A stretch of 60,242 nucleotides of DNA from Nitrospirota bacterium (GTDB lineage Bacteria; Nitrospirota; Thermodesulfovibrionia; Thermodesulfovibrionales; JdFR-85): positions 1 through 60,242 of the forward strand of contig WFMM01000124.1 of the NCBI GenBank assembly GCA_015484595.1. The letters run 5' to 3'. Each line of letters starts with the position of its first letter. Within the stretch, counting starts at the first letter, position 1. The notes beneath the pieces are model-generated. The model was not told the origin of the DNA. It searched no databases and saw only the letters and a program-made list of their open reading frames with translations. Positions 1 to 60,242 of this stretch are shown one piece after another. The position numbers were made by a program, and so were the translations under genes.

Positions 1-2
1 AG

Positions 3-107
3 GTTGACGAAGAGGTTGCCCCAGAGGTTGTAAAGGCACTAAATGGCTCATTTCTTAAGGGACGAAGAATAAAGGCAGAGCCAGCAAGACCAAAAGACAG
101 GGTGTAG
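3..107 (+). CDS. RRM-type RNA-binding protein, C-terminal fragment (5' end off-window)
   Basis: Frame 3 is open from the window edge and reads VDEEVAPEVVKALNGSFLKGRRIKAEPARPKDRV*. The ALNG..L.GR.I tail is typical of small bacterial RRM proteins. It is absent from the ORF track because it is truncated. Confidence 0.45.
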   Translation, partial: VDEEVAPEVVKALNGSFLKGRRIKAEPARPKDRV

Positions 108-210
108 GGGGAGTTTTGAGTGTTGAGTGCTTAGTTTTGAATTAAGAATTAAAAAAGAATTCCATACATTAAACTCAACACTCAAAACTCATAACTCAAC
201 ACTAAATACC
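102..210. repeat. Inverted heptamer-array hairpin (AGTKTTG)n/(CAAMACT)n with GTGTAGGGGG box; probable bidirectional terminator
   Basis: GAGTTTTGAGTGTTGAGT (111-128) is the exact reverse complement of ACTCAACACTCAAAACTC (173-190), giving 18 bp. It lies between the stop codons of convergent genes (107 and 202). Confidence 0.7.
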
Positions 211-717
211 GATATCCTGAGGGGGGATGAAGGTTCGCTGTGCAAGGTCTTTGTCAATGAGAAAGAGTCCGCCAGGGTTGTTTTCGTTGAGTTTAAGACT
301 CTGAATTATCTCATCAGCAGATGCCTCCTCCTCAACCTGCTCATCAATAAACCACTTGAGAAAACTTGTGGTTGCGTGGTCCCTCAGTTCAATGGCAAGG
401 TCCATAAGAGAGTTTATCCTTGAAGTGACCTGTTTTTCGTGCTCAATCACCTCCTGAAAGGCATGTAGCGGGCTTTCCCACTCATTAGGTGGAGATTTTA
501 TCTCTGAAAACAGCACCCTTCCACCACGCTCTATAACATAGTTATAAAACCTTTTTACATGGGTGAGTTCCTCCATTGCCTGAACCCTCATCCAGTTTGC
601 AAAACCCTTCAAACTTATTGACTCAAAATAGGCTGACATTGAGAAGTAAAGATAAGACGAATAAATCTCCCAGTTAATCTGCTCATTTAATGCATTCTGC
701 ATCCTTTCATCAAGCAT
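202..717 (-). CDS. ftn: Ferritin (non-heme, Ftn type)
   Basis: The 171-aa product has ferritin-like di-iron motifs (EIYSSYLY, MEELTHVKRF, EHEKQVT). An AGGAGG Shine-Dalgarno (SD) site lies at 726-731 on the minus strand. Confidence 0.9.
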   Translation of the reverse strand: MLDERMQNALNEQINWEIYSSYLYFSMSAYFESISLKGFANWMRVQAMEELTHVKRFYNYVIERGGRVLFSEIKSPPNEWESPLHAFQEVIEHEKQVTSRINSLMDLAIELRDHATTSFLKWFIDEQVEEEASADEIIQSLKLNENNPGGLFLIDKDLAQRTFIPPQDIGI

Positions 718-740
718 AAGATAATCCTCCTGCTTATTAA

Positions 741-788
741 AATTCTAAATTCTAAATACTAATTTCTAAACAAATTCTAAGTTCTAAT
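741..788. repeat. Heptamer tandem array, TTCTAAA type (H1)
   Basis: The plus strand reads aattctaaattctaaatactaatttctaaacaaattctaagttctaat. In the ferritin sense it reads TTTAGAA repeats ending about 10 nt upstream of the SD site. Confidence 0.8.
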
Positions 789-865
789 TTACAGTTTTCC
801 AAACTATAATAACAATATTTTCGGTAAATTTAAGCTTATGGCAAAAGTAGCAACACAACAAAAGC

Positions 866-946
866 GATGAACGCAAATAACTCTATTAACCCAATTAACG
901 CAACTAACGCTATAAACGCGATAAACGCAATGAACGCAATAAACTA
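866..946. repeat. Nonamer tandem array AACGCNNNN (N9), about 9 units
   Basis: AACGC cores occur at 870, 897, 906, 915, 924 and 933 with a strict 9-nt period. Degenerate units (aactc, aaccc, aacta) sit at 879, 888 and 942. Confidence 0.85.
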
Positions 947-985
947 CAAATTCAGCAGCGGAAAATACGTCCGCAGGAAAGCATG

Positions 986-1258
986 TTATGCTGTTTGTTT
1001 TTCTTCCTGTTTTATTTTTTCAGAAAGCCATAAATTTATGAGTGTCTCAGCAGAAATACCCCTTTTCTGGGCAAATTCCAGTATACTATCAGACAACTTA
1101 ATATCAACTGGATAGTATATTCGTTGTGACTGTATATCTACTTCAAACTTTGCTGGTTTAGTATGCTCCCAGAAGTCAGATAAGTCGTGCGTGTCCCAAA
1201 ATTCTCCAATCTCTTGGTATGATGATTTCTTTGAAAGCGAAGTTTTATTTTTTCTCAT
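986..1258 (-). CDS. brnA: BrnA-like type II antitoxin
   Basis: The 90-aa ORF overlaps the upstream toxin ORF by 14 nt. Its size and C-terminal helix-rich tail (AQKRGISAETLINLWL) resemble BrnA/CopG-type antitoxins. Confidence 0.65.
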   Translation of the reverse strand: MRKNKTSLSKKSSYQEIGEFWDTHDLSDFWEHTKPAKFEVDIQSQRIYYPVDIKLSDSILEFAQKRGISAETLINLWLSEKIKQEEKQTA

Positions 1259-1529
1259 AAAGTCTCCTTTCCGACTTTGACATGTTTCTTGCGGATATAA
1301 TCAATGCTCGTCCGTTTCTTTTATATACAAAAAATATTGTTAAATATCGACCTTCAAAAGTTTGACCAAGAGCCGCATACACATTTTCGCCTTTACGGTG
1401 CCCTTTTTCTATAAAACGAAATTTTGGATTGTTCTCCAACACTTCTATTACTTCATCTCTTTTAACTCCGTGTTTTCTTTCAAGCTTTTCAACTATATCC
1501 TCAAGCCAGATAATCTCTTGTAATTTCAA
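1245..1529 (-). CDS. brnT: BrnT-family (DUF497) ribonuclease toxin
   Basis: The 94-aa product matches the family pattern ...YAALGQTFEGRYLTIFFVYK...RALIISARNMSKSERRLYE. It is paired with a small downstream antitoxin ORF. Confidence 0.7.
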   Translation of the reverse strand: MKLQEIIWLEDIVEKLERKHGVKRDEVIEVLENNPKFRFIEKGHRKGENVYAALGQTFEGRYLTIFFVYKRNGRALIISARNMSKSERRLYEKK

Positions 1530-1585
1530 ATGCCATCCTCAAAAATTTCTATTTATTGTATTGTATCATAAATATCATCTAACAC

Positions 1586-2107
1586 TTATTTTATCATATC
1601 CATAAGTTTATCTCTCATCTTCTTAAACAGTTCAAGATACTCGGGCATCTGGTAGTCCCTATAGGTAAACTCGTGTGCCCTGAATCCTCCCTTTCTGTAG
1701 AAAAGGGTTACCTCTCCGTAGATACCCTTTCCAAGGTAAATCCGGTGGGCATAGTTTTTTGTGGTGGCAAGCACCAGTTTTGAAGGGGTTATGTAGCCAG
1801 GGTCTAAATTTATCCGTCTTTTACCATCTCTTGAAAGCCCTGCTTCTATCTGATTGGTCTTAAGCTTTATCTGCACTATCTCAGCGGGATCGATTATCCT
1901 CTCAAAAAAGATGAACCTTCTATAAATTGGCCAGCCGAGTTCGTCTCTGTAATAATCTGTATGCTCCCACCTGTAGGTGTCTGATTCAAAAAGCACAGGT
2001 CCATAGAGTTCAGTTAGTATCTCCTTTGACCTCACATACCAGTCTTCCTCAGAAAAAAGTGTGCCAACAAAAAGAAGTGCCTTTTCAGGCTCCCTGGGAA
2101 TTCCCAT
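1586..2107 (-). CDS. DUF4416-family protein
   Basis: The 173-aa product has the pattern LFVG.LFS...DYY..ELG....R.F.FF...INLDPGY characteristic of DUF4416. Function is unknown. Confidence 0.55.
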   Translation of the reverse strand: MGIPREPEKALLFVGTLFSEEDWYVRSKEILTELYGPVLFESDTYRWEHTDYYRDELGWPIYRRFIFFERIIDPAEIVQIKLKTNQIEAGLSRDGKRRINLDPGYITPSKLVLATTKNYAHRIYLGKGIYGEVTLFYRKGGFRAHEFTYRDYQMPEYLELFKKMRDKLMDMIK

Positions 2108-2109
2108 AA

Positions 2110-2601
2110 CTAAAAACCATCCCAGTTTCCGGGGCCTATAACCTTTTTCTTTAAAACCCCGTCAGGGCTGATTATATAGGTTTCAGGCACCCCGGTCACT
2201 CCAAATGCACGAGCAGCGTTTTCGTCCAGGTCAACATAAATGGGTATATCGAAGTTGTTTTTCTTTAAATACCTCTTTGTCACAGCAGGGTCTTCGCGAT
2301 AGATGATTCCCAGAAATACAAAATTGGGGTCGTTTTTTTTCCTCTGATAAAGTGCATTGATTGAAGGCATCTCCTTTCTGCACTCACCACACCAGGAGGC
2401 CCAGAAGTGAACAAATACGGTCTTACCACGGAGTTCTTTCAGAGTAATCTGTTTTCCATTTTTGTCAACCACCTTGAAATCAGGTGCATCAAGCCCAACT
2501 ATTGCCTGTGTCTTTTCAGGTGGTCTTAACTTCTGACTGTAAATTATAAAAAAGACTCCCAAACCCAGAATCACAAGAAGTATTACCGCCCTGTTTTTCA
2601 T
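2110..2601 (-). CDS. TlpA/ResA-like thiol-disulfide oxidoreductase (membrane-anchored thioredoxin fold)
   Basis: It has an N-terminal hydrophobic anchor and a WASWCGEC CxxC active site, and is 163 aa long. Confidence 0.85.
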   Translation of the reverse strand: MKNRAVILLVILGLGVFFIIYSQKLRPPEKTQAIVGLDAPDFKVVDKNGKQITLKELRGKTVFVHFWASWCGECRKEMPSINALYQRKKNDPNFVFLGIIYREDPAVTKRYLKKNNFDIPIYVDLDENAARAFGVTGVPETYIISPDGVLKKKVIGPGNWDGF

Positions 2602-2641
2602 ACGACCACTCCTTAGTTAACAATCGGGATTCTTTAAACAA

Positions 2642-2667
2642 AAAGATAACCTTAAAGAGTTATCTTT
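2642..2667 (-). terminator. Candidate intrinsic terminator of clpC
   Basis: AAAGATAAC (2642-2650) pairs with GTTATCTTT (2659-2667). On the minus strand it is followed by TTGTTT. The stem is AT-rich and therefore weak. Confidence 0.35.
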
Positions 2668-2712
2668 AACTCCCTAAGGTTATCAAAAAGATTTGAAGAA
2701 GTTGTGAAAATC

Positions 2713-5157
2713 TTAGTTTACGCTTGCGGTTATAAGCTCCTGTGGTTCAGCGGTCTTAAACGCAGGGGCACCGTCCTGAAGAACCACGATTATCTTGTTT
2801 GCTCCAGCAAACCTGCCCTTTAAGATCTCCTCTGACAGGTAATCCTCTATCTCCTTCTGTATTGCCCTTCGCATTGGTCGTGCACCATAGGTAGGCTGGT
2901 AGTACTTCTCAACGAGCCATTCCTTCACCTCATCGGTTACCTCAAGAACCAGTTCCTGCTCAATGAGCTGTTTGTTTGTCTCGTCTATTAGCAGGTCTAT
3001 AATAGAGAACAGGTGCTCCTTTTCAAGTGGATGAAATACCACCATCTCGTCTATCCTGTTAAGAAACTCAGGGTTAAAGGTCTTTTTAAGCTCGTTCATT
3101 ACATTGGTCTTTATTTTGTCGTAGATGTCCTCTGAGCTTGTCCTGTGGAAACCAAGGGGCGTTGCCTTCTCGATAAGTCTTGCACCGATGTTTGATGTCA
3201 TGATTATCACTGTGTTTTTAAAATCCACCTTTCGGCCAAAGCTATCGGTAAGCACGCCTTCGTCAAGAACCTGTAGCAGAATATTGAAGACATCAGGATG
3301 AGCCTTTTCAATCTCGTCAAAGAGTATCACTGAATAGGGCTTCTTACGCACCTGCTCTGTAAGCTGTCCACCCTCTTCATAACCCACGTAACCAGGAGGT
3401 GCACCTGTAAGCCTGGAGACATTAAACCGCTCCATGTACTCGGACATATCTATCTTGATGAGCGAATTTTCATCGTCAAAGAGAAACTCTGCAAGTGCTT
3501 TTGCAAGCTCTGTCTTACCAACCCCCGTGGGGCCAAGAAACAGGAACGAGCCGATTGGCTTCTTTCTGTTCTTTATACCTGTGCGTGAACGCCTTATTGC
3601 CCTACAGACAGCCTTTATGGCATCGTCCTGTGCAATGATTCTCTTGTGCAGTTCCTCCTCCATGCGAAGGAGCTTTTCGCTTTCTTCCTGCTCAAGCTTA
3701 AGTAGCGGCACCCCTGTCATCTTTGACACCGTGTATGCAATGTCTTCAGCACTGATGACAGGTATTTCCTTTGTAAGGTTGTCGCGCCACTGCTTGTGAA
3801 CCTGTTCATGCAGGCGTCTCAGTTTTTCCTCTTCACCCCTGATGGCTGCCGCCTTCTCTATATCCTGAAGCTTGATGTAAAGGGTCTTTTCCTTTGAGAG
3901 TCTTTCAAGGTCCTGCTCTATCTCTTTGAGTTCATGTGGCGGGGTGTATCTCTTCAGTTTTATCCTTGAGCCTGTCTCGTCAATCACATCTATTGCCTTG
4001 TCAGGGAGGTTTCTGTCTGCAATGTAACGGTCAGAAAGCTTTGCTGCAGCCTCGATTGCCTCATCACTGTATTTTACTCTGTGATGTGCCTCGTACTTCT
4101 GCTTCAGACCATTTAAAATCTCTATGGTCTCTTCAACCGTTGGTGGCTCAATGTATATTGGTTGAAAACGCCTCTCCAGGGCTCCATCTTTTTCAATGTA
4201 TTTGCGATATTCATCGACCGTGGTTGCTCCAATACACTGTATTTCTCCCCTTGAAAGGGCAGGCTTTAGCATGTTTGATGCATCCACCGAGCCCTCTGCT
4301 GCTCCTGCACCAATCAATGTGTGTAGCTCATCTATAAACAGTATGATGTTGTCTGACTGGACGATCTCCTTCATCACCACCTTGAGGCGCTCCTCAAACT
4401 GTCCGCGGTACTTTGTGCCTGCAATCAGCGCTCCAAGGTCAAGGGAGACTATCCTCTTTCCGAGCATCTGGTCAGGAACATCGCCCGAGACTATCCTCTG
4501 GGCAAGCCCCTCGACAATGGCCGTCTTACCAACTCCTGGCTCACCGATAATGGCAGGATTATTCTTGATTCTACGACCAAGTATCTGTAAAACCCGCTCT
4601 ATCTCCTTTTCCCTGCCAATGACAGGGTCAAGTTTTCCCTTCTTTGCAAGGGCGGTAAGGTCTTTACCAAATTCATCAAGTGCTGGTGTGTGGGTCTTAC
4701 GCTCGCGCACATGGGGATGGGTCTTCATTGAAAGGTTTATGGCAAGCTGTCTTGCACCAAGCAGATTGGCACCGTGGTTTCTCAGTATCTTGCCACCAAT
4801 ACCCTCATCCTCTCTAATGAGACCAAGAAGCAGATGTTCACTACCAATGTAGTTATGCCCAAGCAGCCTTGCCTCTTCTATTGCAAGCTCAAGAACCTTC
4901 TTAGCACGGGGAGTAAAGGGTATGTCACCAAAGGTAAGCAGATTTGTGGGGGCTGGAAGGTTTCTTTCTATCTCCATCCTGAGGTCTTCAATGGAGATAC
5001 CCATCTTTTTCAGAATCACCACGGGAAGACCATCCTGCTCTCTTATCAGACCAAGGAGAAGATGCTCGGTGCCAAGATAGTCATTTTGTCTTCTTTCAGC
5101 CTCTTCTTTGGCATAGATTATTACCTTTCTTCCCCTTTCTGTAAATTTCTCAAACAT
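2713..5157 (-). CDS. clpC: ATP-dependent Clp protease ATP-binding subunit ClpC
   Basis: The 814-aa product has duplicated Clp_N repeats at the N-terminus, two Walker A sites ([16 protein letters not shown]) and a UVR-like linker ([15 protein letters not shown]). Confidence 0.9.
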
Positions 5158-5370
5158 AGAATCTCCTTTTTTTCACCTCTTGGTGTTTTATCCTTAATTT
5201 CATAATAATCCTTTCTGTCGCAGGTTGTCAACTTAACGGCCCTGCTACAGCAGGGCTGTTAATACTTATACAAAATACATGCCAGTGCTGACGATGATAT
5301 AAATCACCTTTTTGCAGGCACAGTTTTTTGTGGCTTTGAGGTAAAATATATTAGAGGCTGTTCAAGAGAT

Positions 5371-5408
5371 GAACCTCCCTGCGGAAAGCCGCAGGGTATA
5401 AAAAAAGG
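5371..5408 (+). promoter_or_regulatory. Conserved palindromic leader/operator motif, copy 1 (upstream of clpS)
   Basis: The sequence is GAACCTCCCTGCGGAAAGCCGCAGGGTATAAAAAAAGG. It contains an 8-4-8 perfect palindrome CCCTGCGG-aaag-CCGCAGGG (5377-5396). It is about 32/36 identical to a second copy at 19650-19685 on the minus strand. Confidence 0.45.
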
Positions 5409-5454
5409 TGTTAAAGGATTGACAAAAAACATAAACAGGAGACGGTAAATTGTC

Positions 5455-5763
5455 ATGTCAGAGGGTCTTATTGAAACCATAAAAGAGCCAAAGACAAAGA
5501 AGAAAACCAAAAAACCACCGATGTACAAGGTCTATCTCCTGAACGACGATTACACGACCATGGACTTTGTGGTCTATGTGCTCCAGGAGGTCTTTGGTAA
5601 ACCCTACGAAGAGGCAGTACAGATTATGCTTCATGTGCACCGTAGAGGTATGGGACTTTGCGGCGTTTACACAAAGGAGATAGCCGAGACAAAGGTGGAA
5701 ACAGTCCACCGTCTTGCACGGGCAAACCAGTTTCCCCTTAAATGCTATATGGAAAGGGAGTAA
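5455..5763 (+). CDS. clpS: ATP-dependent Clp protease adaptor ClpS
   Basis: The 102-aa product has the ClpS core [24 protein letters not shown]...[10 protein letters not shown] and sits directly upstream of clpA. Confidence 0.95.
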
Positions 5764-5767
5764 GGCT

Positions 5768-8035
5768 ATGTTAAGTAAAGATATAGAGACATCTATTCAA
5801 AGGATTATAAACAGGGCAAAGCAGAAGGGGCACGAGTATGTAACAGTGGAGCACCTTCTTTATGCAATACTCGAGGATGAATGGGGAAGGGAGATACTCT
5901 ATAACTGCGGAGCAGACCTTGAGTTTCTCCGTCAGTCACTGGATGAGTATTTAGAAAACTACATACCCGTCAGACGGCTAAAGCCCAATGAACAGCCCCA
6001 GCCCACGGTGGCCTTTCAGCGCGTAATATCAAGGGCAATAGAGCATGTAAGGGCTGCTGAAAAAGAGCAAGCTGACGCAGGTGACCTGCTTGCCTACCTG
6101 TTTTACGAAGTGGACTCCTATGCGGTTGACCTCCTTGAGTCTGAAGGCATAGGCAGGATTGATGTCCTTGATTACATCTCTCACGGTATTTCCAAAAGAG
6201 AGGATGCCGGAGATCATCAATTTGACGACACTGAAGAGGAGCATCCCCGCAGACAGAGGACAAAACAAAAAACAGACCCCCTTGAGCTTTACACCACAGA
6301 GCTTGTTGAGAAGGCAAGAAAGGGAGAGTTAGACCCCATTGTGGGAAGAACCGAAGAGCTTAAGCGAACCATACAGATACTTGCAAGAAGGAGAAAAAAC
6401 AATGTGGTCTTTGTGGGTGAGCCAGGCGTAGGGAAGACAGCCCTTGTCGAGGGGCTTGCCCTAAAGATTGCCTCCGGTGATGTGCCTGAGATACTGAAGG
6501 ATGCAAAGATTTTTGCCATCGACCTTGGTGGCATGATAGCTGGCACCAAGTACAGAGGTGAGTTTGAGGCAAGACTGAAGGCAACCATTAAAAGACTGGA
6601 GGAGATTGAGGGTGCCATAATGTTCATTGACGAGATTCACACCGTGGTTGGTGCAGGCGCAACAAGTGGTGGCTCCCTTGATGCCTCCAACATCCTTAAG
6701 CCCTTTCTTGCCTCTGGAAAAATAAGATGCATAGGTGCAAGCACCTTTGAGGAATACAAAAAGTACTTTGAAAAAGACCGTGCCCTGTCAAGGAGGTTTC
6801 AGAAGGTAGAGTTACAGGAGCCCAGTATAGACGAGACCGTAAAGATACTAAAAGGTTTGAGAAACTACTACGAGGAGTTTCACGGTGTCCGCTACACAGA
6901 GGGAGCCCTGAAGGCTGCCTCAGAGCTTTCGGCAAAACACATAAACGACAAGTTCCTGCCAGACAAGGCAATAGATGTGATAGATGAGGCAGCAGCAGAG
7001 GTCAAGTTAAGGGGACAGCGGAAGGTGGTAGGTGTTCGTGACATCGAGGCAGTGGTCTCAAGGATAGCCCGTGTGCCAGTTCGCTCCATCTCCACATCAG
7101 AGACCGAAAGGCTTATGAGGCTTGAGCAGGAGCTTAAATCAGTAGTCTTTGGACAGGACGAGGCCATACACAAACTGGTATCAAGCATAAAAAGGGCAAG
7201 GGCAGGGCTTGGACACCCAGAAAAGCCAATTGGCTCTTTCCTTTTTACCGGACCAACCGGTGTGGGCAAGACCGAGGTTGCCCGACAGCTTGCAAACACC
7301 CTTGGCGTGCAGTTTATAAGATTTGACATGAGTGAATACATGGAAAAGCACTCTGTTGCCCGACTGATAGGAGCACCTCCGGGGTATGTGGGATTTGACC
7401 AGGGTGGTCTCCTAACAGATGCTATCAGGCGTAATCCTTACGCAGTGTTGCTTCTTGACGAGATTGAAAAGGCACATCCCGATGTGTTCAACATACTTTT
7501 GCAGGTGATGGATTATGCCTCTTTGACAGACAACAACGGAAAAAAGGCTGATTTCAGAAATGTCATACTCATTATGACATCCAATGCAGGGGCTCAGCTT
7601 ATGCAGCAAAGCCCCATTGGTTTCGGAAATAGGGCAGAGGATGCACTATCAAGGTCAAAGGACGAGATAAACCGTCTGTTCAGCCCTGAGTTCCGTAACC
7701 GTCTTGACGCAATAATCACCTTCAGACCACTGAACCATCAGATAATGCTCCATGTGGTTGACAAGTTCTTAAAGGAGCTCCAGAAACAGTTAACTGAGAA
7801 AAAGGTCACCCTTAAGGTCTCTGAATCTGCCCGTGACTGGCTTGCCCGTAAAGGCTTTGACCCCCGTTTTGGTGCAAGACCCCTTGCAAGGGTGATTCAG
7901 GAGGAGATTAAGGACAGGCTCTCAGACGAAATCCTCTTTGGAAGTCTCAAAAAAGGTGGCACCGTAAGTATTGACTGCCCTGATAAAAAAGGGCTGTTAT
8001 TTAATTTCAGCCAAAACAATTCACCACAAATCTAA
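5768..8035 (+). CDS. clpA: ATP-dependent Clp protease ATP-binding subunit ClpA
   Basis: It has two AAA+ modules ([16 protein letters not shown]). I place the start at ATG 5768 (MLSKDIETSIQRII), 5 nt after the clpS stop. The track start at 5714 would overlap clpS. Confidence 0.93.
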   Translation: MLSKDIETSIQRIINRAKQKGHEYVTVEHLLYAILEDEWGREILYNCGADLEFLRQSLDEYLENYIPVRRLKPNEQPQPTVAFQRVISRAIEHVRAAEKEQADAGDLLAYLFYEVDSYAVDLLESEGIGRIDVLDYISHGISKREDAGDHQFDDTEEEHPRRQRTKQKTDPLELYTTELVEKARKGELDPIVGRTEELKRTIQILARRRKNNVVFVGEPGVGKTALVEGLALKIASGDVPEILKDAKIFAIDLGGMIAGTKYRGEFEARLKATIKRLEEIEGAIMFIDEIHTVVGAGATSGGSLDASNILKPFLASGKIRCIGASTFEEYKKYFEKDRALSRRFQKVELQEPSIDETVKILKGLRNYYEEFHGVRYTEGALKAASELSAKHINDKFLPDKAIDVIDEAAAEVKLRGQRKVVGVRDIEAVVSRIARVPVRSISTSETERLMRLEQELKSVVFGQDEAIHKLVSSIKRARAGLGHPEKPIGSFLFTGPTGVGKTEVARQLANTLGVQFIRFDMSEYMEKHSVARLIGAPPGYVGFDQGGLLTDAIRRNPYAVLLLDEIEKAHPDVFNILLQVMDYASLTDNNGKKADFRNVILIMTSNAGAQLMQQSPIGFGNRAEDALSRSKDEINRLFSPEFRNRLDAIITFRPLNHQIMLHVVDKFLKELQKQLTEKKVTLKVSESARDWLARKGFDPRFGARPLARVIQEEIKDRLSDEILFGSLKKGGTVSIDCPDKKGLLFNFSQNNSPQI

Positions 8036-8072
8036 AATCACAAATCTGAAATCTCAAATCTCAAATCTGAAA
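8024..8072. repeat. Heptamer tandem array AAATCNN (H2), about 7 units
   Basis: The array reads cacaaat ctaaaat cacaaat ctgaaat ctcaaat ctcaaat ctgaaat. It begins inside the last codons of clpA and ends 14 nt before the stop of the next gene. Confidence 0.8.
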
Positions 8073-8085
8073 TTATAATCTGTTA

Positions 8086-9309
8086 TTACTGCCCTATTTC
8101 CAGACCTGAGTCAATAATGTCTCTCAGTCTTTTTGCTGAAACAGGGTCAATCTCCTTCAGTCGCTGATATACCTCTTCAGCCAGGTCTCGCCTGTCAATA
8201 CTCACATACACTGTGCCAAGCCCCTCAAGGGCATCCACATTTTCAGGGTCAATCTCAAGGGCCTTCTTAAAGGCATCAATCGCCTGCTGTGCACGCTCCA
8301 TGTGGATGTTTAAAAGACTGTAGCCAAGCCCTGAGTGGTACTCACTAACATCAGGGGAAAGCTCTACGGCCTTTTTGTACTCCCTGTAGGCATTGGTAGC
8401 AAATCCCATGTTAAGGAGTGTCTCTCCATAAAGGGCATGAAGCTCAGGGTTTTCAGGCCACCGTTTTACAGCATCTCTAAGCAATGTTGCTGCCCTGCCA
8501 AAGTCCTCGTCGTCAAGCTTACTTTCCACGGTGGCAATTATCTGTTCTACCTCTTTTTGATTGGCCCTTTGAGAGGTATCTTCGTTTTCCTCAATCGTTT
8601 CAGTATCCTTATAGGAAAGCACGACCCCCTTTGGACCATATTTAGCCTGAATTATCAATCCCTTGAGTCTGTCTTTATAGTTTTTTAGAAAGCCTCTTGC
8701 CTCACCGTATGTGCTGAATGCTCCGACACGAAGGCTATAGTGGTCGCCGTGTCGCTCAATCCGCAGTGTCTTAAGGTCCTCTTTGCTAAGCAGTTTTTCT
8801 ACCCTTTTATACTCCTTTATTGCCTGCCTTAACTTCTGATAGGTCTGAATCTCAATGGTGTAAACGACCCGCTCTTCAAAACTGTTTTTTGATTTCTCAG
8901 GCTTAGTTATAACGCTCTCAGTGAAAGGCTTTTTTAAACTCTTCCTTTTAACAGTCTCCACCTTTTCAATGCCCTTTTCCTTTAGTACCAGCATCTCGTT
9001 TTCCTTCGTGTTTTCAAGGACAAAGGGGTCTTTGACTGCGGATTTTAACTTTTTTGTAAAGTCCAGGGCCTCTTTGTAACTCCTAAAGTCCCCAACCCTT
9101 ACGACGAGGTACCGCTTTCCCTTAAGGAGTCTTACATAAAGCCCCGGGGAGTCTTTGATAAACTTCTCCATGTAATCAAAGTGCCTTAAGGCATAGGTCT
9201 TTGCCAGAAGGCCGTAGGTTGCAGTCTGAACACTGTAGGTCTTTGCAAAGCAGTAGGCGGGCACGAGGAAAAGAAAAACAGCTATAATAAATATTGCCTT
9301 TTTCATCAT
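8086..9309 (-). CDS. Secreted protein with two SPOR-like domains and C-terminal TPR repeats
   Basis: It has a signal peptide (MMKKAIFIIAVFLFLVPAYCFA). A SPOR-like pattern occurs twice (YSVQ/YTIEIQ...RVG.F.....A). TPR repeats follow (ALYGETLLNMG, AYREYKKAVELSP, AIDAFKKALEIDP). Confidence 0.7.
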   Translation of the reverse strand: MMKKAIFIIAVFLFLVPAYCFAKTYSVQTATYGLLAKTYALRHFDYMEKFIKDSPGLYVRLLKGKRYLVVRVGDFRSYKEALDFTKKLKSAVKDPFVLENTKENEMLVLKEKGIEKVETVKRKSLKKPFTESVITKPEKSKNSFEERVVYTIEIQTYQKLRQAIKEYKRVEKLLSKEDLKTLRIERHGDHYSLRVGAFSTYGEARGFLKNYKDRLKGLIIQAKYGPKGVVLSYKDTETIEENEDTSQRANQKEVEQIIATVESKLDDEDFGRAATLLRDAVKRWPENPELHALYGETLLNMGFATNAYREYKKAVELSPDVSEYHSGLGYSLLNIHMERAQQAIDAFKKALEIDPENVDALEGLGTVYVSIDRRDLAEEVYQRLKEIDPVSAKRLRDIIDSGLEIGQ

Positions 9310-9319
9310 TATAGTAAAG

Positions 9320-9328
9320 ATTATATCA
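9320..9328 (-). promoter_or_regulatory. Extended -10 (TGATATAAT) candidate promoter for the SPOR-TPR gene
   Basis: The minus strand reads TGATATAAT followed by ctttactata and then ATGATG. No SD site is visible, which implies a very short or absent leader. Confidence 0.35.
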
Positions 9329-9350
9329 AAAACGGTAAAGGAAAGGGGTC

Positions 9351-9419
9351 AGGATTTCAAATTTCAGATTTCTGATTTGGGATTTATTTAGAATTTAGAA
9401 ATTAGGATTTAGAATTTTA
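9351..9419. repeat. Heptamer arrays: inverted H2 (NNGATTT x5, 9351-9385) followed by inverted H1 (ATTTAGA type, 9386-9419)
   Basis: The sequence is aggatttcaaatttcagatttctgatttgggattt, then atttagaatttagaaattaggatttagaatttta. The array ends 9 nt before the aat ATG. Confidence 0.8.
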
Positions 9420-9428
9420 CGCTAATTT

Positions 9429-10145
9429 ATGCCTGTGTTTCTACTTTCAGATGAGCTGGCTTTTCCGCCTGTTGAGCTTGCAGAGCATGACGGGCTTCTT
9501 GCGGTTGGTGGTGACCTTAGCCCTGAGAGGCTCCTTCTTGCCTACAGAGAGGGCATATTCCCATGGTTTACCGAGGATACAGAGATTCTCTGGTGGTCAC
9601 CTGACCCGAGGCTCGTTCTTTTTCCTGATGAACTGAGAATCTCAAGGAGCCTCAGACAGACCATAAAAAAGGGACTCTTTAGCATCACCCTTGACAGGGC
9701 ATTTTCAGAGGTCATCAGGGCATGTGCTGAGGTGCACAGCTTAAAAGACGGTGACACCTGGATAACCCCTTCCATGATTGATGCCTACACCAGATTACAC
9801 CAGATGGGATATGCCCACTCGGTTGAGGCCTGGTCAGGAGGTAAACTGGTGGGAGGGCTTTACGGGGTCTCCCTTGGCAGTGCCTTCTTTGGTGAGTCCA
9901 TGTTTACCCGTGTGTCCAATGCATCAAAGGTTGCCTTTGTGTTTGCAGTAAAACAGTTTAAGAAGTGGGGGTTCAGACTCATAGACTGCCAAGTTACCAC
10001 TGAACATCTGAAGCGTTTCGGTGCAAGACAGATTAAGAGAGCAGAGTTTTTAAGACTTTTGAAGGAGGTCCTGAAGGACAGAACCAGAAAGGGCAGGTGG
10101 AAACTAACCGTCACGGTTAAAGAAGTCCTTGAGAAAGCCGATTAG
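9429..10145 (+). CDS. aat: Leucyl/phenylalanyl-tRNA--protein transferase
   Basis: The 238-aa product has the motifs LLLAYREGIFPWF and FFGESMFTR, which are typical of Aat. Confidence 0.9.
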   Translation: MPVFLLSDELAFPPVELAEHDGLLAVGGDLSPERLLLAYREGIFPWFTEDTEILWWSPDPRLVLFPDELRISRSLRQTIKKGLFSITLDRAFSEVIRACAEVHSLKDGDTWITPSMIDAYTRLHQMGYAHSVEAWSGGKLVGGLYGVSLGSAFFGESMFTRVSNASKVAFVFAVKQFKKWGFRLIDCQVTTEHLKRFGARQIKRAEFLRLLKEVLKDRTRKGRWKLTVTVKEVLEKAD

Positions 10146-11369
10146 TTCGTCCCTTGAAATCTCCCTTTCTTCTGATGCCTTCATATCCTTAAACTTAAAA
10201 ACACCCCTTTTTATCTCCTCTTCACCTATTATCAGGACCACAGGAGAGCCGACCTTATCTGCCCTTCTCATCTGACTCTTGACAGAGGCACTCCTCAGGT
10301 CCATGTCTGCCCTTAAACCCTCTTTCCTCAGCCTTGAAACCAGCTGAAATGCAACCTCTCTTGCCTCGTCACCAATGCTTACGAAGGTAACCTGCGGGCA
10401 CTGGTCGGGCATCTGGGTTTTTTCTTTTAAAAGGGCAATGAGCCTTTCCATACCAACTGCAAAACCCACTGCAGGTGTAGGCGGCCCGCCAAACTCCTCG
10501 ACCAGCCTGTCGTAGCGCCCACCTGCTGCAACTGCATTCTGGGCACCAAGTGCCGAGGAGGTAACCTCAAAGGTGGTCCTTGTGTAATAATCAAGCCCAC
10601 GCACCATCTCTGGATTTACCCTGTAGGTGATGCCCAGTTTCTTAAGTGCAGACTGAAAGGCATTAAAGTGGTCTTTACAGTCCTCACAGAGGAAGTCAAG
10701 TATCACAGGTGCGTCCTTTACATACTCCTTACAGGTGGGCACCTTACAGTCAAGCACCCTGAGAGGGTTCTGACTGTATCTGCGTTGACAGTCCGAACAG
10801 AGGTCACTGACACCCTTATTCAGATACTCAATGAGCCTATCCCTGTAACCAGGCCTGCAACTGCTACAGCCAATGGAGTTTACCTCTACACTGAGTCCAT
10901 CAAGCCCCACCCTTTCAAGAAACACAACCAGCATCTCAATCAGCTCAGCATCCACCTCTGGTGCATCCAGCCCGAAGACCTCAACCCCTGTTTGATGAAA
11001 CTGTCTGAGTCTTCCCTTTTGTGGCCTCTCGTAACGAAACATGGGCCCCATGTAGTAAAACTTCTGGGGTGGTGGAAGCTGATTGAGGCTGTGCTGAATG
11101 TAGGCCCTCACAACAGAGGCAGTCCCCTCTGGCCGCATGGTAAGGCTTCTTCCTGCCCTGTCAGAAAAGGTGTACATCTCCTTTTCCACAATGTCAGTGG
11201 TCTCACCAATGCTTCTGATAAATAGCTCTGTAAACTCAAGTATGGGTGTCCTTATCTCCTTAAACCCATAGAGGCTAAAAACATCCCTTGCAGTCTGCTC
11301 AACGAACTGCCAGAGAAAGGTCTCAGGAGGCAGTATGTCCTGAACTCCCTTAATACTCCTGTACTTCAT
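10104..11369 (-). CDS. hisS: Histidine--tRNA ligase
   Basis: It has class II aaRS motifs (MYTFSDRAGRSLTMRPEGT, FRYERPQKGRLRQFHQ, GGRYD). I place the start at ATG 11369 (MKYRSIKGVQDILPPE). The longer track ORF runs into divIVA. Confidence 0.9.
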   Translation of the reverse strand: MKYRSIKGVQDILPPETFLWQFVEQTARDVFSLYGFKEIRTPILEFTELFIRSIGETTDIVEKEMYTFSDRAGRSLTMRPEGTASVVRAYIQHSLNQLPPPQKFYYMGPMFRYERPQKGRLRQFHQTGVEVFGLDAPEVDAELIEMLVVFLERVGLDGLSVEVNSIGCSSCRPGYRDRLIEYLNKGVSDLCSDCQRRYSQNPLRVLDCKVPTCKEYVKDAPVILDFLCEDCKDHFNAFQSALKKLGITYRVNPEMVRGLDYYTRTTFEVTSSALGAQNAVAAGGRYDRLVEEFGGPPTPAVGFAVGMERLIALLKEKTQMPDQCPQVTFVSIGDEAREVAFQLVSRLRKEGLRADMDLRSASVKSQMRRADKVGSPVVLIIGEEEIKRGVFKFKDMKASEEREISRDELIGFLKDFFNRDG

Positions 11370-11898
11370 CCTCTTCCTCGGGGTTTGGCTCTTCAAAGGC
11401 CTCGGTCTGTATTGCATCTTCCTCAGATGAGTCAGCAGCCTCCTCAGACTCCCGCACATCGTCAAACTCAAGCATCCTTAGATGGCTTTCAATGAGCCGT
11501 CTTAACTCCTCCTTGAAGTGTGTTCTGATGCCCTTGAGGTCAACGATATCCTCGTGTATCTTGACCATCTTTTCCTGTGCCTCTTTAATTATTGCGTCAG
11601 CTTTTAGTTCTGCCTCTCTGATGATAAGCTCAGCCTCTTTACGGGCGTTATTCTTGTAATCCTCCACCATCTGCTGGGCTGTCATGAGGGTTTCTCGAAG
11701 TGTGTTTTCCATGTCTCTGTATTCCTGAAGTTGCGCCTCTGTTTTGTGAAGTTTCTCCTTAAGGGTTGCGTTCTCTCTCAAAAGGTCTTCCATCTCCTCT
11801 CGCACCACCTCAAGGAATGCATAAACCTCCTCCACATCGAACCCCCGAAACTTTATAGGAAACTGTTTTTGCTGAATATCCATGGGGGTTATTCTCAT
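11350..11898 (-). CDS. divIVA: DivIVA-domain cell-division protein
   Basis: The N-terminus reads ITPMDIQQKQFPIKFRGFDVEEVYAFLEVV. A coiled coil and an acidic tail follow. Confidence 0.85.
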   Translation of the reverse strand: MRITPMDIQQKQFPIKFRGFDVEEVYAFLEVVREEMEDLLRENATLKEKLHKTEAQLQEYRDMENTLRETLMTAQQMVEDYKNNARKEAELIIREAELKADAIIKEAQEKMVKIHEDIVDLKGIRTHFKEELRRLIESHLRMLEFDDVRESEEAADSSEEDAIQTEAFEEPNPEEEDEVQEY

Positions 11899-12203
11899 AG
11901 CGGACCTCCTTTCAATTTATAACCAAGCTCTATTAGACTGCTTACGACAAAGGACCTCAAAAACACTATCGCCAGTATGGCAACAAGGGGGGAGAAGTCT
12001 ATTCCCCCGAATACGCCAAGCCGCCTCCTTATTGGTCTGAGGACAGGCTCGGTTATACCGTAAAGGAAACGAACTATAGGATTGTAAGGGTCAGGGTTTA
12101 CCCAGCTTATCAGGGCAGCAATTATAAGCACCCACATGTATATGTTAAGCAGAATGTCTAAAACATTTCCAAGTGCTATAAAAAGATTACCAAGCACAAA
12201 CAT
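11895..12203 (-). CDS. yggT: YggT-family membrane protein
   Basis: The 102-aa product has two or three TM segments. It occupies the conserved position between proC and divIVA. Confidence 0.8.
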   Translation of the reverse strand: MFVLGNLFIALGNVLDILLNIYMWVLIIAALISWVNPDPYNPIVRFLYGITEPVLRPIRRRLGVFGGIDFSPLVAILAIVFLRSFVVSSLIELGYKLKGGPL

Positions 12204-12207
12204 CGTC

Positions 12208-12993
12208 CTACCTCCTGCTTAACTCTTCTGCCCTCAGGGTGGCAGCCTCTATGGCAGACTTGATGATACCCTTAAGACCTGACGCCTCCATTGCATATAG
12301 GCCCTCTGCCGTGGTGCCTCCTGGTGAGGTTACCATCTTCTTGAGATCCCATACAGAGATGCCCTCTTGAATCATCCTGCATGTTCCCTGGAAGGTCTTA
12401 AGTGTAAGCTTCAGGGCCTCATCAAAGGTAAGTCCCATCCTGACGCCTGCCTCTGCCATGGACTCGATAAAATACGATACAAAGGCCGGCCCACTTCCGC
12501 TTAGTGCAGTTACCACATCCATCTTTCCCTCATCAAGCACCACTGCCGTGCCTATCATGTTGAATATCTCAAGCACCCTGTTCAGGTCTGCCTTTTTTAC
12601 CCCCTTTGCAACTGAAAGCACACTCATTGCCTCCCCAACAAAGGCAGGCGTGTTGGGCATTACCCTAATAACCCTTTCTGTGCCAAGGCCCTTTGTGAGT
12701 CTTGATAGCCTGATGCCTGCAGCTATGGAGACAACAAGTTTTGTTCTGTCCACCAGGGGGGCAATCTCCTGTATAACCTCTGAGATGTTCTGTGGTTTTA
12801 CGGCAAGCACCACTGTATCGGAGCGTTTTGTAACATCAGCATTACTTTTAGAGGTGCTAACCGAGTACTGCCTTTTAAGATACCTGAGTCTTTCTGCCCT
12901 TTTGTCAGAGACGATTATATCCCTCTTACCTGCCTTCCAGAGGCCCTTTATGATGGCCTCAGCCATGTTACCTCCGCCAATAAAACCTATCAT
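12208..12993 (-). CDS. proC: Pyrroline-5-carboxylate reductase
   Basis: It has a Rossmann N-terminus (IGFIGGGNMAEAII) and the C-terminal motif SPGGTTAEGL. Confidence 0.92.
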   Translation of the reverse strand: MIGFIGGGNMAEAIIKGLWKAGKRDIIVSDKRAERLRYLKRQYSVSTSKSNADVTKRSDTVVLAVKPQNISEVIQEIAPLVDRTKLVVSIAAGIRLSRLTKGLGTERVIRVMPNTPAFVGEAMSVLSVAKGVKKADLNRVLEIFNMIGTAVVLDEGKMDVVTALSGSGPAFVSYFIESMAEAGVRMGLTFDEALKLTLKTFQGTCRMIQEGISVWDLKKMVTSPGGTTAEGLYAMEASGLKGIIKSAIEAATLRAEELSRR

Positions 12994-13682
12994 CAGTAAT
13001 TCCTCCTTCCAAAGATTGCGGTTCCCACCCTTACGATTGTTGCACCCTCTTCAACGGCAACCTCATAATCTCCTGACATGCCCATTGAAAGGTGCCTGAG
13101 GTTAAATCCCCTCTGGTTCATCTGCTCCTTTAACTGCCTTAATCTCCTGAAGTAGGGTCTTACCAGCTCGGGGTCTTCAAAATAGGGAGGAATGGTCATA
13201 AGCCCTTCAACTATCAGGTTTTCCATGCCCATCATTTCAGCAAGTAAGTGCTCAAGCTCCTCTTCTGCAACTCCGTGTTTTGTCTCTTCCTCCGAGAGTT
13301 TTACCTGCACAAGCACCCTCTGAACCTTTCCGAATTCCGAAGCTGTGCGGTTTATCTTCATGGCAAGCTCCAGACTGTCCACAGACTGTATCATATCAAA
13401 AAGCATCACTGCAGGTCGAACCTTATTTTTCTGAAGATGCCCTATCATGTGCCACTGAACGGTCTGTGGGATTTTGTCTCTGAGAATCTCTATCTTTTCC
13501 TTTGCCTCCTGAACCCTGTTTTCTCCAATCAGTCTCACACCAAGGTCTATGGCTTCCTTGACCCTGTCAGCAGGCACTGTCTTCGTGACAGCCACCAGCT
13601 CAACCTCTGAGGGGTCACGGCCTGCCCTCATTGCTGCATGAGAGATTCTCTTGTACACGGTGCTTATATTCTCAAGAAGCAT
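12993..13682 (-). CDS. yggS: YggS/YlmE-family PLP-binding protein
   Basis: The 229-aa product has a PLP lysine context (LVAVTKTVP) and HMIGHLQKNK. No SD site is visible, and the H1 repeat array abuts the ATG. Confidence 0.9.
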   Translation of the reverse strand: MLLENISTVYKRISHAAMRAGRDPSEVELVAVTKTVPADRVKEAIDLGVRLIGENRVQEAKEKIEILRDKIPQTVQWHMIGHLQKNKVRPAVMLFDMIQSVDSLELAMKINRTASEFGKVQRVLVQVKLSEEETKHGVAEEELEHLLAEMMGMENLIVEGLMTIPPYFEDPELVRPYFRRLRQLKEQMNQRGFNLRHLSMGMSGDYEVAVEEGATIVRVGTAIFGRRNY

Positions 13683-13684
13683 AA

Positions 13685-13906
13685 CTTCTAAAATTTCTAA
13701 ATCCTAATTTCTAAATCCTAAACTCTTTAGAGTGTAGGGGGGAGTTTTTAGTTTTGAGTGCATAGTGTTTAGTGCCTATTAAAAACCTTAACTCAACACT
13801 CAAAATTCAACACTCAACACTAACTACACCCCCAACCCCGATAAACGCTCTTAACGCAAAGAACGCGATAAACGCAATTAACGCAATCAACGCGACTAAC
13901 GCAATA
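13685..13906. repeat. Complete composite repeat element: H1 heptamers, G-box, H3 inverted heptamer hairpin, C-box, N9 nonamers
   Basis: Modules in order: H1 at 13685-13723 (cttctaaaatttctaaatcctaatttctaaatcctaaac); GTGTAGGGGGG at 13732-13742; (AGTKTTG)n at 13742-13774; (CAAMACT)n at 13787-13824; CTACACCCCCAACCCC at 13824-13839; seven AACGCNNNN units at 13840-13906. Confidence 0.85.
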
Positions 13907-13984
13907 CAAGCTTCCCCTTTTACTTAAAATTCAAGATATTTTATCATATAACAGAAAAAAATATTATCCTTCTTATTCACAGCT

Positions 13985-15634
13985 ATGCTTCAAGAGCTTT
14001 CTATAAAAAACTTTGCGATACTAAGAAAGGTAAGGATTCCCTTTAGCAGGGGGCTTAACATCATCACCGGTGAAACCGGTGCCGGGAAATCCCTTGTAAT
14101 CAACGCACTGGAGCTGGTTCTTGGAGGAAGGGCAAGGGCTGATGTGGTCCATCCCCAGGCAAAGGAGGCAGAGATTGAGGCGGTCTTTGAACTGCCCGAG
14201 GGGTTTAAGCTGCCTGAGAGTATCTCCACAGATGAGGACCTGCTCATCCTAAGGAGGGTTATATCAAAAAACGGAAAGGGCAGGGCCTACATAAACGACA
14301 GGGCTGTCCCACTTAAGACCCTTACAACTTTGGGAGATGAGCTTATAGACATCTACGGTCAGCACGAACATCAGAGCCTGCTTAAGCCCCAGGTTCAACA
14401 GCAGATGCTTGACAGCTTTGGAGGGCTTACTGAACTTTCCTCAGAGGTTCGAAGGCTATACCACAAATCAAAAGGGCTTGAACGGGAGATATCTGAAATT
14501 AAAGAAAGACAGAGACAGAGGGCACAGAGGATTGACCTTCTTCAATACCAGATACAGGAGATTGACGATGCAGGGCTGAACCCTGAAGAGGTAGAGGAGT
14601 TATTGAAGGAACGGGAGGTTCAGAAAAACCTGACCCATCTGCTTTACCTGACAGAAAGCTCACTTAATAGGCTTAAGGAGCAGGAAGGCTCTGTGCTTGA
14701 TGTCCTTTCAGAGCTTAGGCACTCCATAGAGGAAATATCAAATGTGGATGATTCTGCCACAGCGGTTCTTAAGATGATTGAAGATGCAGAGGCATTGCTT
14801 TCTGAGGCAGCACACGAGTTAAGGTCAATCAGAGACCACTACGAGGCTGACCCTGATAGGCTTGACCAGATTGAAAGAAGGCTTGACCTTATAGAGCGGC
14901 TTAAAAGAAAATACGGCGACTCGGTTGAGGAGATACTGAAGTACAGAGAGGATGCACAACAGGAACTAAACGAGCTTTCAGGCATGGAAGAACGGCTGGA
15001 GCAGATTGAAAAGGAGCTTTCTGACACAAGGGCATACCTGATGGAAAGGGCATCTCTACTCAGTGAAAAAAGAAGGCATGTGGCTAAAGAAATAGAGCAA
15101 AGGGTTACAGAGGTGTTAAGAACTCTTGCAATGAAAAACGCAAGATTCACTGTCAATCTGCCTCAGACAGGTCTTTCAGAGCAGGGGCTTGAGACCGTTG
15201 AGTTTCTATTTTCTGCAAACCCTGGGCAGCCTGTTAAACCCCTCAACAGGGTTGCCTCTGGTGGAGAGCTCTCAAGGGTGATGCTTGCCCTTAAAAGCAT
15301 CTTTGCCTCTTCAGAGGGTGTCCCTGTTCTGGTCTTTGACGAGGTGGATTCAGGGGTAGGTGGAAAAACAGCAGAGGCAGTTGGCACTAAGCTAAAGGAG
15401 ATATCTTCACTGCATCAGGTAATCTGCATTACCCATCTTCCACAGATAGCATCCCTTGCTGACCATCACCTGCTGGTAACGAAAAAGGAAGGCAAAGAAA
15501 CCACTGAGTTAAGCATAGAAAGCATTGCTGAAGAAAAGAGGGTAAGAGAGATTGCAAGAATGCTTAGCGGCACCGTAACCGAGACATCCCTGAGACACGC
15601 AGAGGAGCTGTTAGAGAAAAACCGGAAATGTTAA
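13985..15634 (+). CDS. recN: DNA repair protein RecN
   Basis: The 549-aa product has Walker A GETGAGKS, a long coiled coil, and the C-terminal motifs ASGGELSRVMLAL and LVFDEVDSG. Confidence 0.95.
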   Translation: MLQELSIKNFAILRKVRIPFSRGLNIITGETGAGKSLVINALELVLGGRARADVVHPQAKEAEIEAVFELPEGFKLPESISTDEDLLILRRVISKNGKGRAYINDRAVPLKTLTTLGDELIDIYGQHEHQSLLKPQVQQQMLDSFGGLTELSSEVRRLYHKSKGLEREISEIKERQRQRAQRIDLLQYQIQEIDDAGLNPEEVEELLKEREVQKNLTHLLYLTESSLNRLKEQEGSVLDVLSELRHSIEEISNVDDSATAVLKMIEDAEALLSEAAHELRSIRDHYEADPDRLDQIERRLDLIERLKRKYGDSVEEILKYREDAQQELNELSGMEERLEQIEKELSDTRAYLMERASLLSEKRRHVAKEIEQRVTEVLRTLAMKNARFTVNLPQTGLSEQGLETVEFLFSANPGQPVKPLNRVASGGELSRVMLALKSIFASSEGVPVLVFDEVDSGVGGKTAEAVGTKLKEISSLHQVICITHLPQIASLADHHLLVTKKEGKETTELSIESIAEEKRVREIARMLSGTVTETSLRHAEELLEKNRKC

Positions 15635-15667
15635 AATAGTGAAATCATAGCGGAAGATGAGTTTTAC

Positions 15668-15895
15668 ATGAAAGGAAAAACAGAGATAGACTCCAACAGA
15701 TGCAAAGGCTGTGGCTACTGTGTTATCACCTGTCCCAGGGGTATAATCAGGATAGGGGACAGGCTCAATGCAGCGGGCTACTATGTGGCTGAGGTGGTAA
15801 AGCCTGATGAGTGCACAGGCTGTGCTCTCTGTGCAGAGATATGTCCTGATGTGGCTATTGAGGTCTGGAGAGAGGAAAAAAGCGTGGCAGACTAA
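15668..15895 (+). CDS. 2x[4Fe-4S] ferredoxin
   Basis: The 75-aa product has two cluster motifs, CKGCGYCVITCP and CTGCALCAEICP. Confidence 0.8.
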   Translation: MKGKTEIDSNRCKGCGYCVITCPRGIIRIGDRLNAAGYYVAEVVKPDECTGCALCAEICPDVAIEVWREEKSVAD

Positions 15896-16698
15896 CCATA
15901 AAGCCTTCTTCTTAATTCATAAAGCAGCACCGCAGAAGCTGAACCAACATTAAGGCTTTCAGCCCTGCCGTAAACAGGAATCTTAATAAGCACATCTGAG
16001 GCCCTCTTTATACCATCGGAGATTCCCATTGTCTCATTGCCAAATACCACAAGCTCCCTGCCAAACGGTGTATAATCGTAAAGGCTTATTTCTGCCTTTA
16101 AATCTGTGCCCACGATTCTTCTTTTCTCTGAATCTCTGACCTTGAGCAATTCCTCTACTGTGGCAAAGGCTATGCGGAGATTAAACACACTTCCGGCACT
16201 TGCCCTGACGGACTTCGGGTTATAGGGTGAAACCGTGCCTTTTAACATAACAGCCATTTTAAACCCTGCTGCATCAGTGGCTCTGAGGAGTGTTCCTAAA
16301 TTCCCGGGGTCCTGAACCCCATCCACAACCACCACAGGCTCATAAGGAAGCCCTTTAAGTGCTGATGCCCTTACCCTGCAAAGGGCGATTATCCCCTGTG
16401 GGGTGACGGTCTGAGAAAGCCTCTTGAGGGCATTCTTCTCAAGCACCACCGTATAAACTCCTGCCCCAAGCAGTCTGTCCATGAGAGGGGAGTTTTCTGC
16501 TCTGCCTATAAACTCCTCTGTTACAGCCACATGGGTTATCCTAACCCCTGCACTTACTGCCATATCAATCACCCTCGGGCCCTCCACCACCACCTCCCCT
16601 TCCTGAACACCATAACGGGGTGCAAACTTCTCTGGCCTGTGGATTATCTTTAAAAATCTCTTTACTGTTGGATTCTCACCAGATGAGACCCTTTTCAT
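15892..16698 (-). CDS. TrmH/SpoU-family RNA 2'-O-methyltransferase
   Basis: It has the C-terminal SpoU motifs FGNETMGIS and ESLNVGSASAVLLYEL. I place the start at ATG 16698, which forms an ATGA overlap with the upstream stop. The track start is 16725. Confidence 0.8.
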   Translation of the reverse strand: MKRVSSGENPTVKRFLKIIHRPEKFAPRYGVQEGEVVVEGPRVIDMAVSAGVRITHVAVTEEFIGRAENSPLMDRLLGAGVYTVVLEKNALKRLSQTVTPQGIIALCRVRASALKGLPYEPVVVVDGVQDPGNLGTLLRATDAAGFKMAVMLKGTVSPYNPKSVRASAGSVFNLRIAFATVEELLKVRDSEKRRIVGTDLKAEISLYDYTPFGRELVVFGNETMGISDGIKRASDVLIKIPVYGRAESLNVGSASAVLLYELRRRLYG

Positions 16699-17627
16699 TG
16701 CCTGTTTCCTCCCATGGATGACCATCTAAGATATATGGGCAGACCTGGCAGAGAGCCTGCCACATAGGAGAGAAACCACAGAAGCGATATGGCAGTTGCC
16801 ACCTCCGGAGCAATCCCCACCATCGAAAGTAAAACCACAAAGGACCCCTCCCTCAGCCCAAGACCTGATATCGAAACAGGTATGGAAGACACGGTGATAA
16901 CCAGTGGCATGAAGAAGAAAAGTTCGATCATCTTCACATCCACCCTCACTGCCTGTACGACCAGAAAAACCGTTGTTATGGCCGCTATCTGAACAGCAAT
17001 GGAAAGCAGATAGGCATACAGGAGTCTAATGGGAGCGCCTCTCAGGGTATGGATGTAATTAAAAAACTCCCTTACTGACTTAAACCTCTGCCCCCACTTA
17101 AATCCAAAAAGAACATAACTTGCAATAACAAAGACACCTGCCACGACAGGCACTGCAAGCAGGGCCCTTGAGTCCTGAAGCTTTCCTGAAACAAAGGGGA
17201 TGGACAGGATACCCAGGGTTAAAAGTGCACAGTAGCCTATGTATCGGTCGGCAAAAACAGAGCCAAAGGCATTGGCACCCCTTATTTCATCCCTGTAAAG
17301 ATAATATACCCTAAGGGCATCTCCACCTACGATGCCTGGTAAGAGGTTATTAAAAAAAGACCCCATCAAGTACAGTCCGTAGAGCCTGAAGATGCTTAGC
17401 CCCGGAGGCTTCATCTCGCCTGGCAAAAGCACCCACCACCTGATAGATGAGATAAACTGGGCAAACATGTAGGTAAGTGAAGCTGCAACAAAGTAAAGGG
17501 GATTAACCGTGCCTATAACGGTTAGTATTCTGTCAATGCCTGCCTTTTTAAATATCAATGACAGAAGAAACAGGCTAAGGGTTGCCTTTATCAGAAGCAG
17601 CGGAAGGTTATTTTTCTTTCTTTCCAA
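16695..17627 (-). CDS. UPF0104 / lysylphosphatidylglycerol-synthase-TM-region-like (flippase-like) integral membrane protein
   Basis: The 310-aa product has about 8 TM segments. The motif LLPGIVGGDALRVYYL is typical of this family. It overlaps the upstream GT2 gene by 20 nt. Confidence 0.65.
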   Translation of the reverse strand: MERKKNNLPLLLIKATLSLFLLSLIFKKAGIDRILTVIGTVNPLYFVAASLTYMFAQFISSIRWWVLLPGEMKPPGLSIFRLYGLYLMGSFFNNLLPGIVGGDALRVYYLYRDEIRGANAFGSVFADRYIGYCALLTLGILSIPFVSGKLQDSRALLAVPVVAGVFVIASYVLFGFKWGQRFKSVREFFNYIHTLRGAPIRLLYAYLLSIAVQIAAITTVFLVVQAVRVDVKMIELFFFMPLVITVSSIPVSISGLGLREGSFVVLLSMVGIAPEVATAISLLWFLSYVAGSLPGLPIYLRWSSMGGNRQ

Positions 17628-18573
17628 TGATACCTTTTATCACATAGATTGGTTTTTTCTGACTTTCGTGATACACCCTCACAAGCATCTCACCTATCAG
17701 TCCCATCCCAATAAGCTGAATGCCAACGATTATGAGCAAAACACCAAGCAGAAGGAGAGGTCTTCCGCCGATGTGTTCACCAAAAAAAAGTTTTCTCAGG
17801 GTAAGATAGGCTGAAATTAAAATACCGAGTCCGCCTGATGCCAGCCCAAAGGGACCAAAAAACTGAATCGGCTTTGTTGAAAAGCTCTGTAAAAACTTAA
17901 CTGTTATGAGGTCAAGGAGCACCTTTATGGTCCTGGACATCCCATACTTGGACTTCCCCCTCAGCCTCGGATGATGGGTCGTAACCACCTCCCTGACCCT
18001 CACACCGTACCAGCTTGCCACAGCAGGTATAAACCGGTGCATCTCACCGTATAGATTCAGATTCTTTATAACATCTCTTCGGTAAGCCTTAAGGGAGCAT
18101 CCATAGTCGTGTAGTTCAACCCCCGTGACCTTGCTTATAAGCCAGTTGGCCACCATGGAGGGAAGCCTTCTCGTTAAAAAGGGGTCTTTACGGTCCTTTC
18201 GCCAGCCACTTACGAGATCGCAGTGCTCTATCTCCACAAGCAGTCTGGGGATGTCCTTTGGGTCGTTCTGCAGGTCTCCATCCATTGTTACAATCACATC
18301 GCCCCGTGCAAAATCAAAACCTGCTGCAAAGGCTGCGGTCTGTCCAAAGTTTCTCCTGAGGCTCAGAACCAGCACATGGGCATCCTCTGAGGCAATACCC
18401 CTTAAAAGCTCCAGCGTTCGGTCAGTGCTACCATCGTCCACATAGATAATCTCGTAGTCAAAGGGCTGCGTGGTGAGCACAGAGCTAAGCCTGCTGTGGA
18501 GTTCTTCCACATTTTCCTCTTCATTGTAAAGGGGGATGACTACAGAGACACGCTTTATCCACCCGGGTATCAT
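17608..18573 (-). CDS. Family 2 glycosyltransferase, polyprenyl-phosphate sugar transferase type (ArnC/GtrB-like)
   Basis: It has VVIPLYNEEENV, DDGSTD and DGDLQNDP (DxD) motifs, plus two C-terminal TM helices. Confidence 0.85.
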   Translation of the reverse strand: MIPGWIKRVSVVIPLYNEEENVEELHSRLSSVLTTQPFDYEIIYVDDGSTDRTLELLRGIASEDAHVLVLSLRRNFGQTAAFAAGFDFARGDVIVTMDGDLQNDPKDIPRLLVEIEHCDLVSGWRKDRKDPFLTRRLPSMVANWLISKVTGVELHDYGCSLKAYRRDVIKNLNLYGEMHRFIPAVASWYGVRVREVVTTHHPRLRGKSKYGMSRTIKVLLDLITVKFLQSFSTKPIQFFGPFGLASGGLGILISAYLTLRKLFFGEHIGGRPLLLLGVLLIIVGIQLIGMGLIGEMLVRVYHESQKKPIYVIKGIIGKKEK

Positions 18574-18623
18574 GGCTGATATTATAACAAAGAGGGTTAA
18601 TTGAATGTTGTCTACTGACTACA

Positions 18624-19592
18624 TTAGGCACATATTTTACCCATAATAAGCACGGTCTCATCGAGTCTTTTGGAACTGCCTGTCCTGAAACCCGCCTTTT
18701 TAAGCCAGTTTTTTATCTCCGAAGGGCTATAGGTCCTTCCTTCGGATGTGTTTACCAGCATATTGATAGCAAAAATCGCACCCCACAGAGGTGATGTATG
18801 CCCTGGACTTACAAAAAACTCCTGCACCACCACCCTGCCGCCTGGCCTGAGTGCCTTCCTTACCTTTTTTAATATCCTCAGACTTTCCCTTTCAGAGTAG
18901 GCATGAAGTATCTGGCTTATAAACACCAGGTCATAGCCCTTTCCAATTGGGTCAGTGGTAAAGTCACCTGCCATGAACTCTATCCCTTCAACCTGGCTTT
19001 CCTGAATAATACCCTTTGCTATCCTTATGGTCTCAGCCCTGTCAAAGAGGGTAACCCTGACACCCCTTTTTGCAAGCTCCATCGAGTAAGTGCCAGGCCC
19101 ACCTCCGAGGTCAAGTGCAGTCTTTACGCCCCTTAGTGGAATGTTATCCACCACCTCCTTAACCTTTAGCTTTGCTATGTCGTGCATCCCAAGGATGAAT
19201 GACTCAAAGTCTCTGTCGCTGGCCGTGGGTCTTCCCGTGCGGACAGCGGTGTCAAGCTCAGACCAGCCCTTCCACAGTGAATCAGCATGTCTGATTATGT
19301 TTCCCTGATAGTAGGGGCTTTCCCTTAAGAGGTATTTTCTTGCTAAGGAGGTGACCTTATACTGGTTTGCCCGTTTCTGCAATAGTCCAAGCGAGACCAG
19401 TGCATTAAGCAGTAATTCCGTTCCCCTCTGGTCTGTCTTCAGTGCTGACGAAACCTCCCTAAGGCCCTTCCATGACTTAAGGTGTTCAAAGACACCAAGG
19501 TTGTTGGCAGTCAGAAGCACCCTTGCCGGCATAAAACCGGTCCAGAGCTGTCTTATCCTTTGGACCTCCTCTTTAATGCTCTGCTTTTTCAT
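18624..19592 (-). CDS. Class I SAM-dependent O-methyltransferase with N-terminal winged-helix dimerisation domain
   Basis: It has the SAM motif ALDLGGGPGTYS and is 322 aa long. The substrate is unknown. Confidence 0.7.
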   Translation of the reverse strand: MKKQSIKEEVQRIRQLWTGFMPARVLLTANNLGVFEHLKSWKGLREVSSALKTDQRGTELLLNALVSLGLLQKRANQYKVTSLARKYLLRESPYYQGNIIRHADSLWKGWSELDTAVRTGRPTASDRDFESFILGMHDIAKLKVKEVVDNIPLRGVKTALDLGGGPGTYSMELAKRGVRVTLFDRAETIRIAKGIIQESQVEGIEFMAGDFTTDPIGKGYDLVFISQILHAYSERESLRILKKVRKALRPGGRVVVQEFFVSPGHTSPLWGAIFAINMLVNTSEGRTYSPSEIKNWLKKAGFRTGSSKRLDETVLIMGKICA

Positions 19593-19649
19593 AGAAATCC
19601 CCCTTTCAGGATTGGTTTACCCTGGAATTCCACCTGGTCTTTTAACGGG

Positions 19650-19685
19650 TTTTTTGATACCCTGCGGCTTGATGCAGGGAGGTTC
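19650..19685 (-). promoter_or_regulatory. Conserved palindromic leader/operator motif, copy 2
   Basis: The minus strand reads GAACCTCCCTGCATCAAGCCGCAGGGTATCAAAAAA, the same motif as 5371-5406. It lies 57 nt upstream of the O-methyltransferase ATG. Confidence 0.45.
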
Positions 19686-19688
19686 TTT

Positions 19689-19717
19689 ATTATATTCCTT
19701 TGCCAAGGCTGTAGCAA
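19689..19717 (-). promoter_or_regulatory. Sigma70-like promoter candidate (TTGCTA-17 nt-TATAAT)
   Basis: On the minus strand TTGCTA is at 19717-19712 and TATAAT at 19694-19689, with a 17-nt spacer. The palindromic motif starts 3 nt after the -10 element. Confidence 0.45.
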
Positions 19718-19762
19718 GGCAATGGGAGATGCCTTCTGTGAATATTCAGGGGCAGAAGATTA

Positions 19763-19840
19763 TGGTCGGGGCGAGCCGATTCGAACGGCCGACCTCTCGC
19801 ACCCCAAGCGAGTGCGCTAACCAGACTGCGCCACGCCCCG
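19763..19840 (-). tRNA. tRNA-Pro (anticodon GGG), CCA encoded
   Basis: The reverse complement is CGGGGCGTGGCGCAGTCTGGTTAGCGCACTCGCTTGGGGTGCGAGAGGTCGGCCGTTCGAATCGGCTCGCCCCGACCA. It has a 7-bp acceptor stem, anticodon stem CTCGC/GCGAG with loop TTGGGGT, and a TTCGAAT T-loop. Confidence 0.9.
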
Positions 19841-19860
19841 AACAGGTAATTATAAATTAA

Positions 19861-20247
19861 TCAGAGCTGATTGATGATATCTCTTAGACGGGCCTTTATG
19901 TGCTCAAGCCTTTCTCTGAGTGTGCTGTCCTCGGTGGTCTCCCTATCTTCCTTTGGCACGACCCTGAGTGCAGGCTCGGCAAAACACTTCTTTACACCCT
20001 CTATGGTGTAACGCTCTTCATAAAGGAGCCTTTTTATCTCAAGAATGGTTTCAATGTCCTTCTTAACATAGAGTCTCTGCCCTGACCTGCTCTTTCTCGG
20101 TTTAAGGAAGGGAAACTCGCTTTCCCAGTACCTGAGCACATAGGGCTCCACACCTGTTATGCGGCCTACCTCTCCTATCTTGTAAAAAAGCTTCTCCGGT
20201 ATCTTTACCTTTGGTGAGTTCTGTTTCTTCTGTTTTGCCCGTATCAT
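19861..20247 (-). CDS. MerR-family transcriptional regulator
   Basis: It has an N-terminal HTH (YKIGEVGRITGVEPYVLRYWESEF). The 4-nt overlap with ihfA suggests a shared operon. Confidence 0.8.
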   Translation of the reverse strand: MIRAKQKKQNSPKVKIPEKLFYKIGEVGRITGVEPYVLRYWESEFPFLKPRKSRSGQRLYVKKDIETILEIKRLLYEERYTIEGVKKCFAEPALRVVPKEDRETTEDSTLRERLEHIKARLRDIINQL

Positions 20248-20525
20248 TTAACCTTTTCTACCCGTTCCTTGAGCAGGTTGCTCGGTTTAAAGGTAACCAC
20301 CCTTCTGGGGGTTATCTCCAGTTCCTCCCCGGTCTGGGGATTTCTCCCGCGGCGGGCCGTCTTTTTTCTGACATGAAAGGTGCCAAATCCTGTGATTTTT
20401 ACATTTTCACCTTCTGCCAGGGTCCTTTTGATGGTATCGAGGATGAGCTCGATGATGTCCTGGGCCTCCTTTTTTGGAAGCCCTACCTTGTCAAAAATCG
20501 CCTTTGCCAGGTCTGCTCTTGTCAT
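20244..20525 (-). CDS. ihfA: Integration host factor subunit alpha (HU/IHF family)
   Basis: The 93-aa product has GFGTFHVRKKTARRGRNPQTGEELEITPRRVVTFKPS, which matches the IHF-alpha arm region. Confidence 0.8.
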   Translation of the reverse strand: MTRADLAKAIFDKVGLPKKEAQDIIELILDTIKRTLAEGENVKITGFGTFHVRKKTARRGRNPQTGEELEITPRRVVTFKPSNLLKERVEKVK

Positions 20526-20632
20526 AAATTAATTATATTTATTAGACGAACTATTGTCAAGTATTTAATTATAAAAAATTTTTTCCACCTTGACTTATGG
20601 AAGGCAATTATCAGAAAATTTATTATACCCAC

Positions 20633-20707
20633 TGGGGCGTAGCCAAAGGGCAAGGCAGGAGATTTTGGCTCTCCCATTTGCAGGTTCGAGTCCTGCCGCC
20701 CCAGCCA
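20633..20707 (+). tRNA. tRNA-Gln (anticodon TTG), CCA encoded
   Basis: The sequence is TGGGGCGTAGCCAAAGGGCAAGGCAGGAGATTTTGGCTCTCCCATTTGCAGGTTCGAGTCCTGCCGCCCCAGCCA. It has anticodon stem GGAGA/TCTCC with loop TTTTGGC, and acceptor TGGGGCG/CGCCCCA. Confidence 0.9.
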
Positions 20708-20721
20708 GTAAAAAGGTCAAG

Positions 20722-21180
20722 GTGAATAAAGAAAAACTGCTAACACATCTTGCCACTTTAGGCCCGGCTGGATACTTCCCCTTTGCCCCTGGCACCATGG
20801 GCTCTGCTGTCTCGGCATTGCTCCTTTATCTGTTAAGACCATCCGACCAAATTATCGTCTTTTCCTTTATAATCCTTTTTTTTACAGGCACTTACGCATC
20901 CAGGGCCGCAGAAGAGTTCTTCGGACAAAAGGACAGCCCCAGGATAATCATAGACGAGTTCGTAGCCCTTCCCCTTGGTCTTCTGTTTATAAAGAAGACC
21001 CTGCTTAGCATTACCCTTGGATTTTTCCTCTTCAGAGTCTTTGACATACTGAAACCCTTTCCAATAAGAAGGATAGAAAACTCCCTTTCAGGGGGGCTTT
21101 CCGTGATGCTTGACGATGTCCTTGCAGCGTTTTATACAAATATTGCTCTTCATATGGTGTATAATTTATTTGTTCAGTAA
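20722..21180 (+). CDS. pgpA: Phosphatidylglycerophosphatase A
   Basis: PgpA motifs are present (GTMGSAVS, IIIDEFVALP, FRVFDILKPFP, MLDDVLAAFY). I place the start at GTG 20722, just after tRNA-Gln. The track ORF start at 20590 would read through the tRNA. Confidence 0.72.
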   Translation: MNKEKLLTHLATLGPAGYFPFAPGTMGSAVSALLLYLLRPSDQIIVFSFIILFFTGTYASRAAEEFFGQKDSPRIIIDEFVALPLGLLFIKKTLLSITLGFFLFRVFDILKPFPIRRIENSLSGGLSVMLDDVLAAFYTNIALHMVYNLFVQ

Positions 21181-21203
21181 TTAATCTTTTTTATTTCGTT
21201 GCT

Positions 21204-21698
21204 ATGTACTCAGAGGATGTTATAGATAAGGTTAAAAGGGCACACCTGTTGATAATCCAGAGAGGGCTAAGGCTTGCCACTGCAGAAAGCTGCACAGGCG
21301 GTAAAATTGCAGACATGATTACCGAGGTTGGTGGTGCAAGCAGGTTCTTTGTGGGCTCTGTGGTTGCCTATCACGAAGATGTAAAGACAGAGATTCTTGG
21401 AGTGGCAAAGGATACGGTTAAAACCCACGGGGTGGTTAGCAGCCAGACCGCCCTTGAGATGGCAGAGGGGGTAAGAAAGCTGCTAAAGACCGATATAGGG
21501 CTTTCTACCACTGGTAACCTGGGGCCCGAGGCACTTGAGGGTAAGGATGTTGGGCTTGTTTACATCGGGCTTTGCCTTCCTGGCAAGAAATATGTGAAGG
21601 AGTTAAGGCTTAAGGGGCAGAGGCAGGAAAACAAGTCAGAGGCAGCCATTAAAGCCCTTGAGCTTCTCATAAAAAAAATGGAGGAACAGACCAGTTGA
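21204..21698 (+). CDS. cinA: CinA C-terminal-domain protein / nicotinamide-nucleotide amidohydrolase (PncC-like)
   Basis: The 164-aa product has the ATAESCTGGKIAD motif and a glycine-rich STTGNLGP segment. Confidence 0.85.
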   Translation: MYSEDVIDKVKRAHLLIIQRGLRLATAESCTGGKIADMITEVGGASRFFVGSVVAYHEDVKTEILGVAKDTVKTHGVVSSQTALEMAEGVRKLLKTDIGLSTTGNLGPEALEGKDVGLVYIGLCLPGKKYVKELRLKGQRQENKSEAAIKALELLIKKMEEQTS

Positions 21699-22261
21699 GA
21701 CTCTTTATCGCCCTTGACATCTCTGAGGATGTAAGAAGGGAGATTAACTCTCTTATAAAACGCTTAAAGACCCACGACACAAACATAAGGTGGGTAAGGC
21801 CAGAAAACATACATATCACCATAAAGTTCCTTGGTGAGGTAAGCACAGAAAGGGTTGAAGGGATTAAAAGGGCAATGTCAAAGGTTGCTTCAGGGCATCA
21901 AGCTTTTGAGCTAATTGTCAGGGGCACCGGGGTCTTTCCAGACTTTACCCGTCCCAGGGTGCTGTGGGTCGGTATTGAAAGAGAAGCCCTCCTTGAGGAA
22001 ATCCACAGGGAGATAAACGAAGAGTTGGCCCACCTTGGGTTTGAGCCAGAGGACAGGGCATTTCGTCCACATCTAACCATAGGCAGGGTAAAGTCAACCC
22101 GGGGGCTTAAACCGCTTCTTAAAGACCTGAGAGGATATATGGATAGAGAGTTTGGTAAAATAACTGTTAGCGAGATGGTTCTCGTAAAGAGCACATTAAA
22201 ACCCGAGGGGGCTGAATACGAGACAATCTTTAATGCCCCCATGAACAAGGAGGATCTATGA
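21695..22261 (+). CDS. thpR: RNA 2',3'-cyclic phosphodiesterase (2H family, ThpR/LigT)
   Basis: It has two HxT motifs (HITIKF, HLTIGR). The TTG start overlaps the cinA stop, and the N-terminus MRLFIAL is typical. Confidence 0.85.
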
Positions 22262-23268
22262 ATAAAGACAAACTCAAGGCCCTTGAGATGGCCATCACCC
22301 AGATTGAACGAAACTTTGGCAGGGGCACTATTATGCGACTTGGTGACAAGGGGGGTTTTGAGGGAATTCAGACCATCCCCACAGGCTCCCTTACTCTGGA
22401 CATTGCCACAGGGGTGGGTGGTTTTCCCCGTGGCAGGGTGATCGAGATTTATGGTCCTGAATCCTCTGGAAAGACCACTCTTGCACTGAGCGCCATTGCT
22501 CAGGCACAGAAGGCAGGCGGCATCGCAGCCTTCATTGATGCTGAGCATGCCCTTGATGTCAACTATGCCTCACGCCTTGGTGTAAACATTGAAGACCTGC
22601 TCGTCTCTCAGCCAGACACAGGGGAGCAGGCACTGGAGATTACCGAGTCACTGGTTCGTAGCGGTGCTGTGGACATCATCGTAATAGATTCTGTGGCTGC
22701 CCTCGTGCCAAAGGCTGAGATAGAGGGTGACATGGGAGACAGCCTGCCAGGGCTTCATGCCCGTTTGATGAGTCAGGCCCTGAGGAAGCTTACCTCTGCC
22801 ATCTCAAGGTCACAAACAACGGTTATCTTTATAAACCAGATAAGGATGAAGATAGGGGTCATGTTTGGAAACCCTGAGACCACCACAGGTGGAACGGCAC
22901 TTAAGTTTTACTCCTCCATGCGTCTTGACATAAGAAAGATAGACAACATAAAGAGCGGTCAGGAGATGATAGGCGGCAGGGTCAGGGTAAAGATCGTTAA
23001 AAACAAGGTAGCTCCACCCTTTAAACAGGCAGAGTTTGACATCTACTTTAACCAGGGGATATCAAAGGAAGGAGAGCTGATAGACCTGGGGGTTTCTTCA
23101 AACATAATAGAAAAGTCAGGCGCCTGGTACAGTTATGGAGGAACCCGTATTGGACAGGGCAGAGAAAATGCTAAGGAATACCTGCGTAACCATCCTGAAA
23201 TGGCTGAGGAGATTGAAAACAAAATCCTTGAAAAGTACAACCTGAGGAGGCAAGATGGAGATAAATGA
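22258..23268 (+). CDS. recA: Recombinase RecA
   Basis: It has Walker [10 protein letters not shown] and the conserved segments FIDAEHALD and [23 protein letters not shown]. An ATGA overlap links it to thpR. Confidence 0.97.
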
Positions 23269-24403
23269 ACTCCTGAAAAGGGCCTATGACAGGGGAGCAT
23301 CAGACCTTCACATAAAGGTAGGCTCACCGCCAATAATGAGGATCCACGGGGAGCTTGTTCCCATGACAGAGGAGGGAAGGGTTACAGGGGAGCAGTCCCT
23401 CAAGATGGCCTTTCAGATAATGAACCAATCCCAGAGAGAGATATTCAAGAGAAAACAGGACATAGACCTCGCCTACAGTGTAACAGGACTTGGCAGGTTC
23501 CGGTGCAATATCTTCGTTCAGAGGGGCACCGTGGGGCTTGTCTTCAGGGTAATTCCTATGAAGGTTCCCGTAATAGATGAGCTTAACCTTCCAGAGGTGC
23601 TAAAAAAGTTAGCCCTTGAGCCAAGGGGACTTATACTGGTTACTGGAACCACAGGAAGTGGTAAGTCAACCACCCTGGCTGCAATGATAGACCATATAAA
23701 TGCACACCGGACATACAATATAATCACCATTGAGGACCCAATCGAGTATCTCCACAGAGACAAAAAGAGTATCGTCAACCAGCGTGAGGTTGGCTCTGAT
23801 ACCGAGAGCTTCTCCAAGGCACTCAGGGCTGCCCTCAGGCAGGACCCAGATGTCATCCTGGTTGGCGAGATGAGGGATTTCGAGACCATCCAGACCGCCC
23901 TTACTGCTGCTGAGACCGGCCATCTGGTTTTAAGCACCCTTCATACCACTGACGCCACAGAGACTATTAACCGTATTATCACGGTCTTTCCACCATACCA
24001 GCACAAACAGGTGAGGATTCAGCTTGCCTCTATCCTTAAGGGCATAATCTCCATGAGACTGGTGCCAAGGGCTGATGGTGAGGGCCGTGTCCCAGCAGTG
24101 GAGGTTCTGGTGGCAACAGAGACCATAAGAGACTGCATCATTGACCCTGACAAGACAAAACTCATCCCTGATATTATTGCAAAAAGCAAACTCCATTACG
24201 GGATGCAGACCTTTGACCAGTCACTGTACGACCTTTATAAATCGGGATTAATTACCTATGAAGAGGCCTTAAGGAGGGCAACCAATCCGGATGATTTCGC
24301 CCTTAAGGTTAAGGGAATCCAGTCAACCTCTGACCTTACCTTTGAGCAAAACGAGATGAGTGGTGGCTCTGATGACATCCCGATCGAGCGGTTCCAGAAA
24401 TGA
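23255..24403 (+). CDS. pilT: Type IV pilus retraction ATPase PilT
   Basis: It has [18 protein letters not shown], Walker [10 protein letters not shown], and GEMRD...[11 protein letters not shown]. It overlaps the recA 3' end by 14 nt. Confidence 0.9.
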
Positions 24404-24842
24404 CGCTTTGCAGTATGCACTGAGGCTCCTTGGAATAAGGGGAAGAAGCACAGGAGAGCTGAGATACAGGTTAAAAAAGAAAGGCTTTACAGAAGAACAG
24501 ACCGAAGAGACCCTGAGGTATCTTACTGAAAGGGGCTTTTTAGACGACAGGGCACTTGCCCGTGAGTTAGTTGAATACAGCCAGGCTGTAAAGGGTTATG
24601 GTCTGAAAGGGGTGAGGGATTTTCTGAAGAAAAGGGGGATTGAAAAAAATCTGATAGATGAGTTGACATCAGGGCTCGAAGAAGACATAAACAGGGCCAC
24701 CGAGATTGCCAGAAGGCATTACGAGCAAATCAAAGAAAACCCCCCGGAGGTGATCAGGAGAAGACTACAGGGGTATCTATACAGGCGGGGTTATAATCAG
24801 AATACAATACATGAGGTCTTTAAAAGGTTACATCTGCTATAA
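24372..24842 (+). CDS. recX: Recombination regulator RecX
   Basis: It shows ALQYALRLLGIRGRSTGELRYRLKKKGF and three-helix repeats. The start is uncertain (GTG 24360, GTG 24363 or ATG 24372), and every option overlaps the pilT 3' end. Confidence 0.78.
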   Translation: MTSRSSGSRNDALQYALRLLGIRGRSTGELRYRLKKKGFTEEQTEETLRYLTERGFLDDRALARELVEYSQAVKGYGLKGVRDFLKKRGIEKNLIDELTSGLEEDINRATEIARRHYEQIKENPPEVIRRRLQGYLYRRGYNQNTIHEVFKRLHLL

Positions 24843-24878
24843 TATCTAACCAATATTCCCTTTGAAAGGAGGTTTCAG

Positions 24879-25217
24879 ATGAAGAGAACATCTGTAGTAA
24901 TTATGGTGATGTTGGTGTTTTCTCTATTATCTTGCACCAAGGCAATGAGATACACAAACGATGAGATCTCTAAATATCCACCCCAGATACAGGAACACAT
25001 AAAAAAGGGAGAGGTGGTAACTGGCATGACCATGCAGCAGGTCAGGTATGCCTGGGGAGCTCCAAGCGAGATAAGGGCGCTTCCATCAACTGCTGACGGT
25101 AAGGAAAGGGTTCAGTGGACTTACAGCCGTATGCTCGGTGCCTTTAAGACCTATCTGCGATTCACCGACGGAGTGCTCACAGAGATTATAAGCACAGAGC
25201 CCGGAATAGCGAAGTAA
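24879..25217 (+). CDS. Small lipoprotein (BamE/SmpA-OmlA-like fold suspected)
   Basis: It has a signal peptide with a lipobox (LLSC) and a GMTMQQVRYAWGAPS motif. An AGGAGG SD site lies upstream. Confidence 0.55.
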   Translation: MKRTSVVIMVMLVFSLLSCTKAMRYTNDEISKYPPQIQEHIKKGEVVTGMTMQQVRYAWGAPSEIRALPSTADGKERVQWTYSRMLGAFKTYLRFTDGVLTEIISTEPGIAK

Positions 25218-25221
25218 ATAT

Positions 25222-25414
25222 TAGGGGGTAGGGGGGTAGCGTGTAGGGAGTAGTTTTTAGTTTTGAGTGAATAGTTTTGAGTGTTTAGTAAAAAACTAAA
25301 CTCAACACTCAACATTCAAAATTCAACACTCAAAACTAACTACCCCCAACCCCTAAACGCTATTAACGCGATAAACGCGATAAACGCAATTAACGCAATA
25401 AACGCAAAAAACGT
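25222..25414. repeat. Composite repeat element: G-box, H3 inverted heptamer hairpin, C-box, N9 nonamers
   Basis: Modules in order: TAGGGGGTAGGGGGGTAG...GTGTAGGGAG (25222-25253); (AGTTTTG/AGTGTTT)n to 25290; A6 loop; (CAAMACT)n at 25297-25340; CTACCCCCAACCCC; six or seven AACGCNNNN units at 25352-25414. The element ends 17 nt before the alaS ATG. Confidence 0.85.
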
Positions 25415-25430
25415 ATTTTCTGAGGTTGTT

Positions 25431-28058
25431 ATGGAAAGCAAGGAGATTCGTAGACAGTTTCTTCAGTACTTTAAAGAAAAGGGCCACGAGGTGGTAAAGA
25501 GTTCTCCACTTCTGCCACAGGACGACCCCACCCTTCTTTTTACCAATGCTGGTATGGTTCAGTTCAAGGGGGTCTTTCTTGGTCTTGAAACACGGCCCTA
25601 CACAAGGGCCACGAGCTGTCAGAAGTGCATGCGTGCTGGTGGCAAACACAGTGACCTCGAAAATGTGGGTCACACTGCCCGTCACCATACATTCTTTGAG
25701 ATGCTCGGTAATTTCTCCTTTGGAGATTACTTCAAGAAAGAGGCTATAACCTTTGCGTGGGAACTGCTAACAGAGTGGTTCAGGCTGCCAAAGGAAAAAC
25801 TCTGGGTAAGCGTGTTTGAGGAAGATGACGAGGCAGAATCACTCTGGAAGACACTTACCGATGTAAACCCCTCTCAGATAGTAAGGCTTGGTGCAAAGGA
25901 CAACTTCTGGCAGATGGGTGATACAGGCCCCTGTGGCCCCTGCTCGGAGATCATAATTGACCAGGGAGCAGAGGCAGGCTGTGGAAGGGCTGACTGTAAC
26001 ATAGAATGTGACTGCGACCGTTACCTCGAGCTCTGGAACCTGGTCTTTATGCAGTACAATCGTGATGAACAGGGCAATCTGACCCCCCTTCCAAAGCCCA
26101 GTATTGACACTGGAATGGGGCTTGAAAGGATTGCCGCCGTGCTTCAGGGCAAATTAAACAACTTTGACACCGACCTCTTTTCGCCTATAATCTCCAGCAT
26201 TACCACGCTTCAGGGGGTTTCCTACAGAGAGGACCCAAAGACAGATGCATCCGTGCGGGTGATTGCAGATCACATAAGGGCATCGGTATTTCTGCTTTCC
26301 GAAGGGCTTGTGCCATCAAACGAAGGAAGGGGTTATGTGCTAAGAAGGATAATCCGAAGGGCCTCCCGACATGCAAGACTGCTTGGGTCAGAGGAGCCCT
26401 TTTTACACAGGATTGTTGATGCCGTTATAGAGGCAATGGGTGATGTCTATCCAGAGATCATTGACGAAAGAGAGCGCGTCAAAAAGCTACTGAAAATAGA
26501 AGAGGAGCGTTTTATCAGAACCGTGGAAAAGGGGCTTCAGCTCTTTGACGATATTCTAAAGGAGGTGCGATCAAAGAACCTGGATACAATCCCTGGTGAG
26601 GAGGTATTCCGCCTTTACGATACCTTTGGCTTTCCCCTTGACCTTGCTAAAGACATAGCCAACGACGAGGGACTGAAAATAGACGAAGAGGGATTCAGGA
26701 AGGCCCTTGAGCAACAACGAATCAGGGCAAGGGCATCAAGGGAGACAGAGGACCAGCAGGAAAATCTCATTTATTCAAAGATAATGGAGCAGGCCGGACA
26801 GACCCTGTTCGTTGGATACGAAACACTTAAAAAAGAGGCAACGATTAAGGCCATTGTAAAAGACGGAGAACTCTCTGATACCCTTAAAGAGGGACAGGAG
26901 GGTGAGGTAATCTTAGACAGGACCCCCTTTTATGCTGAATCAGGTGGGCAGGTAGGTGACAGAGGCGTCATTCATTCAGAGGCTTTTCACATGGAGGTCC
27001 TTGACACAGTAAAGCCCATTCAGGGCATTCATGTCCACAGAGTAAGGGTCTTAAGGGGAGAGGTCAGGGTTAATGACAGGGTTACAGCCTCTGTTGACAA
27101 AGAAAGAAGAAAGGCAACCATGAGGAACCACACAGCAACGCACCTGCTTCACAGGGCACTCAGGATGGTGCTTGGTGAGCATGTAAAACAGGCTGGCTCA
27201 CTGGTTGAGCCCGAAAGGTTGAGGTTTGACTTTACCCACTACGACTCGTTAAGGCCTGAAGAGATTAAGGAGATTGAAGACATAGTTAATCAGAAGATAA
27301 TGGAGGACCTGCCTGTCAGGACAGATGTAATGAGTATTGAGGATGCCATTAACGCAGGTGCAATGGCGCTTTTTGACGAAAAATACGGTGACACTGTCAG
27401 GGTCGTTTCAGCTGGAGACTTCAGTAAAGAACTCTGTGGAGGAACCCACTGTAACTCAACTGGAGAGATAGGCTCCTTCCTCATCCTCACTGAAGGAAGC
27501 GTTGCCTCAGGCATAAGAAGAATAGAGGCAATCACTGGCGAGGCAGTTCTCGGATACATCAGGAAAAGAGAGGATGAATTTAACCGTCTCAAGGAGCTTC
27601 TGAAAACCGACTCACCCTTAAAGAGGGTGGAAAAACTCCTGAAGGATTTAAAAACCCTTGAAAAAGAGGTGGAAAGACTCAAGACCTCAGGGGCATCAGA
27701 TGTTATTGGCGATGCCCTTCGGAATGCTGTTGAGGTAGATGGCACAAAGGTGGTGGCTGTGCTGAGTGATGGGCTTAACCACAAGGAACTACGCCTACTT
27801 GCAGACAGGATAAAGGACAGGCTTCAGTCAGGCGTAATAGTGGCAGGTGCAATAAATGATGGAGAGGCATCAGTGGTATGCATGGTAACAAAGGACCTTA
27901 CTGACCGTTTTAATGCAGGGCAGATTATGAAAAGGATTGCTCAACTGACTAACGGTAAAGGCGGAGGCAGGGATGTGCTTGCACAGGGTGGAACAAAGGA
28001 CGGAAATAGGTTTAAAGAGCTAATGAAGAACATAAAGGAGGTATTCAGGGAGGGATGA
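25431..28058 (+). CDS. alaS: Alanine--tRNA ligase
   Basis: The true start is ATG 25431 (MESKEIRRQFLQYFKEKGHE). It has FTNAGMVQFK, the editing-domain motif HTATHLLH, and a C-terminal DHHA1-like GGGRDVLAQGG. The track ORF is extended 50 codons through the repeat array. Confidence 0.95.
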   Translation: MESKEIRRQFLQYFKEKGHEVVKSSPLLPQDDPTLLFTNAGMVQFKGVFLGLETRPYTRATSCQKCMRAGGKHSDLENVGHTARHHTFFEMLGNFSFGDYFKKEAITFAWELLTEWFRLPKEKLWVSVFEEDDEAESLWKTLTDVNPSQIVRLGAKDNFWQMGDTGPCGPCSEIIIDQGAEAGCGRADCNIECDCDRYLELWNLVFMQYNRDEQGNLTPLPKPSIDTGMGLERIAAVLQGKLNNFDTDLFSPIISSITTLQGVSYREDPKTDASVRVIADHIRASVFLLSEGLVPSNEGRGYVLRRIIRRASRHARLLGSEEPFLHRIVDAVIEAMGDVYPEIIDERERVKKLLKIEEERFIRTVEKGLQLFDDILKEVRSKNLDTIPGEEVFRLYDTFGFPLDLAKDIANDEGLKIDEEGFRKALEQQRIRARASRETEDQQENLIYSKIMEQAGQTLFVGYETLKKEATIKAIVKDGELSDTLKEGQEGEVILDRTPFYAESGGQVGDRGVIHSEAFHMEVLDTVKPIQGIHVHRVRVLRGEVRVNDRVTASVDKERRKATMRNHTATHLLHRALRMVLGEHVKQAGSLVEPERLRFDFTHYDSLRPEEIKEIEDIVNQKIMEDLPVRTDVMSIEDAINAGAMALFDEKYGDTVRVVSAGDFSKELCGGTHCNSTGEIGSFLILTEGSVASGIRRIEAITGEAVLGYIRKREDEFNRLKELLKTDSPLKRVEKLLKDLKTLEKEVERLKTSGASDVIGDALRNAVEVDGTKVVAVLSDGLNHKELRLLADRIKDRLQSGVIVAGAINDGEASVVCMVTKDLTDRFNAGQIMKRIAQLTNGKGGGRDVLAQGGTKDGNRFKELMKNIKEVFREG

Positions 28059-28444
28059 AAAAGAGGGGAGTGCTTTTTTTGGTTCTCTTTGCCTTTATTG
28101 TGCTTATTCCCTTTGAGGTCTTTGCTATTGAAGTTAAAGAGGCATACATTGCAAAGGGTGTGGTTGACTTAAGGCCCATAGAGCCATCAGACCGCTTCAG
28201 CTCAGACATTGGCAGGGTCTATTGTTTTTCAAGGATTACCGGTGCCAAGGGTGTAACCAAGGTCAGGCATCTGTGGTTTTACAGGGAGCGTTTTATGGCA
28301 GAGGTTGAACTGCCTGTAAAGTCACCTGACTGGCGTACCTATAGCAGTAAAAGAATACTTCCATCCTGGAAAGGACCATGGAGGGTGGATATCACCGACA
28401 GCGACGGACTCCTGCTTAAGAGCCTTCATTTTGAGATTGAATAG
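28055..28444 (+). CDS. DUF2914-like secreted protein
   Basis: The 129-aa product has a signal peptide and the pattern VYCFSRI.....V.H.W.Y.......V.L.V..P.WRTYS typical of DUF2914. Confidence 0.55.
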   Translation: MKKRGVLFLVLFAFIVLIPFEVFAIEVKEAYIAKGVVDLRPIEPSDRFSSDIGRVYCFSRITGAKGVTKVRHLWFYRERFMAEVELPVKSPDWRTYSSKRILPSWKGPWRVDITDSDGLLLKSLHFEIE

Positions 28445-28458
28445 CCTTGCCTCCAACC

Positions 28459-28483
28459 AGGGGAAAGTAAATAAACCCCTTTT
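28459..28483 (+). terminator. Weak intrinsic terminator candidate
   Basis: AGGGG (28459-28463) pairs with CCCCT (28476-28480) across a 12-nt loop, followed by TTTC. The stem is only 5 bp. Confidence 0.3.
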
Positions 28484-28500
28484 CTGATATAATAAATGTA

Positions 28501-28600
28501 GGAAGTAGGAAATAGGGTGCAGGGTGTAGTGAAGGTCATTTACTAAGCATTAAAAACTAAACACTCAAAACTTAAAACTAATAACTACCCCCTACACCCT
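28501..28600. repeat. Degenerate copy of the G-box/H3/C-box hairpin element
   Basis: AGGGTGTAG (28521-28529) is the exact complement of CTACACCCT (28592-28600). The right arm ctaaacactcaaaacttaaaactaataa retains CAAMACT heptamers, while the left arm has decayed. Confidence 0.6.
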
Positions 28601-28624
28601 ATAATCAAAAAAGGAGGAGGGCCT

Positions 28625-28954
28625 ATGAGCGTATTTGAGATTATAAGGAATGCGATGCTTGCTGGATTCGGAGCTCAGCAGAAGGCAAAGGAGTTTATTG
28701 ATGAGCTTGTAAAGAAAGGAGAACTGAGCGAGTCTCAGGGTGCAAAGCTGGTCAAGGAATTCACGGAAAGGGCTGAAAAGAGCTCTGATGAGTTTTCAAA
28801 GACCCTGACAGATGCCATTCAGAAGGCGCTTGAGAAGATGAACATCCCCACTAAAGAGGACATCGATGCATTAAACAAAAAGATAAAAACCCTCTCACAG
28901 AGGATCAAGAAGTTAGAGGAGACCACTGCAAAGAGCACAGAGCAGGATAGCTGA
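28625..28954 (+). CDS. Phasin-like / PHA-granule-regulator-like coiled-coil protein
   Basis: The 109-aa product has the pattern AGFGAQQKAKEFIDELVKKGELS...IPTKEDIDALNKKIKTL (COG3937-like). Its stop overlaps the ubiB start. Confidence 0.55.
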   Translation: MSVFEIIRNAMLAGFGAQQKAKEFIDELVKKGELSESQGAKLVKEFTERAEKSSDEFSKTLTDAIQKALEKMNIPTKEDIDALNKKIKTLSQRIKKLEETTAKSTEQDS

Positions 28955-30654
28955 TGCTTTTAGAATTTCTCAGGCTCAAAAGAACCTACCGCAACATAAA
29001 CAGGCTCAGGCAGATAGTTAATGTCTTTCTAAAACACGGCTTCGGACAGATAATTGAGCAGATAAACCTCCACAGGGTTTTACCCTTCAGAAAAAGACTC
29101 AAGATACTGTCTTCCCGCCCCACACTGGGTCAGGCGGCTGCTGAAAGATTGAGGATTGCCTTCAGTGAACTGGGCCCCTCATTTATAAAGCTTGCCCAGA
29201 TACTGTCCTCAAGACCTGACCTCATAACAGCTACCTTTGCCGATGAGTTTAAAAAACTTCAGGACGAGGTCCCTCCCTTTCCCTTTGAGGAGGTAAGGAG
29301 GATAATAAAGGAGGAGATGGGCACAGAGCCTGATAACCTCTTCAATTACATTGAGCCCGAGCCCGTGGCTGCTGCCTCCATTGCACAGGTGCATCATGCA
29401 GTGCTTAAAGACGGCACACCGGTTGTTATAAAGGTCCAGCGTCCGAAGATCAAAGAACTCATTGAAACCGACATCACCATCATGAAGGCAATCGCCTCAC
29501 TTCTGGTCCGGTACATCCCTGAAACAGAGCTCTTTAATCCAACAGGCATAGTTGAGGAGTTTGCCCGCACCGTAAGAAAGGAGCTTGACTTTACAGAAGA
29601 GGCCAAAAACATGTGCCGTTTCAGGAGAAACTTTGCAAAGCACCCTGACATTTACATCCCCCAGCTTTACCCTCACCTTCTTTCAAAGAGAATGATAGTA
29701 ATGGAAAAGATAGAGGGTGTCAGGATTGACGACATAGAGGCGATCACGGAGATGGGGATTGACAGAACAGAGCTTGCGCGAAAGGGTGTTGATGCATACT
29801 TTAAGATGTTCCTGGTTGACGGATTCTTTCACGCTGACCCTCATCCTGGAAACATATTCGTAATGCCCGATGGAAGAATTGGTCTCGTGGACTTTGGTAT
29901 CGTTGGATGGCTCACACCTGATATTATGGAAAGCATTGCCCAGGCACTGATAGCACTTGTAAAAAAGGACTTTGACAGCCTGATTGACCAGTACATTGCC
30001 CTGGGGCTGGTCACTGAGGAGGTTGACCTCGAGACCTTCAAAAGGGAGTTTAAGGCAGACATTATCGACTTCCTTATCCCCCTTTACGACATGACCATAT
30101 CAGAGATAAACATTGCCAAGTATCTGGATACCCTTATGCACATGGCCCTGAAACATAAGCTAAAGATACCCTCAGACCTCCTGCTTCTTAACAAGTGCAT
30201 GCTTATTCTGGATAACATCGGCAGGGCACTTGACCCTAACTTCAACTTTATCTCAGTTGCAGAACCCTATGCTTCAAGGCTTATCAGGAGCCGCTTTCAT
30301 CCCAAAAGGGTTTACGAAAGGATGCAGAAACAAATGACCGACCTTTCAACCATAGCAGTCAATACTCCCAAACAGATGAATATGCTTTTAAGAAAGGCTC
30401 TAAAGGACGAACTTCACCTGAACATGAAATTGGAAGGTCTTGAACGTCTTATCCGTGACATCGACAGGTCAACCAATCGTATTGCCTTCAGTATAGTAGT
30501 AGCTGCTATAATATTAAGTTCAGCAATACTCACACTGACGGGAACAGGTGGAACTGTATTTGAAATCCCTCTTCTGGGACTTATAGGCTTTGTGGTTGCC
30601 TTTTTTATGGGATTCTGGCTTCTTATATCCATTATCCGTTCAGGCAGGTTATGA
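28954..30654 (+). CDS. ubiB: ABC1/UbiB-family atypical kinase
   Basis: It has ABC1 motifs (AAASIAQVHHAVLKDGTPVVIKVQRP, FFHADPHPGNIFV, GLVDFG) and two C-terminal TM helices. Confidence 0.85.
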   Translation: MLLEFLRLKRTYRNINRLRQIVNVFLKHGFGQIIEQINLHRVLPFRKRLKILSSRPTLGQAAAERLRIAFSELGPSFIKLAQILSSRPDLITATFADEFKKLQDEVPPFPFEEVRRIIKEEMGTEPDNLFNYIEPEPVAAASIAQVHHAVLKDGTPVVIKVQRPKIKELIETDITIMKAIASLLVRYIPETELFNPTGIVEEFARTVRKELDFTEEAKNMCRFRRNFAKHPDIYIPQLYPHLLSKRMIVMEKIEGVRIDDIEAITEMGIDRTELARKGVDAYFKMFLVDGFFHADPHPGNIFVMPDGRIGLVDFGIVGWLTPDIMESIAQALIALVKKDFDSLIDQYIALGLVTEEVDLETFKREFKADIIDFLIPLYDMTISEINIAKYLDTLMHMALKHKLKIPSDLLLLNKCMLILDNIGRALDPNFNFISVAEPYASRLIRSRFHPKRVYERMQKQMTDLSTIAVNTPKQMNMLLRKALKDELHLNMKLEGLERLIRDIDRSTNRIAFSIVVAAIILSSAILTLTGTGGTVFEIPLLGLIGFVVAFFMGFWLLISIIRSGRL

Positions 30655-30657
30655 GAT

Positions 30658-31200
30658 ATGAAGCTCCTTATGCATATCTGCTGTGCCAATTGTGCACTTT
30701 ATCCACTGAAGACACTCAAAGACAGGGGTATCAGTCTTCACGGGCTGTGGTTTAATCCTAACATCCATCCCTACAGGGAGTACAAAAAAAGACTCGACAC
30801 CCTGAGGGAGCTTCAGGAGCTTTGGAAACTGGATATCACCTACAAAGACCACTATGGCCTTAAAGAGTTTCTGAGAGCCGTTGTTTATGACGAAAAAAAC
30901 AGATGCCAATTCTGCTACAGGGTAAGGCTAAAAGAGGCAGCAGCCCTGGCAAAAGAGCTCGGGATGGATGCATTTTCTACGACGCTTCTTGTAAGCCCCT
31001 ATCAGAAGATCGAGCTCATCAGGGATATTGGAAAAGAGATTCAGGAACAGTTCGATGTAGAGTTCTTCTTTGAAGACTTCAGAGATGGCTTTCGGGAAGG
31101 AATGAGGATGTCAAGGGAGCTTGACTTTTATAGACAAAACTACTGCGGCTGCATATATTCGGAAATGGAAAGATTTTTAAAAACAAAGAGAACCAAGTAA
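30658..31200 (+). CDS. queH: Epoxyqueuosine reductase QueH (DUF208)
   Basis: It has MHICCANC, CYRVRL, STTLLVSPYQ and NYCGCIYS cysteine motifs. Confidence 0.85.
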   Translation: MKLLMHICCANCALYPLKTLKDRGISLHGLWFNPNIHPYREYKKRLDTLRELQELWKLDITYKDHYGLKEFLRAVVYDEKNRCQFCYRVRLKEAAALAKELGMDAFSTTLLVSPYQKIELIRDIGKEIQEQFDVEFFFEDFRDGFREGMRMSRELDFYRQNYCGCIYSEMERFLKTKRTK

Positions 31201-31323
31201 TTGGTATATTGGTATATTGGTTAATCGGGTTAGTTGCATTAGCATCTGGTATAAACTATGATTTAGTGAAAAATAGTGAATTTGGAATTTGTTTAGAATT
31301 TAGATATTAGGATTTAGGATTTA
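31201..31323. repeat. Repeat-rich spacer: TTGGTATAT direct repeats, TAGTGAA units, then an H1 array in TTTAGAA orientation (31279-31323)
   Basis: It contains ttggtatattggtatattgg, then tagtgaaaaatagtgaa, then aatttggaatttgtttagaatttagatattaggatttaggattta. The array ends 11 nt before ATG 31335. Confidence 0.7.
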
Positions 31324-31334
31324 TCATAATAAGG

Positions 31335-31559
31335 ATGTCGCCTCTTGAGGACATCGGAAGGCTGCTAATTTTTTTCGGTCTCTTTATAGTGCTTATCGGA
31401 GGTCTTTTCCTCCTGGGCGATAAACTGCATTTTTTTGGAAGGTTGCCAGGGGACATTATAATTAAAAGAAAGAACTTCACCTTTTACTTTCCCCTGGGAA
31501 CAAGTATACTGCTTAGTATAATTCTCAGTCTTATACTCTGGCTTATTAACAGGAGATGA
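31335..31559 (+). CDS. DUF2905-family small membrane protein
   Basis: The 74-aa product has two TM helices and a GRLPGDI motif. Confidence 0.65.
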   Translation: MSPLEDIGRLLIFFGLFIVLIGGLFLLGDKLHFFGRLPGDIIIKRKNFTFYFPLGTSILLSIILSLILWLINRR

Positions 31560-32542
31560 CAATGTTAAAAAAGGTAATTGTCTTTTTTTTGGTTATTCTT
31601 TTTCTGCCTCTACTTGCATACGCACAGAACATAAGGGTATTGATACTGGATAAGAGGTTTCCCCTTCTGCCTGACGATGAGACGGCTTTAAAACAGATTG
31701 GAAACATAAAGGGTGAATTGCTCTTACGAGGCAAATACTACAAAGGCAAGATAGAGGTCTGGAAGGGGAAAAAGGGTCTTTATGTTATAAATGAACTGCC
31801 CCTTGAAGAGTATGTAAAGAGTGTGGTCTATTCAGAGACCACCGATGACTGGCCCCTTGAGGCATTGAAGGTCCAGGCCATTGTGGCAAGGACATACGCC
31901 GTAAGGCAGATTTTAAAAAACAAAGACAGACTTTACCACCTGAGCTCATCCACCCTGCATCAACTGTACAGAGGTACCCAGAAGGACAAACTCATTGAGC
32001 AGGCAGTCAACGAAACAAAGGGACTTATCGTTACATACAGGGGAGAGCCCATCGAGGCACTTTATCACTCTACCTGTGGTGGAAAGACGGAGTACGCTGA
32101 AGAGGTGTTCAGCAAAAGCGAGCCCTACCTCCGTTCAGTAAAAAACGACTGCTCCATCTCTCCTTACTGGAGGTGGCGTAAACGTATAAGTAAAGCAGAA
32201 ATGGAAAGGGCTCTCGGGATTAAGGACCTGAGAGACATAAAGATAGTAAGTCATACAAAAAGTGGCAGGGCAAAGGAGCTTAAAATAATAACAGGCTTAA
32301 AGACATTACAGATAAATGCCAAAGACCTCAGAAGGGTTCTTGGCTGGAGGCATCTGCCAAGCACCTGGTTCAGTATATCCCGGGAAGGCGAAAACTTTGT
32401 ATTTGATGGAAGAGGCTACGGACACGGTGTCGGGCTCTGTCAGTGGGGTGCCCTTGAAATGGCCCTTAAGGGGCTTACCTATAAATACATACTTGGATAT
32501 TACTACCCCGGTACGAAGATAGAAAGGTATCATGAAGATTAG
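31556..32542 (+). CDS. SpoIID/LytB-domain protein
   Basis: It has a signal peptide and the motifs ALKVQAIVARTY, YHSTCGGKTE and GHGVGLCQWGA. Confidence 0.8.
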   Translation: MTMLKKVIVFFLVILFLPLLAYAQNIRVLILDKRFPLLPDDETALKQIGNIKGELLLRGKYYKGKIEVWKGKKGLYVINELPLEEYVKSVVYSETTDDWPLEALKVQAIVARTYAVRQILKNKDRLYHLSSSTLHQLYRGTQKDKLIEQAVNETKGLIVTYRGEPIEALYHSTCGGKTEYAEEVFSKSEPYLRSVKNDCSISPYWRWRKRISKAEMERALGIKDLRDIKIVSHTKSGRAKELKIITGLKTLQINAKDLRRVLGWRHLPSTWFSISREGENFVFDGRGYGHGVGLCQWGALEMALKGLTYKYILGYYYPGTKIERYHED

Positions 32543-33548
32543 TCTATTTGACTTTAACCTCCCTTCAGAGCTAATTGCAAACTTCCCAGAAAAAAGGCGT
32601 GATGCCTCAAGACTGCTTGTACTAAAAGAACAGGGTGAAATTGAGCACAGGCTTTTCAGGGATATAACAGAATATCTGAGCCCTGGAGATATGCTCGTTT
32701 TAAACGACACAAAGGTAATCCCGGCACGCCTGCGGGGGAAAAAGCAAACCGGTGGAAAGATAGAGATACTGCTGGTAAGTGCCCTTGGTAATGGAAGATT
32801 CTCAATCCTTTCACGGGGAAGATACACTGGCATGGTCAGTTTTGGAGGTGGGCTCAGGGCAAGGATTAAAGATGGCTCTGTCGCTGAGTTTGAATGTAAA
32901 GACATAGGTTCATATCTATGGGAACACGGGCTAATGCCTCTTCCACCATATATAAAAAGAGAGCCTCTTCCAGAAGACCGCAACTGGTATCAGACCGTAT
33001 ATGCCAGAAAGGAAGGCTCCATTGCAGCACCAACTGCAGGGCTTCACTTTACCGAAGGACTCCTTAAAGAACTCAAGCAAAGGGGAATAAAGATAAGATA
33101 CATCACCTTGCATGTAGGATTGGGCACATTCATGCCAGTGAAAACCGAAACTGTTGAGGCCCACAGGATGCAGCCTGAGTCATTTGAGGTGGATACATCT
33201 TTAATTGAAGAGATAGAGGAGATTAAAAAAAGTCAGGGAAGGGTCGTTGCTGTGGGAACGACAGTTACGAGGACACTGGAGGCATTATTTTCCGGAAAGT
33301 ACCATAGCAGAGGAACCAACGGAACCTTACAGGGCAGCACTGACCTTTTTATCTATCCAGGGTATCAGTTCAGGGCAGTGGATGTGCTTTTGACAAACTT
33401 TCATCTGCCCAGGTCAACACCTCTTTTGCTGGTTTCAGCCTTTGCAGGGCGAAAAAACATACTTAAGGCATACGATGAGGCAATAAAAAGGCGGTATAGA
33501 TTTTTCTCCTATGGTGATGCTATGCTTATCTTGGGAAAGGGGGAGTAA
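32532..33548 (+). CDS. queA: S-adenosylmethionine:tRNA ribosyltransferase-isomerase
   Basis: It has FDFNLPSELIANFP, LNDTKVIPARL, AAPTAGLHFT and VGTTVTRTLE. Confidence 0.95.
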   Translation: MKISLFDFNLPSELIANFPEKRRDASRLLVLKEQGEIEHRLFRDITEYLSPGDMLVLNDTKVIPARLRGKKQTGGKIEILLVSALGNGRFSILSRGRYTGMVSFGGGLRARIKDGSVAEFECKDIGSYLWEHGLMPLPPYIKREPLPEDRNWYQTVYARKEGSIAAPTAGLHFTEGLLKELKQRGIKIRYITLHVGLGTFMPVKTETVEAHRMQPESFEVDTSLIEEIEEIKKSQGRVVAVGTTVTRTLEALFSGKYHSRGTNGTLQGSTDLFIYPGYQFRAVDVLLTNFHLPRSTPLLLVSAFAGRKNILKAYDEAIKRRYRFFSYGDAMLILGKGE

Positions 33549-34118
33549 ATGGAAAGGCGAAGCATCGACAGGTTTACCCTTCTGTACGGGAAAACACCTC
33601 TGATTGTCTTTGCTGTGCTTATATGCTCGGTGAGTTTTATTCTTGGTTACTTCGTGGGTAAGTCGGTTAATGAGCCAGAGGTGGTTATGTCAAAAAGGGA
33701 GACCAAGATTCAGGAAAGAAAGCCTGCTCAACCTCAAAAGCAGAAAAAAGAACCCTCTACAGTCAAAAAGGCAGAATCCAAGCCTGTAGAGCCTCTTAGC
33801 AAGCCTGAACAGGGTATTACTCAAAAGCCAAAGGAGACCCTTACGGAAAGGCCCTTTCCCATTCAGGGTAAAAGCATAAATTACTACACCATTCAGGTAG
33901 GTGCCTTTAGCTCAAAGAAGGAGGCAGAAGGGCTTAAAAACAGGCTTACCAGAAAGGGCTATACAGTGTTTATAAATACCTCAAAAAGAGGTAAAATATT
34001 ATATAGGGTAAGAGTTGGAAGATTTATAAAACGAAGTGATGCTGAAGAGGCTGCATTAAAGCTAAGGATAAACGAAAAACTAAAGACCTTTATAGTGACG
34101 GTAAAGAAGGTAAAATGA
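33549..34118 (+). CDS. Membrane-anchored SPOR-domain protein
   Basis: It has an N-terminal TM helix, a Lys/Pro/Glu-rich linker, and a C-terminal SPOR domain ([21 protein letters not shown]...YRVRVGRF). Confidence 0.72.
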
Positions 34119-35113
34119 AGGATGTAATACTTGAGAAGACCATATCAGAGTCTGATTATGAGAGTTTTTTCTTTTCAGGGCTCCAGAAAAGCCTCAAGCT
34201 CATCGAGGATGAGCTTGGCGTCGTAATAAGCACCCGTGGAGAAAAACTTTTTATAAAGGGGCCTGAAGAAGATGCCCTTAAGGCAGAGAAACTGATAGAC
34301 GAAATAAGGGAGATTAACCGCAGGGGATACATCCTTGCCCCTGATGATATAAGATTTGCCCTGTCTTCAATACGGAAGGGTGAAGGCACATCACTTACCG
34401 AGCTTTTTTCGAATCAGATACCTGTTTCCTCCAAAAAGAGGTTTATAACACCAAAGACCGAGACACAGAGAAGGTACATTGAGGCCATAAAAAAATACGA
34501 TATCGTCTTTGGCATTGGCCCTGCTGGCACAGGTAAGACCTACCTTGCCATGGCAATGGCTGTAAATGCACTTATCACAAAAAAGGTAAGCCGCATAGTG
34601 CTTGCAAGACCTGCAGTGGAAGCAGGTGAAAGGCTTGGATACCTTCCTGGCGATATGTACGAAAAGGTTCACCCCTATCTTAGACCACTTTACGATGCCC
34701 TTTACGATATGGTGGAGTTTGAGAAGGCCATGAGGTTTATTGAAAAGGGGATAATCGAGATAGCCCCTCTTGCGTACATGCGAGGCAGGACCCTTAACGA
34801 TGCCTTTGTGATACTTGATGAGGCTCAGAACACCACATCCGAGCAGATGAAGATGTACCTTACCCGACTGGGGTTTAACTCTAAGACCGTGATAACCGGT
34901 GACATTACACAGGTTGACCTCCCTGCTGGAAGGACATCTGGACTTATTGAGGCAGAGCAGATACTGTCTTCCATTGAGGGAATAAAATTCGTTTACTTTA
35001 CAGAACGAGATGTGGTTCGCCACAGGCTTGTTCAGGAGATAATAAAGGCCTATGAAAGATTCGAAAAACGGAAAGAAGACCCAGAAACAGAGGAACTACC
35101 ACAGCAGGCTTAA
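34115..35113 (+). CDS. phoH: PhoH-family ATPase (YbeZ-like, with N-terminal KH-like domain)
   Basis: It has Walker [19 protein letters not shown], and the C-terminal motif VRHRLV. Confidence 0.9.
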
Positions 35114-36644
35114 TCGCCGTCACGCAACAGAGATAGCCTCGGTTTTGCTCTTTGGTCTCATAACCTCTGTTACGGTTGAAAGCCACTGGAGCTTGGAGTA
35201 TGTGCTTGGTGGTTTTCTGATATCTGCCCTTTTGTTTCTCATATTTTACAGAGACATAGTTCGTTACAAGCCAGATTACATAAAAAAGACCCGAATGCTT
35301 CTGCTGCTTGGCATCCTCTTTATTTTCACCGTTGTCACTGCCAGGGCATTTCAGTACTTCTTTCTGAACTTTTCTCAGGGTCTTGGAATAGGCGCCCTCG
35401 ATAGCATTATCTACGGAATGCCCATACCAGCTGGTGCAATCCTGGTAACCCTTATTTTTGACTTCCATACTGCAATAATCTTTTCCTTTACCATAAGCCT
35501 TCTTACCGGACTCTGGGTCTCATTGCCACTTTATCCTATTTATGCCTTTGTAGGAAGCCTGGTTGGGGCATTCAGTGTCCTTCGATGCAAGAAACGCTCT
35601 GACATCCTTAAAAGCGGTCTTTATGTAAGTGCTGCAAACATCTTTACCCTTACGGGTCTTTTACTATACACAGGCAGGTTTACGCAGGATTATGCACCAG
35701 TTGCCTATATATTTGCCATATCCTCAGGGGTTATAGTTTCCTCTGTGGTCTCACTGTTTTTACCTGCAATTGAGATGATATTCAAGGTTACAACCGATAT
35801 TACCCTGCTTGAACTGCTTGATCTGAACCAGCCACTTATGAAAAACCTCATGATAACCGCACCAGGCACCTATCATCACAGCATAATAGTTGGAAACCTT
35901 GTTGAATCTGTTGCTGAGGACATAGGAGTAAACCCTCTTATGGCAAGGGTGAGTGCCTACTACCACGACATTGGTAAGATGAAGATGCCTGAGTACTTTG
36001 TAGAAAACCAGTCAGGTGCGGTTAGCAAGCATGAGTTACTAACCCCTCACATGAGCAGCATGATACTTTCCTCCCACGTGAAGGAGGGTGTTGAACTTGC
36101 CCGTGAATATGGACTTCCAGAGCCAATAATTGACATAATTCAGCAACACCACGGAACCTGTTTGATGACCTATTTCTATCAAAAGGCAAAGGACCTCGGA
36201 GATGGCGAGCCCACTGAAGAGGATTATCGATATCAGGGGCCAAAGCCTCAAAGCAGACTTGCTGCTCTGGTGATGATTGCCGATGCTGTGGAGGCAGCCT
36301 CAAGGGTGCTTAAAGACCCCACGCCTGCCCGTATCGAATCTCTGGTGGACAAGATAGTAAACCACATCTTCATAGATGGTCAGCTTGAGGAGTGTGAACT
36401 CACCCTCAAGGACATCTCTACCATTAAAAAGAAATTCACTTACATTCTCACTGGAATCCTCCACAGAAGGATAGACTATCCAGGATTTGACTTTGAAAAG
36501 GCATCTGAGGAAAGGACTGAAAAACCTGTTCTGTCCGAAAAGGTTACACCTATCAGGAAGGGGATAAAGAGGGGCAGTGATTATCATAAGAGACCTCCAA
36601 AGAAAGGTAAAGATAGACAGAGAGCACATTCGACGCTGCCTTGA
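35052..36644 (+). CDS. pgpH: 7TM-HD membrane phosphohydrolase (PgpH/YqfF family, HDIG)
   Basis: It has multiple TM helices and then an HD domain ([26 protein letters not shown]). The start is uncertain because the track start overlaps phoH by 62 nt. The phoH-pgpH-ybeY-dgkA order is conserved. Confidence 0.78.
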
Positions 36645-37044
36645 TGTTGTGCTGGAGAAACTAAAACTCCAGAAGACAGAAATAGGTATTCTCTTTGTAA
36701 ACGACTCCCGTTCACGAGAGCTTAACCACACCTACCGTGGAAAAGACAGCCCCACAGATGTTCTATCCTTTCCACTGTTTAACTCCCTGAATGAAATCAA
36801 AAAAGCCACAAAGGAAAACATCTACGATGAAGACCTGCCTGTAGGTGATGTGGTAGTTAACCTGCATCAGGCCAAACGACAGGCAAAACAGTATCAGGTA
36901 GAGCTTGATGAGGAGGTTCTACGCCTCATCGTTCACGGTATCCTTCACCTCTGTGGTTATGACCACGAGGCATCAAAGAGGCAGGCACAGCAGATGTTCA
37001 GAAAGGAAAAGGAGCTCCTTGATGCCATTAAGAAGATGGGTTGA
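36577..37044 (+). CDS. ybeY: rRNA maturation endoribonuclease YbeY
   Basis: It has the zinc motif HGILHLCGYDH and TDVLSFP. The GTG start has an AAGAGGGG SD site. Confidence 0.9.
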   Translation: MIIIRDLQRKVKIDREHIRRCLDVVLEKLKLQKTEIGILFVNDSRSRELNHTYRGKDSPTDVLSFPLFNSLNEIKKATKENIYDEDLPVGDVVVNLHQAKRQAKQYQVELDEEVLRLIVHGILHLCGYDHEASKRQAQQMFRKEKELLDAIKKMG

Positions 37045-37723
37045 ATCTGCCAACTACGCCATAGAGGGTGTGCTTCATGCAGCAAAGACCGAAAGGCACC
37101 TGAGGTATCACTTTTATGCTGCAAGTGCCGTGCTTATAGTGAGTTTCCTGCTTGGTGTAAGCAGGACAGAGTTTTTGCTCATCTCAACCGTGGCCGTAGT
37201 GGTGATATGTGCTGAGCTTCTTAACACCGCTATAGAGCATGTTGTTGACCTTTTAAGCCCTGAAAAAAACGAGCTTGCAAGGCTTGCAAAGGACATCGCC
37301 GCAGGGGCAGTGCTTGTAACAGCCTTTGGCTCTCTGGTTATAGGCTACATAATACTTGCCCCTTACATCATGAAGACCTTTCAGGCAGGGTTCAGGATTG
37401 CAAAGCACACAGGTGAAGATACTGCAATAGTCTCATTGGTTATCGTTTGCATACTCGTCGTTATCACCAAATCCCACTTTGGGCGAGGCAAACCACTGAG
37501 AGGGGGGTTGCCGAGTGGACATGCAGCACTTGCCTTCTCAATATGGGTCTCTACCACTTACATTAGCCACAACTATATCGTCTCCCTCCTAACCTTTGTA
37601 GCTGCACTCGTTATCGCACAAAGCAGAGTGGCAGTAAGGGCTCACACACCCTGGGAGGTTATACTTGGTGGATTGCTTGGGGCATTGACTACCTTTCTGC
37701 TCTTTTTAATATTCTATCATTGA
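37022..37723 (+). CDS. dgkA: Fusion protein: DgkA-type (undecaprenol/diacylglycerol) kinase domain + PAP2 phosphatase domain
   Basis: The N-terminal half has ANYAIEGV...ELLNTAIEHVVD...KDIAAGAVL (DgkA). The C-terminal half has PSGHAALAF...SRVAVRAHTPWEV (PAP2 motifs C2 and C3). I place the start at ATG 37022, overlapping the ybeY stop. Confidence 0.72.
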   Translation: MPLRRWVESANYAIEGVLHAAKTERHLRYHFYAASAVLIVSFLLGVSRTEFLLISTVAVVVICAELLNTAIEHVVDLLSPEKNELARLAKDIAAGAVLVTAFGSLVIGYIILAPYIMKTFQAGFRIAKHTGEDTAIVSLVIVCILVVITKSHFGRGKPLRGGLPSGHAALAFSIWVSTTYISHNYIVSLLTFVAALVIAQSRVAVRAHTPWEVILGGLLGALTTFLLFLIFYH

Positions 37724-37762
37724 ATCGGATTTGCGGAGCAATCTCAAGGCTATGGCCCCGTA

Positions 37763-38983
37763 CTAACAGGGTATCTCCAGCCTGAAACGGCTCATACCAT
37801 CTGTGCTTTCTACCCCTATGTTGCCACCAAGGGTTGTAATGTTTTTATGAACTATAGAGAGGCCAAGCCCTGTGCCCCTGTCTTTGGTTGTAAAAAAGGG
37901 AAGAAAAATCTTCTCCCTTATCTCTTCGGGGATGCCACCTCCTGAGTCCTCCACCACTATGGTGGCCCTCTGGTCAGAACACCTAAGAGTTACAGAGAGT
38001 CTTCCACCTTCAGGCATGGCCTCAAGGGAGTTCCTTAGGAGGTTTGAGATGGCCTGTTTTAAAAGCACCGGGTCTGTATCAACTGTACAGTCCTCAAGAC
38101 TTTCCTCAATGGACAGGTCATCCCTTCCCTCGGTCTGCACCTTTAGTATTTCCTCGATCATCTCCCTTAAGTTAAAGTTTTCCCTCTGTGGCTCCACAGG
38201 TCTTGCAAAGGAGAGGAAGTCGTTTATTATTCGGTCCATGGTCTTTATTTCTTCATCAATGGCATTCAGGATGGACTGCTGTTTCTCAGGGGCATCCTTT
38301 TTAAGGAGCTTACTGTAGCCTTTAATCACTGCCATTGGATTTCTTAACTCATGGGCTATACCGAGAGATACCTCACCAAGTGAAGAAAGCCATTCCTTTA
38401 GTCTGACCTGCCTTTCAAGGCCCTTAAGCTCTGTAAGGTCACTGAATATAAGCACCTTACCGATCTTCTCCTTCTTTCTGTTATAAAGTGGAGATATGGT
38501 AAGCCCAAGCCACCTCTTCCCTTTTTCTGTCTCGTAAAGATACTCTGCCCGCTTTACGAAATCCTGTTCTTTTATAAGACTCCGAACAGGTTCATTGAAT
38601 ACATCAGAATATCGCTTTCCTTTTATATCCCTTTTCTCGATCCCCAGTATCTTCAGTGCAGAGGAGTTAACGCTGGTAATCTGGAGTTCGTTGTCAAAGC
38701 TCACCACACCACTTGGCACACTCTCGATTATGTTGTCACTGTAACTTGCTACATCGTCTGCCCTTTCCTCTGCCTTCTTCCTTAGCTCCTCAAGTTCCTG
38801 CTCCTTCTCCTTCAACTTTGCCACAAGCTCGTGAAAGGTATCAACCACAAAACCAACCTCTGACTGTCTCATCTCCTCTCTCAGTTTGCTTGCCCTCCTG
38901 AGGTAGCGGAGGCTATACAGAAAAAGTATTAAAAGAAGAAGGGGGATCAGAACGACGATGATGTTAAGCAGGGTTTGAGCCAT
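37763..38983 (-). CDS. Membrane sensor histidine kinase (TM-coiled coil-PAS-HisKA-HATPase)
   Basis: It has an H-box [10 protein letters not shown], an N-box LLRNSLEAM and a G-box DSGGGIP...GTGLGLSI. Confidence 0.85.
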
Positions 38984-38987
38984 TAAG

Positions 38988-40436
38988 TCAGCCCTTCACC
39001 ACGCCGAGGGGACGGAGCTTTGCAACCTTTTTTGATATGCCAGCACGCTCAACCACATCAACCACACTGGAGATGTCCTTGTAGGCCTCTGACATCTCCT
39101 CGGCAAGGGTCTTTCGTCCAGCACTTCGCACAAGAATGCCTGCATCCTCCATCTCACGCCATATTGCCCTTCCCTTTGCCCTTTTTATGGCCTGATGCCT
39201 TGAAAGCACCCTGCCTGCACCGTGACAGGTTGAACCAAAGCTCTCCTTCATTGCCTGCTCAGTGCCTATCAGAACATAGGAGGCCCTTCCCATGTCACCA
39301 GGGATAAGAACAGGCTGTCCGATGTCTCTGTACCTGTCAGGTATCTCAGGGTGGCCTGCTGAAAATGCCCTGGTTGCACCTTTACGGTGAACTATAAGCC
39401 TTCTTTTTTTGCCATCCACTGTATGTTGCTCTACCTTTGCAATATTATGGGCAACATCATAAATCAGGTGCATCCCCAGTTCGGTTTTGCTTGCTCCAAG
39501 CACCTTCATAAAGGCTACCCTGCACCAGTGCATTATACACTGACGGTTTGCCCATGCATAGTTTGCCGCTGCCTTCATTGCAGCAAAATAATCCTGAGCC
39601 TCCTGAGAGTTAAAGGGAGCGCAGGCAAGCTCTTTATCAGGAAGGTTGATGCCGTACTTCTTCACTGCGCTTTCCATAACCTGAAGGTAGTCAGTGCAGA
39701 CCTGATGTCCAAACCCCCTTGAGCCAGTGTGTATCATGAGGGTTACCTGCTCTGGAAAGAGACCAAAAACCTGTGCAGCCCTTTCGTCGTAAATCTCCTC
39801 AACATACTGTATCTCAAGGAAGTGATTTCCTGAACCAAGCGTGCCCTGCTGAGCCCTTCCACGCTCGTAGGCCTTCTCACTTATCAAGGAGGGGTCAGCT
39901 CCCTCTATGGCACCACCTGATTCTATGTACAGAAGGTCCTCAGGCTCACCATATCCCTGCTCAACAGCCCAGCGTGCACCCCTAAGTAGCAGCCTCTCCT
40001 GGTCGGTTCTTGAAAGCCTGAGTCTACCCTTTGAGCCTACCCCGGAAGGTATTTCCTTAAACAGGACCTCCACGAGGTCCCTCATCCTGGGGAGCACCTC
40101 GGAGCGTCTGAGGTTGCTCCTCAGGAGTCTCACCCCTCAGTTTATGTCGTATCCAACACCACCAGGAGAAATAATCCCCTGCTCTATGTCAAAGGCTGCA
40201 ACCCCTCCAATGCAAAAACCATAGCCAGTGTGAACATCGGGCATCGCAAGGGACCTGCCTGTTATGCCAGGAAGGGTGGCAACATTGGCAACCTGCTTAA
40301 TTGCATCAGGCTCCAAATAGTTCTGAAGCACACTGTCAACATAAATAATGCCCTCCACAGCCATGCCCTGAACATAACCAATGGGCACCTTCAGCCTTGT
40401 TTCATCAAGCCTTTCTATGGTAACCTGCCCTGACAT
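38988..40436 (-). CDS. rtcB: RNA-splicing ligase RtcB with an in-frame TGA (40137-40139) at the catalytic-site cysteine position; candidate selenoprotein
   Basis: Track ORFs 40137-40436 and 38988-40133 share a frame and are separated only by one TGA. The junction reads [16 protein letters not shown], against the canonical [17 protein letters not shown] and CHGAGR are intact. The total of 482 codons is a normal RtcB length. Confidence 0.75.
40086..40125 (-). promoter_or_regulatory. Candidate bacterial SECIS hairpin downstream of the rtcB UGA
   Basis: The RNA has CCUG/CAGG (4 bp), an A-C mismatch, GGAGC/GCUCC (5 bp), a bulged A, ACCUC/GAGGU (5 bp) and a 9-nt loop AGACGCUCC. The stem starts 12 nt after the UGA. 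Confidence 0.5.
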
Positions 40437-40440
40437 AAAG

Positions 40441-40626
40441 CCCCCCCAATATTTCTAAATACTAATTTCTAAACACTAAACACTAAACACTCAACACTAA
40501 ACACTAAACACTCAACACTATCTACCCCAACCCTATAAACGCTACAACGCAATTAACGCTATTAACGCGACTAACGCAACGAACGCAATGAACGCTATAA
40601 ACGCAATTAACGCTATTAACGCAATT
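40441..40626. repeat. Composite repeat element filling the archease-rtcB spacer: C7, H1, (CACTMAA)7, C-box, N9 x11
   Basis: Modules in order: atttctaaatactaatttctaaa (40451-40473); cactaaa/cactcaa x7 (40474-40522); TACCCCAACCCT (40523-40534); eleven AACGC-cored units (40535-40626) running into the archease stop codon. Confidence 0.85.
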
Positions 40627-41045
40627 TATATATCAAAAATAACCTCAACGCTCCAAAGGCCGTTTTGTTTTTCGATTTTAAGGTTGTGGTAGGTTGCTGC
40701 CTTGATCAAAAGCCCCTTTTCGTGTTTTTCAGGGTCAAATTCCTCTCCAAAAACAGTGGCCTCTATTCTGTTTTCTGTTAGGTTTTTTATCTCGATATCC
40801 CTTCCAAGAAAACCGTATGTGTCGAACTGAAAGATAAGCTCGTTCAGCCAGCCCACAAGAAGACCGTCGAGGCTTTCTGCATAGACATTGATATCTACAG
40901 CCTTTGAGGAGTGTATGTTACTGTTTTCTGTAATTAAGTTGTAAAGCCCTCTGGCAGCGTTTATAAAGAGCTTTTCAAGATTCTCGCCAAATACCCTGAT
41001 TCCCACATCGCCAGAGATGTCAAGGATCTCGAAGTCTTTATCCAT
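40626..41045 (-). CDS. Archease (RtcB activator)
   Basis: The 139-aa product has an N-terminal FEILDISGDVGIRVFG and a C-terminal KAATYHNLKIEK...VIFDI, both typical of archease. It lies upstream of rtcB on the same strand. Confidence 0.85.
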   Translation of the reverse strand: MDKDFEILDISGDVGIRVFGENLEKLFINAARGLYNLITENSNIHSSKAVDINVYAESLDGLLVGWLNELIFQFDTYGFLGRDIEIKNLTENRIEATVFGEEFDPEKHEKGLLIKAATYHNLKIEKQNGLWSVEVIFDI

Positions 41046-41080
41046 CGTTATTTAAATAATAGCATTTAGACACCTTGATG

Positions 41081-41854
41081 TCAAACGTTAATTTCCTTTA
41101 AAACCTTTGATAGCCTTGCAAAGTCCTCCATGCTCAATGTCTCTGGCCTTCTCCGATAATCTATCCCAGCCTGTTCCAGGGCTCCTTTTATGTCTTTTGA
41201 GAGGGTCTTCAATGAGTTTGAAATGGTCTTTCTCCTTTGAGAAAAGGAACTTTTGATGATCCTGAAAAAGAGAGCCTCGTCTTGGACCTGAACTGGCGGT
41301 GTCTGCCTTCTTTTAAGTCTAATAACGGCTGAGTCTACCCTGGGTGGTGGAACAAAGGCACCCCTTGGAATGTAAAAAAGGATGGATGGCTCTGTGTAGT
41401 ATTGAACCATCAGTGTAAGCACGCCATAGCTTTTTCCACCAGGTGAGGCAACTATCCTTTCTGCCACCTCTTTCTGTATGGTCAGTGTGGCTGTTACGAG
41501 CCTTACATCCCTTTCGAGGAGCTTAAATATAATGGGTGTTGTTATGTAGTAGGGAATGTTTGCCACTACCTTAAAAGGAGGCAGTTCCGAAAAGTTAAAC
41601 TTAAGCACATCGGTGCACTTTATTTGAAGGTTAGGTTTATCCTTAAGAAAACCTGTTTTAAGCTCATTACATAGTTGCTCATCAAGCTCAATGGCTATCA
41701 CATCTTTTGCCCTCTCCGTAAGGATACTGGTTAGTCTTCCCTTTCCAGGGCCTATCTCCACTACAAGGTCTTCAGAGGTGATGCCTGAGGCATCTACTAT
41801 CCTTTTCAGTATGGTTGGGTCAAACAAAAAATGCTGTCCAAGCCTTCTTTTCAT
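41081..41854 (-). CDS. rsmA: 16S rRNA (adenine1518/1519-N6)-dimethyltransferase
   Basis: It has LGQHFL, SAM motif VVEIGPGKGRLT, and NIPYYITTPI. Confidence 0.95.
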   Translation of the reverse strand: MKRRLGQHFLFDPTILKRIVDASGITSEDLVVEIGPGKGRLTSILTERAKDVIAIELDEQLCNELKTGFLKDKPNLQIKCTDVLKFNFSELPPFKVVANIPYYITTPIIFKLLERDVRLVTATLTIQKEVAERIVASPGGKSYGVLTLMVQYYTEPSILFYIPRGAFVPPPRVDSAVIRLKRRQTPPVQVQDEALFFRIIKSSFSQRRKTISNSLKTLSKDIKGALEQAGIDYRRRPETLSMEDFARLSKVLKEINV

Positions 41855-42148
41855 AAAAAGAATCCTTTTATAAGGCTATATAAAACGAATCTACTGGTTA
41901 TTATAACCTAACACCTTACTTTCCTTAAAAATATCAGGCAAAATGAAAAATCCTGTAGCAAAACCGCAGTGTTCTTCATTTTCATTATCTTCACTCGCTG
42001 AACATATTTATTTAATTTAATAATAGACAGTTTTAAAATTTTTTTATATAATAATGGAAAATTAATCTAAAATTATTTTAGGGGTCTAAAGTTATAGGGG
42101 GTTTAAGAGGGGATTTCGGTGCAGAATATTAATTCTATATAAGGAGGT

Positions 42149-43561
42149 GTGGGAATGGGGAGATTAGATGTGAGGTGTAATGTATCAATTCCTGTAACAA
42201 TCCTTACTGATAAGGTTACAAAGGAAACAGAAACAAAAAATATCGGCTTGAAGGGTGCCCTTTTAAGAGAGTCCGTCCCATTTACGGAAAAGGAAATCAT
42301 CCGTTTAAAGGCAAGGATTCCTGAATTAGGTGAGTTTCAGAGTGACGTAAGGGTAGTGAGAAAAGACCAGGGTGGTATAGCTGTAAGGTTTTTAAACATA
42401 GACCCGACATCAAGGCATGCCCTCTGGAACTACATAAAGGGACACATTCACACCACAAAGGAATGCCCCTTTTGTGGGTTCAATAACGAAGTAGCCGATG
42501 TAGAGATATGCAAAAATTGTGGGCTTCCAGTAAATGTAACAGAGAGGGAATTTCATGAGATAGAAAAGGAGATTAAGAAGAAGTGGTTAAAGTTCATAGA
42601 TAATGCTACTGAGGAATTTATAAAAAAGTGCCAGGAGATAGAAGACCTTATAGAACAGGACAGGCTATCATCAGATGAGATATATCTGAGGCTTAAGGGC
42701 ACATTTAACGAATTTGTTGACAGGGCAGAGCTTTTTGAAACAGGAATTTCTGACAGGGAATTAATTGAAAGATGCAGAAAGGAGTTTCATGAAAAAACAA
42801 ACCACCTGTTTATAAAAAGCTATGCCTTTAACAGGACAAGAACATGGCCTAAGGGATACCAGGGTGATTATAAGACTCTGGAAGGTATATACAGAAACAC
42901 ACCCCTTTCAAGGTGGATTGGTTATTACATGGATTACTATGCACTTAACACCACCCTTGCAAAGGCTGTAAGAAACAGGCTAAGGATTTTAACAGACCTT
43001 CTGAGAAGTGAACTTGAAAAAAGAAAAGAGCCCAGGGTATTAAACATCGCCTGTGGCTCGTGCAGGGAGCTCATGGACCTTATACCTCAGATAGAAGATT
43101 CTCAGGCTAAAATAACCTGTATTGATACTGATGAGGATGCCCTCTCCTTTGCATACAACCGATTGAGCATAGCCAGGACAATTGCATCAAACATAGAGTT
43201 TCGTTATTACAACGCCTTAAGGCTTTTTGATTACGAAATAGTAGAAAGAGACTTCCCCAGGCAGGACATAATCTACAGCGTTGGTCTTTTTGATTATCTG
43301 GAAACAGACACACTTATAAAAATATTGAGAAATCTCTACAGGCATCTAAATAAAAATGGCCTGCTGATTGCAGCATTCAAGGATGTCAGACAGTACAGAC
43401 CTCAGCCTTATCACTGGTTTATGGACTGGACTGGTTTTCTACAGAGAAACGAAGAGGACTTTCTTGCCATACTAAAAGAGGCTGAAATTCCTGATGGTGC
43501 AGTTGAAAATTTAAGAGATGATACTAGGGCAATAATTTTCTACAGAATAACAAAGATATAA
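42149..43561 (+). CDS. Three-module protein: PilZ domain + C4 zinc ribbon + class I SAM-dependent methyltransferase
   Basis: The PilZ module has RLDVR (RxxxR) and NIGLKG (a D/NxSxxG-like motif). The zinc ribbon is CPFCG...CKNCG. The methyltransferase motif I is VLNIACGSCRELMDL, with later motifs SVGLFDYL and GLLIAAF. Confidence 0.72.
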   Translation: MGMGRLDVRCNVSIPVTILTDKVTKETETKNIGLKGALLRESVPFTEKEIIRLKARIPELGEFQSDVRVVRKDQGGIAVRFLNIDPTSRHALWNYIKGHIHTTKECPFCGFNNEVADVEICKNCGLPVNVTEREFHEIEKEIKKKWLKFIDNATEEFIKKCQEIEDLIEQDRLSSDEIYLRLKGTFNEFVDRAELFETGISDRELIERCRKEFHEKTNHLFIKSYAFNRTRTWPKGYQGDYKTLEGIYRNTPLSRWIGYYMDYYALNTTLAKAVRNRLRILTDLLRSELEKRKEPRVLNIACGSCRELMDLIPQIEDSQAKITCIDTDEDALSFAYNRLSIARTIASNIEFRYYNALRLFDYEIVERDFPRQDIIYSVGLFDYLETDTLIKILRNLYRHLNKNGLLIAAFKDVRQYRPQPYHWFMDWTGFLQRNEEDFLAILKEAEIPDGAVENLRDDTRAIIFYRITKI

Positions 43562-43563
43562 AG

Positions 43564-44310
43564 GTGGCATTACTAAAAGACAGAGTTGCTATTATTACAG
43601 GGGGCTCCCGGGGTATTGGCAGAGCTATTGTTTCCAGCTTTGCAAAAGAGGGCGCCCTTTGTGCTTTTACCTTTTCAAGTAGCTCAAAGGAAGCAGAGGC
43701 CCTGTCCACGGAGCTAAAGGCAATGGGTTCAAGGGTGATGTGCGAAAGGGTGGATGTCAGAGACTACGAAGGGGTAAAGGAGTTCGTGGAAAAGGTCAAA
43801 GAAGAGTTTGGAGGTCTGGACATACTGGTCAACAATGCTGGTATTAACAAAGACAAATCAATTATCATGATGACCCATGAGGACTGGCAGGATGTGATTG
43901 ATGTTAATCTTACAGGGGTTTTCAACTTCACCAAGGCCTGCATCGTAACTTTTCTTAAGCAAAAGTCAGGGTGTATTATAAATATGTCCTCAGTAAGTGG
44001 CCTCTCACCCTTGCCTGGTCAGGCAAGCTATGCATCGGCAAAATCTGGGGTTATCGGATTAACAAAGGCCCTCGCCCGTGAGGTGGCACCTTACAATGTA
44101 AGGGTCAATGCAATTGCCCCTGGTTTTATTGAGACCGATATGGTAAAAAGCCTTAACGAAAACTACAGAAAAAAGATTCTGGACTTGATTCCATTTAAAA
44201 GGTTAGGGACGACCGAAGAAGTAGCACAGGGATGTGTTTACCTTGCCAGCGATTATGCCTCCTACATCACAGGACAGGTGTTAACCATTGATGGTGGGCT
44301 TAGTATTTAA
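43564..44310 (+). CDS. fabG: 3-oxoacyl-[ACP] reductase (SDR)
   Basis: It has TGGSRGIG, NNAG and a catalytic S...YASAKSG motif. The start is GTG, 3 nt after the upstream stop. Confidence 0.85.
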   Translation: MALLKDRVAIITGGSRGIGRAIVSSFAKEGALCAFTFSSSSKEAEALSTELKAMGSRVMCERVDVRDYEGVKEFVEKVKEEFGGLDILVNNAGINKDKSIIMMTHEDWQDVIDVNLTGVFNFTKACIVTFLKQKSGCIINMSSVSGLSPLPGQASYASAKSGVIGLTKALAREVAPYNVRVNAIAPGFIETDMVKSLNENYRKKILDLIPFKRLGTTEEVAQGCVYLASDYASYITGQVLTIDGGLSI

Positions 44311-44316
44311 TTTTTT

Positions 44317-45531
44317 ATGAAAGACTCTGAGCTTGTTATTACAGGCATAGGGATAATTTCTCCTGCTGGCATTGGAAAAGATGCTTTCTGGCAGGGCCTT
44401 TGTGAAGGGAAAAACTGTCTTGGAGATATTACGCTTTTTAGCACCGATGGATTTAATGTCAAAAAGGCATGCGAGATAACCGACTTTAATCCTCTGGATT
44501 TTATACACAAGCGTCACCTGAGAACCCTTGACAGAAGCACAAGACTTCTAATAGCTGCAACCAGTCTGGCCCTTGAGGATTCAGGAATCAATATAAACGA
44601 GCAAAACACCTTTGATACTGGCTTCGTTGCTGGTAGCACCTTTGGAAGCCTTCACAGTATATTTCAGTTTGACAGAGAAGGGCTGATCGAGGGTCCTAAA
44701 TATGTAAACCCCTCCTTTTTCCCAAACACGGTTATTAACTCACCTGCAAGTCAGGCTGCTATTCAATTCAAGATAAAGGGGTTTAACACTACCATTTCAA
44801 CAGGTCTCTGTGCATCTCTTGATGCATTCATATATGCCTGCGATTTTCTGAGGCTTAAAAGAGCAAATACCGTACTGGTGGGAGGCGTGGAGGAGCTTTG
44901 TGAAGAGATATTCATGGGACTTTATCAGTGTGGACTGCTTTCTGGCCTGGATGGCTCAGAGCCCATCTGCAGTCCCTTTGACAAGAACAGAAATGGACTA
45001 GTGCTTTCTGAAGGTGCTGCAGTGCTTGTGCTGGAAAGAAAGGAGCACGCCCTTAGAAGGGATGCCCCTGTTTTAGCAATGGTCGTATCCTATGCAAATA
45101 GCTTTTCACCTAATAAAAAGCAATCATCAGGACTTGAGATATCCATAAACAGGGCTCTTAAATCAGCAAACCTTAAACCCGAAGATATTGACCTGGTGTT
45201 TTCTTCAGCCAATTCAACGAAGGAACTTGACAGGCTTGAGGCAGGAGTGATTAAAAGCATCTTTGGAAAAAAAGTTAAAATAACTGCTATTAAGTCTACA
45301 ATTGGAGAGCCCTGCTCTGCCTCTGGTGGATTTTTGTTGTCCTCTGCTTCCATGGCACTTACAACCAAGCTCGTGCCACCAACTGTGAATTCTAAAGAGC
45401 TTGACCCTGAGTGTGACATCAATTTAGTTACTGAAGGTGGGGGGCTTTCTGGTCTTAAGAGGGTCATGGTTATCGGCTCAGACCCTTATGGAAACAGCTC
45501 AGCAATAATACTTCAGGGCTACGAATCATGA
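44317..45531 (+). CDS. Beta-ketoacyl synthase-like protein lacking both catalytic histidines (KS partner/CLF-like)
   Basis: It has a thiolase fold. The active-site Cys context is retained (ISTGLCASLDA). HGTGT is replaced by SSANST, and KSxxGH by KSTIGEPCSASGG. Confidence 0.78.
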   Translation: MKDSELVITGIGIISPAGIGKDAFWQGLCEGKNCLGDITLFSTDGFNVKKACEITDFNPLDFIHKRHLRTLDRSTRLLIAATSLALEDSGININEQNTFDTGFVAGSTFGSLHSIFQFDREGLIEGPKYVNPSFFPNTVINSPASQAAIQFKIKGFNTTISTGLCASLDAFIYACDFLRLKRANTVLVGGVEELCEEIFMGLYQCGLLSGLDGSEPICSPFDKNRNGLVLSEGAAVLVLERKEHALRRDAPVLAMVVSYANSFSPNKKQSSGLEISINRALKSANLKPEDIDLVFSSANSTKELDRLEAGVIKSIFGKKVKITAIKSTIGEPCSASGGFLLSSASMALTTKLVPPTVNSKELDPECDINLVTEGGGLSGLKRVMVIGSDPYGNSSAIILQGYES

Positions 45532-46736
45532 AGAAAGTCGTAATAACAGGCATAGGTCTTATAACCTCGATCGGTATAGGAAAAGAAGAGTTCTGGAAGA
45601 ATCTTCTCTCTGGCAGGTCTGGTATCAGCCCTGTGACTGCCTTTGACACGAAAGAGCACTTCACGCATCTTGGCGGAGAGGTCAAAAACTTTAGCCCCGA
45701 AGATATGGGGCTTTCTGAATACATTGATACCTGTAGCAGGGCCTCTCTGCTTGCCATTTCTGCCACGAAGCTTGCCATTGAAGACTCAGGTCTTAATTTA
45801 TCAGCAGAGCACCCTACAGATACGGCCGTCTGTATTGGAACCACAATGGGAGCTGTTCAGTCCTCGGAATTCATAAACGAACAGATGGTCTTACACGGCG
45901 TGCAGCAGTTTAGAAGGGAAGAAATCTCTAAGGTGCCTACCCATTCAACCTCATCAATTGTTTCCAGGCTTAATAAACTGTCAGGCCCATCGATGATGTT
46001 TTCCACTGCCTGTGCTGCTGGAAACTACGCAATTGGCTATGGAACGGATTTAATAAGACTGGGGAGAGCACAGATAGCTTTGGTCGGTGGTGCTGAGCCC
46101 TTTTCAAAGGTGGCCTTTACGGGCTTTAATCAATTCAAGGCTGTGGCACCTGAGAAGTGCCAGCCCTTTGATAAAAACCGTAAGGGCATGATGGTTGCCG
46201 AGGGTGCCGCAGTGCTCGTGCTTGAATCACTGGAGCATGCTCTTGAACGAGGTGCAGAGATATATGCTGAAGTACTCGGATACGGTCTTAGCTGTGATGC
46301 AAAGCACATGACCACTCCATCTGTAGAAGGGATAGTTCTGTGTATGAAAAAGGCACTGAGGTACTCTGGCATCACGCCTGATGAGGTGGATTACATCAGT
46401 GCCCATGGCACTGGAACCATTGCAAACGACAGAGCAGAGGTGGCAGCAATAAAAGAGGTTTTTGGAAACAGATACAGAGAGATACCGGTAAGCTCTATAA
46501 AATCAATGCTCGGTCACACAATGGGTGCTGCCTCAGCAATCGAAGCTTCAGCCTGTGCACTTGCCATAAAGACTGGTTATATCCCACCGACTATCAATTT
46601 CGAAACCCCAGACCCAGATTGCGATGTAGATTGTGTGCCCAATGTGGCAAGAAAACAGGAGGTTTACATAGCAATGAATAACTCCTATGCCTTTGGCGGA
46701 AATAATGCTTCGCTAATTTTAAAAAAATTCTCTTAA
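45528..46736 (+). CDS. fabF: Beta-ketoacyl-[ACP] synthase II-type condensing enzyme (complete Cys-His-His triad)
   Basis: It has FSTACAAGNYA (Cys), ISAHGTGT (His) and KSMLGHTMGAAS (His). An ATGA overlap links it to the upstream KS-like gene. Confidence 0.88.
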   Translation: MKKVVITGIGLITSIGIGKEEFWKNLLSGRSGISPVTAFDTKEHFTHLGGEVKNFSPEDMGLSEYIDTCSRASLLAISATKLAIEDSGLNLSAEHPTDTAVCIGTTMGAVQSSEFINEQMVLHGVQQFRREEISKVPTHSTSSIVSRLNKLSGPSMMFSTACAAGNYAIGYGTDLIRLGRAQIALVGGAEPFSKVAFTGFNQFKAVAPEKCQPFDKNRKGMMVAEGAAVLVLESLEHALERGAEIYAEVLGYGLSCDAKHMTTPSVEGIVLCMKKALRYSGITPDEVDYISAHGTGTIANDRAEVAAIKEVFGNRYREIPVSSIKSMLGHTMGAASAIEASACALAIKTGYIPPTINFETPDPDCDVDCVPNVARKQEVYIAMNNSYAFGGNNASLILKKFS

Positions 46737-46748
46737 CAGGAGGCACCT

Positions 46749-46997
46749 ATGGGGAACAGTGTAGAGCAAGAAATCATATCGATTGTCTCTGATGTAACAG
46801 GCTTTGAGCCTGAAGAGATTACGCCTGATAAGAATTTTTTTGAAGACCTTGAGGTTGACTCGATTAAGGCCATCGAGATTGCAGTTGCCATTGAAAAGAA
46901 GTTCAAGGTATCAGTAAGGGATGATGAAATTCCAAAAATCACAACCGTAAAGCATGCAGTAGACCTCGTAAACAGTCTCCTTTCGCAAAAGAACTAA
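46749..46997 (+). CDS. Acyl carrier protein
   Basis: The 82-aa product has the phosphopantetheine site LEVDSIKAIEI (DS motif). Confidence 0.85.
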   Translation: MGNSVEQEIISIVSDVTGFEPEEITPDKNFFEDLEVDSIKAIEIAVAIEKKFKVSVRDDEIPKITTVKHAVDLVNSLLSQKN

Positions 46998-46998
46998 G

Positions 46999-48411
46999 AT
47001 GCCTTTAAAGGGAACAGAAACATACGACGCAGTAATTATAGGTGCTGGCATTGGTGGTCTTGTGTGTGGTTGTTATCTTGCTAAGGCTGGCTTGAAGGTG
47101 TTGATAGTGGAGCAACACTACAAACCAGGTGGATATTGCACATCTTTTAAGAGAAAGGGCTTTACCTTTGATGCAGCTGCACATTCAATAGGAGGAATAA
47201 AGTTAGGAAATGTTGGAAGGATTTTTAACGAGTTAGGAGTATATAATAGATTAAAATTAACCAAAATAAATCCTTCAGATATTGTATTATACAAAAAATA
47301 TAAAATTTCATATTACTCAGACATTCAAAAAACTATTGAAAATTTTCAGGACGCCTTTCCACAAGAAAGTAAAAATATTAGAAGTTTTTTTGAAAATATT
47401 ATAAATCCCACTCCTCTATTCTTTGCTAATCTCAGAAGTTGGACCTTTGAACGTCTTTTAGATAGTTATTTTAAGAATAATGAGTTGAAAGCTATTATTG
47501 CCTATCCTCTTCTTGGAAATGGTGGCTTACCTCCTTCGCTTTTATCAGCGTTTATAGGGGCAAAGATATATAAAGAATTCTTAATCGACGGTGGTTATTA
47601 TCCAAATAAAAGCATGCAAAGTTTACCCGATACACTTGTTAACATATTTAAAGAGAATAATGGAGATATAATTTTATCGGGATCTGTTAAAAAAGTATTG
47701 ATTGAAAATAATCGTGCTATTGGAATAATTTTGGAAAAGAATTCACAACCTATTCGAGCAAATTATATTATATCTAACATTGATGCAAGAACTACTTATC
47801 TTAATTTAATAGGTAAAGAACATTTACCATCTGATTTCTTAAAAAAAATTGTTCAAATGAAATATACCAATTCCATGTTTATTGTTTATTTAGGTTATGC
47901 AGAGCCAATTGAAGATTTACCATCAGGTGCAAATTTATGGTTGCTTTCAGATTCTAATCTAAACGAAATTTATAATAGTTCTATTAATGGTAATATATTC
48001 AAAAAGAAAAGTTTCATGATACATATTGGCTTAGATAGAAAAACAGTAATTGCTTTTGTTATGGCTCCATTTATATCAAAAGAATTCTGGTATGAAAACA
48101 AAATAAGATGGACCAATAATTTTATAGAATTAGTAACGAGTTATTTTCCAGAATTAAGACACAATCTCGTATATAAAGAAGCTGCTACTCCTTATACTCT
48201 TTATAGGTATACATCTAATTTTAAAGGGGCAGCCTATGGGTGGGCAAGTGTGCCTAATCAATTAGCTGATAATGACTTTAGAAAACCATCATTTATAAAA
48301 AATCTTTATCTTACAGGACACTGGACCACTCAGGGGTTAGGCATTCCTGGCGTTACATATATCAGCTATGATCTCGCAAGGTTTATAATGAAAAAAGAAA
48401 AAATAATTTAG
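46999..48411 (+). CDS. FAD-dependent oxidoreductase of the phytoene-desaturase (CrtI/COG1233) family
   Basis: It has the dinucleotide fold YDAVIIGAGIGGLVCGCYLAKAGLKVLIVEQHYKPGG and is 470 aa long. Most of the gene is extremely AT-rich. Confidence 0.78.
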   Translation: MPLKGTETYDAVIIGAGIGGLVCGCYLAKAGLKVLIVEQHYKPGGYCTSFKRKGFTFDAAAHSIGGIKLGNVGRIFNELGVYNRLKLTKINPSDIVLYKKYKISYYSDIQKTIENFQDAFPQESKNIRSFFENIINPTPLFFANLRSWTFERLLDSYFKNNELKAIIAYPLLGNGGLPPSLLSAFIGAKIYKEFLIDGGYYPNKSMQSLPDTLVNIFKENNGDIILSGSVKKVLIENNRAIGIILEKNSQPIRANYIISNIDARTTYLNLIGKEHLPSDFLKKIVQMKYTNSMFIVYLGYAEPIEDLPSGANLWLLSDSNLNEIYNSSINGNIFKKKSFMIHIGLDRKTVIAFVMAPFISKEFWYENKIRWTNNFIELVTSYFPELRHNLVYKEAATPYTLYRYTSNFKGAAYGWASVPNQLADNDFRKPSFIKNLYLTGHWTTQGLGIPGVTYISYDLARFIMKKEKII

Positions 48412-48423
48412 AAAGGTTTGTAT

Positions 48424-50547
48424 ATGAAAAAATCTAAGGAAGAGTTTGTAGAGGAAGAAATATTAAAACTTTTCCAGTACTGGGGAGCTATAGTTTTAGG
48501 GATTGGTGCATTTTTAATAGTATCTCTAATAATACTTGATTATTTCGCTGCTCATAAAACATTTTATAAATTCTTATCAATCAGAATTGTTAGTGTAATT
48601 CTAATTGTGCTTCTTTTTTTAATTAACAAAAAAAGAAGAAGTAAACAGATACAGGTTGGCATTACAATTGCTGCAACAATAATAGCTGCTTCAATGGTAG
48701 AGTTGATGATACTTTCTACTGGTGGACATCAGTCGCCTTACTATGCAGGAATGATATTAACTTTTCTATTTATTATAGGATTCTTGCCTATATCTTATAA
48801 ACTTACTTTATTAGGTGCTTGTCTAATTTATTCAATATACCTTTTCCCTATAATTATTTTTGATAACATTATCAATCTTAATATTTTCGTTAGTAATAAC
48901 ATTTACTTAATTTCAACTTTTTTTATAGGCATTACATGGCGACATCTTAATCAGTCGCTTTTGATAAAGAATTTCTCCCTTCAATATGATTTATTTATGG
49001 AACAAGAACGCTTAAAACTCTACTCCCACCACCTGGAAGACCTCGTTGCGGAACGGACTAAAGAGCTTGCCAAATCACAGGCAATGCTTCAGGCACTGCA
49101 TGACCATGCAAACGACGGAATACTGGTATTTGATAAAGATGGAACTATAATCGATGCAAATAACAAGGCCTGTGAACTTCACGGCTACACAAGAGAGGAG
49201 ATAAAGGGTAAGAACATAACTGAACTGGAATCTGAAAGTAACATACCTCTTTGTAAAGAAAGGATACAGAGGCTTCTTAATGGAGAACCACTACTTTTTG
49301 AGACAGAGCACAAACGAAAGGACGGCGAAAAGATAATCCTTGAAGTCAGTTCCTGTGCCATCAAGTTTGACAACGAGATAGTTATTGAGTCCTTTCTCCG
49401 TGACATCACAGAGAAGAAAAAACTACAGAACCAACTCATGCATGCCCAGAAGATGGAATCTGTGGGGACCCTTGCGGGTGGCATTGCCCATGACTTCAAC
49501 AACATCCTTACAAGCATCCTTGGTTATGCAAGTATGCTCGTTGAGTATCAACACCTACCCCAGGATGTTATCTCAAAGATTAAAGTGATAGAGTCTTCTG
49601 CACGAAAGGCGTCAAATATCGTTTCAAAGCTACTTAGCTTTGCAAGGAAAAAAGGCAAGGAAGTGGCACCACTTAATCTAAATAGCATCGTAGAAGACTC
49701 TTTAACCATGACAGCAAAACTTATCCCAAAGGATATCGAAATAAAAAAGGAGCTTGACCCAGGCCTGCCCATAATAAATGGTGATACCACACAGTTAGAA
49801 CAGGTTATCATTAACCTTTTGATAAACGCAAAAGATGCCATGCCAGATGGGGGGACCATTTTTATAAAAACATCATCAGAATATATTGATAACAATACCC
49901 TTGACATATCTGTGGATGCAAAGCAAGGAAAGTATGTAAAGCTTGAGATAGCAGATACAGGAACAGGAATTCCCAAAGAGATAAAAGACAGGATTTTTGA
50001 GCCCTTTTATACAACTAAAGAGGTGGGTAAGGGAACAGGGCTTGGGCTTGCAATGGTGTACGGCATTGTAAAGGACCATGATGGATATATTTTAGTCGAT
50101 ACTGAGCCAGGGAAGGGAACCTCCTTTTACATATACCTGCCTGCTGCCAACAAAACACCTGTTATAGCCGAGTTTGATGTATCAGATAAAAAGCCATCCT
50201 GTGGTGAAGTATTGGTAATTGACGACGAATTGCCTGTTTTGCAGTTCGTAAAGGACTTACTTATAAAACAGGGGATAGAGGTTAGGATATTCCAGAATCC
50301 CTTTACAGCTCTTGAATATTTCAAAAAACACAGAAACAGGGTGGATATCATAATCACAGACATCCTGATGCCCCAGATGGATGGTAGTGAGCTGATAAGG
50401 AGAGCAAAGACCATTAAAAAGGAACTCCGCACAGTAGCAATGACAGGCTTTGTGGATGCAATACAGGATGTAGAGGCAGACCGATTTATTGAAAAACCCG
50501 TAAAAAAGGAGGTTCTGCTCAGTATAATAGATTCCCTCTGTGCGTAA
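48424..50547 (+). CDS. Hybrid sensor histidine kinase (polytopic membrane sensor-PAS-HisKA-HATPase-receiver)
   Basis: It has about 6-7 TM helices, a PAS domain (HDHANDGILVFDKDGTIIDAN), H-box GGIAHDFNNIL, G-boxes DTGTGIP and GTGLGLAM, and receiver residues VLVIDDE...ITDILMPQMDG. I prefer ATG 48424 over TTG 48418. Confidence 0.85.
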   Translation: MKKSKEEFVEEEILKLFQYWGAIVLGIGAFLIVSLIILDYFAAHKTFYKFLSIRIVSVILIVLLFLINKKRRSKQIQVGITIAATIIAASMVELMILSTGGHQSPYYAGMILTFLFIIGFLPISYKLTLLGACLIYSIYLFPIIIFDNIINLNIFVSNNIYLISTFFIGITWRHLNQSLLIKNFSLQYDLFMEQERLKLYSHHLEDLVAERTKELAKSQAMLQALHDHANDGILVFDKDGTIIDANNKACELHGYTREEIKGKNITELESESNIPLCKERIQRLLNGEPLLFETEHKRKDGEKIILEVSSCAIKFDNEIVIESFLRDITEKKKLQNQLMHAQKMESVGTLAGGIAHDFNNILTSILGYASMLVEYQHLPQDVISKIKVIESSARKASNIVSKLLSFARKKGKEVAPLNLNSIVEDSLTMTAKLIPKDIEIKKELDPGLPIINGDTTQLEQVIINLLINAKDAMPDGGTIFIKTSSEYIDNNTLDISVDAKQGKYVKLEIADTGTGIPKEIKDRIFEPFYTTKEVGKGTGLGLAMVYGIVKDHDGYILVDTEPGKGTSFYIYLPAANKTPVIAEFDVSDKKPSCGEVLVIDDELPVLQFVKDLLIKQGIEVRIFQNPFTALEYFKKHRNRVDIIITDILMPQMDGSELIRRAKTIKKELRTVAMTGFVDAIQDVEADRFIEKPVKKEVLLSIIDSLCA

Positions 50548-50587
50548 AGGATAGAAAAATAAATCAAAAAATATTAAAATTAACTCT

Positions 50588-52099
50588 ATGGTAGCATCTC
50601 GTAAAAAGAATCCCAAAACCTGCATGCTTGAGCCTGTCTGTGAGCCCTTTGGCCTTATAATCTTTGGAGCATCAGGGGACCTGACGAGGAAGAAACTCAT
50701 ACCAGCTGTGTTCAGTCTTTACTCTCGTGGGATGTTGCCAGAGCGTTTTTTTATCCTTGGAGCAGCACGCACACCCTTTAAGGATGAAGAGTTCAGAAAA
50801 CACCTCTCTGAAGGCATTTCAGAAAAGGAGGGGAAAGCCGAGTTTCTTAAACACATATATTACAGCTCTGTGGATTATCAAAGGCCTGAATCTTACAAAA
50901 ACCTCAAAAGCACGCTTCAGAGGTTAGAGAAAAAAATAAAAACTCAAAAACGCAGACTCTTTTACCTTGCAGTCCCACCTGTGCTTACCGAAAACATAGT
51001 ACAGTCCCTTGGTGAAAACTCACTGATTAAAAACCTACCTGACGTCAGGGTGGTTATAGAAAAGCCCTTTGGCTGGGACCTCGAATCAGCCAGGGCACTT
51101 AACAGGACCCTGCTTAAGTATCTTACCGAAGAGCAGGTTTTTCGTATAGACCACTATCTTGGAAAGGAGACCGTGCAGGACATACTTCTTTTCAGGTTTG
51201 CAAACTCAATATTTGAACCCATCTGGAACCGCAATCACATTGAGCACATTCAGATAACCGCATCTGAGACCATCGGGGTTGGTGAACGAGCAGGCTACTA
51301 CGATAAGGCAGGTATTATTCGGGATATGTTTCAAAACCACATAATACAGCTTTTAAGCCTCGTTGCCATGGAGCCACCTGCCTGTTTTGAACCAAAAAGA
51401 ATCAGAGACGAAAAGGTAAAGGTCTTCCGCTCCTTGCGACAGATGAGTAAAAAAGAGGTGCCTGAATACACTGTATTTGGACAGTACATAAGAAACAGAA
51501 TCGACGGTGAGGTGATACCAGGTTACAGGGATGAGCCCGGGGTAAAGAAGGACTCAAAAACACCCACCTTTGCTGCAATGAAGGTCTTTATAGACAACTG
51601 GCGATGGCAGGGTGTGCCCTTTTATCTCCGTTCAGGAAAGAGGCTTCAAAAAAGAATCACCGAGGTATCAGTGCACTTTAAAACCGTCCCCCATTCTATA
51701 TTTAAAGACATCGTATCAGGTGACATAAAGCCCAATGTTCTCATCTTTCGTATTCAGCCTGACGAGGCAATAGAGCTTACCTTTCAGACAAAGATTCCTG
51801 GCACCAAACTCTGTTTCAGAGATGTGGTAATGAACTTCTCTTACAGGGATTATGGCACAGAGCTACCTGATGCCTACGAAAGGGTGCTGATGGACTGTCT
51901 GCGGGGCGACCATCTCCTGTTTGTGGGACAGGAGGGTGTGGAGATTGCATGGGAGTTCTTTACCCCGGTGCTTGAGTTTCTGGAAAAGAGTAAGCGGCTG
52001 GTGCTTTTTCACATACACGATTACAAGGCAGGCACCTGGGGGCCCTGGGAGGCTGAAGAGTTCATTAAAAAAGACGGGTATCAGTGGTGGGTAAAATAA
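50588..52099 (+). CDS. zwf: Glucose-6-phosphate dehydrogenase
   Basis: It has GASGDLTRKKL and RIDHYLGKE motifs and is 503 aa long. Confidence 0.95.
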   Translation: MVASRKKNPKTCMLEPVCEPFGLIIFGASGDLTRKKLIPAVFSLYSRGMLPERFFILGAARTPFKDEEFRKHLSEGISEKEGKAEFLKHIYYSSVDYQRPESYKNLKSTLQRLEKKIKTQKRRLFYLAVPPVLTENIVQSLGENSLIKNLPDVRVVIEKPFGWDLESARALNRTLLKYLTEEQVFRIDHYLGKETVQDILLFRFANSIFEPIWNRNHIEHIQITASETIGVGERAGYYDKAGIIRDMFQNHIIQLLSLVAMEPPACFEPKRIRDEKVKVFRSLRQMSKKEVPEYTVFGQYIRNRIDGEVIPGYRDEPGVKKDSKTPTFAAMKVFIDNWRWQGVPFYLRSGKRLQKRITEVSVHFKTVPHSIFKDIVSGDIKPNVLIFRIQPDEAIELTFQTKIPGTKLCFRDVVMNFSYRDYGTELPDAYERVLMDCLRGDHLLFVGQEGVEIAWEFFTPVLEFLEKSKRLVLFHIHDYKAGTWGPWEAEEFIKKDGYQWWVK

Positions 52100-52785
52100 A
52101 GGGCTTTAACGACTATCAATCACTGTCAGACTGGTTATACGAGGAACTCCGAAAGCGATACAAATCAAAAGCCAGATTTAAAAGACCCTTCAGGGTTGCC
52201 TTCTCTGGTGGCACATCGCCATTTGGGCTCTGGGAGAGAATGGTCTGGGCAGGAACTGACTGGGATTACATGGAGGTCTTTTTCGTGGATGAACGGGCAG
52301 TGCCACCTGATTCAGAACTCAGCAATTACAGGCTCCTTAAGGAGAGGCTTCTTGAGCCAGCAAAGCTCAGGAATGCCAAGGTTCATCGTATAGAGGGGGA
52401 GCTTGGTGCTAAGGAGGCATCAAAAAGGTATAACCAGCTCTTAGAAAAGGAAATAATTAGAACAGGGCTTGACCTCATCGTTGCAGGCATTGGTGAAGAC
52501 TGCCACATCGCCTCTTTGTTCCCCGGCACATCTGCGCTCAGGGAGAAAGACCTCTTTGCCCTTCCGGTTACCGAAGCACCCCTTGCCCCACGAATTACCA
52601 TAACCCTTAGAACCTTCAGGGCAGCAAAGGAGGTTTTTCTCATTCTTTCAGGAGAAAGAAAACGCAAGGCCCTGTCCTTGATACTGGATGGCGATGTTGA
52701 CCAGAGCCGCTGTCCTGCAAAGGCAGTCCTTAAGCTGGGAAACTCAATGGTGGTAACAACAGAGCTTGGACAGAGTGGTTACTGA
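52084..52785 (+). CDS. pgl: 6-phosphogluconolactonase
   Basis: It has the pattern FSGGTSP...FFVDERAVP...GIGEDCHIASLFPG. The GTG start overlaps the zwf 3' end. Confidence 0.85.
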   Translation: MVGKIKGFNDYQSLSDWLYEELRKRYKSKARFKRPFRVAFSGGTSPFGLWERMVWAGTDWDYMEVFFVDERAVPPDSELSNYRLLKERLLEPAKLRNAKVHRIEGELGAKEASKRYNQLLEKEIIRTGLDLIVAGIGEDCHIASLFPGTSALREKDLFALPVTEAPLAPRITITLRTFRAAKEVFLILSGERKRKALSLILDGDVDQSRCPAKAVLKLGNSMVVTTELGQSGY

Positions 52786-52786
52786 G

Positions 52787-53170
52787 CTAAAGGGTGTCAG
52801 ATATATCTTCCTTTTCAAAGATAACCAGGCCCGTTTCTTTGGCCTTTACAGCAATGGGGTTTTTCTGCCCTACCATCTCTCTGAAGGAATCCACACTGTA
52901 AGCAAAAAACTCAAAAATCCCTGACGGGTCATGTTCGCGAAGGAAAAGATTTTCCCTGAGAAAATCAACGGCACAGTTGTAAAGAATGAGCAGGTAAATC
53001 GGTGGCCTCCGAGGGGTAAGCTCCCTGTCAGGCTCGGGGCAGAAAATGGCAATAAGCTCAATCTCTGAGCCCCTGTCTTCGTGCAGTCTGTTTATTAACT
53101 CAGAGAGAGGTTCAAAGAAGTACTGGTCAGCCCAGCTCTTCCTCAACTCGCTCCACGATGGCCTTTGCAT
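52787..53170 (-). CDS. Nucleotidyltransferase-fold (MNT-like) partner of HEPN protein, apparently lacking GS/DxD catalytic motifs
   Basis: It overlaps the HEPN gene 3' end by 44 nt. Its layout resembles minimal NTases (IELIAIF...YLLILY...ETGLVIFE), but I could not find GSxxxG or DxD. This by-eye assignment is tentative. Confidence 0.4.
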   Translation of the reverse strand: MQRPSWSELRKSWADQYFFEPLSELINRLHEDRGSEIELIAIFCPEPDRELTPRRPPIYLLILYNCAVDFLRENLFLREHDPSGIFEFFAYSVDSFREMVGQKNPIAVKAKETGLVIFEKEDISDTL

Positions 53171-53498
53171 GCCCTATTGCCTCCTTTGCAGTTTCCTCGT
53201 CAAAGTAGTCCTTTGGTGTTCCACGGTCAAAACAGTAGGGGAATCTTGATGGAAGGTAAAGCGTGTCAAGCACCCTTGCACGGTGAAGCAGTTCCTTCTC
53301 TGCACCTGTTTTCGAAAGGATGTAATAAACAGACATGCCTGTCTCTGCCATTGCCTTCCTCGTTGCAAGTGCTATTGCAGCAAGCAGTGCACCGTGGTGT
53401 GCAAGGAAACAGGCATCTTCAAAAAAACCACCTTCTGTAGAATGCTCTGCAGATGAAATAGTCCTCTTTGCCTGCTGAATCCATTCCTTTGCCCTCAT
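53127..53498 (-). CDS. HEPN-domain protein
   Basis: The 123-aa product has A..FLAHHGALLAAIALA and the LDTLYLPSRFPY motif (RYP-type HEPN, PF05168-like). Confidence 0.7.
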   Translation of the reverse strand: MRAKEWIQQAKRTISSAEHSTEGGFFEDACFLAHHGALLAAIALATRKAMAETGMSVYYILSKTGAEKELLHRARVLDTLYLPSRFPYCFDRGTPKDYFDEETAKEAIGHAKAIVERVEEELG

Positions 53499-53501
53499 AG
53501 T

Positions 53502-54071
53502 TTATCCCCTTGGTTTTGCTAAGATTTCACATACCTTAAGGTCTAAAAACCTCTTGGATGCTGCTGACCTGATGACCATCACCGTGTCTGCACCCCTTCC
53601 GGTGCCAGCAACAGCCAGCACCTCCTTTCCCTCTGGTATCAGACCAGCATCAGCTGCCATCATGACTATCTCACAACAGACCTTTGGCCCCTCGCCAAAT
53701 CTCCTGAGGCTCTGGGCAACTATCAGGGTCGGATAAAGACCGCCTGATTTCATGGTAAAGGCTGTCTCAAGTGAATGGGTAATCATGGTGCCTGTGTAAA
53801 CCTTTGCACCCAATGCTCTGAGTCTGTCAATGGTGTTTTGAGAAATCTCTATACTGTTAGGCTCCCTGAAGCCATAGGAATGAGTGACCGTAACCAGATT
53901 GATGTCTCTTCCTTTAAGGGCCTCGGCAAAGAGCAGCCCTGTATCACCACCTGTGGTTGCAACCACCACATCCCTTATGTCACCCTCTGAAAGCCTCTCT
54001 ATCACAACCTTTAAACATGCCTCGGTGTTTACCTTCCCAGGTTTGTCAAAGTACAAGACCTTCCTTTCCAT
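53502..54071 (-). CDS. Pyruvate-kinase alpha/beta (C-terminal)-domain-like protein
   Basis: The 189-aa product has the pattern VVVATTGGDTG...VTH...LAVAGTGRGADT, which resembles standalone PK_C domain proteins. Confidence 0.55.
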   Translation of the reverse strand: MERKVLYFDKPGKVNTEACLKVVIERLSEGDIRDVVVATTGGDTGLLFAEALKGRDINLVTVTHSYGFREPNSIEISQNTIDRLRALGAKVYTGTMITHSLETAFTMKSGGLYPTLIVAQSLRRFGEGPKVCCEIVMMAADAGLIPEGKEVLAVAGTGRGADTVMVIRSAASKRFLDLKVCEILAKPRG

Positions 54072-54211
54072 TTTTACTCCCTGTGATCTTATAAACTCTT
54101 TCAGGTTTTTATTAAAAAAATACCCTTAAAACACAACACGGTTCTAAGTCCAAAACTATAAGTTTTAAATCAGAAATCTAAAACTAATTATATCAGATGC
54201 TTCCTTTAAGT

Positions 54212-55135
54212 TCAATCGTAAAGAAGCTCCTCGATTGTGATTAAGACAGACTTTGAAAGGGCTTTAATGTTGTATCCACCCTCAAGTGAGTAAACAACCG
54301 GCACCGAGGCTGCTGCCCTGTTTATCCCCCTTACGATCTCCACAATCCCCTCGTTACTTACCCTTATGTCAGCCAGTGGGTCATCCACATGGATGTCATA
54401 GCCTGCTGAAACAAGCACTATGTCCGGTCTGAACCGCTCAGAGACCTCCACAAGCACCTCGTTGTAGATTCCCTTAAACTCCGCATCACCAGTTCCGGCT
54501 GGAAGGGGGATGTTCATGGTAAAGCCCTCACCTTTTCCCTTTCCCCTGTCGTTTCTGCCGCCTGTGCCAGGGTAGTGGGGATACTGGTGGGTGCTGAAGT
54601 AAAAAACCGTTGGGTCTTCCTCAAAGGCGTGCTCTGTGCCGTTTCCGTGATGAACATCAAAATCCACTATCAGGACCCTTTCGAAGCCATTGGACTGAGC
54701 TACCCTTGCGCCAACTGCAATATTGTTAAAAAGGCAAAACCCCATGGCTCTTTGCTTTTCAGCGTGGTGACCCGGTGGTCTTACGGCACAGAAGGCACGG
54801 TCAATCTCGCCAGCCTTTATACGCCTTATTGCCTCTGCCACTGCACCTGCTGCATAAAGTGCTGCTTCGTAGCTTTTCTCTGATACATAGGTGTCAGGGT
54901 CAAGATAACCTGTGGTTGTTTCTGCCACCCTCTGGACATACTCTTTGGTGTGTATGGCTGTAAGCTCATCCATGGTAGCCTTGACAGGCCTGAGGTGGAT
55001 AACCTCTTTGGAAAAGGTAGAAGACTCAAGTGTATCTAATATCCCCCTTAGCCTGTCAGGATTTTCAGGATGCCACCCCGTAGGGATGTGTTTAAGAAAG
55101 ATGTCATCATAAAAAAAGCCAACCCTCTTCATCAT
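54212..55135 (-). CDS. Histone-deacetylase-family zinc amidohydrolase (AcuC/acetylpolyamine amidohydrolase-like)
   Basis: It has RPPGHHA, DFDVHHGNGT and SAGYD...DPL motifs. Confidence 0.85.
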   Translation of the reverse strand: MMKRVGFFYDDIFLKHIPTGWHPENPDRLRGILDTLESSTFSKEVIHLRPVKATMDELTAIHTKEYVQRVAETTTGYLDPDTYVSEKSYEAALYAAGAVAEAIRRIKAGEIDRAFCAVRPPGHHAEKQRAMGFCLFNNIAVGARVAQSNGFERVLIVDFDVHHGNGTEHAFEEDPTVFYFSTHQYPHYPGTGGRNDRGKGKGEGFTMNIPLPAGTGDAEFKGIYNEVLVEVSERFRPDIVLVSAGYDIHVDDPLADIRVSNEGIVEIVRGINRAAASVPVVYSLEGGYNIKALSKSVLITIEELLYD

Positions 55136-55533
55136 ACCTCCACGATCTGGATTTCCCTTACACTGCCCCCCTTTATCTCAAAGGCATTCACCAGGGGAGG
55201 CTCCTCAGCGAGGCTAACTATAATATAGGCCACATCGTCGTAAAATGCAAGAGAGACATCCTTCTGGGATGGATAGGCCTGAGAGTCGGGGTGGCTGTGA
55301 TAAATGGCAACCATCTTAAGCCCTTCGGAACGCATCTGTTTCATAACCTGAAACTGCTCCTTTGGGTCCATAAAATAACTCACCGGAGAGTGTTCCATAT
55401 TGGTCATCCTGTATATCCTGATAACCTCATCATCGTTGCCTGCAAGGATTCCGCAGACCTCCTCTGGATAGCCTTCTCTGGCATGATTGATTATCTCCTG
55501 AAGAATGCTGGATGGAACCCTAATCTGGTCCAT
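55132..55533 (-). CDS. JAMM/MPN+ metalloprotease (Mov34/Mec+-like)
   Basis: It has E..G (PEEVCGIL) and HSHPDSQAYPSQKD, the full JAMM motif. An ATGA overlap links it to the downstream HDAC-family gene. Confidence 0.85.
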   Translation of the reverse strand: MDQIRVPSSILQEIINHAREGYPEEVCGILAGNDDEVIRIYRMTNMEHSPVSYFMDPKEQFQVMKQMRSEGLKMVAIYHSHPDSQAYPSQKDVSLAFYDDVAYIIVSLAEEPPLVNAFEIKGGSVREIQIVEV

Positions 55534-55534
55534 T

Positions 55535-56578
55535 TCAGGGAAGAGAGGCAGTCCGGTTTAGACCGGTTGTTTCATCCAGTCCAAGCATGAGGTTCATGTT
55601 CTGAACAGCCTGTCCTGATGCACCCTTAACAAGATTGTCAATTGCAGACACCACCACAAGGGTGGCTGTCCTGCGGTTTATCCTTAAGCCGATGTCACAG
55701 TAATTGGTTCCCCTGACATTCCTCACATCAGGCAGTGTATCCTCAAAAATCCTCACAAAGGGCTCCCTTCGGTACTGCTTTTTGTAAACTCTTAGAACTT
55801 CCTCAAGGGTAACATCCCTCTGCCTTAAAGGTGCATAAATGGTCGTAAGTATCCCCCTGTTTATTGGAAGAAGGTGTGGTGTGAAGTTGACTGTAATGGC
55901 AGTTTTTGCAACTCCTGAGAGTTCCTGCTCTATCTCAGGTGTGTGACGGTGCGTTGCAATACCGTATGCCCTGAAAGACTCGTTTACCTCGCAAAAGCTG
56001 TAGGCCACATCTGATTTTCTTCCAGCACCCGAGGTGCCCGACTTTGAATCAATAACTATGCCTTCGGGCCTTACAATGCCTGCCTTCAGTGCTGGGTAAA
56101 GACCCAGGATTGCAGAGGTAGGATAACAACCAGGGTTTGCCACAAGTTGTGCCCTCTTTATCTTTGCCCTGTGGAGTTCTGGAAGGCCGTAGACTGCCTT
56201 TTTGAGGGTTTTTTTGTACTTATGCTCAAGCCCATACCACTGACGGTAAACCTCGGGGTCTTTAAGTCTGTAGTCTGCCGAAAGGTCTATAACCTTCTTT
56301 CCTTCCTCGAAAAAGGAGTTTACCGAATCCTGCGAGGCACCATGAGGAAGTGCAAGAAAAAGGAGCTCTGCCTTTTGAAGGGACTTTTTGTCGTCAAGGG
56401 AGATAAACCTCAGACTGCATACACCCTTTAGATGTGGAAAAAGCTCATCTACCCTCTTTCCCCTTGACCTTTCTGATGTAACAGCTACGACTTCTACATT
56501 GGGATGATTACTGAGAAGCCCTATTAACTCGGCTCCTGTATAGCCACTTCCACCGCAGATAGCTACCCTGGTCATCAA
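55535..56578 (-). CDS. argC: N-acetyl-gamma-glutamyl-phosphate reductase
   Basis: It has GGSGYTGAEL and the active-site motif NPGCYPTS. Confidence 0.95.
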   Translation of the reverse strand: MMTRVAICGGSGYTGAELIGLLSNHPNVEVVAVTSERSRGKRVDELFPHLKGVCSLRFISLDDKKSLQKAELLFLALPHGASQDSVNSFFEEGKKVIDLSADYRLKDPEVYRQWYGLEHKYKKTLKKAVYGLPELHRAKIKRAQLVANPGCYPTSAILGLYPALKAGIVRPEGIVIDSKSGTSGAGRKSDVAYSFCEVNESFRAYGIATHRHTPEIEQELSGVAKTAITVNFTPHLLPINRGILTTIYAPLRQRDVTLEEVLRVYKKQYRREPFVRIFEDTLPDVRNVRGTNYCDIGLRINRRTATLVVVSAIDNLVKGASGQAVQNMNLMLGLDETTGLNRTASLP

Positions 56579-56590
56579 ACTATCAGGTCT

Positions 56591-56983
56591 TTAGCGTTTG
56601 GAGTACTGGAATCTCTTTCTTGCACCAGCCAGACCGTATTTCTTCCTCTCCTTCATCCTCGGGTCACGGGTGAGGAAGCCCTCTTTCTTGAGCTTTGGTC
56701 TGAGGTCAGAGTCAACCAGCAGAAGTGCCCTTGAGATTCCGTGGCGGATGGCGCCAGCCTGTCCTGAAAGACCACCACCTTTTACATTCACCATTATATC
56801 GAACTTGTTTGGCATGCCCACAAGATTAAGTGGCTGGCGTATAATCATCTGGAGGGTCTCTCTTGGGAAATACTCCTCAAGAGGTTTTTTATTAACTATT
56901 ATCTTACCAGTGCCAGGTCTCATGATAACCCTTGCTACCGATGTCTTTCTTCTGCCTGTTGCCTGATAAAGGATATCACCCAT
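56591..56983 (-). CDS. rpsI: 30S ribosomal protein S9
   Basis: The C-terminus is [15 protein letters not shown] prefer ATG 56983 because it has an AAGGGG SD site and gives the canonical 130 aa, over GTG 56992. Confidence 0.95.
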
Positions 56984-56996
56984 AACACGCACCCCT

Positions 56997-57422
56997 TTAT
57001 ATGTTCAAGATTTCTGGTTTCTGTGCCTGATGTGGATGCTCTGAGCCTCTGTAAACCTTGAGTTTCTTAAGCATCTTTCTTCCAAGACGGTTCTTTGGAA
57101 GCATGCCCTTTACAGCATCCATTATCATTTTTTCAGGCTTGCGCTGAAGCCTGATGCGGGCTGTCTCAGCCTTAAGCCCTCCCGGGTATCCGGTGTGATG
57201 ATAGTATACCTTCTGGTCAAGCTTCTTTCCCGTAAGCCTGACCTTTTCAGCATTGATGACAACTATGAAATCCCCTGTATCAACATTTGGCGTAAACTGT
57301 GGTTTGTGTTTGCCCCTTAAATAGGTGGCAATCTGGGACGCCATTCTGCCAAGCACCTTGCCGGAGGCATCGACTACATACCACTTTCTTTCCACTTCAC
57401 CCTTCTTAGCAAATTTAGTCAT
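56997..57422 (-). CDS. rplM: 50S ribosomal protein L13
   Basis: It has [19 protein letters not shown] and is 141 aa long. Confidence 0.95.
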
Positions 57423-57457
57423 ACCACACCACCTTCCTGAAAAATTTTCAGATAAAA

Positions 57458-57487
57458 AGTATATAAAATTCAGAATAGCTTTGTCAA
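57458..57487 (-). promoter_or_regulatory. Sigma70-like promoter candidate for rplM-rpsI (TTGACA-18 nt-TATACT)
   Basis: On the minus strand TTGACA is at 57487-57482 and TATACT at 57463-57458. An AT-rich palindrome CTGAAAAATTTTCAG (57437-57451) lies in the leader before the GAAGGTGG SD site. Confidence 0.42.
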
Positions 57488-57504
57488 ATTAAGTGGTGGA
57501 AACT

Positions 57505-58386
57505 TTATACCAGGGCATACTGGTGGGTAAGCTCGGGCTCACTTGATACGAACTCCCAGGCATCTACGGCTGAAAGGAGCTTTCTTAAAAATCTCACATG
57601 AGATGAATGACCTGCCCTCTCAGCTATGATGTGGCCGTATATTGGATAGCCTGCAAGGGAGAAATCCCCTATCAGGTCAAGCACCTTGTGCCTGACAAAC
57701 TCATCATCGTATCTAAGACCATCGTCGTTTAGTATCCCATGGTCATCTATTACAACGGCATTTTCAAGAGAGCCACCTTTGGCAAGTCCATTGGCTCTTA
57801 GCATCTCTACATTCTTTAAGAAACCGAAAGTCCTGGCAGGTGCAATCTCTCTAACATAGGTCTCCTCGTTAAGTTCAACGCTTATGTCCTGCATGCCAAA
57901 GTGGCTGTGCTTGAAAAAGATGCGGTAGGATATCCTCCTCCCCTCGTAGGGCATTGCTATTATCTCAGCATTTCCGTCCCTGAATCTGAAGGGACGCTTT
58001 ATTCTTATATAGGGCTTTTTCTGCGCCTGCTTTACAATGCCTGCCTCAAGCACAATGTCAACCAGATTGGTCGAGCTTCCATCCAGTATGGGCACTTCCG
58101 GGCCATCTATCTCTACGAGCACATTGTCTATCCCAAGACCTCCAAAGACAGAAAGAAGGTGCTCCACCGTCTTAACCCTCGTTCCATTAAAACCAAGGGT
58201 GGTTGCAAAGGCAGTGTCCACCACATTGCCAAGGCTTGCCTTGATCACCGTGTCACGGTCTACCCTGAAAAAAACCACACCCGTATCACGAGGCGCTGGT
58301 TTCAGGACTACCCTGGTCATCCTTCCAGTATGTAGCCCGATGCCGCTGAAACTGACCACCCTTTTTATGGTTCTCTGCTTCCTCAT
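57505..58386 (-). CDS. lpxC: UDP-3-O-acyl-N-acetylglucosamine deacetylase
   Basis: It has RTIKRVVSFSGIGLHTG and HKVLDLIGD motifs and is 293 aa long. Confidence 0.95.
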   Translation of the reverse strand: MRKQRTIKRVVSFSGIGLHTGRMTRVVLKPAPRDTGVVFFRVDRDTVIKASLGNVVDTAFATTLGFNGTRVKTVEHLLSVFGGLGIDNVLVEIDGPEVPILDGSSTNLVDIVLEAGIVKQAQKKPYIRIKRPFRFRDGNAEIIAMPYEGRRISYRIFFKHSHFGMQDISVELNEETYVREIAPARTFGFLKNVEMLRANGLAKGGSLENAVVIDDHGILNDDGLRYDDEFVRHKVLDLIGDFSLAGYPIYGHIIAERAGHSSHVRFLRKLLSAVDAWEFVSSEPELTHQYALV

Positions 58387-58542
58387 AGCTTTTTCACAGA
58401 ATCTTCTTTATGCAAATTTTATGCCAGTTTATGGAAGGCCAAAATTAAGGGCTTTCAGTTTCGAAAGATTGCAACTAAAATACAGGTCTGTTGAAAAATA
58501 ACGACAACCCCTCATCCCTCTCTCCTACACCCTACCCCCTGT

Positions 58543-59931
58543 TTACGCTTCTCCACCAACCACCATCTCGGGAATCCTCACCGTGGGCATGGCATCAGAG
58601 ACGGGTACCCCCTGGCCATCTTTACCACAGGTGCCAATGGCAAATCCAAGGTCGCTTCCGACCATATCGATTGACATAAGCACCTGAGGGCCGTTTCCCG
58701 TGATGGTTGCTCCCCTTACAGGCTCACCCACTTCACCCTTTTCTATCAGATAGCCCTCCTGCACCTCAAAGACAAAATCACCATTGATGGTGTTTACCTG
58801 TCCACCACCCATCTTCTTAACGAACAGGCCTCTATCTACACTCTTTACAATCTCTTCAGGCGAGGTATCGCCTGGCTCGATGAATGTATTGGTCATTCTC
58901 GGGATGGGCCTGTGCTGATAGGACTCTCTTCTTCCGTTTCCAGTTGACTGTTTGCCCTCCTTCATTGCGTTGTATCTGTCGTATAGATACCCAACTAACA
59001 CACCCTGTTTGACGAGCACGGTTTTTTGTGAAGGCACGCCTTCGTCATCGAACCTGAAGGAGCCCCTTTTGTTTGGCAAAGTTGCATCATCTACCACCGT
59101 AACCACTTCAGAGGCCACCTTCTGCCCGTGCTTTCCAGTGTAAACCGAAAGCCCCTGCCCAGCAAGGTCGGCCTCCAGGCCGTGACCTATTGCCTCGTGT
59201 ATCATCGTTCCTCCTGCCTCAGAGGAGATAACCACGGGCATTCTCCCACCAGGCATCTTCCGAGCCGAAAGCATCATCACTGCACGCTCTGAAGCAGTCT
59301 TTGCAACTTCCTCAATGGGGTTTTCCTCAAATATCTCAAAACCAACAAGCCCTCCCACTGGTTCGTAACCTGTCTGTATCTCTTCCCCGTCGGTGGCAAC
59401 CACATTTACCAGTGCCACCGTGTAGATGCGGTTATCCTCTACATACTCTCCACTGGTATTTACTATAACCACATCCTGAACCGTGTCTCTGTAAACCACC
59501 TTGACCTGCTTAATCCTGTTGCTCGTGGCCCTTGCCACCCTGTCGGCATTTAAAAGAAGTGAGACCTTTCTTTCAGAGGGCACACTGTCAGGGGGAAGAG
59601 AGATGTTAAAATCCACCTGCGGATTAAGGGCATTTAAAGTGAAGGGCTCGTACCCAGAAGACTCTGCCCTTAAAAGGGTCTTCATTATCTCAAAGAGGTT
59701 GTCCTTTGAGAGGTCGTTTGTATAGGCATAGTAGGTTTTGCCCTTAAGGATAACCCTGAGTCCTGCGCCTCTGTCAATACCTGTGGTGATACGCTCTATC
59801 TTCTGGTCTTCAAGCTCTCCTGAGAAAGACCGTCTCTGCTCAATGAAGATGTCTGCGTAATCAACACCCTGTCTTTTTGCTAAAGCAATCAGTGAAGAAA
59901 GTATATCTCTGTCAATCACCAAAGCCTCCAA
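58543..59931 (-). CDS. tldD: TldD-family metalloprotease
   Basis: It has the HEAIGHGLE zinc motif and is 462 aa long. The track start is TTG 59931. GTG 59919, preceded by GGAGG-N5, is an equally good start. Confidence 0.85.
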   Translation of the reverse strand: MEALVIDRDILSSLIALAKRQGVDYADIFIEQRRSFSGELEDQKIERITTGIDRGAGLRVILKGKTYYAYTNDLSKDNLFEIMKTLLRAESSGYEPFTLNALNPQVDFNISLPPDSVPSERKVSLLLNADRVARATSNRIKQVKVVYRDTVQDVVIVNTSGEYVEDNRIYTVALVNVVATDGEEIQTGYEPVGGLVGFEIFEENPIEEVAKTASERAVMMLSARKMPGGRMPVVISSEAGGTMIHEAIGHGLEADLAGQGLSVYTGKHGQKVASEVVTVVDDATLPNKRGSFRFDDEGVPSQKTVLVKQGVLVGYLYDRYNAMKEGKQSTGNGRRESYQHRPIPRMTNTFIEPGDTSPEEIVKSVDRGLFVKKMGGGQVNTINGDFVFEVQEGYLIEKGEVGEPVRGATITGNGPQVLMSIDMVGSDLGFAIGTCGKDGQGVPVSDAMPTVRIPEMVVGGEA

Positions 59932-59945
59932 TTCTTTCTGATTTT

Positions 59946-60104
59946 TAATCCTAATTTCTAAATCCTAAATTCTAAACAAATTCCAAAAACTAAATTCCAA
60001 ATTACAAATTCGCTAACGCAACTAACGCGATAAACGCAATCAACGCAATAAACTCGATGAACGCAATGAACGCAAAGAACGCTATTAACGCAAAAAACAC
60101 AATA
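59946..60104. repeat. Composite repeat element: H1 heptamers, AAATTCC-type units, N9 nonamers (about 10 units)
   Basis: Modules in order: taatcctaatttctaaatcctaaattctaaac (59946-59977); aaattccaaaaactaaattccaaattacaaatt (59978-60010); AACGC cores from 60015 to 60087 at a 9-nt period, with degenerate units aactc and aacac. Confidence 0.85.
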
Positions 60105-60242
60105 ACTATATTCCTGTCTATTATACTAAATTTCCCTGTTAAATCATCTCCCCTTTAGCTATAATATACAAAGAGGCTGTTCAAGAAAATCTAGTGTCTG
60201 GGTGACTCAAAGGGGTGGAGTCCCTCAAAGGGGGTTTCACCC

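Follow-up and report, generated by a model that had tools for sequence, protein, structure and literature searches.

An ordered mosaic family of heptamer and nonamer arrays in the intergenic DNA of an uncultured Nitrospirota genus

The composite sequence that lies between a yggS-like and a recN-like gene of a Nitrospirota bacterium belongs to a real, non-random and lineage-restricted family of mosaic repeats, in which known types of arrays and repeats are combined anew. Of the four species sampled from one uncultured Nitrospirota genus, three carry the family. The window analysed here, 60,242 nucleotides long, is contig C124 of a 2.11-Mb assembly of 170 contigs (G000), and it is syntenic with contigs of three congeners (G001, G002 and G003). 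Genes were taken from an ORF proxy (2039 genes, 90% coding), in which start codons are approximate. On balance, we consider it probable that these are mosaic intergenic repeats, selfish or near-neutral, which grow by slippage or unequal exchange, spread by recombination or a mobilising activity, are transcribed, and owe the retention of their polarity to selection on the transcript.

The yggS/recN element and the genome-wide arrangement of its modules

The 222-bp element at 13685-13906 lies in the spacer between the yggS-like gene (12993-13682, minus strand) and its divergent neighbour, the recN-like gene (13985-15634, plus strand). The initial annotation had described here a fixed series of modules; all of them were read directly where it had placed them, in the same order and far above shuffled sequence. 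On the plus strand, the series starts with an array of TTCTAAA/TCCTAAA heptamers (H, 13685-13722), which on the minus strand reads (TTTAGRA)n and finishes 3 nt before the yggS start codon. A G-box (module S), GTGTAGGGGGG, follows at 13732-13742 as a single GTAGGGN-type unit and forms the left closure of a hairpin, whose left arm is made of AGTKTTK heptamers (AGTTTTT, AGTTTTG, AGTGCAT, AGTGTTT and AGTGCC; 13743-13776). After a 13-nt loop, TATTAAAAACCTT, which is alike among copies (13777-13789), come a right arm of CAAMACT heptamers (13790-13823) and a C-box, CTACACCCCCAACCCC, composed of CTACAC and CCCCAACCCC, that is, the inverted partner of the G-box plus a C-rich linker (13824-13839). Seven AACGCNNNN nonamers (N, 13844-13906) complete the element.

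Partial copies in the window, all given here on the plus strand, keep the same left-to-right order, as had been claimed. The copy at 25222-25418 is devoid of H and consists of four G-boxes, the hairpin, a C-box and seven nonamers; it is located between the stop and the start of co-directional plus-strand genes, in the minority orientation. The copy at 40441-40626, in the majority orientation and antisense to the flanking minus-strand genes, lacks the left arm, and its H array grades into seven CAAMACT units followed by a C-box and eleven nonamers. H, a non-repeat block and N occupy 741-946, H is followed by N at 59946-60104, with the conserved junction CAAATTCGCT followed by AACGC, and a G-box plus hairpin stand alone at 102-210. 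At 28498-28602 a decayed hairpin with the closure AGGGTGTAG/CTACACCCT was recognised, which is better preserved in the G001 orthologue, while G002 has nothing at the site. Further arrays are those of AAATCTN heptamers, a variant of H, at 8027-8081, of AGATTTN and TTTAGAA units at 9352-9421, which stop 7 nt short of the gene that starts at 9429, and of TATTGGT and TTTAGAA units in gene-sense orientation at 31199-31326, supplemented in the G001 orthologue by GCGTT nonamers and a small hairpin. Three consecutive AACGC-N4 units were matched 23 times in the window, always on the plus strand (0.00 in shuffles), and three AGTKTTK units, with up to two mismatches, 25 times (0.04 in shuffles). With the ORF-proxy genes, the window has approximately 5.0 kb of non-coding DNA, of which the elements occupy about 1.4 kb (28%) and not most, as initially estimated; genome-wide, with the same gene calls, they make up about 11% of the spacer bases. 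The sole match to Rfam 15 at gathering score in the window was a tRNA (20633-20704), and none fell on an element.

The whole genome was then scanned with three-unit degenerate consensus patterns scored against a third-order Markov null; reversed sequence was unsuitable as a null, since AACGCAATT read backwards again holds AACGC. About 200 H arrays, 200 arms, 150 GTAGSGN arrays and 100 nonamer arrays were found, versus 0-12 under the Markov null; the main modules count roughly 100-220 arrays each. Smaller sets of modules were also present, namely CACAGAGNA, ACCAATA and AGATTTH arrays, together with a non-repeat block between H and N. Grouping of the module tokens gave 357 clusters, 152 of which contain at least two modules, and 85% of the module bases fell outside the ORF calls. 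Tandem repeat finding (TRF) returned 452 period-7 rows with a narrow lexicon. The repeats could be rejected as the cause of the fragmented assembly (23 of the 340 contig ends carry repeats, versus 6.2% expected).

The order of the modules is strongly constrained. Throughout the genome the G-box precedes the left arm in 60 of 65 adjacencies, the left arm precedes the right arm in 58 of 60, with the opposite palindrome seen once, the hairpin is followed by the AACGC array in its plus orientation in 38 of 38, and H and N share the same strand in 33 of 36; these counts overstate the number of events because the hairpin copies form a homologous dispersed family and are not independent. In the bigger copies a recurring grammar can be read: (H), G-box, hairpin, C-box, N, (ACCAATA), H, N. 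The scan of related genomes revealed the same adjacencies in the sister species G001 and in G003. Order and orientation are not random, as they would have to be for the initial annotation to be refuted.

Co-occurrence gave a different picture. Across all 1053 spacers, the co-occurrence of module pairs exceeds expectation by a factor of 3-5 (p from 1e-6 to 1e-27), but when only the 263 repeat-bearing spacers were considered, the G-box/arm pair was the only one above expectation. Co-occurrence by itself is therefore weak evidence, as it mostly reflects permissive spacers, and the case for a composite rests on order and orientation. The result within repeat-bearing spacers would suit independent, microsatellite-like arrays produced by local slippage in permissive spacers and adjacent by chance, as would one array that grows in place across four species. 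This explanation, to which we assign a negligible probability, is contradicted by order and orientation fixed at 92-100%, by non-repetitive junctions and loops conserved across loci, and by 13 loci at which a single alignment covers 80% or more of the complete 222-bp composite.

The hairpin, about 100 nt long, constitutes a homologous family dispersed at about 60-80 loci, with 38 copies at a coverage of at least 80% and about 84% identity. In 37 aligned copies the order of the variant heptamers is constant and the loops are similar. The hairpin of the yggS/recN element folds at −39.7 kcal/mol (z = −4.4). There is, however, no support for an RNA structure under selection: the two strands did not differ in folding (14 versus 16), and no compensatory change was found at eight consensus pairs, in an alignment probably blurred by alternative heptamer registers. 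A G-quadruplex reading of the GTAGGGN arrays was likewise rejected, as only 27 of 150 contain the motif with loops of up to 7 nt, and 41 with loops of up to 12 nt; a recurrent GTAGCGT unit interrupts the series of G3 tracts.

Polarity relative to transcription

The modules of the yggS/recN element had been read on the plus strand, where they do lie, but for most copies this strand is the antisense one. In fact, where the flanking genes are co-directional, 93 clusters carry AACGC and TTCTAAA on the antisense strand and 21 on the sense strand, and the H arrays alone are antisense to tandem genes in 79 cases and sense in 16. Of the 152 multi-module clusters, 122 have a gene start on their H side (median distance 22 nt) and 102 a stop codon on their N side (median 7.5 nt). 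Elements were found in 29 divergent and 9 convergent spacers, against a background of 206 and 225. In the direction of the genes, the layout is thus stop codon, (NATTGCGTT)n, G-rich box, hairpin, C-rich box, (TTTAGRA)n, Shine-Dalgarno and start; between the H arrays and the ATG there are typically 14-18 nt, in which a normal Shine-Dalgarno directly follows the array. Written as RNA, the units of the two arrays are (AAUUGCGUU)n and (UUUAGAA)n. Within individual contigs, 31 of 39 pairs change orientation together with the gene strand, and the gene-strand bias per contig is on average only 63%; therefore polarity tracks transcription, and replication strand was rejected as its cause.

The sense strand of the clusters in tandem-gene spacers contains more G than C in 113 of 143 cases (p = 2e-12), with a median skew of +0.32, compared to +0.06 in repeat-free spacers. 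In the yggS/recN element itself, 29 bases of the plus strand are G and 54 are C. In Rho-dependent termination, untranslated RNA that is long, rich in C and poor in G acts as a loading site for Rho, for which this genome carries a gene. Leaders and operon junctions would contain 100-200 nt of such RNA if the elements were oriented the other way round, and we therefore favour selection against Rho-dependent polarity as the filter on orientation, a suggestion drawn solely from base composition.

In the yggS/recN spacer, a scan of 13600-14050 identified one promoter-like site on the plus strand, the block TTTACT-17-TATCAT at 13919-13947, which would serve recN and whose core, AGATATTTTATCATA, is kept in all four species of the genus; on the minus strand the same block presents a TAAAAT facing yggS. 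The element is located between this conserved block and the yggS start codon, and is therefore most likely part of the yggS leader. Most simply, the composite would be a recent insertion into this leader, read on the minus strand.

The same scan bears on whether the composite could be a unit of transcription punctuation, in which the hairpin terminates the upstream transcript and the TTTAGAA array acts as a sigma-70-like promoter (TTTAGA-17-TAGAAT). The period of 7 nt does set TTTAGA and TAGAAT 17 nt apart, for example at 9386-9414, the arrays lie 14-25 nt upstream of start codons, and divergent spacers are enriched over convergent ones. We nonetheless hold this function to be very improbable: the scan of 13600-14050 revealed no promoter-like or terminator-like site within the element, no run of U follows the hairpin, A/T-rich repeats readily match promoter consensus sequences by chance, and a transcript beginning about 7 nt past the array would have hardly any leader ahead of the Shine-Dalgarno.

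Turnover between species, unit constraint and gene cassettes

The four main modules rise and fall in concert across the 41 genomes compared. Matches to N, H, A (arms) and S were 211, 234, 326 and 212 in G000, 83, 158, 81 and 632 in the sister species G001, and 28, 234, 48 and 120 in G003, but 0, 3, 6 and 0 in G002, which belongs to the same genus and is 95% complete. Most of the other 37 relatives were near zero; the exceptions include two genomes of the sister genus, G015 (0, 38, 40 and 51) and G011 (31 matches to S). The joint gain or loss of all modules between congeners hints at a single trans-acting cause.

Comparison of orthologous spacers revealed that modules were gained, lost or swapped between species. 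The yggS/recN spacer measures 82 nt in G002 and 93 nt in G003, with no repeats in either; in G001 it reaches 238 nt and contains four G-box units, a minimal hairpin (AGT-AGTAAAAAC-ACT) and ten nonamers, with no H, and in G000 it is 301 nt long with the full composite. Thus, the yggS/recN element is dispensable and fast-evolving. The junction at 25215 spans, from stop to start, 17 nt in G002, 82 nt in G001, where G-boxes and ACCAATA units are present, and 205 nt in G000. At 8020 (the array at 8027-8081) we counted about 0, 2, 4 and 8 heptamers in G002, G003, G001 and G000, respectively, and the 75-nt array at 9345 (9352-9421) is missing in G001. Differences by whole units were also observed in three near-identical, co-assembled allele pairs, one differing by +3 nonamers and −1 heptamer, another by about 3 heptamers and 2 nonamers, and the third by +4 nonamers.

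The nonamer unit is unevenly constrained. Genome-wide it reads A (97%), A (95%), C (93%), g (73%), C (93%), a (62%), A (93%), t (66%) and N, so that positions 1, 2, 3, 5 and 7 stand at 93-97% and position 9 is free; these percentages are inflated by the consensus used in the scan itself, but the contrast between positions holds. The arrays are heterogeneous, with 172 distinct units among 862, and identical neighbours are fewer than in shuffles (14 versus 24.1 ± 4.8 expected). Such a deficit would be odd for slippage and is the main point favouring something that reads or writes the motif; together with the constraint on positions, it would fit recognition by a factor better than neutral junk.

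From these observations it might be argued that the arrays are a cis-regulatory code, in which a lineage-specific protein or RNA would read the 9-nt and 7-nt motifs on mRNA or single-stranded DNA and control the translation or stability of many genes. The position-specific conservation in heterogeneous arrays agrees with this idea, as do the TTTAGAA/TTAGGAT arrays that finish just 5' of the Shine-Dalgarno, in the manner described in PMC4679880, the polarity that follows transcription, and the all-or-none presence of the module kit between congeners. Conservation, by contrast, is poor: the same gene junctions exist without the element in G002 and G003, module content at a locus differs between sister species and unit number between strains. 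No candidate reader was found, and we regard such a code as rather unlikely.

As concerns mobility, the absence of terminal inverted repeats reported initially is true of the full composite from H to N, but not of the hairpin, in which the G-box and C-box and the two arms are inverted repeats. The absence of an associated transposase was borne out for Y1/RAYT transposases (PF01797), with no match in G000 or G003 and a single weak one in G001. However, all three G000 genes for the 23S rRNA intervening sequence (IVS) protein, PF05635, were found inside inverted heptamer arms. Among them, the cassette at C169:5204-5658 has arms of AGTKTTG/CAAMACT and lies between a stop codon and a Shine-Dalgarno, and that on C105 has arms of TATTGGT/ACCAATA. 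Moreover, a PDDEXK_3 pseudogene (C152:65152-65448) is flanked by inverted CACAGAGNA arrays. The presence of these genes inside such arms indicates that several modules of the mosaic are arm types of small cassettes. The hairpin of the yggS/recN element, with no ORF in its 13-nt loop, may be an empty relative of the PF05635 cassette on C169.

These cassettes, enclosing a gene for the IVS protein or for the GxxExxY nuclease, would be the autonomous forms if the hairpin, and perhaps the whole composite, were a miniature non-autonomous mobile element. The arms around all three PF05635 genes and the PDDEXK_3 pseudogene speak for this origin, as do the presence or absence of elements in orthologous spacers and the AT-rich hairpins made of the same heptamers between genes of GC-rich Nitrospirota from other classes. 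We judge it improbable on several grounds. Gene counts do not track the repeat kit across genomes, which led us to reject PF05635, PF13366 and PF01797 as drivers: PF05635 counts in G000, G001, G002 and G003 are 3, 3, 1 and 0, those of PF13366 are 1 (the pseudogene), 0, 0 and 0, and both families are common in repeat-free relatives. No shared direct repeat that would mark a target-site duplication was visible in the flanks of 37 aligned copies, whose true ends are blurred by variable terminal arrays. The minimal hairpin at the same site in G001 looks like growth or shrinkage of the arms in place rather than insertion of a unit, and no activity of an IVS protein or a GxxExxY nuclease on such arms is known.

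Precedents and biological meaning

Heptamer and nonamer arrays have long been noticed in many bacterial genomes and have gone unexplained. Heterocystous cyanobacteria reportedly carry intergenic heptamer arrays known as STRR (Mazel et al. 1990), and the resemblance of parts of the element to arrays of this kind, pointed out from the first reading, is real; nevertheless, the units CCCCAGT, TTGGTCA and CAACAGT, which we take to be the STRR consensus, are not among the recurrent period-7 consensus units of this genome. The higher-order architecture had been considered undescribed. In full-text literature searches we came across no account of arrays of this kind stacked in order and with a polarity that follows transcription; published analogues do exist for the mosaic design and for the heptamer arrays before start codons.

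The mosaic design recalls the BOX elements of Streptococcus pneumoniae and S. suis, arranged as boxA-boxBn-boxC (Croucher et al. 2011, PMC3049150). They too are intergenic composites with a fixed module order, a variable number of internal tandem units and partial versions, and they share a predicted stem-loop, a unit number varying between strains and a frequent location in transcribed regions. Unlike the elements described here, BOX modules are unique sequences of 45-59 nt instead of 7- and 9-nt arrays, their termini resemble an insertion sequence (ISSpn2), and they are not known to us to have a comparable gene-relative strand polarity. There is no sequence similarity between the two, and the likeness is one of design, with no homology expected. 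REP/BIME elements (PMC3333891, PMC2817692) are similar in combining palindromic units and linker motifs in a set arrangement, at high copy and outside genes; those associated with RAYT differ from ours, as G000 and G003 have no Y1/RAYT gene and our units are arrays and not REPs of 20-40 nt.

The arrays before start codons match the design of the TAACTGA direct repeats of Beggiatoaceae, Cyanobacteria and Bacteroidetes, which were proposed as a regulatory code with S1, Csp or CsrA as candidate readers (MacGregor 2015, PMC4679880). Both are tandem heptamers, nearly all intergenic, that face start codons (79 versus 16 in orientation here), finish a few nucleotides before them and have a patchy phylogenetic distribution. 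The unit sequence is different; moreover, TAACTGA is a single type of heptamer in 2-6 copies, with no ordered partners, hairpin or nonamer array, and it often replaces the ribosome-binding site, whereas the arrays here stop just 5' of a normal Shine-Dalgarno. The G-rich GGGNATC and GGGGA(C/T)T repeats of Xanthomonas and Nostoc, which are transcribed in Xanthomonas (Rehm et al. 2015, PMC4692102), are also abundant intergenic heptamer arrays with a strand bias relative to ORFs and are mostly found between co-directional genes. They are, however, under-represented in divergent spacers, where the elements studied here are enriched, no fixed order of several modules has been reported for them, and the canonical G-quadruplex motif is infrequent in our GTAGGGN arrays.

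As for the hairpin, pairs of inverted tandem heptamer arrays forming long hairpins in intergenic DNA were described as heptanucleotide-repeat palindromes in Geobacter metallireducens (Aklujkar et al. 2009, PMC2700814), and 23S rRNA intervening sequences bearing PF05635 are known, for example, in Coxiella (PMC4990558); the stems of intervening sequences are cut by RNase III. Our hairpin differs from the IVS elements in that it has no gene inside and is not in rRNA, and it is flanked by polar direct arrays, which have been reported neither for the Geobacter palindromes nor for the IVS elements.

Returning to the reading that we favour, that of mosaic repeats which are selfish or near-neutral, the elements would be transcribed as leaders and operon-junction RNA. 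Their arrays would grow by slippage or unequal exchange and would be copied between spacers by recombination or some mobilising activity. Polarity would be maintained through selection on the transcript, presumably by the avoidance of Rho-loading, C-rich and G-poor untranslated sense RNA. Side effects might concern translation initiation, as an A/U-rich array adjoins the Shine-Dalgarno, or the processing of mRNA at the hairpin. Most likely, the elements have no function or a minor one.

A bolder proposal, which we advance as speculative and consider improbable, is that the ordered arrays are the footprint of one trans-acting system present in G000, G001 and G003, partly in the sister genus, and missing in G002. 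Its activity would be to create or preserve 7- and 9-nt periodic motifs in transcribed spacers, in a polarity dictated by transcription, with the constrained nonamer serving as the code it recognises; the cassettes with the IVS protein and the GxxExxY nuclease would belong to the same biology. If this were the case, AACGC-anchored nonamer arrays in other phyla would be the same phenomenon. In a scan of genome contigs for five consecutive AACGC-N4 units, about 20 of the 115 stretches among the matches listed resemble the arrays described here; these listed matches were dominated by apparent coding repeats in GC-rich genomes (L107 was inspected).

The lineage offers a natural experiment: congeners with and without the repeat kit have their genes in the same order, the lengths of orthologous spacers vary between 82 and 301 nt, and polarity goes with transcription and not with the chromosome strand. 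If the arrays are inert, they would still provide fast strain markers and caution that a long leader in a genome of this type may have been inserted recently. Two questions thereby become approachable: the origin of the arrays and the cause of their polarity.

Non-repetitive blocks and a PF05635 cassette

In the yggS/recN spacer, a block conserved in all four species of the genus, CCTTTTACT...AGATATTTTATCATA (13919-13947), reads TATCAT toward recN and TAAAAT toward yggS and, judged by its sequence, looks like a compact bidirectional promoter. Another non-repetitive block, TTTCCAAACTATAATAACAATATTTTCGGTAAATTTAAGCTTATGGCAA, of about 60 nt, separates the TTCTAAA-type heptamer (H) array from the nonamer array at 800-850; it contains a perfect TATAAT and was also observed elsewhere in the source genome, on contig C110 (~9930-9990) and on C129/C151.

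On contig C17 of the same genome, a word resembling GAGGATTGCGAC recurs at intervals on either side of the gene for a 23S rRNA IVS protein (PF05635; 435-755), at 150-400 and 820-850; these copies may be the remnant of a CRISPR array into which the PF05635 cassette was inserted.

Similar arrays and hairpins in other genomes

Among the matches listed, genomes of other phyla likewise carry nonamer arrays anchored on AACGC: L133 (JACQEL010000833), L135 and L078 (DATITS01, a Desulfobacterales MAG), L105 (an Aminicenantes MAG), L040, L103, L126, L138 and L143. Within this set, some are composed of mixed units, like those of the source genome, several are homogeneous (AACGCAAAG)n, and one, L135, is an inverted pair.

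AT-rich AGTTTTG/CAAAACT hairpins were found in intergenic positions at L028 (G305:C1:17627-17707) and L029 (G235:C13:37320-37391). Their hosts are GC-rich Nitrospirota of other classes, and their base composition differs from the surroundings, as expected of imported DNA.

Unit turnover and possible conversion between modules

The source assembly contains overlapping alleles, 94-99% identical, on the contig pairs C33/C41, C47/C99 and C129/C151; these originate from co-occurring strains and differ mainly by whole repeat units. At 40443-40519, the H heptamer grades unit by unit into the right-arm heptamer of the hairpin (TTCTAAA, CACTAAA, CACTCAA), and this gradient suggests that the module types can interconvert, through point changes and unit turnover.

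Follow-up and report, generated by a model that had tools for sequence, protein, structure and literature searches.

An in-frame UGA at the metal-bridging cysteine codon of Nitrospirota rtcB: a candidate selenocysteine-containing RNA ligase

Is an rtcB gene that is interrupted by a single in-frame TGA a broken gene, a split gene, or a recoded one, and if it is recoded, which residue is inserted? The question arises from a stretch of 60,242 nt of a Nitrospirota metagenome-assembled genome (hereafter the window), in which two minus-strand ORFs, 40137-40436 (99 codons plus TGA) and 38988-40133, share one frame with a single TGA between them. Read through, they form an otherwise intact rtcB of 482 sense codons (38988-40436, minus strand), with its ATG at 40434-40436, a proposed selenocysteine (Sec) UGA at 40137-40139 and a terminal TGA at 38988-38990. 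When Cys is placed at the internal TGA, the 482-residue product matches the Pfam RtcB family PF01139 over profile positions 1-426 of 426 (residues 48-482, E 1.2e-179), and P. horikoshii RtcB structures (PDB 1uc2/4dwq/7lfq) align to residues 5-482 (E about 6e-182); its predicted activity is that of an RtcB 3'-phosphate/5'-OH RNA ligase, which joins 2',3'-cyclic-phosphate or 3'-phosphate ends to 5'-OH ends with GTP and Mn2+. The TGA is codon 100 and falls in the alignment column of P. horikoshii Cys98, equivalent to Cys122 of human RTCB. The catalytic residues D97, H205, H236, H330 and H405 are present and correspond to P. horikoshii D95, H203, H234, H329 and H404, and the full metal-binding and GMP-accepting set occupies the expected columns in the alignment to PDB 7lfq/1uc2, with UGA in the Cys98 column. 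A sequence-only reading of the window had joined the two ORFs across the TGA into an RtcB of normal size, had set the TGA on the metal-ligand Cys, and had described the downstream catalytic segments as intact and the gene as part of an archease-rtcB arrangement; the sequence itself, the end-to-end Pfam match and the structure-based alignment bear it out on all these points, and an archease gene does lie directly upstream.

The ligand roles of the metal-binding set are known from earlier work (PMC10630183): Cys98 coordinates both Mn2+ ions, and ligation is lost when its equivalent is replaced in the RtcB of E. coli, P. aerophilum or humans. This metal-bridging Cys is also oxidation-sensitive, and its oxidative inactivation is known. 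Of the window's 41 ORFs that are 200 aa or longer, 17 end in TGA, which is the commonest stop there and terminates rtcB as well; UGA is thus a normal stop in this genome, and read-through at codon 100 must therefore be site-specific.

The archease gene, encoding the RtcB activation factor, is at 40626-41045 on the minus strand (PF01951, E 1.1e-40). Among loci with upstream DNA, archease is immediately upstream of rtcB in 27 of 29 TGA-form loci vs 27 of 43 Cys-form loci. Archease activates the guanylylation of RTCB (PMC10944509). The archease-rtcB spacer (40451-40626) holds two short tandem-repeat arrays detected by Tandem Repeats Finder, one with a 7-nt unit (40469-40520) and one with a 9-nt unit (40546-40626), and may contain the rtcB promoter or a regulatory region. 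In the closest relative (locus L001), a similar GCGTT-containing 9-nt periodic array occupies the same place in the spacer.

Relatives of this gene show what is tolerated at codon 100. Among 79 Nitrospirota (Thermodesulfovibrionia) species representatives, the codon in the Cys98 column was TGA in 33, TGC in 36 and TGT in 10, and in none was it TAA or TAG, which is the TGA/TGC alternation that had been proposed as a check on orthologues. The flanks of the exchanged codon are invariant (GYDIN_GVR) in TGA and Cys forms alike, and the two states are mixed over the RtcB protein tree, requiring at least 11 changes by parsimony. The 33 TGA-form lineages are distinct at the species level (72-86% protein identity), and all 33 keep 382-383 codons after the TGA without further stops or frameshifts. 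In TGA-form orthologues, purifying selection acts both before and after the TGA, with a median dN/dS of 0.063 downstream, where dS is saturated. Among metagenomic TGA forms, 79 have a complete 3' end, and in 78 of these 375-400 codons follow the TGA.

The nucleotides that follow the TGA carry a second layer of constraint. In the window, an 86-nt stretch at this place has a folding energy of -38.2 kcal/mol (z -2.98 vs dinucleotide shuffles), and two hairpins that are candidate SECIS elements lie downstream of the TGA, both on the minus strand. Hairpin 1 (40085-40126), with the form UCCU(G/C)-A-GGAGCA-A-CCUC / loop / GAGG-UGCUCC-C-(C/G)AGGA, has its apical loop 27 nt after the UGA; the strong hairpin claimed to start 12 nt after the TGA is present, with its start corrected to the 11th nt. 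Hairpin 2 (40063-40081), GGGACCUC-GUG-GAGGUCCU, has an 8-bp stem and a 3-nt loop located 63 nt after the UGA. Covariation was counted on a hand-specified structure in 34 TGA forms. Hairpin 1 pairing held in 92.6% of cells, vs 45-56% with the partner slid, with compensatory changes at pairs 15-54, 18-51 and 21-48; hairpin 2 pairing held in 97.8% of cells, with loop residues G67 and U68 invariant in 34/34, and this hairpin is absent in most Cys forms. The compensatory pairs were CG/GC (21:12), CG/UA and GC/AU, and the covariation score was above 500/500 shuffles and all slid controls. RNAalifold, run on the 34 sequences, recovered the lower stem of hairpin 1 alone, because the upper stem changes register between sublineages.

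Synonymous sites and folding energies point the same way. Over hairpin 1, the entropy of third positions drops sharply at codons +4 to +8 and at +17, in TGA forms only, while for hairpin 2 it is 0-0.33 in TGA forms vs 1.45-1.98 in Cys forms at codons +20, +21, +23 and +24. In the hairpin zone, dS was 0.82 for TGA forms vs a median of 1.49 for Cys forms, the latter from estimable pairs, most Cys pairs being saturated. The 60 nt downstream fold at -25.7 kcal/mol in TGA forms vs -12.9 kcal/mol in Cys forms (Mann-Whitney p 7.6e-13). Compared with synonymous recodings that used each gene's own codon usage, the median z was -4.13 for TGA forms vs -0.38 for Cys forms; 30 of 34 TGA forms beat all 100 recodings, and the window had a z of -4.25. 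Strong structure occurs in just three Cys forms, L054, L062 and L065, and these adjoin TGA forms on the tree or retain TGA-form-like sequence. Hence, selection acts on the RNA structure that follows the UGA, a structure specific to the UGA forms, and the expectation that hairpin conservation would be confined to TGA forms holds for compensatory changes, for reduced synonymous divergence and for stability above recodings. The signal also biases local residues, with R117, R119, E123 and V124 favored in TGA forms.

The Nitrospirota recoding signal, with its two hairpins, is not a textbook bacterial SECIS. [quoted passage not shown] Hairpin 1 of the window is within this model in spacing (27 nt) and energy (-25.4 kcal/mol); it fits the loop criterion only in a suboptimal fold that lacks the 2-bp ministem of the MFE fold (loop AGACGCUCC), and hairpin 1 has no conserved apical-loop G across the TGA forms. 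Hairpin 2 has a GU loop, but at 63 nt from the UGA it is outside the usual 16-37 nt. Applied strictly to MFE folds, the criteria fit 12/34 TGA forms vs 8/46 Cys forms; since they separate the two poorly, covariation, synonymous-site constraint and synonymous-recoding controls were used. An Rfam scan of the whole window at gathering thresholds returned one tRNA alone and no SECIS family, and a permissive Rfam scan of 39950-40250 gave chance matches to miRNA-like hairpins and again no SECIS family; these nulls are uninformative, because bacterial SECIS elements are poorly modeled.

TGA-form rtcB extends well beyond the Nitrospirota type. Contigs from many metagenome projects, at least 120 in all, carry the junction GYDIN-TGA-G. 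Most of these contigs come from a second lineage, commoner than the Nitrospirota type, whose RtcB shares only 54-64% identity with that of the window; one member of this lineage is labeled Deltaproteobacteria. In 60 of 64 distinct second-lineage sequences, a hairpin of 5 bp or more has an apical loop of GGUC, GGUU or similar that starts at about nt 25 from the U of the UGA. These hairpins are built on several different stem sequences and fit the published bacterial SECIS model in its canonical form. One metagenomic TGA form, L091, has an extra stop 75 codons downstream. Gene callers split the TGA-form rtcB in two in every database. When N-terminal RtcB fragments were used as queries, 2106 and 6303 database proteins were retrieved; the best 120 of the 2106 and the best 120 of the 6303 were almost all 97-100 residues long, and 16 of 16 short proteins fetched from the 2106-protein list end in GYDIN, the point at which partial Cys-form database proteins continue with CGVRLL. 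Taken together, the recurrence of TGA, its alternation with Cys codons only, the intact frame and the RNA signal exclude chance, and the claim that the TGA is no random nonsense mutation has withstood the comparison, the decay that was sought in relatives being found in 0 of 33.

Decoding of UGA as Sec requires dedicated genes, and we searched for them near rtcB. The 60-kb window contained no selA, selB, selD or tRNA-Sec by ARAGORN and by tblastn with E. coli SelA, SelB and SelD, and the same tblastn queries found no selA, selB or selD in the related loci (1.87 Mb). Two SelB-like tblastn matches were BipA and a CysN/EF-1A-like GTPase, not SelB. In a related MAG locus, L040, a tRNA-Sec gene is located 7 kb from rtcB (72 bits with the Rfam tRNA-Sec model); it was the sole tRNA-Sec-like gene from ARAGORN scans of the window and related loci. 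An in-frame-TGA scan of the window for other selenoprotein genes gave adjacent-gene and off-frame artefacts alone, and a crude screen of all loci for Sec/Cys pairs was overrun with off-frame ORFs from conserved genes. As these searches found none of selA, selB, selC and selD in the window, the Sec trait of this genome is assumed from relatives: complete selABCD has been published for Thermodesulfovibrio, as has a selC/selB overlap in Nitrospirae. Judged from these relatives and from the tRNA-Sec of L040, the clade is able to decode Sec.

We consider it very likely that the locus encodes a full-length RtcB in which the UGA at codon 100 is recoded as Sec through SelB and tRNA-Sec, directed by downstream mRNA structure. 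Sec would be inserted co-translationally by the bacterial SelB/tRNA-Sec pathway, and the directing structure would lie inside the coding sequence, immediately downstream of the UGA; in Nitrospirota it would consist of the two conserved hairpins at 40085-40126 and 40063-40081, to which SelB presumably binds. In the product, a selenol would take the place of the invariant Cys thiol, and selenium would then ligate the two catalytic Mn2+ ions, which bind GTP for guanylylation of the active-site histidine (His405 here). The most plausible benefit would be resistance to, or reversibility of, the oxidative inactivation to which the Cys is subject, or a changed metal affinity. While the placement of the UGA on the Cys column, the restriction of that column to TGA and Cys codons, the purifying selection on the downstream frame and the selection on structure in TGA forms are direct observations, that the inserted residue is Sec is something we infer from sequence.

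The alternative that survives best is that the UGA is recoded, always or partly, as Cys by a tRNA-Sec-like tRNA(Cys)UCA (selC*) together with SelB or a SelB paralogue, giving an ordinary Cys-RtcB; in a variant of this reading, the residue switches from Sec to Cys under selenium limitation. Cys normally occupies this position and is functional there, and sequence data alone are compatible with either residue. Moreover, Mukai et al. (PMC5389517) reported selC* tRNA(Cys) genes in Thermodesulfovibrio, Nitrospirae-like contigs and deltaproteobacteria, hosts that coincide with both groups carrying TGA-RtcB, and showed that a selC* version with a UCA anticodon reads a natural Sec-UGA as Cys in E. coli. 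However, the UCA-anticodon selC* and its dedicated CysRS* came from a Desulfobacterales subgroup rather than from Nitrospirae, and all selC*-carrying genomes had a complete Sec apparatus (PMC5389517). A need for Cys alone is met by TGC or TGT, as in 46 of the 79 relatives, and the long-term upkeep of a TGA plus a costly RNA structure therefore argues that Sec itself is selected. We regard recoding as Cys as improbable.

A second group of explanations, which we hold to be very improbable, takes the 99-residue and ~381-residue pieces as products of a truly split gene that assemble, or invokes near-cognate read-through (e.g., by Trp) or a reassigned code. In the window a GTG stands two codons after the TGA, and the second ORF starts there in a mechanical ORF list; at this second codon, only some TGA forms have GTG, the others having GTA, GTC or GTT, which leaves no conserved codon for a restart. 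Neither split pieces nor a Trp-containing product would carry the essential metal-bridging Cys or Sec, and the strict alternation of TGA with TGC and TGT is the mark of an exchange between Sec and Cys rather than of read-through with Trp. Reassignment is excluded by the role of TGA as the window's commonest stop and as the terminator of rtcB itself. That rtcB is a pseudogene, with a nonsense mutation that happened to fall on the Cys codon of a dead or dying gene, might be suggested by the two-ORF split in every database and by the second stop of L091, but we give it hardly any weight: TGA is found in 33 species-level lineages without decay and in a second lineage, TAA and TAG are never found, the hairpin zone is specific to TGA forms, and the 33/33 intact frames with dN/dS of about 0.06 remove this reading. 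Sequencing or assembly error at a true TGC or TGT, conceivable for a window that comes from a metagenome-assembled genome, has a negligible probability given the identical 99-residue N-terminal product and split in a second assembly, Logan SRR10309773 (locus L082), which may or may not draw on independent reads, the TGA that 33 further species genomes and at least 120 contigs from metagenomes have at this column, and the presence of the TGA-specific hairpins in the window. The comparative evidence thus leads us to reject the pseudogene, sequencing-error, split-gene and code-reassignment readings.

With Sec as the preferred reading, RtcB would very probably constitute a selenoprotein family that is both new and widespread. 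The 119 prokaryotic families listed in a 2026 selenoprotein catalogue do not include it, and no natural Sec-RtcB was found in the literature searched, where an engineered U98 protein was the sole match; the sequence-only remark that RtcB is not an established selenoprotein family therefore stands. For a broader proposal the odds appear to us evenly balanced, namely that Sec-RtcB is an uncatalogued widespread family, known to date from Thermodesulfovibrionia and the lineage with the Deltaproteobacteria-labeled member and represented by thousands of database fragments, and the first in RNA repair or splicing, that its selection stems from oxidative inactivation of the Cys, and that the two hairpins constitute a new kind of SECIS.

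The RNA ligase RtcB occurs universally and has been studied heavily; it serves tRNA splicing, bacterial RNA repair and, in the unfolded protein response, the splicing of XBP1. Its Cys is a weak point, subject to metal-catalyzed oxidative inactivation, which animals counter with the protector PYROXD1. If the Sec reading is true, the selenoproteome extends into RNA metabolism; on the broader proposal, selenium would bridge two catalytic metals of a non-redox nucleotidyl-transfer enzyme, and these anaerobes would solve chemically what animals do with PYROXD1. A natural Sec would also provide a ready test of a selenium ligand on Mn2+-type metals, and of the oxidation-tolerance hypothesis against Cys variants. 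Furthermore, as gene callers yield a 99-residue stub plus a shortened C-terminal ORF, thousands of rtcB genes in metagenome bins of the Nitrospirota and deltaproteobacterial types would be misannotated and selenoproteome counts too low. The atypical two-hairpin signal may broaden bacterial SECIS models.

Compared with Cys-type RtcB (P. horikoshii PH1602, PDB 1UC2/4DWQ; E. coli; human RTCB), the window's protein is of the same Pfam family and length, with the same metal ligands (D97, H205, H236 and H330 in window numbering), the same guanylylated H405 and archease upstream. They differ in that Cys-type genes encode the bridging Cys by TGC or TGT, whereas the window gene has UGA, with the next 80 nt doubling as the putative recoding signal. 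The closest precedent for the proposed residue is the engineered P. horikoshii RtcB U98 (Haruna et al. 2014, PMC4150793), with Sec at exactly the same site. That protein is artificial, its Sec having been inserted at UAG by an EF-Tu-dependent tRNA with no SECIS, while the window's RtcB has a natural and maintained UGA that is associated with a candidate SECIS. As U98 shows, Sec in this place need not be benign, although U98 itself came from an intein-containing precursor.

With respect to the recoding signal, the bacterial SECIS consensus (bSECISearch model; E. coli formate dehydrogenase) is a stem-loop within the coding sequence right after the UGA, as here. The second RtcB lineage fits this consensus: a stem of 5-8 bp bears a loop of 3-6 nt, about 21 nt after the UGA, and the first two letters of the loop are mostly GG or GU. 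The Nitrospirota type departs from it. Its first hairpin, 15 bp long and interrupted, has a variable loop that is often rich in A, and its A19, C50 and A26 are unpaired but conserved; a second hairpin follows, with an invariant GU loop 63 nt from the UGA.

Known selenoenzymes offer parallels for the chemistry. In the formate dehydrogenase alpha subunit (Sec-Mo/W) and in [NiFeSe] hydrogenases (Sec-Ni), Sec replaces a metal-coordinating Cys, as proposed for RtcB, and in these enzymes, as in RtcB, Cys-containing orthologues coexist. The 119-family catalogue contains no selenoprotein of RNA repair or splicing. For [NiFeSe] hydrogenases, the proposed advantage of Sec is protection from irreversible over-oxidation of the active site (PMC13188914), which parallels the oxidative inactivation of the RtcB Cys. 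Formate dehydrogenase and the hydrogenases, however, serve redox energy metabolism, whereas the ligase RtcB transfers nucleotides without redox chemistry and usually works with Mn2+.

In the window, the minus-strand ORFs at 40137-40436 and 38988-40133 lie in a common reading frame with nothing but a TGA at 40137-40139 between them, as the sequence-only reading had described, and reading through this codon gives an RtcB of 482 residues. Translated with Cys at this codon, the protein matches the Pfam RtcB model from end to end (E 1.2e-179), and its residues 5-482 align with solved Pyrococcus horikoshii RtcB structures (E about 6e-182). There the column of P. horikoshii Cys98 is occupied by the TGA, codon 100, so the proposal that it replaces the invariant metal-ligand Cys holds. 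Cys98 is a ligand of both Mn2+ ions, one shared with His234 and His329 and the other with Asp95 and His203, and RtcB from E. coli, P. aerophilum and human is ligase-dead once the equivalent Cys is substituted (PMC10630183). No other catalytic residue is missing (D97, H205, H236, H330, and H405), those downstream of the TGA being intact as had been claimed, and the archease gene lies directly 5′ of rtcB in the arrangement previously noted. An identical rtcB split is present in the Logan assembly of SRR10309773.

The best NCBIfam match of the window protein was the intein-containing RtcB model NF038162, in two stretches abutting residue 100. The P. horikoshii RtcB intein is inserted exactly before the Cys equivalent to this residue, which serves as its splice-junction residue; with intein insertion and UGA at one position, two unrelated forms of recoding or processing share residue 100 as a hotspot.

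Scanning a single genome for each GTDB species yielded 80 loci. Almost all come from MAGs labelled Nitrospirota or Thermodesulfovibrionia, and their RtcB shares 72-86% identity with that of the window. The Cys98 column contained TGA in 33, TGC in 36 and TGT in 10, and TAA or TAG in none, so the alternation between TGA and Cys codons that had been sought among orthologues was found (33 TGA versus 46 TGC/TGT). The two states are interspersed on a neighbour-joining tree, with at least 11 changes by parsimony, a pattern typical of Sec/Cys exchange. After the TGA, 382 codons are kept in all TGA forms but one, which has 383, and codons +27 to +380 (counted downstream from the TGA) have a median pairwise Nei-Gojobori dN/dS of 0.063, with dS mostly saturated. 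Sequence beyond the "stop" must thus be translated and under constraint, which rules out both a sequencing error and a pseudogene; the decay looked for in these TGA-bearing relatives was absent. Database proteins reflect the same split. A 99-residue N-terminal fragment retrieved 2106 proteins, and among the best 120 of these nearly all were 97-99 residues long, the 16 short ones whose sequences were inspected all terminating in ...GYDIN and longer partial proteins running on with CGVRLL. With the full-length query, the best 120 matches were all full-length Cys forms (74-77% identical), and closer TGA-form orthologues were represented by split fragments only, none as one protein.

Two hairpins are conserved among 34 TGA forms within the 81 nt beginning at the UGA. 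Hairpin 1 (40085-40126, minus strand) has 15 bp, with a conserved A-C mismatch and a bulged A breaking the stem, and an apical loop beginning 27 nt after the UGA; a hairpin here had been predicted correctly, but it starts at the 11th nt after the UGA rather than at a distance of 12 nt. Hairpin 2 (40063-40081, minus strand) has an 8-bp stem and a 3-nt loop with an invariant G and U. The specified structure has 92.6% paired cells versus 45-56% when partners are slid, double changes occur at five pairs (for example pair 18-51, CG in 21 vs GC in 12), and the covariation score exceeded all 500 shuffles. At codons +4 to +8, +17, +19 to +21, and +23 to +24, TGA forms alone show a collapse of third-position entropy. 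The hairpin zone of TGA forms had a median dS of 0.82, compared with 1.49 among the estimable pairs of Cys forms, most of whose pairs were saturated. The residues most divergent between TGA and Cys forms also fall mainly within the hairpin zone (R117, R119, E123, V124), as expected if RNA structure constrains the protein.

As the cleanest of the controls, folding stability was compared with 100 synonymous recodings of codons +1 to +26 using each gene's own codon usage. TGA forms had a median z of -4.13, with 30 of 34 more stable than all 100 recodings, and the window itself gave -37.8 kcal/mol against a recoded mean of -23.2 (z -4.25). The expectation that only TGA forms keep the hairpin was borne out, with three exceptions: the median z of Cys forms was -0.38, and three of them (loci L054, L062, and L065) retain TGA-form-like hairpin sequence over the 78 nt after TGT/TGC (z -4.1 to -4.6). 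These are probably recent Sec-to-Cys conversions carrying a relic SECIS, the mRNA hairpin that directs Sec insertion.

As a putative SECIS, the Nitrospirota two-hairpin signal is atypical against the published bacterial model. Hairpin 1 has a variable loop from which the expected G is often missing, and the MFE folds of only 12 of the 34 TGA forms agree with the model, the window doing so only in a suboptimal fold. Hairpin 2 has a GU loop, but at 63 nt from the UGA versus 16-37 nt in the consensus. The invariant G-U in its 3-nt loop is the usual SelB-contact motif; both hairpins are candidates for SelB binding, and hairpin 1 might serve as a spacer instead.

Scanning metagenome contigs for the exact pattern GG(V/I)G(Y/F)D(I/V)N-TGA-G identified at least 120 contigs, most of those listed belonging to a separate and apparently more abundant TGA-RtcB lineage that shares only 54-64% identity with the window protein and reads U-GVRLMRSGLSR after ...GYDIN. 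Among the contigs listed, 78 of the 79 with a complete 3′ end retain 375-400 codons after the TGA. The single other case, L091 (SMTZ1_10037915), has an in-frame stop 75 codons after the TGA, which could reflect a real pseudogene or an assembly error. The N-terminal fragment of this lineage retrieved 6303 proteins, and nearly every one of the best 120 had a length of about 99-100 residues; a protein labelled Deltaproteobacteria bacterium RBG_16_50_11 is among the database members. Of 64 distinct sequences of the lineage among the contigs listed, 60 form a hairpin with 5 bp or more that fits the canonical bacterial SECIS model. Its apical loops (GGUC, GGUU, GGUCU, AGUU, CGUGUU and similar) start about nt 25 from the U of the UGA, and its stems vary yet remain complementary (GCUCA/UGAGC, GCUCC/GGAGC, GUUCC/GGAAC, GACCA/UGGUC, UCAGC/GCUGA, GAGGA/UCCUC), as in GCGCUCA-GGUC-UGAGC(C)GC at L146:4626-4685 (minus strand). 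The apical-loop sequence GGUCUG is read as Gly-Leu at a site where Asn-Leu is usual, so the protein here seems to have been reshaped by the RNA signal. An identical candidate Sec site with a different predicted SECIS solution in a separate lineage offers strong independent support for Sec-RtcB.

We consider it close to certain that the UGA is recoded within a functional rtcB, and very likely that the window rtcB is a genuine Sec-encoding gene. The best-supported reading is SelB/tRNA-Sec-dependent Sec insertion at codon 100, which would yield a full-length RtcB with selenium in place of sulfur as the ligand bridging two metals; the candidate Sec-containing RNA ligase of the sequence-only reading thus gains support from comparative and RNA-structure data. 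The 60-kb window contained no tRNA-Sec, selA, selB, selD, or other credible in-frame-TGA gene, and selA, selB, and selD were not found in the searched loci of related genomes. A tRNA-Sec is present in a Nitrospirae MAG (L040:13858-13955, plus strand), called by ARAGORN with anticodon tca and matching Rfam RF01852 at 72 bits. It lies at the contig end, 7 kb downstream from a Cys-type rtcB, and its neighbours are DUF498 and phosphoribosyltransferase genes, not selB. Complete selABCD has been reported from Thermodesulfovibrio genomes (PMC5389517), and selC embedded in selB from Nitrospirae (PMC13188914). We infer the Sec trait for the window's own genome, and this is the main gap in the Sec case. 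The one rival compatible with the sequence data is that a tRNA-Sec-like tRNA(Cys)UCA, of a kind described in some of the phyla concerned, puts Cys in at the UGA; its probability is low because TGC or TGT, as in many relatives, would suffice where only Cys is needed. A two-piece RtcB, Trp read-through, and code reassignment are each at odds with an essential residue at the TGA, the lack of a conserved restart codon, and the use of TGA as an ordinary stop in the window, where it is the most frequent among long ORFs (17 of 41) and also ends rtcB.

RtcB is not among the 119 prokaryotic selenoprotein families and subfamilies of a 2026 review, NCBIfam release 20 offers no model of RtcB as a selenoprotein, and no natural Sec-RtcB was found in the searchable literature (a scope outside which subscription journals and BSepDB supplementary tables fall), in agreement with the initial view that RtcB is not an established selenoprotein family. 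An engineered P. horikoshii RtcB with Sec at residue 98 has been described (Haruna et al. 2014, PMC4150793); it derives from a precursor that contains an intein, and it calls for caution, since Sec at this position is evidently not always harmless. Judged from these sequences, Sec-RtcB would in all likelihood be a new selenoprotein family using a known bacterial recoding mechanism, with a predicted SECIS architecture that is unusual in the Nitrospirota lineage.

Other features of the window were also recorded. The 190-nt archease-rtcB spacer (40451-40626) consists almost wholly of two tandem arrays, one of a 7-nt unit, CTAAACA, in 7.4 copies (40469-40520), and one of a 9-nt unit, AACGCAATT, in 9 copies with an 18- or 27-nt super-period (40546-40626). 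In L001, the closest relative (86% RtcB identity), a comparable 9-nt periodic array that contains GCGTT occupies the corresponding place, and such an array is missing from most other loci. ARAGORN called a 78-nt tRNA-Pro(GGG) at 19763-19840 (minus strand), which a gathering-threshold Rfam scan of the window did not report, giving only tRNA-Gln at 20633-20704. Beyond ksgA from rtcB, a divergently oriented cluster (42149-48411, plus strand; counterpart L081:2026-8282) encodes a PilZ-methyltransferase fusion, an SDR ketoreductase, two ketoacyl synthases, an acyl carrier protein, and an amine-oxidase-like flavoprotein, and might represent a small pathway of lipid or polyketide type that includes a c-di-GMP-binding domain.

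The RtcB Cys was found oxidised in an archaeal enzyme purified aerobically, and metal-ion-induced oxidation of the human RTCB Cys inactivates the enzyme unless PYROXD1 shields it (PMC10630183, PMC12263435). Sec100 may make such inactivation reversible, or may shift metal affinity or selectivity, by analogy with [NiFeSe] hydrogenases, in which the accepted rationale for Sec is that the metal site is guarded against irreversible over-oxidation.

Follow-up and report, generated by a model that had tools for sequence, protein, structure and literature searches.

The most likely role of a seven-gene operon in a Nitrospirota contig (WFMM01000124.1, positions 1 to 60,242; this whole 60,242-nt stretch is called the window below) is to make and sense a lipid-ester signal of its own, since relatives of PhcB and PhcS flank a synthase cassette within it. 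We put a probability of about 0.6 on a Phc-type lipid-signal module, acting between cells or on the producer itself, with its own acyl-chain supply and c-di-GMP gating. The acyl product, the methyl-ester chemistry, c-di-GMP binding and the product's role as kinase ligand are parts of this reading that we infer.

The ORF list of the window contains seven tightly packed plus-strand ORFs spanning 42.1-50.6 kb, with inter-ORF gaps of, in order, 2, 6, -4 (an overlap), 12, 1 and 6 nt. Coordinates, gaps and domain content agree with a previous sequence-only reading of this DNA, which had named the seven co-oriented genes correctly. It had also noted the lack of a dehydratase, enoyl reductase, acyltransferase or thioesterase, none of which is encoded among the seven ORFs filling this interval. 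When the dehydratase and B12 radical-SAM enzyme from related clusters served as tblastn queries, no match turned up anywhere in the window. The features are as follows.

42024-42052, + strand: candidate sigma-70-like promoter, TAGACA-17-TATAAT (11/12 match)
42149/42155-43561, + strand: PilZ/zinc-ribbon/PhcB-like SAM methyltransferase (domains, motifs, hhalign)
43564-44310, + strand: FabG-type 3-oxoacyl-ACP reductase (TIGR01830 and motifs)
44317-45531, + strand: KS-like partner, amxFabFmut-like, predicted chain-length-factor-like (PDB match, triad residues)
45528-46736, + strand: KS, amxFabF2-like (PDB match, triad residues)
46749-46997, + strand: dedicated ACP (domain, phosphopantetheine motif)
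46999-48411, + strand: CrtI-superfamily FAD flavoenzyme of the Kuste3607 'PDH' type (identity to Kuste3607)
48418-50547, + strand: hybrid sensor histidine kinase with MASE8-like N-terminus (domains, N-terminal profile)

The putative promoter lies within an AT-rich 300-nt gap 5' of the methyltransferase gene and is the top-scoring site within 41.7-53 kb. Because the total of sigma-70-like sites in that interval is at chance level, it is only a candidate. Downstream, on the same strand, lie zwf and pgl, which are found in the neighbourhood only in the closest relative.

Methyltransferase and sensor kinase

The methyltransferase probably starts at ATG 42155, which is preceded by GGAGG, giving a protein of 468 aa. 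An N-terminal PilZ domain (residues 3-95; 39 bits against a cut-off of 22.5), with the motifs RLDVR at residue 3 and NIGLKG at residue 29, is followed by a CxxC...CxxC zinc ribbon (residues 104-122, nt 42464-42520) and by a PhcB-homologous region (residues 176-463, nt 42680-43543) carrying WPKGYQGDY at 231 and VLNIACG at 295. Domain searches identified the C-terminal part as a class I SAM methyltransferase. NIGLKG is a variant of the PilZ motif [D/N]xSxxG, which makes c-di-GMP binding by this protein uncertain. Among 62 diverse representatives of the methyltransferase family, 41 have an N-terminal PilZ domain and two have a REC domain instead, while both canonical c-di-GMP-binding motifs are present in 30. 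These input domains suggest a regulated synthase.

The kinase ORF encodes 709 aa, with a probable start at ATG 48424. Six hydrophobic segments form a MASE8-like membrane domain (residues ~15-215, nt 48460-49062), followed by PAS (223-332), HisKA (350-411, with His358), HATPase (455-577) and REC (598-704) domains. The six-helix sensor has minimal loops. The kinase itself scores below Pfam MASE8, which its relatives reach, weakly. The window contains no PhcR/PhcQ-type REC gene, no Hpt, no output regulator and no HD-GYP gene.

For comparison with PhcB and PhcS we used Cupriavidus and Paraburkholderia proteins, found via a Cupriavidus phcBSRQ-type operon, rather than Ralstonia sequences. These references lie in operons ordered methyltransferase, MASE8 kinase, REC+HK, REC, which agree with the described phcBSRQ in gene order and sizes (PMC8578825), and the kinases agree with the PhcS phospho-His at about residue 230 (PMC11960443). 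An hhalign comparison of the Nitrospirota methyltransferase alignment with the Burkholderiales PhcB alignment gave 98.8% probability and an E-value of 6e-17 over 276 columns. A profile of the kinase N-terminus scored 69 bits against the Paraburkholderia and 63 bits against the Cupriavidus PhcS-type kinase, compared with at most 7.6 bits for shuffled-sequence controls; pairwise blastp gave 25% identity (E 6e-6). JGI, too, assigns the PhcB KO name to many homologs of the window methyltransferase. Judged by sequence, the methyltransferase thus shows remote (~22-25% identity) yet significant homology to PhcB, as does the kinase sensor domain to the MASE8 domain of PhcS. The sequence-only reading had cited Ralstonia phcB-phcS as an analogy; the precedent was right, and the relationship is actually homology on both sides. 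Its remark that PhcB lacks a PilZ domain also holds, as none is detectable in Burkholderiales PhcB at the sequence level.

The acyl synthase cassette

The cassette between this pair corresponds to anammox 'Cluster I' (kuste3603-3607), which has been described but is functionally unsolved (bioRxiv 10.64898/2026.05.19.726425; PMC2649909). The earlier statement that no described system matches the locus therefore fails for the KS, partner, ACP and flavoenzyme genes. The KS (402 aa) has both KS domains and an intact Cys-His-His triad (TACAAG, SAHGTG, LGHTMG), and its gene overlaps that of the partner by 4 nt. Its best PDB match is 9s5h_B (466 bits, E 7e-139), followed by Iga11 (349 bits) and Bacillus FabF (316 bits), and it is predicted to be an active, amxFabF2-like KS. 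The partner (404 aa) best matches 9s5h_C, amxFabFmut, at 321 bits against 206 or fewer for all others. It carries Leu at the first triad position, Asn or Ser (depending on the alignment) at the second and Glu at the third, where Kuste3606 has Val, Asn and Glu (PMC2649909). Nearly all of 61 partner homologs have lost the triad, with Phe at the Cys position in 56 and Glu at the second His in 60, and these residues mark the partner as a presumptively dead, chain-length-factor-like subunit. The anammox heterodimer decarboxylates malonyl-ACP, and in crosslinking it preferred C6-C8 probes over C16 (bioRxiv 10.64898/2026.05.19.726425).

FabG (248 aa) scores 304.5 bits with TIGR01830, above the 297.75 cut-off, and has the motifs TGGSRGIG and YASAK. 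The ACP (82 aa), with its phosphopantetheine serine in LEVDSIKAIE, is 41% identical to the Kuste3603 amxACP, and against the PDB its scores do not exceed those for generic ACPs. The flavoenzyme (470 aa) falls below all NCBIfam subfamily cut-offs; it is 34% identical to Kuste3607 (200 bits), 30% to Kuste3336 (137 bits) and 22% to Pantoea CrtI (85 bits), and probably acts as a tailoring desaturase or oxidoreductase on the acyl chain. As a counterpoint to a role in signalling, the cassette's anammox relatives are presumed to produce membrane lipids.

Recurrence of the locus and its possible functions

The sequence-only reading had proposed a search for co-occurrence of the seven genes. The ordered set indeed recurs, with unrelated flanks, in dozens of Nitrospirota (Thermodesulfovibrionia) species genomes, all of them uncultured MAGs, and is thus more than a chance arrangement. 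At 30 loci with varied flanks the cassette lies between methyltransferase and kinase; at another 12 the two are directly adjacent, with no synthase genes. A kinase with the same N-terminus closes the operon at 34 of the 37 loci with enough downstream DNA. Methyltransferase then kinase is what stays invariant across the locus family. In methyltransferase branches at 25-27% identity, the gene again adjoins polytopic kinases and REC genes, and REC-HD-GYP or HD-GYP-type genes occur close to several of the 12 minimal loci.

The cassette itself varies. FabG is present at 14 of the 30 loci and the flavoenzyme at 25, with a CMAS-like methyltransferase in its place at four; in one locus (L090) the cluster itself includes a Kuste3608-like B12 radical-SAM gene, and another (L057) has a B12 radical-SAM gene ~8.5 kb downstream of the methyltransferase. 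Such variation in tailoring genes would be expected from signal diversification. A dehydratase is absent from all 10 clusters of the window's PilZ/zinc-ribbon subtype and present in 38 of 44 clusters outside it, a distribution that fits the earlier suggestion that synthesis stops at a 3-hydroxyacyl chain.

In the mechanism we propose, the active KS and its dead partner would form a KS/CLF heterodimer that uses malonyl units to make or lengthen a short-to-medium acyl chain on the dedicated ACP, with FabG reducing the 3-keto group. Because the PilZ/zinc-ribbon subtype lacks a dehydratase, the chain is probably released while still 3-hydroxylated, or else earlier cycles borrow housekeeping FabZ and FabI; the cluster has no enzyme for release from the ACP. 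The Kuste3607-like flavoenzyme may tailor the chain by desaturation or oxidation, and the PhcB-like methyltransferase would turn it into a volatile or diffusible methyl ester, a step that the N-terminal PilZ domain could make c-di-GMP-responsive. After partitioning into membranes, the ester would be sensed by the kinase's six-helix MASE8-like domain, and the kinase would relay phosphate through its fused REC domain to partners whose genes lie elsewhere.

A specialised fatty acid for the membrane (unsaturated, branched or ladderane-related) is what anammox Cluster I is assumed to make; we consider it unlikely that the window cluster does likewise, with the methyltransferase modifying the lipid and the kinase sensing membrane state to regulate the pathway. 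Cluster I proteins are the nearest relatives of the KS, dead partner and flavoenzyme, amxFabZ is nearest to the dehydratase found in related loci, and the radical-SAM genes in L090 and near L057 point the same way; a six-helix, minimal-loop sensor could also read a membrane property. However, methyltransferase and kinase are kept without any synthase at the 12 minimal loci, and the operon has no acyltransferase for moving a chain into lipids. The methyltransferase does match CFA synthase (CMAS-type) models, but weakly (17.5 bits against a cut-off of 400); it is a PhcB homolog with family inputs that suggest a regulated synthase. The anammox cluster, moreover, is not linked to ladderanes by evidence (PMC10139942).

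A secondary-metabolite pathway (highly reducing type II PKS or polyene-like, pigment or antibiotic) with the kinase merely as its regulator seems improbable to us. It would account for the KS/CLF architecture, for Iga11 of the ishigamide polyene pathway as the second-best solved KS relative, for the ApeI/ApeP-like Pfam matches of the related-locus dehydratases and for the ~25% identity of the methyltransferase to methyltransferase domains of type I PKS genes. Yet a dehydratase, a starter-activating enzyme, a thioesterase, an exporter and a resistance gene are all missing from the window, and the sensor domain and methyltransferase are specifically PhcS- and PhcB-like and co-occur without KS genes. 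We give very little credence to a CheR-like methyltransferase that modifies the kinase or another signalling protein in c-di-GMP-gated adaptation, the KS cassette being an unrelated insertion. The constant association of methyltransferase and kinase, a sub-threshold CheR SAM-domain match (23.7 bits against a cut-off of 27) and the PilZ protein MapZ, which regulates the methyltransferase CheR (bioRxiv 10.1101/814665), are consistent with it. But the fold neighbours of the AlphaFold2 model (pLDDT 84.7) are small-molecule and natural-product methyltransferases rather than enzymes that act on proteins, and the product of the homolog PhcB is a small-molecule ester. It is also implausible that five functionally unrelated genes were inserted at one and the same place in 30 loci, with tailoring genes that differ between them.

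Comparison with known systems

Cluster I (kuste3603-3608), a candidate ladderane pathway, shares with the window an amxFabF2-like KS, an amxFabFmut-like dead partner directly upstream of it with matching triad loss, a dedicated ACP and a Kuste3607-like flavoenzyme; most related loci add an amxFabZ-like dehydratase, and the radical-SAM enzyme is encoded within the cluster in L090 and near it in L057. Unlike Cluster I, the window lacks FabZ and the radical-SAM gene, its FabG, PhcB-like methyltransferase and kinase are not among the six described genes, and its host is not an anammox planctomycete. The ishigamide Iga11/Iga12 type II PKS and aryl-polyene clusters likewise combine a KS/CLF heterodimer with discrete ACP and KR, and Iga11 ranks second among the solved relatives of the window KS, but the window cluster is embedded in a signalling pair and lacks a dehydratase pair, a starter-loading enzyme, a thioesterase and genes for export. 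The aryl-polyene alternative of the sequence-only reading is unsupported; its UfaM/UfaD alternative found no support either.

Among signalling systems, DSF (RpfF, RpfC, RpfG) also pairs a fatty-acid-derived signal with a polytopic hybrid sensor kinase and a c-di-GMP link, echoed here by the REC-HD-GYP genes near several minimal loci. In contrast to DSF, the window synthase is no crotonase, c-di-GMP input would reach the synthase itself via PilZ and not only steps downstream, and the window has no HD-GYP gene. In CqsA/CqsS and LqsA/LqsS an autoinducer synthase gene lies beside a multi-helix kinase that detects a hydrophobic acyl-derived signal, but CqsA and LqsA are PLP-dependent acyl-CoA transferases, and no homology to the window system is expected.

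The phcBSRQ system of Ralstonia and Cupriavidus (3-OH-PAME, 3-OH-MAME) differs from the window in lacking the five-gene FabG/KS/CLF/ACP/flavoenzyme cassette between methyltransferase and kinase, the PilZ domain and zinc ribbon, and the extra PAS and fused REC of the kinase; the window, in turn, has neither PhcR nor PhcQ and no known PhcA-type output, and its host is an anaerobic-lineage Nitrospirota MAG. Both have a homologous SAM methyltransferase of similar size first in the operon (468 aa in the window, 464-468 aa for PhcB), a downstream sensor kinase with a homologous MASE8-type membrane domain and, presumably, the logic of a lipid ester produced in the cytoplasm and perceived at the membrane (PMC8578825). 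If our reading is true, the module would be a Phc-type pair that acquired its own acyl-chain factory.

The gene cluster and its surroundings

Seven plus-strand ORFs, spaced by 1-12 nt with one 4-nt overlap, occupy 42.1-50.6 kb of the window. Domains were called with Pfam and NCBIfam, and ORFs, spacing and domains all agree with the co-oriented set described in an earlier, sequence-only reading:

From ATG 42155, + strand: methyltransferase gene, PilZ fused to a class I SAM methyltransferase, 468 aa
+ strand: FabG, above the TIGR01830 cut-off
+ strand: KS-like partner, whose C-terminal half matches weakly
+ strand: KS, complete
+ strand: ACP, 82 aa
+ strand: flavoenzyme of the CrtI superfamily, below every curated subfamily cut-off
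+ strand: kinase, 709 aa, with six hydrophobic segments followed by PAS, HisKA, HATPase and REC

The same reading had noted the absence of a dehydratase, enoyl reductase, acyltransferase and thioesterase from the cluster, and this stands, all seven ORFs being assigned otherwise. Tblastn across the whole window gave no match to the dehydratase or to the B12 radical-SAM enzyme that related clusters encode. Upstream, the neighbours (rsmA/ksgA, archease and RtcB) are divergent, and downstream of the kinase gene zwf and then pgl lie on the same strand. The strongest promoter-like match of the region falls in a 300-nt AT-rich gap 5' of the methyltransferase gene; overall counts in the promoter and terminator scans were no higher than chance. 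The G+C content is 0.35-0.45 across 42000-50000 of the window, compared with mostly 0.44-0.49 elsewhere in it, with a minimum over the kinase gene; horizontal acquisition could explain this, as could membrane-protein composition alone.

One upstream neighbour is interrupted:

38988-40436, - strand: RtcB, two ORFs of 99 aa and 381 aa, split by an in-frame TGA at 40139-40137

The TGA sits at what we take to be the metal-binding Cys of the GYDIN-C-GVR motif, and a 77%-identical relative (in locus L005) shows the same split. On these two grounds we regard the gene not as a pseudogene but as a candidate for an RtcB with selenocysteine. Starting 16 nt downstream is a hairpin (dG -25 kcal/mol, z -1.5), which alone is not significant.

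Homology to the Phc system and conservation of the unit

Many methyltransferase homologs carry the KEGG name PhcB (JGI), after the signal methyltransferase of the Ralstonia quorum-sensing system Phc. Since this name is only a label, actual reference operons were sought; no PhcB-named NCBIfam model was found for the window methyltransferase or for 62 representatives of its family. A Paraburkholderia graminis plasmid encodes a methyltransferase (468 aa), a kinase (445 aa) and two successive REC genes. This methyltransferase is 68-69% identical to a single-copy 463-aa protein of Cupriavidus species, in a locus that also encodes a MASE8-HisKA-HATPase kinase (443 aa, His231), a REC+HK protein (381 aa) and a REC protein (332 aa). 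The Cupriavidus operon agrees with the phcB-phcS-phcR-phcQ operon reported from the Ralstonia solanacearum species complex, in which PhcB has 464-468 aa, PhcS has His230, PhcR (receiver plus kinase domain) has 368-374 aa and PhcQ has 336-337 aa (PMC8578825, PMC11960443). Our PhcB and PhcS references are these Paraburkholderia and Cupriavidus proteins, identified by operon structure and source names, and not Ralstonia sequences, so the last link to Phc rests on operon structure and the literature.

Alignment of the Nitrospirota methyltransferases with Burkholderiales PhcB gave an hhalign probability of 98.8% (E 6e-17, 276 columns), with PhcB residues 169-458 matching residues 176-463 of the window protein and a P-x-G-Y-x-G-D-Y motif common to both; a profile of the Nitrospirota methyltransferases matched the Paraburkholderia protein at 143 bits. 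A profile of the kinase N-terminus, built from 43 Nitrospirota sequences, reached 69 bits with the Paraburkholderia kinase and 63 bits with that of Cupriavidus, compared with at most 7.6 for 300 shuffled sequences. Pairwise blastp gave 25% identity (E 6e-6), and Pfam MASE8 did not match the window kinase N-terminus even at E 10. Judged from these alignments, the window methyltransferase is homologous to PhcB, and the kinase membrane domain to that of PhcS. The Ralstonia phcB-phcS pair, first put forward as a precedent for the gene arrangement, is therefore matched by homology in both the methyltransferase and the kinase sensor domain. Our literature search for PhcB together with Nitrospira/Nitrospirota or with PilZ found nothing relevant.

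Homologs of the methyltransferase came from Nitrospirota/Thermodesulfovibrionales metagenome bins. When one genome was scanned for each species, 139 contained a relative. The 80 best are nearly all from Nitrospirota; Thermodesulfobacteriota and Aquificota supply the few others, and no cultured organism is among them. Mapping of the window proteins covered 84 distinct loci. A same-strand kinase with an N-terminal membrane domain homologous to that of the window (33-50% identity) was present in 34 of the 37 loci having at least 8 kb downstream. The kinase gene lies directly 3' of the methyltransferase gene in 12 loci (minimal loci), and in 30 a cassette separates the two, in the order [FabG] - dead KS - [dehydratase] - KS - ACP - [flavoenzyme]; these 30 contain FabG in 14, a dehydratase in 23, ACP in 28 and the flavoenzyme in 25. 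Loci of the window subtype, defined by a PilZ plus zinc-ribbon methyltransferase, lack the dehydratase (0/10), whereas 38/44 in other subtypes have it. Flanks vary from locus to locus, which means that the unit travels as a whole. The co-occurrence search suggested from the sequence alone thus finds that the set recurs across genomes, and the core of the conserved unit is the methyltransferase plus the kinase.

True CMAS-like methyltransferases occur only in some related loci. In four of them a CMAS-hit class I methyltransferase of ~290 aa takes the flavoenzyme's place (L031 6662-7543, L038 12772-13632, L053 15786-16640 and L065 10828-11697), which suggests that the tailoring step of the cassette is interchangeable. 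The Paraburkholderia graminis plasmid pPHS1_P (L093) has a true CFA-synthase-family gene at 3433-4455 (CMAS 228 bits), ~1 kb upstream of its phcB-like operon, echoing these CMAS-like genes of some Nitrospirota clusters. Intergenic gaps of several cassette loci hold small genes (L066 6153-8054, L055 14267-14659, L041 15794-16177, L069 12645-13010 and L025 12653-13096) that by eye have a toxin-antitoxin or mobile-type look (nucleotidyltransferase/HEPN-like, PIN-like, DUF559-like).

Genes of REC-HD-GYP/HD-GYP type lie beside or near many minimal loci (L002 13605-14711, L039, L062, L029, L042, L032, L010, L051 and L089), and the L002 neighbourhood also holds a PilZ-REC gene and a GGDEF gene. By analogy, these neighbours hint at an RpfC/RpfG-like output onto c-di-GMP that could feed back on the PilZ-methyltransferase. 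The window has no HD-GYP gene.

The methyltransferase family and the proposed module

A profile search of 1.84 billion representatives placed 435 clusters at 50% identity in the methyltransferase family (E <=1e-30). Among 62 diverse representatives the N-terminus is PilZ in 41 and REC instead in two, and both canonical c-di-GMP motifs (RxxxR and [D/N]xSxxG) are present in 30. The window PilZ scores 39.3 bits against a Pfam cut-off of 22.5; its subtype keeps the first motif as RLDVR, has Ser replaced by Gly in the second (NIGLKG) and adds a CxxC...CxxC ribbon. We found no description of PilZ-methyltransferase fusions in the literature. PhcB had been said to have no PilZ domain, and at the sequence level this is so for Burkholderiales PhcB, in which none was detectable; profile-profile comparison of the PhcB N-terminus with PilZ gave 0.1% probability. 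In a weak AF2 model (pLDDT 66), residues 1-120 of Cupriavidus PhcB (P0444) form six strands and then helices, in the same order as in the window PilZ; this N-terminus lacks the RxxxR motif and has no profile similarity to PilZ. PhcB may, on this model, carry a degenerate PilZ-like domain.

More distant family members (25-27% identity) occur in modules of REC, PilZ-methyltransferase, HisKA_7TM kinase and REC (L091 7122-11889, L092 2321-6619), so the link to polytopic kinases extends across the family, including members whose kinase has a different sensor domain. These modules are apparently a second, undescribed type of methyltransferase-kinase pairing. On two Enterobacter ludwigii plasmids (NZ_CP134637.1 and NZ_CP134634.1), the methyltransferase region of an annotated type I polyketide synthase matches the window methyltransferase domain at ~25% identity (E 2e-12). 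From this match, the family may be related to PKS-embedded methyltransferase domains.

The parsimonious and most likely reading takes the cluster for a module of Phc-type signalling through a lipid ester, with an acyl supply of its own. For this reading the homologies and synteny were computed, and we infer the product, c-di-GMP binding and the kinase ligand. KS/CLF and ACP would build or extend a short-to-medium chain, FabG would yield a 3-hydroxy intermediate in the window subtype, which has no dehydratase, and the flavoenzyme would tailor the acyl chain. The PhcB-like methyltransferase would then esterify the chain under c-di-GMP control through PilZ, and the MASE8-like six-helix domain of the hybrid kinase would sense the product.

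Other readings assign these genes to a specialised membrane lipid, to a secondary metabolite with the kinase as pathway regulator, or to a CheR-like protein methyltransferase. All three are weakened by the 12 loci in which the methyltransferase and kinase occur without the cassette, by the specific homology to PhcB and PhcS, and by the missing accessory genes. A PDB sequence search with the window methyltransferase gave no match; the fold neighbours of its predicted model (pLDDT 84.7) are generic small-molecule methyltransferases, which do not indicate a substrate and argue against a protein-methylating role.

Two pathways raised in the sequence-only reading were rejected. An aryl-polyene cluster, like a highly reducing type II PKS, calls for accessory functions missing from the seven genes, among which there is no dehydratase pair, starter-activating enzyme, thioesterase or export function. 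A UfaM/UfaD-like route to furan or methyl fatty acids would need a CFA/UfaM-type methylase working on the acyl chains of phospholipids, and the window methyltransferase scores 17.5 bits against a CFA synthase model cut-off of 400.

The cassette, anammox Cluster I and Phc compared

The cassette led to an unexpected second finding. Among solved structures the window KS is closest to 9s5h_B (466 bits), followed by the ishigamide KS (349 bits) and Bacillus FabF (316 bits), and the KS partner to 9s5h_C (321 bits; next 206). Entries 9s5h and 9s5i are taken to be the Brocadia fulgida amxFabF2/amxFabFmut structures, since no other study of an anammox FabF heterodimer came up; the PDB code was not found by text search. 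These proteins, of the type encoded by anammox Cluster I (kuste3603-3608, a candidate ladderane pathway), form a complex resembling a KS with its chain-length factor; it decarboxylates malonyl-ACP, and crosslinking assays showed a preference for C6-C8 probes over C16 (bioRxiv 10.64898/2026.05.19.726425). The active KS of the window retains Cys-His-His. In its partner the triad is gone (Leu, Asn or Ser, Glu), a loss common to nearly all of 61 homologs; the corresponding positions in Kuste3606 are Val/Asn/Glu (PMC2649909). In a database search with the dead partner, the matches listed were only Nitrospirota proteins, at identities of at least 54%.

The flavoenzyme is 34% identical (200 bits) to the first 400 residues of Kuste3607, compared with 22% (85 bits) to CrtI, and a carotenoid desaturase was rejected on this comparison; Kuste3607 itself made no lycopene in E. 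coli (PMC4790861). The window ACP is 41% identical to Kuste3603, and the amxACP entries (7auf, 9s5i_E) score no better than ordinary ACPs. Where related loci have a dehydratase, it is closest to amxFabZ, whose PDB codes are confirmed in PMC10139942. A radical-SAM enzyme was seen only in L090 and L057 among the related loci. In L090 (Nitrospirae bacterium GWC2_57_9), a B12-binding radical-SAM gene at 14263-15567 (30% identity to Kuste3608) sits between those for the ACP and the flavoenzyme, giving a full Cluster I gene set flanked by a PhcB-like methyltransferase and kinase; in L057 a similar gene (18892-19977) lies ~8.5 kb downstream of the methyltransferase.

Cluster I has been described as exclusive to ladderane producers (PMC10139942). 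As judged by homology, its core is not, and the cassette is that core, recurring in a signalling context in another phylum. Close homologs of the Cluster I KS, CLF, dehydratase and flavoenzyme are present there in non-anammox bacteria, which calls for caution over pathway assignments and automated 'ladderane' cluster calls and offers many new sequences for biochemical work.

We found no description of Phc-type signalling outside Ralstonia and Cupriavidus in the literature. If our reading of the cluster is right, the Phc family reaches uncultured, mostly anaerobic Nitrospirota and neighbouring phyla, with methyltransferase relatives in 139 species genomes. PhcB would then stand as a single branch within a large, unstudied group of methyltransferases that have PilZ or REC input domains and as a rule come paired with polytopic sensor kinases, and production of an extracellular signal may be c-di-GMP-gated, a possible new control point. 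A bolder proposal, which we consider rather unlikely, is that the Cluster I core is a widespread module for short tailored acyl chains, which in Nitrospirota feeds a PhcB-like c-di-GMP-gated methyltransferase making private lipid-ester autoinducers read by the PhcS-like kinase. If true, Nitrospirota would have their first system of the quorum-sensing type, and a signal synthase would for the first time be seen under the direct control of a second messenger. Variants such as L090, with its B12 radical-SAM gene, might make alkylated or cyclised chains and render Cluster I chemistry more tractable.

The window thus resembles two known systems, each in part. With Cluster I it shares an amxFabF2/amxFabFmut-type pair, in which the KS gene directly follows that of the dead partner, and a phytoene-dehydrogenase-like flavoenzyme of the Kuste3607 type; Cluster I differs in its dehydratase and radical-SAM enzyme, neither of which is in the window. 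In the Phc operon, genes for PhcR (REC+HK) and PhcQ (REC) lie downstream, whereas in the window zwf follows the kinase gene, and the REC fused to the kinase is the only one in the 60 kb. The Phc signal is a 3-hydroxy fatty acid methyl ester whose acyl chain comes from housekeeping fatty acid synthesis, whereas the window has a dedicated KS/CLF/ACP/KR set.
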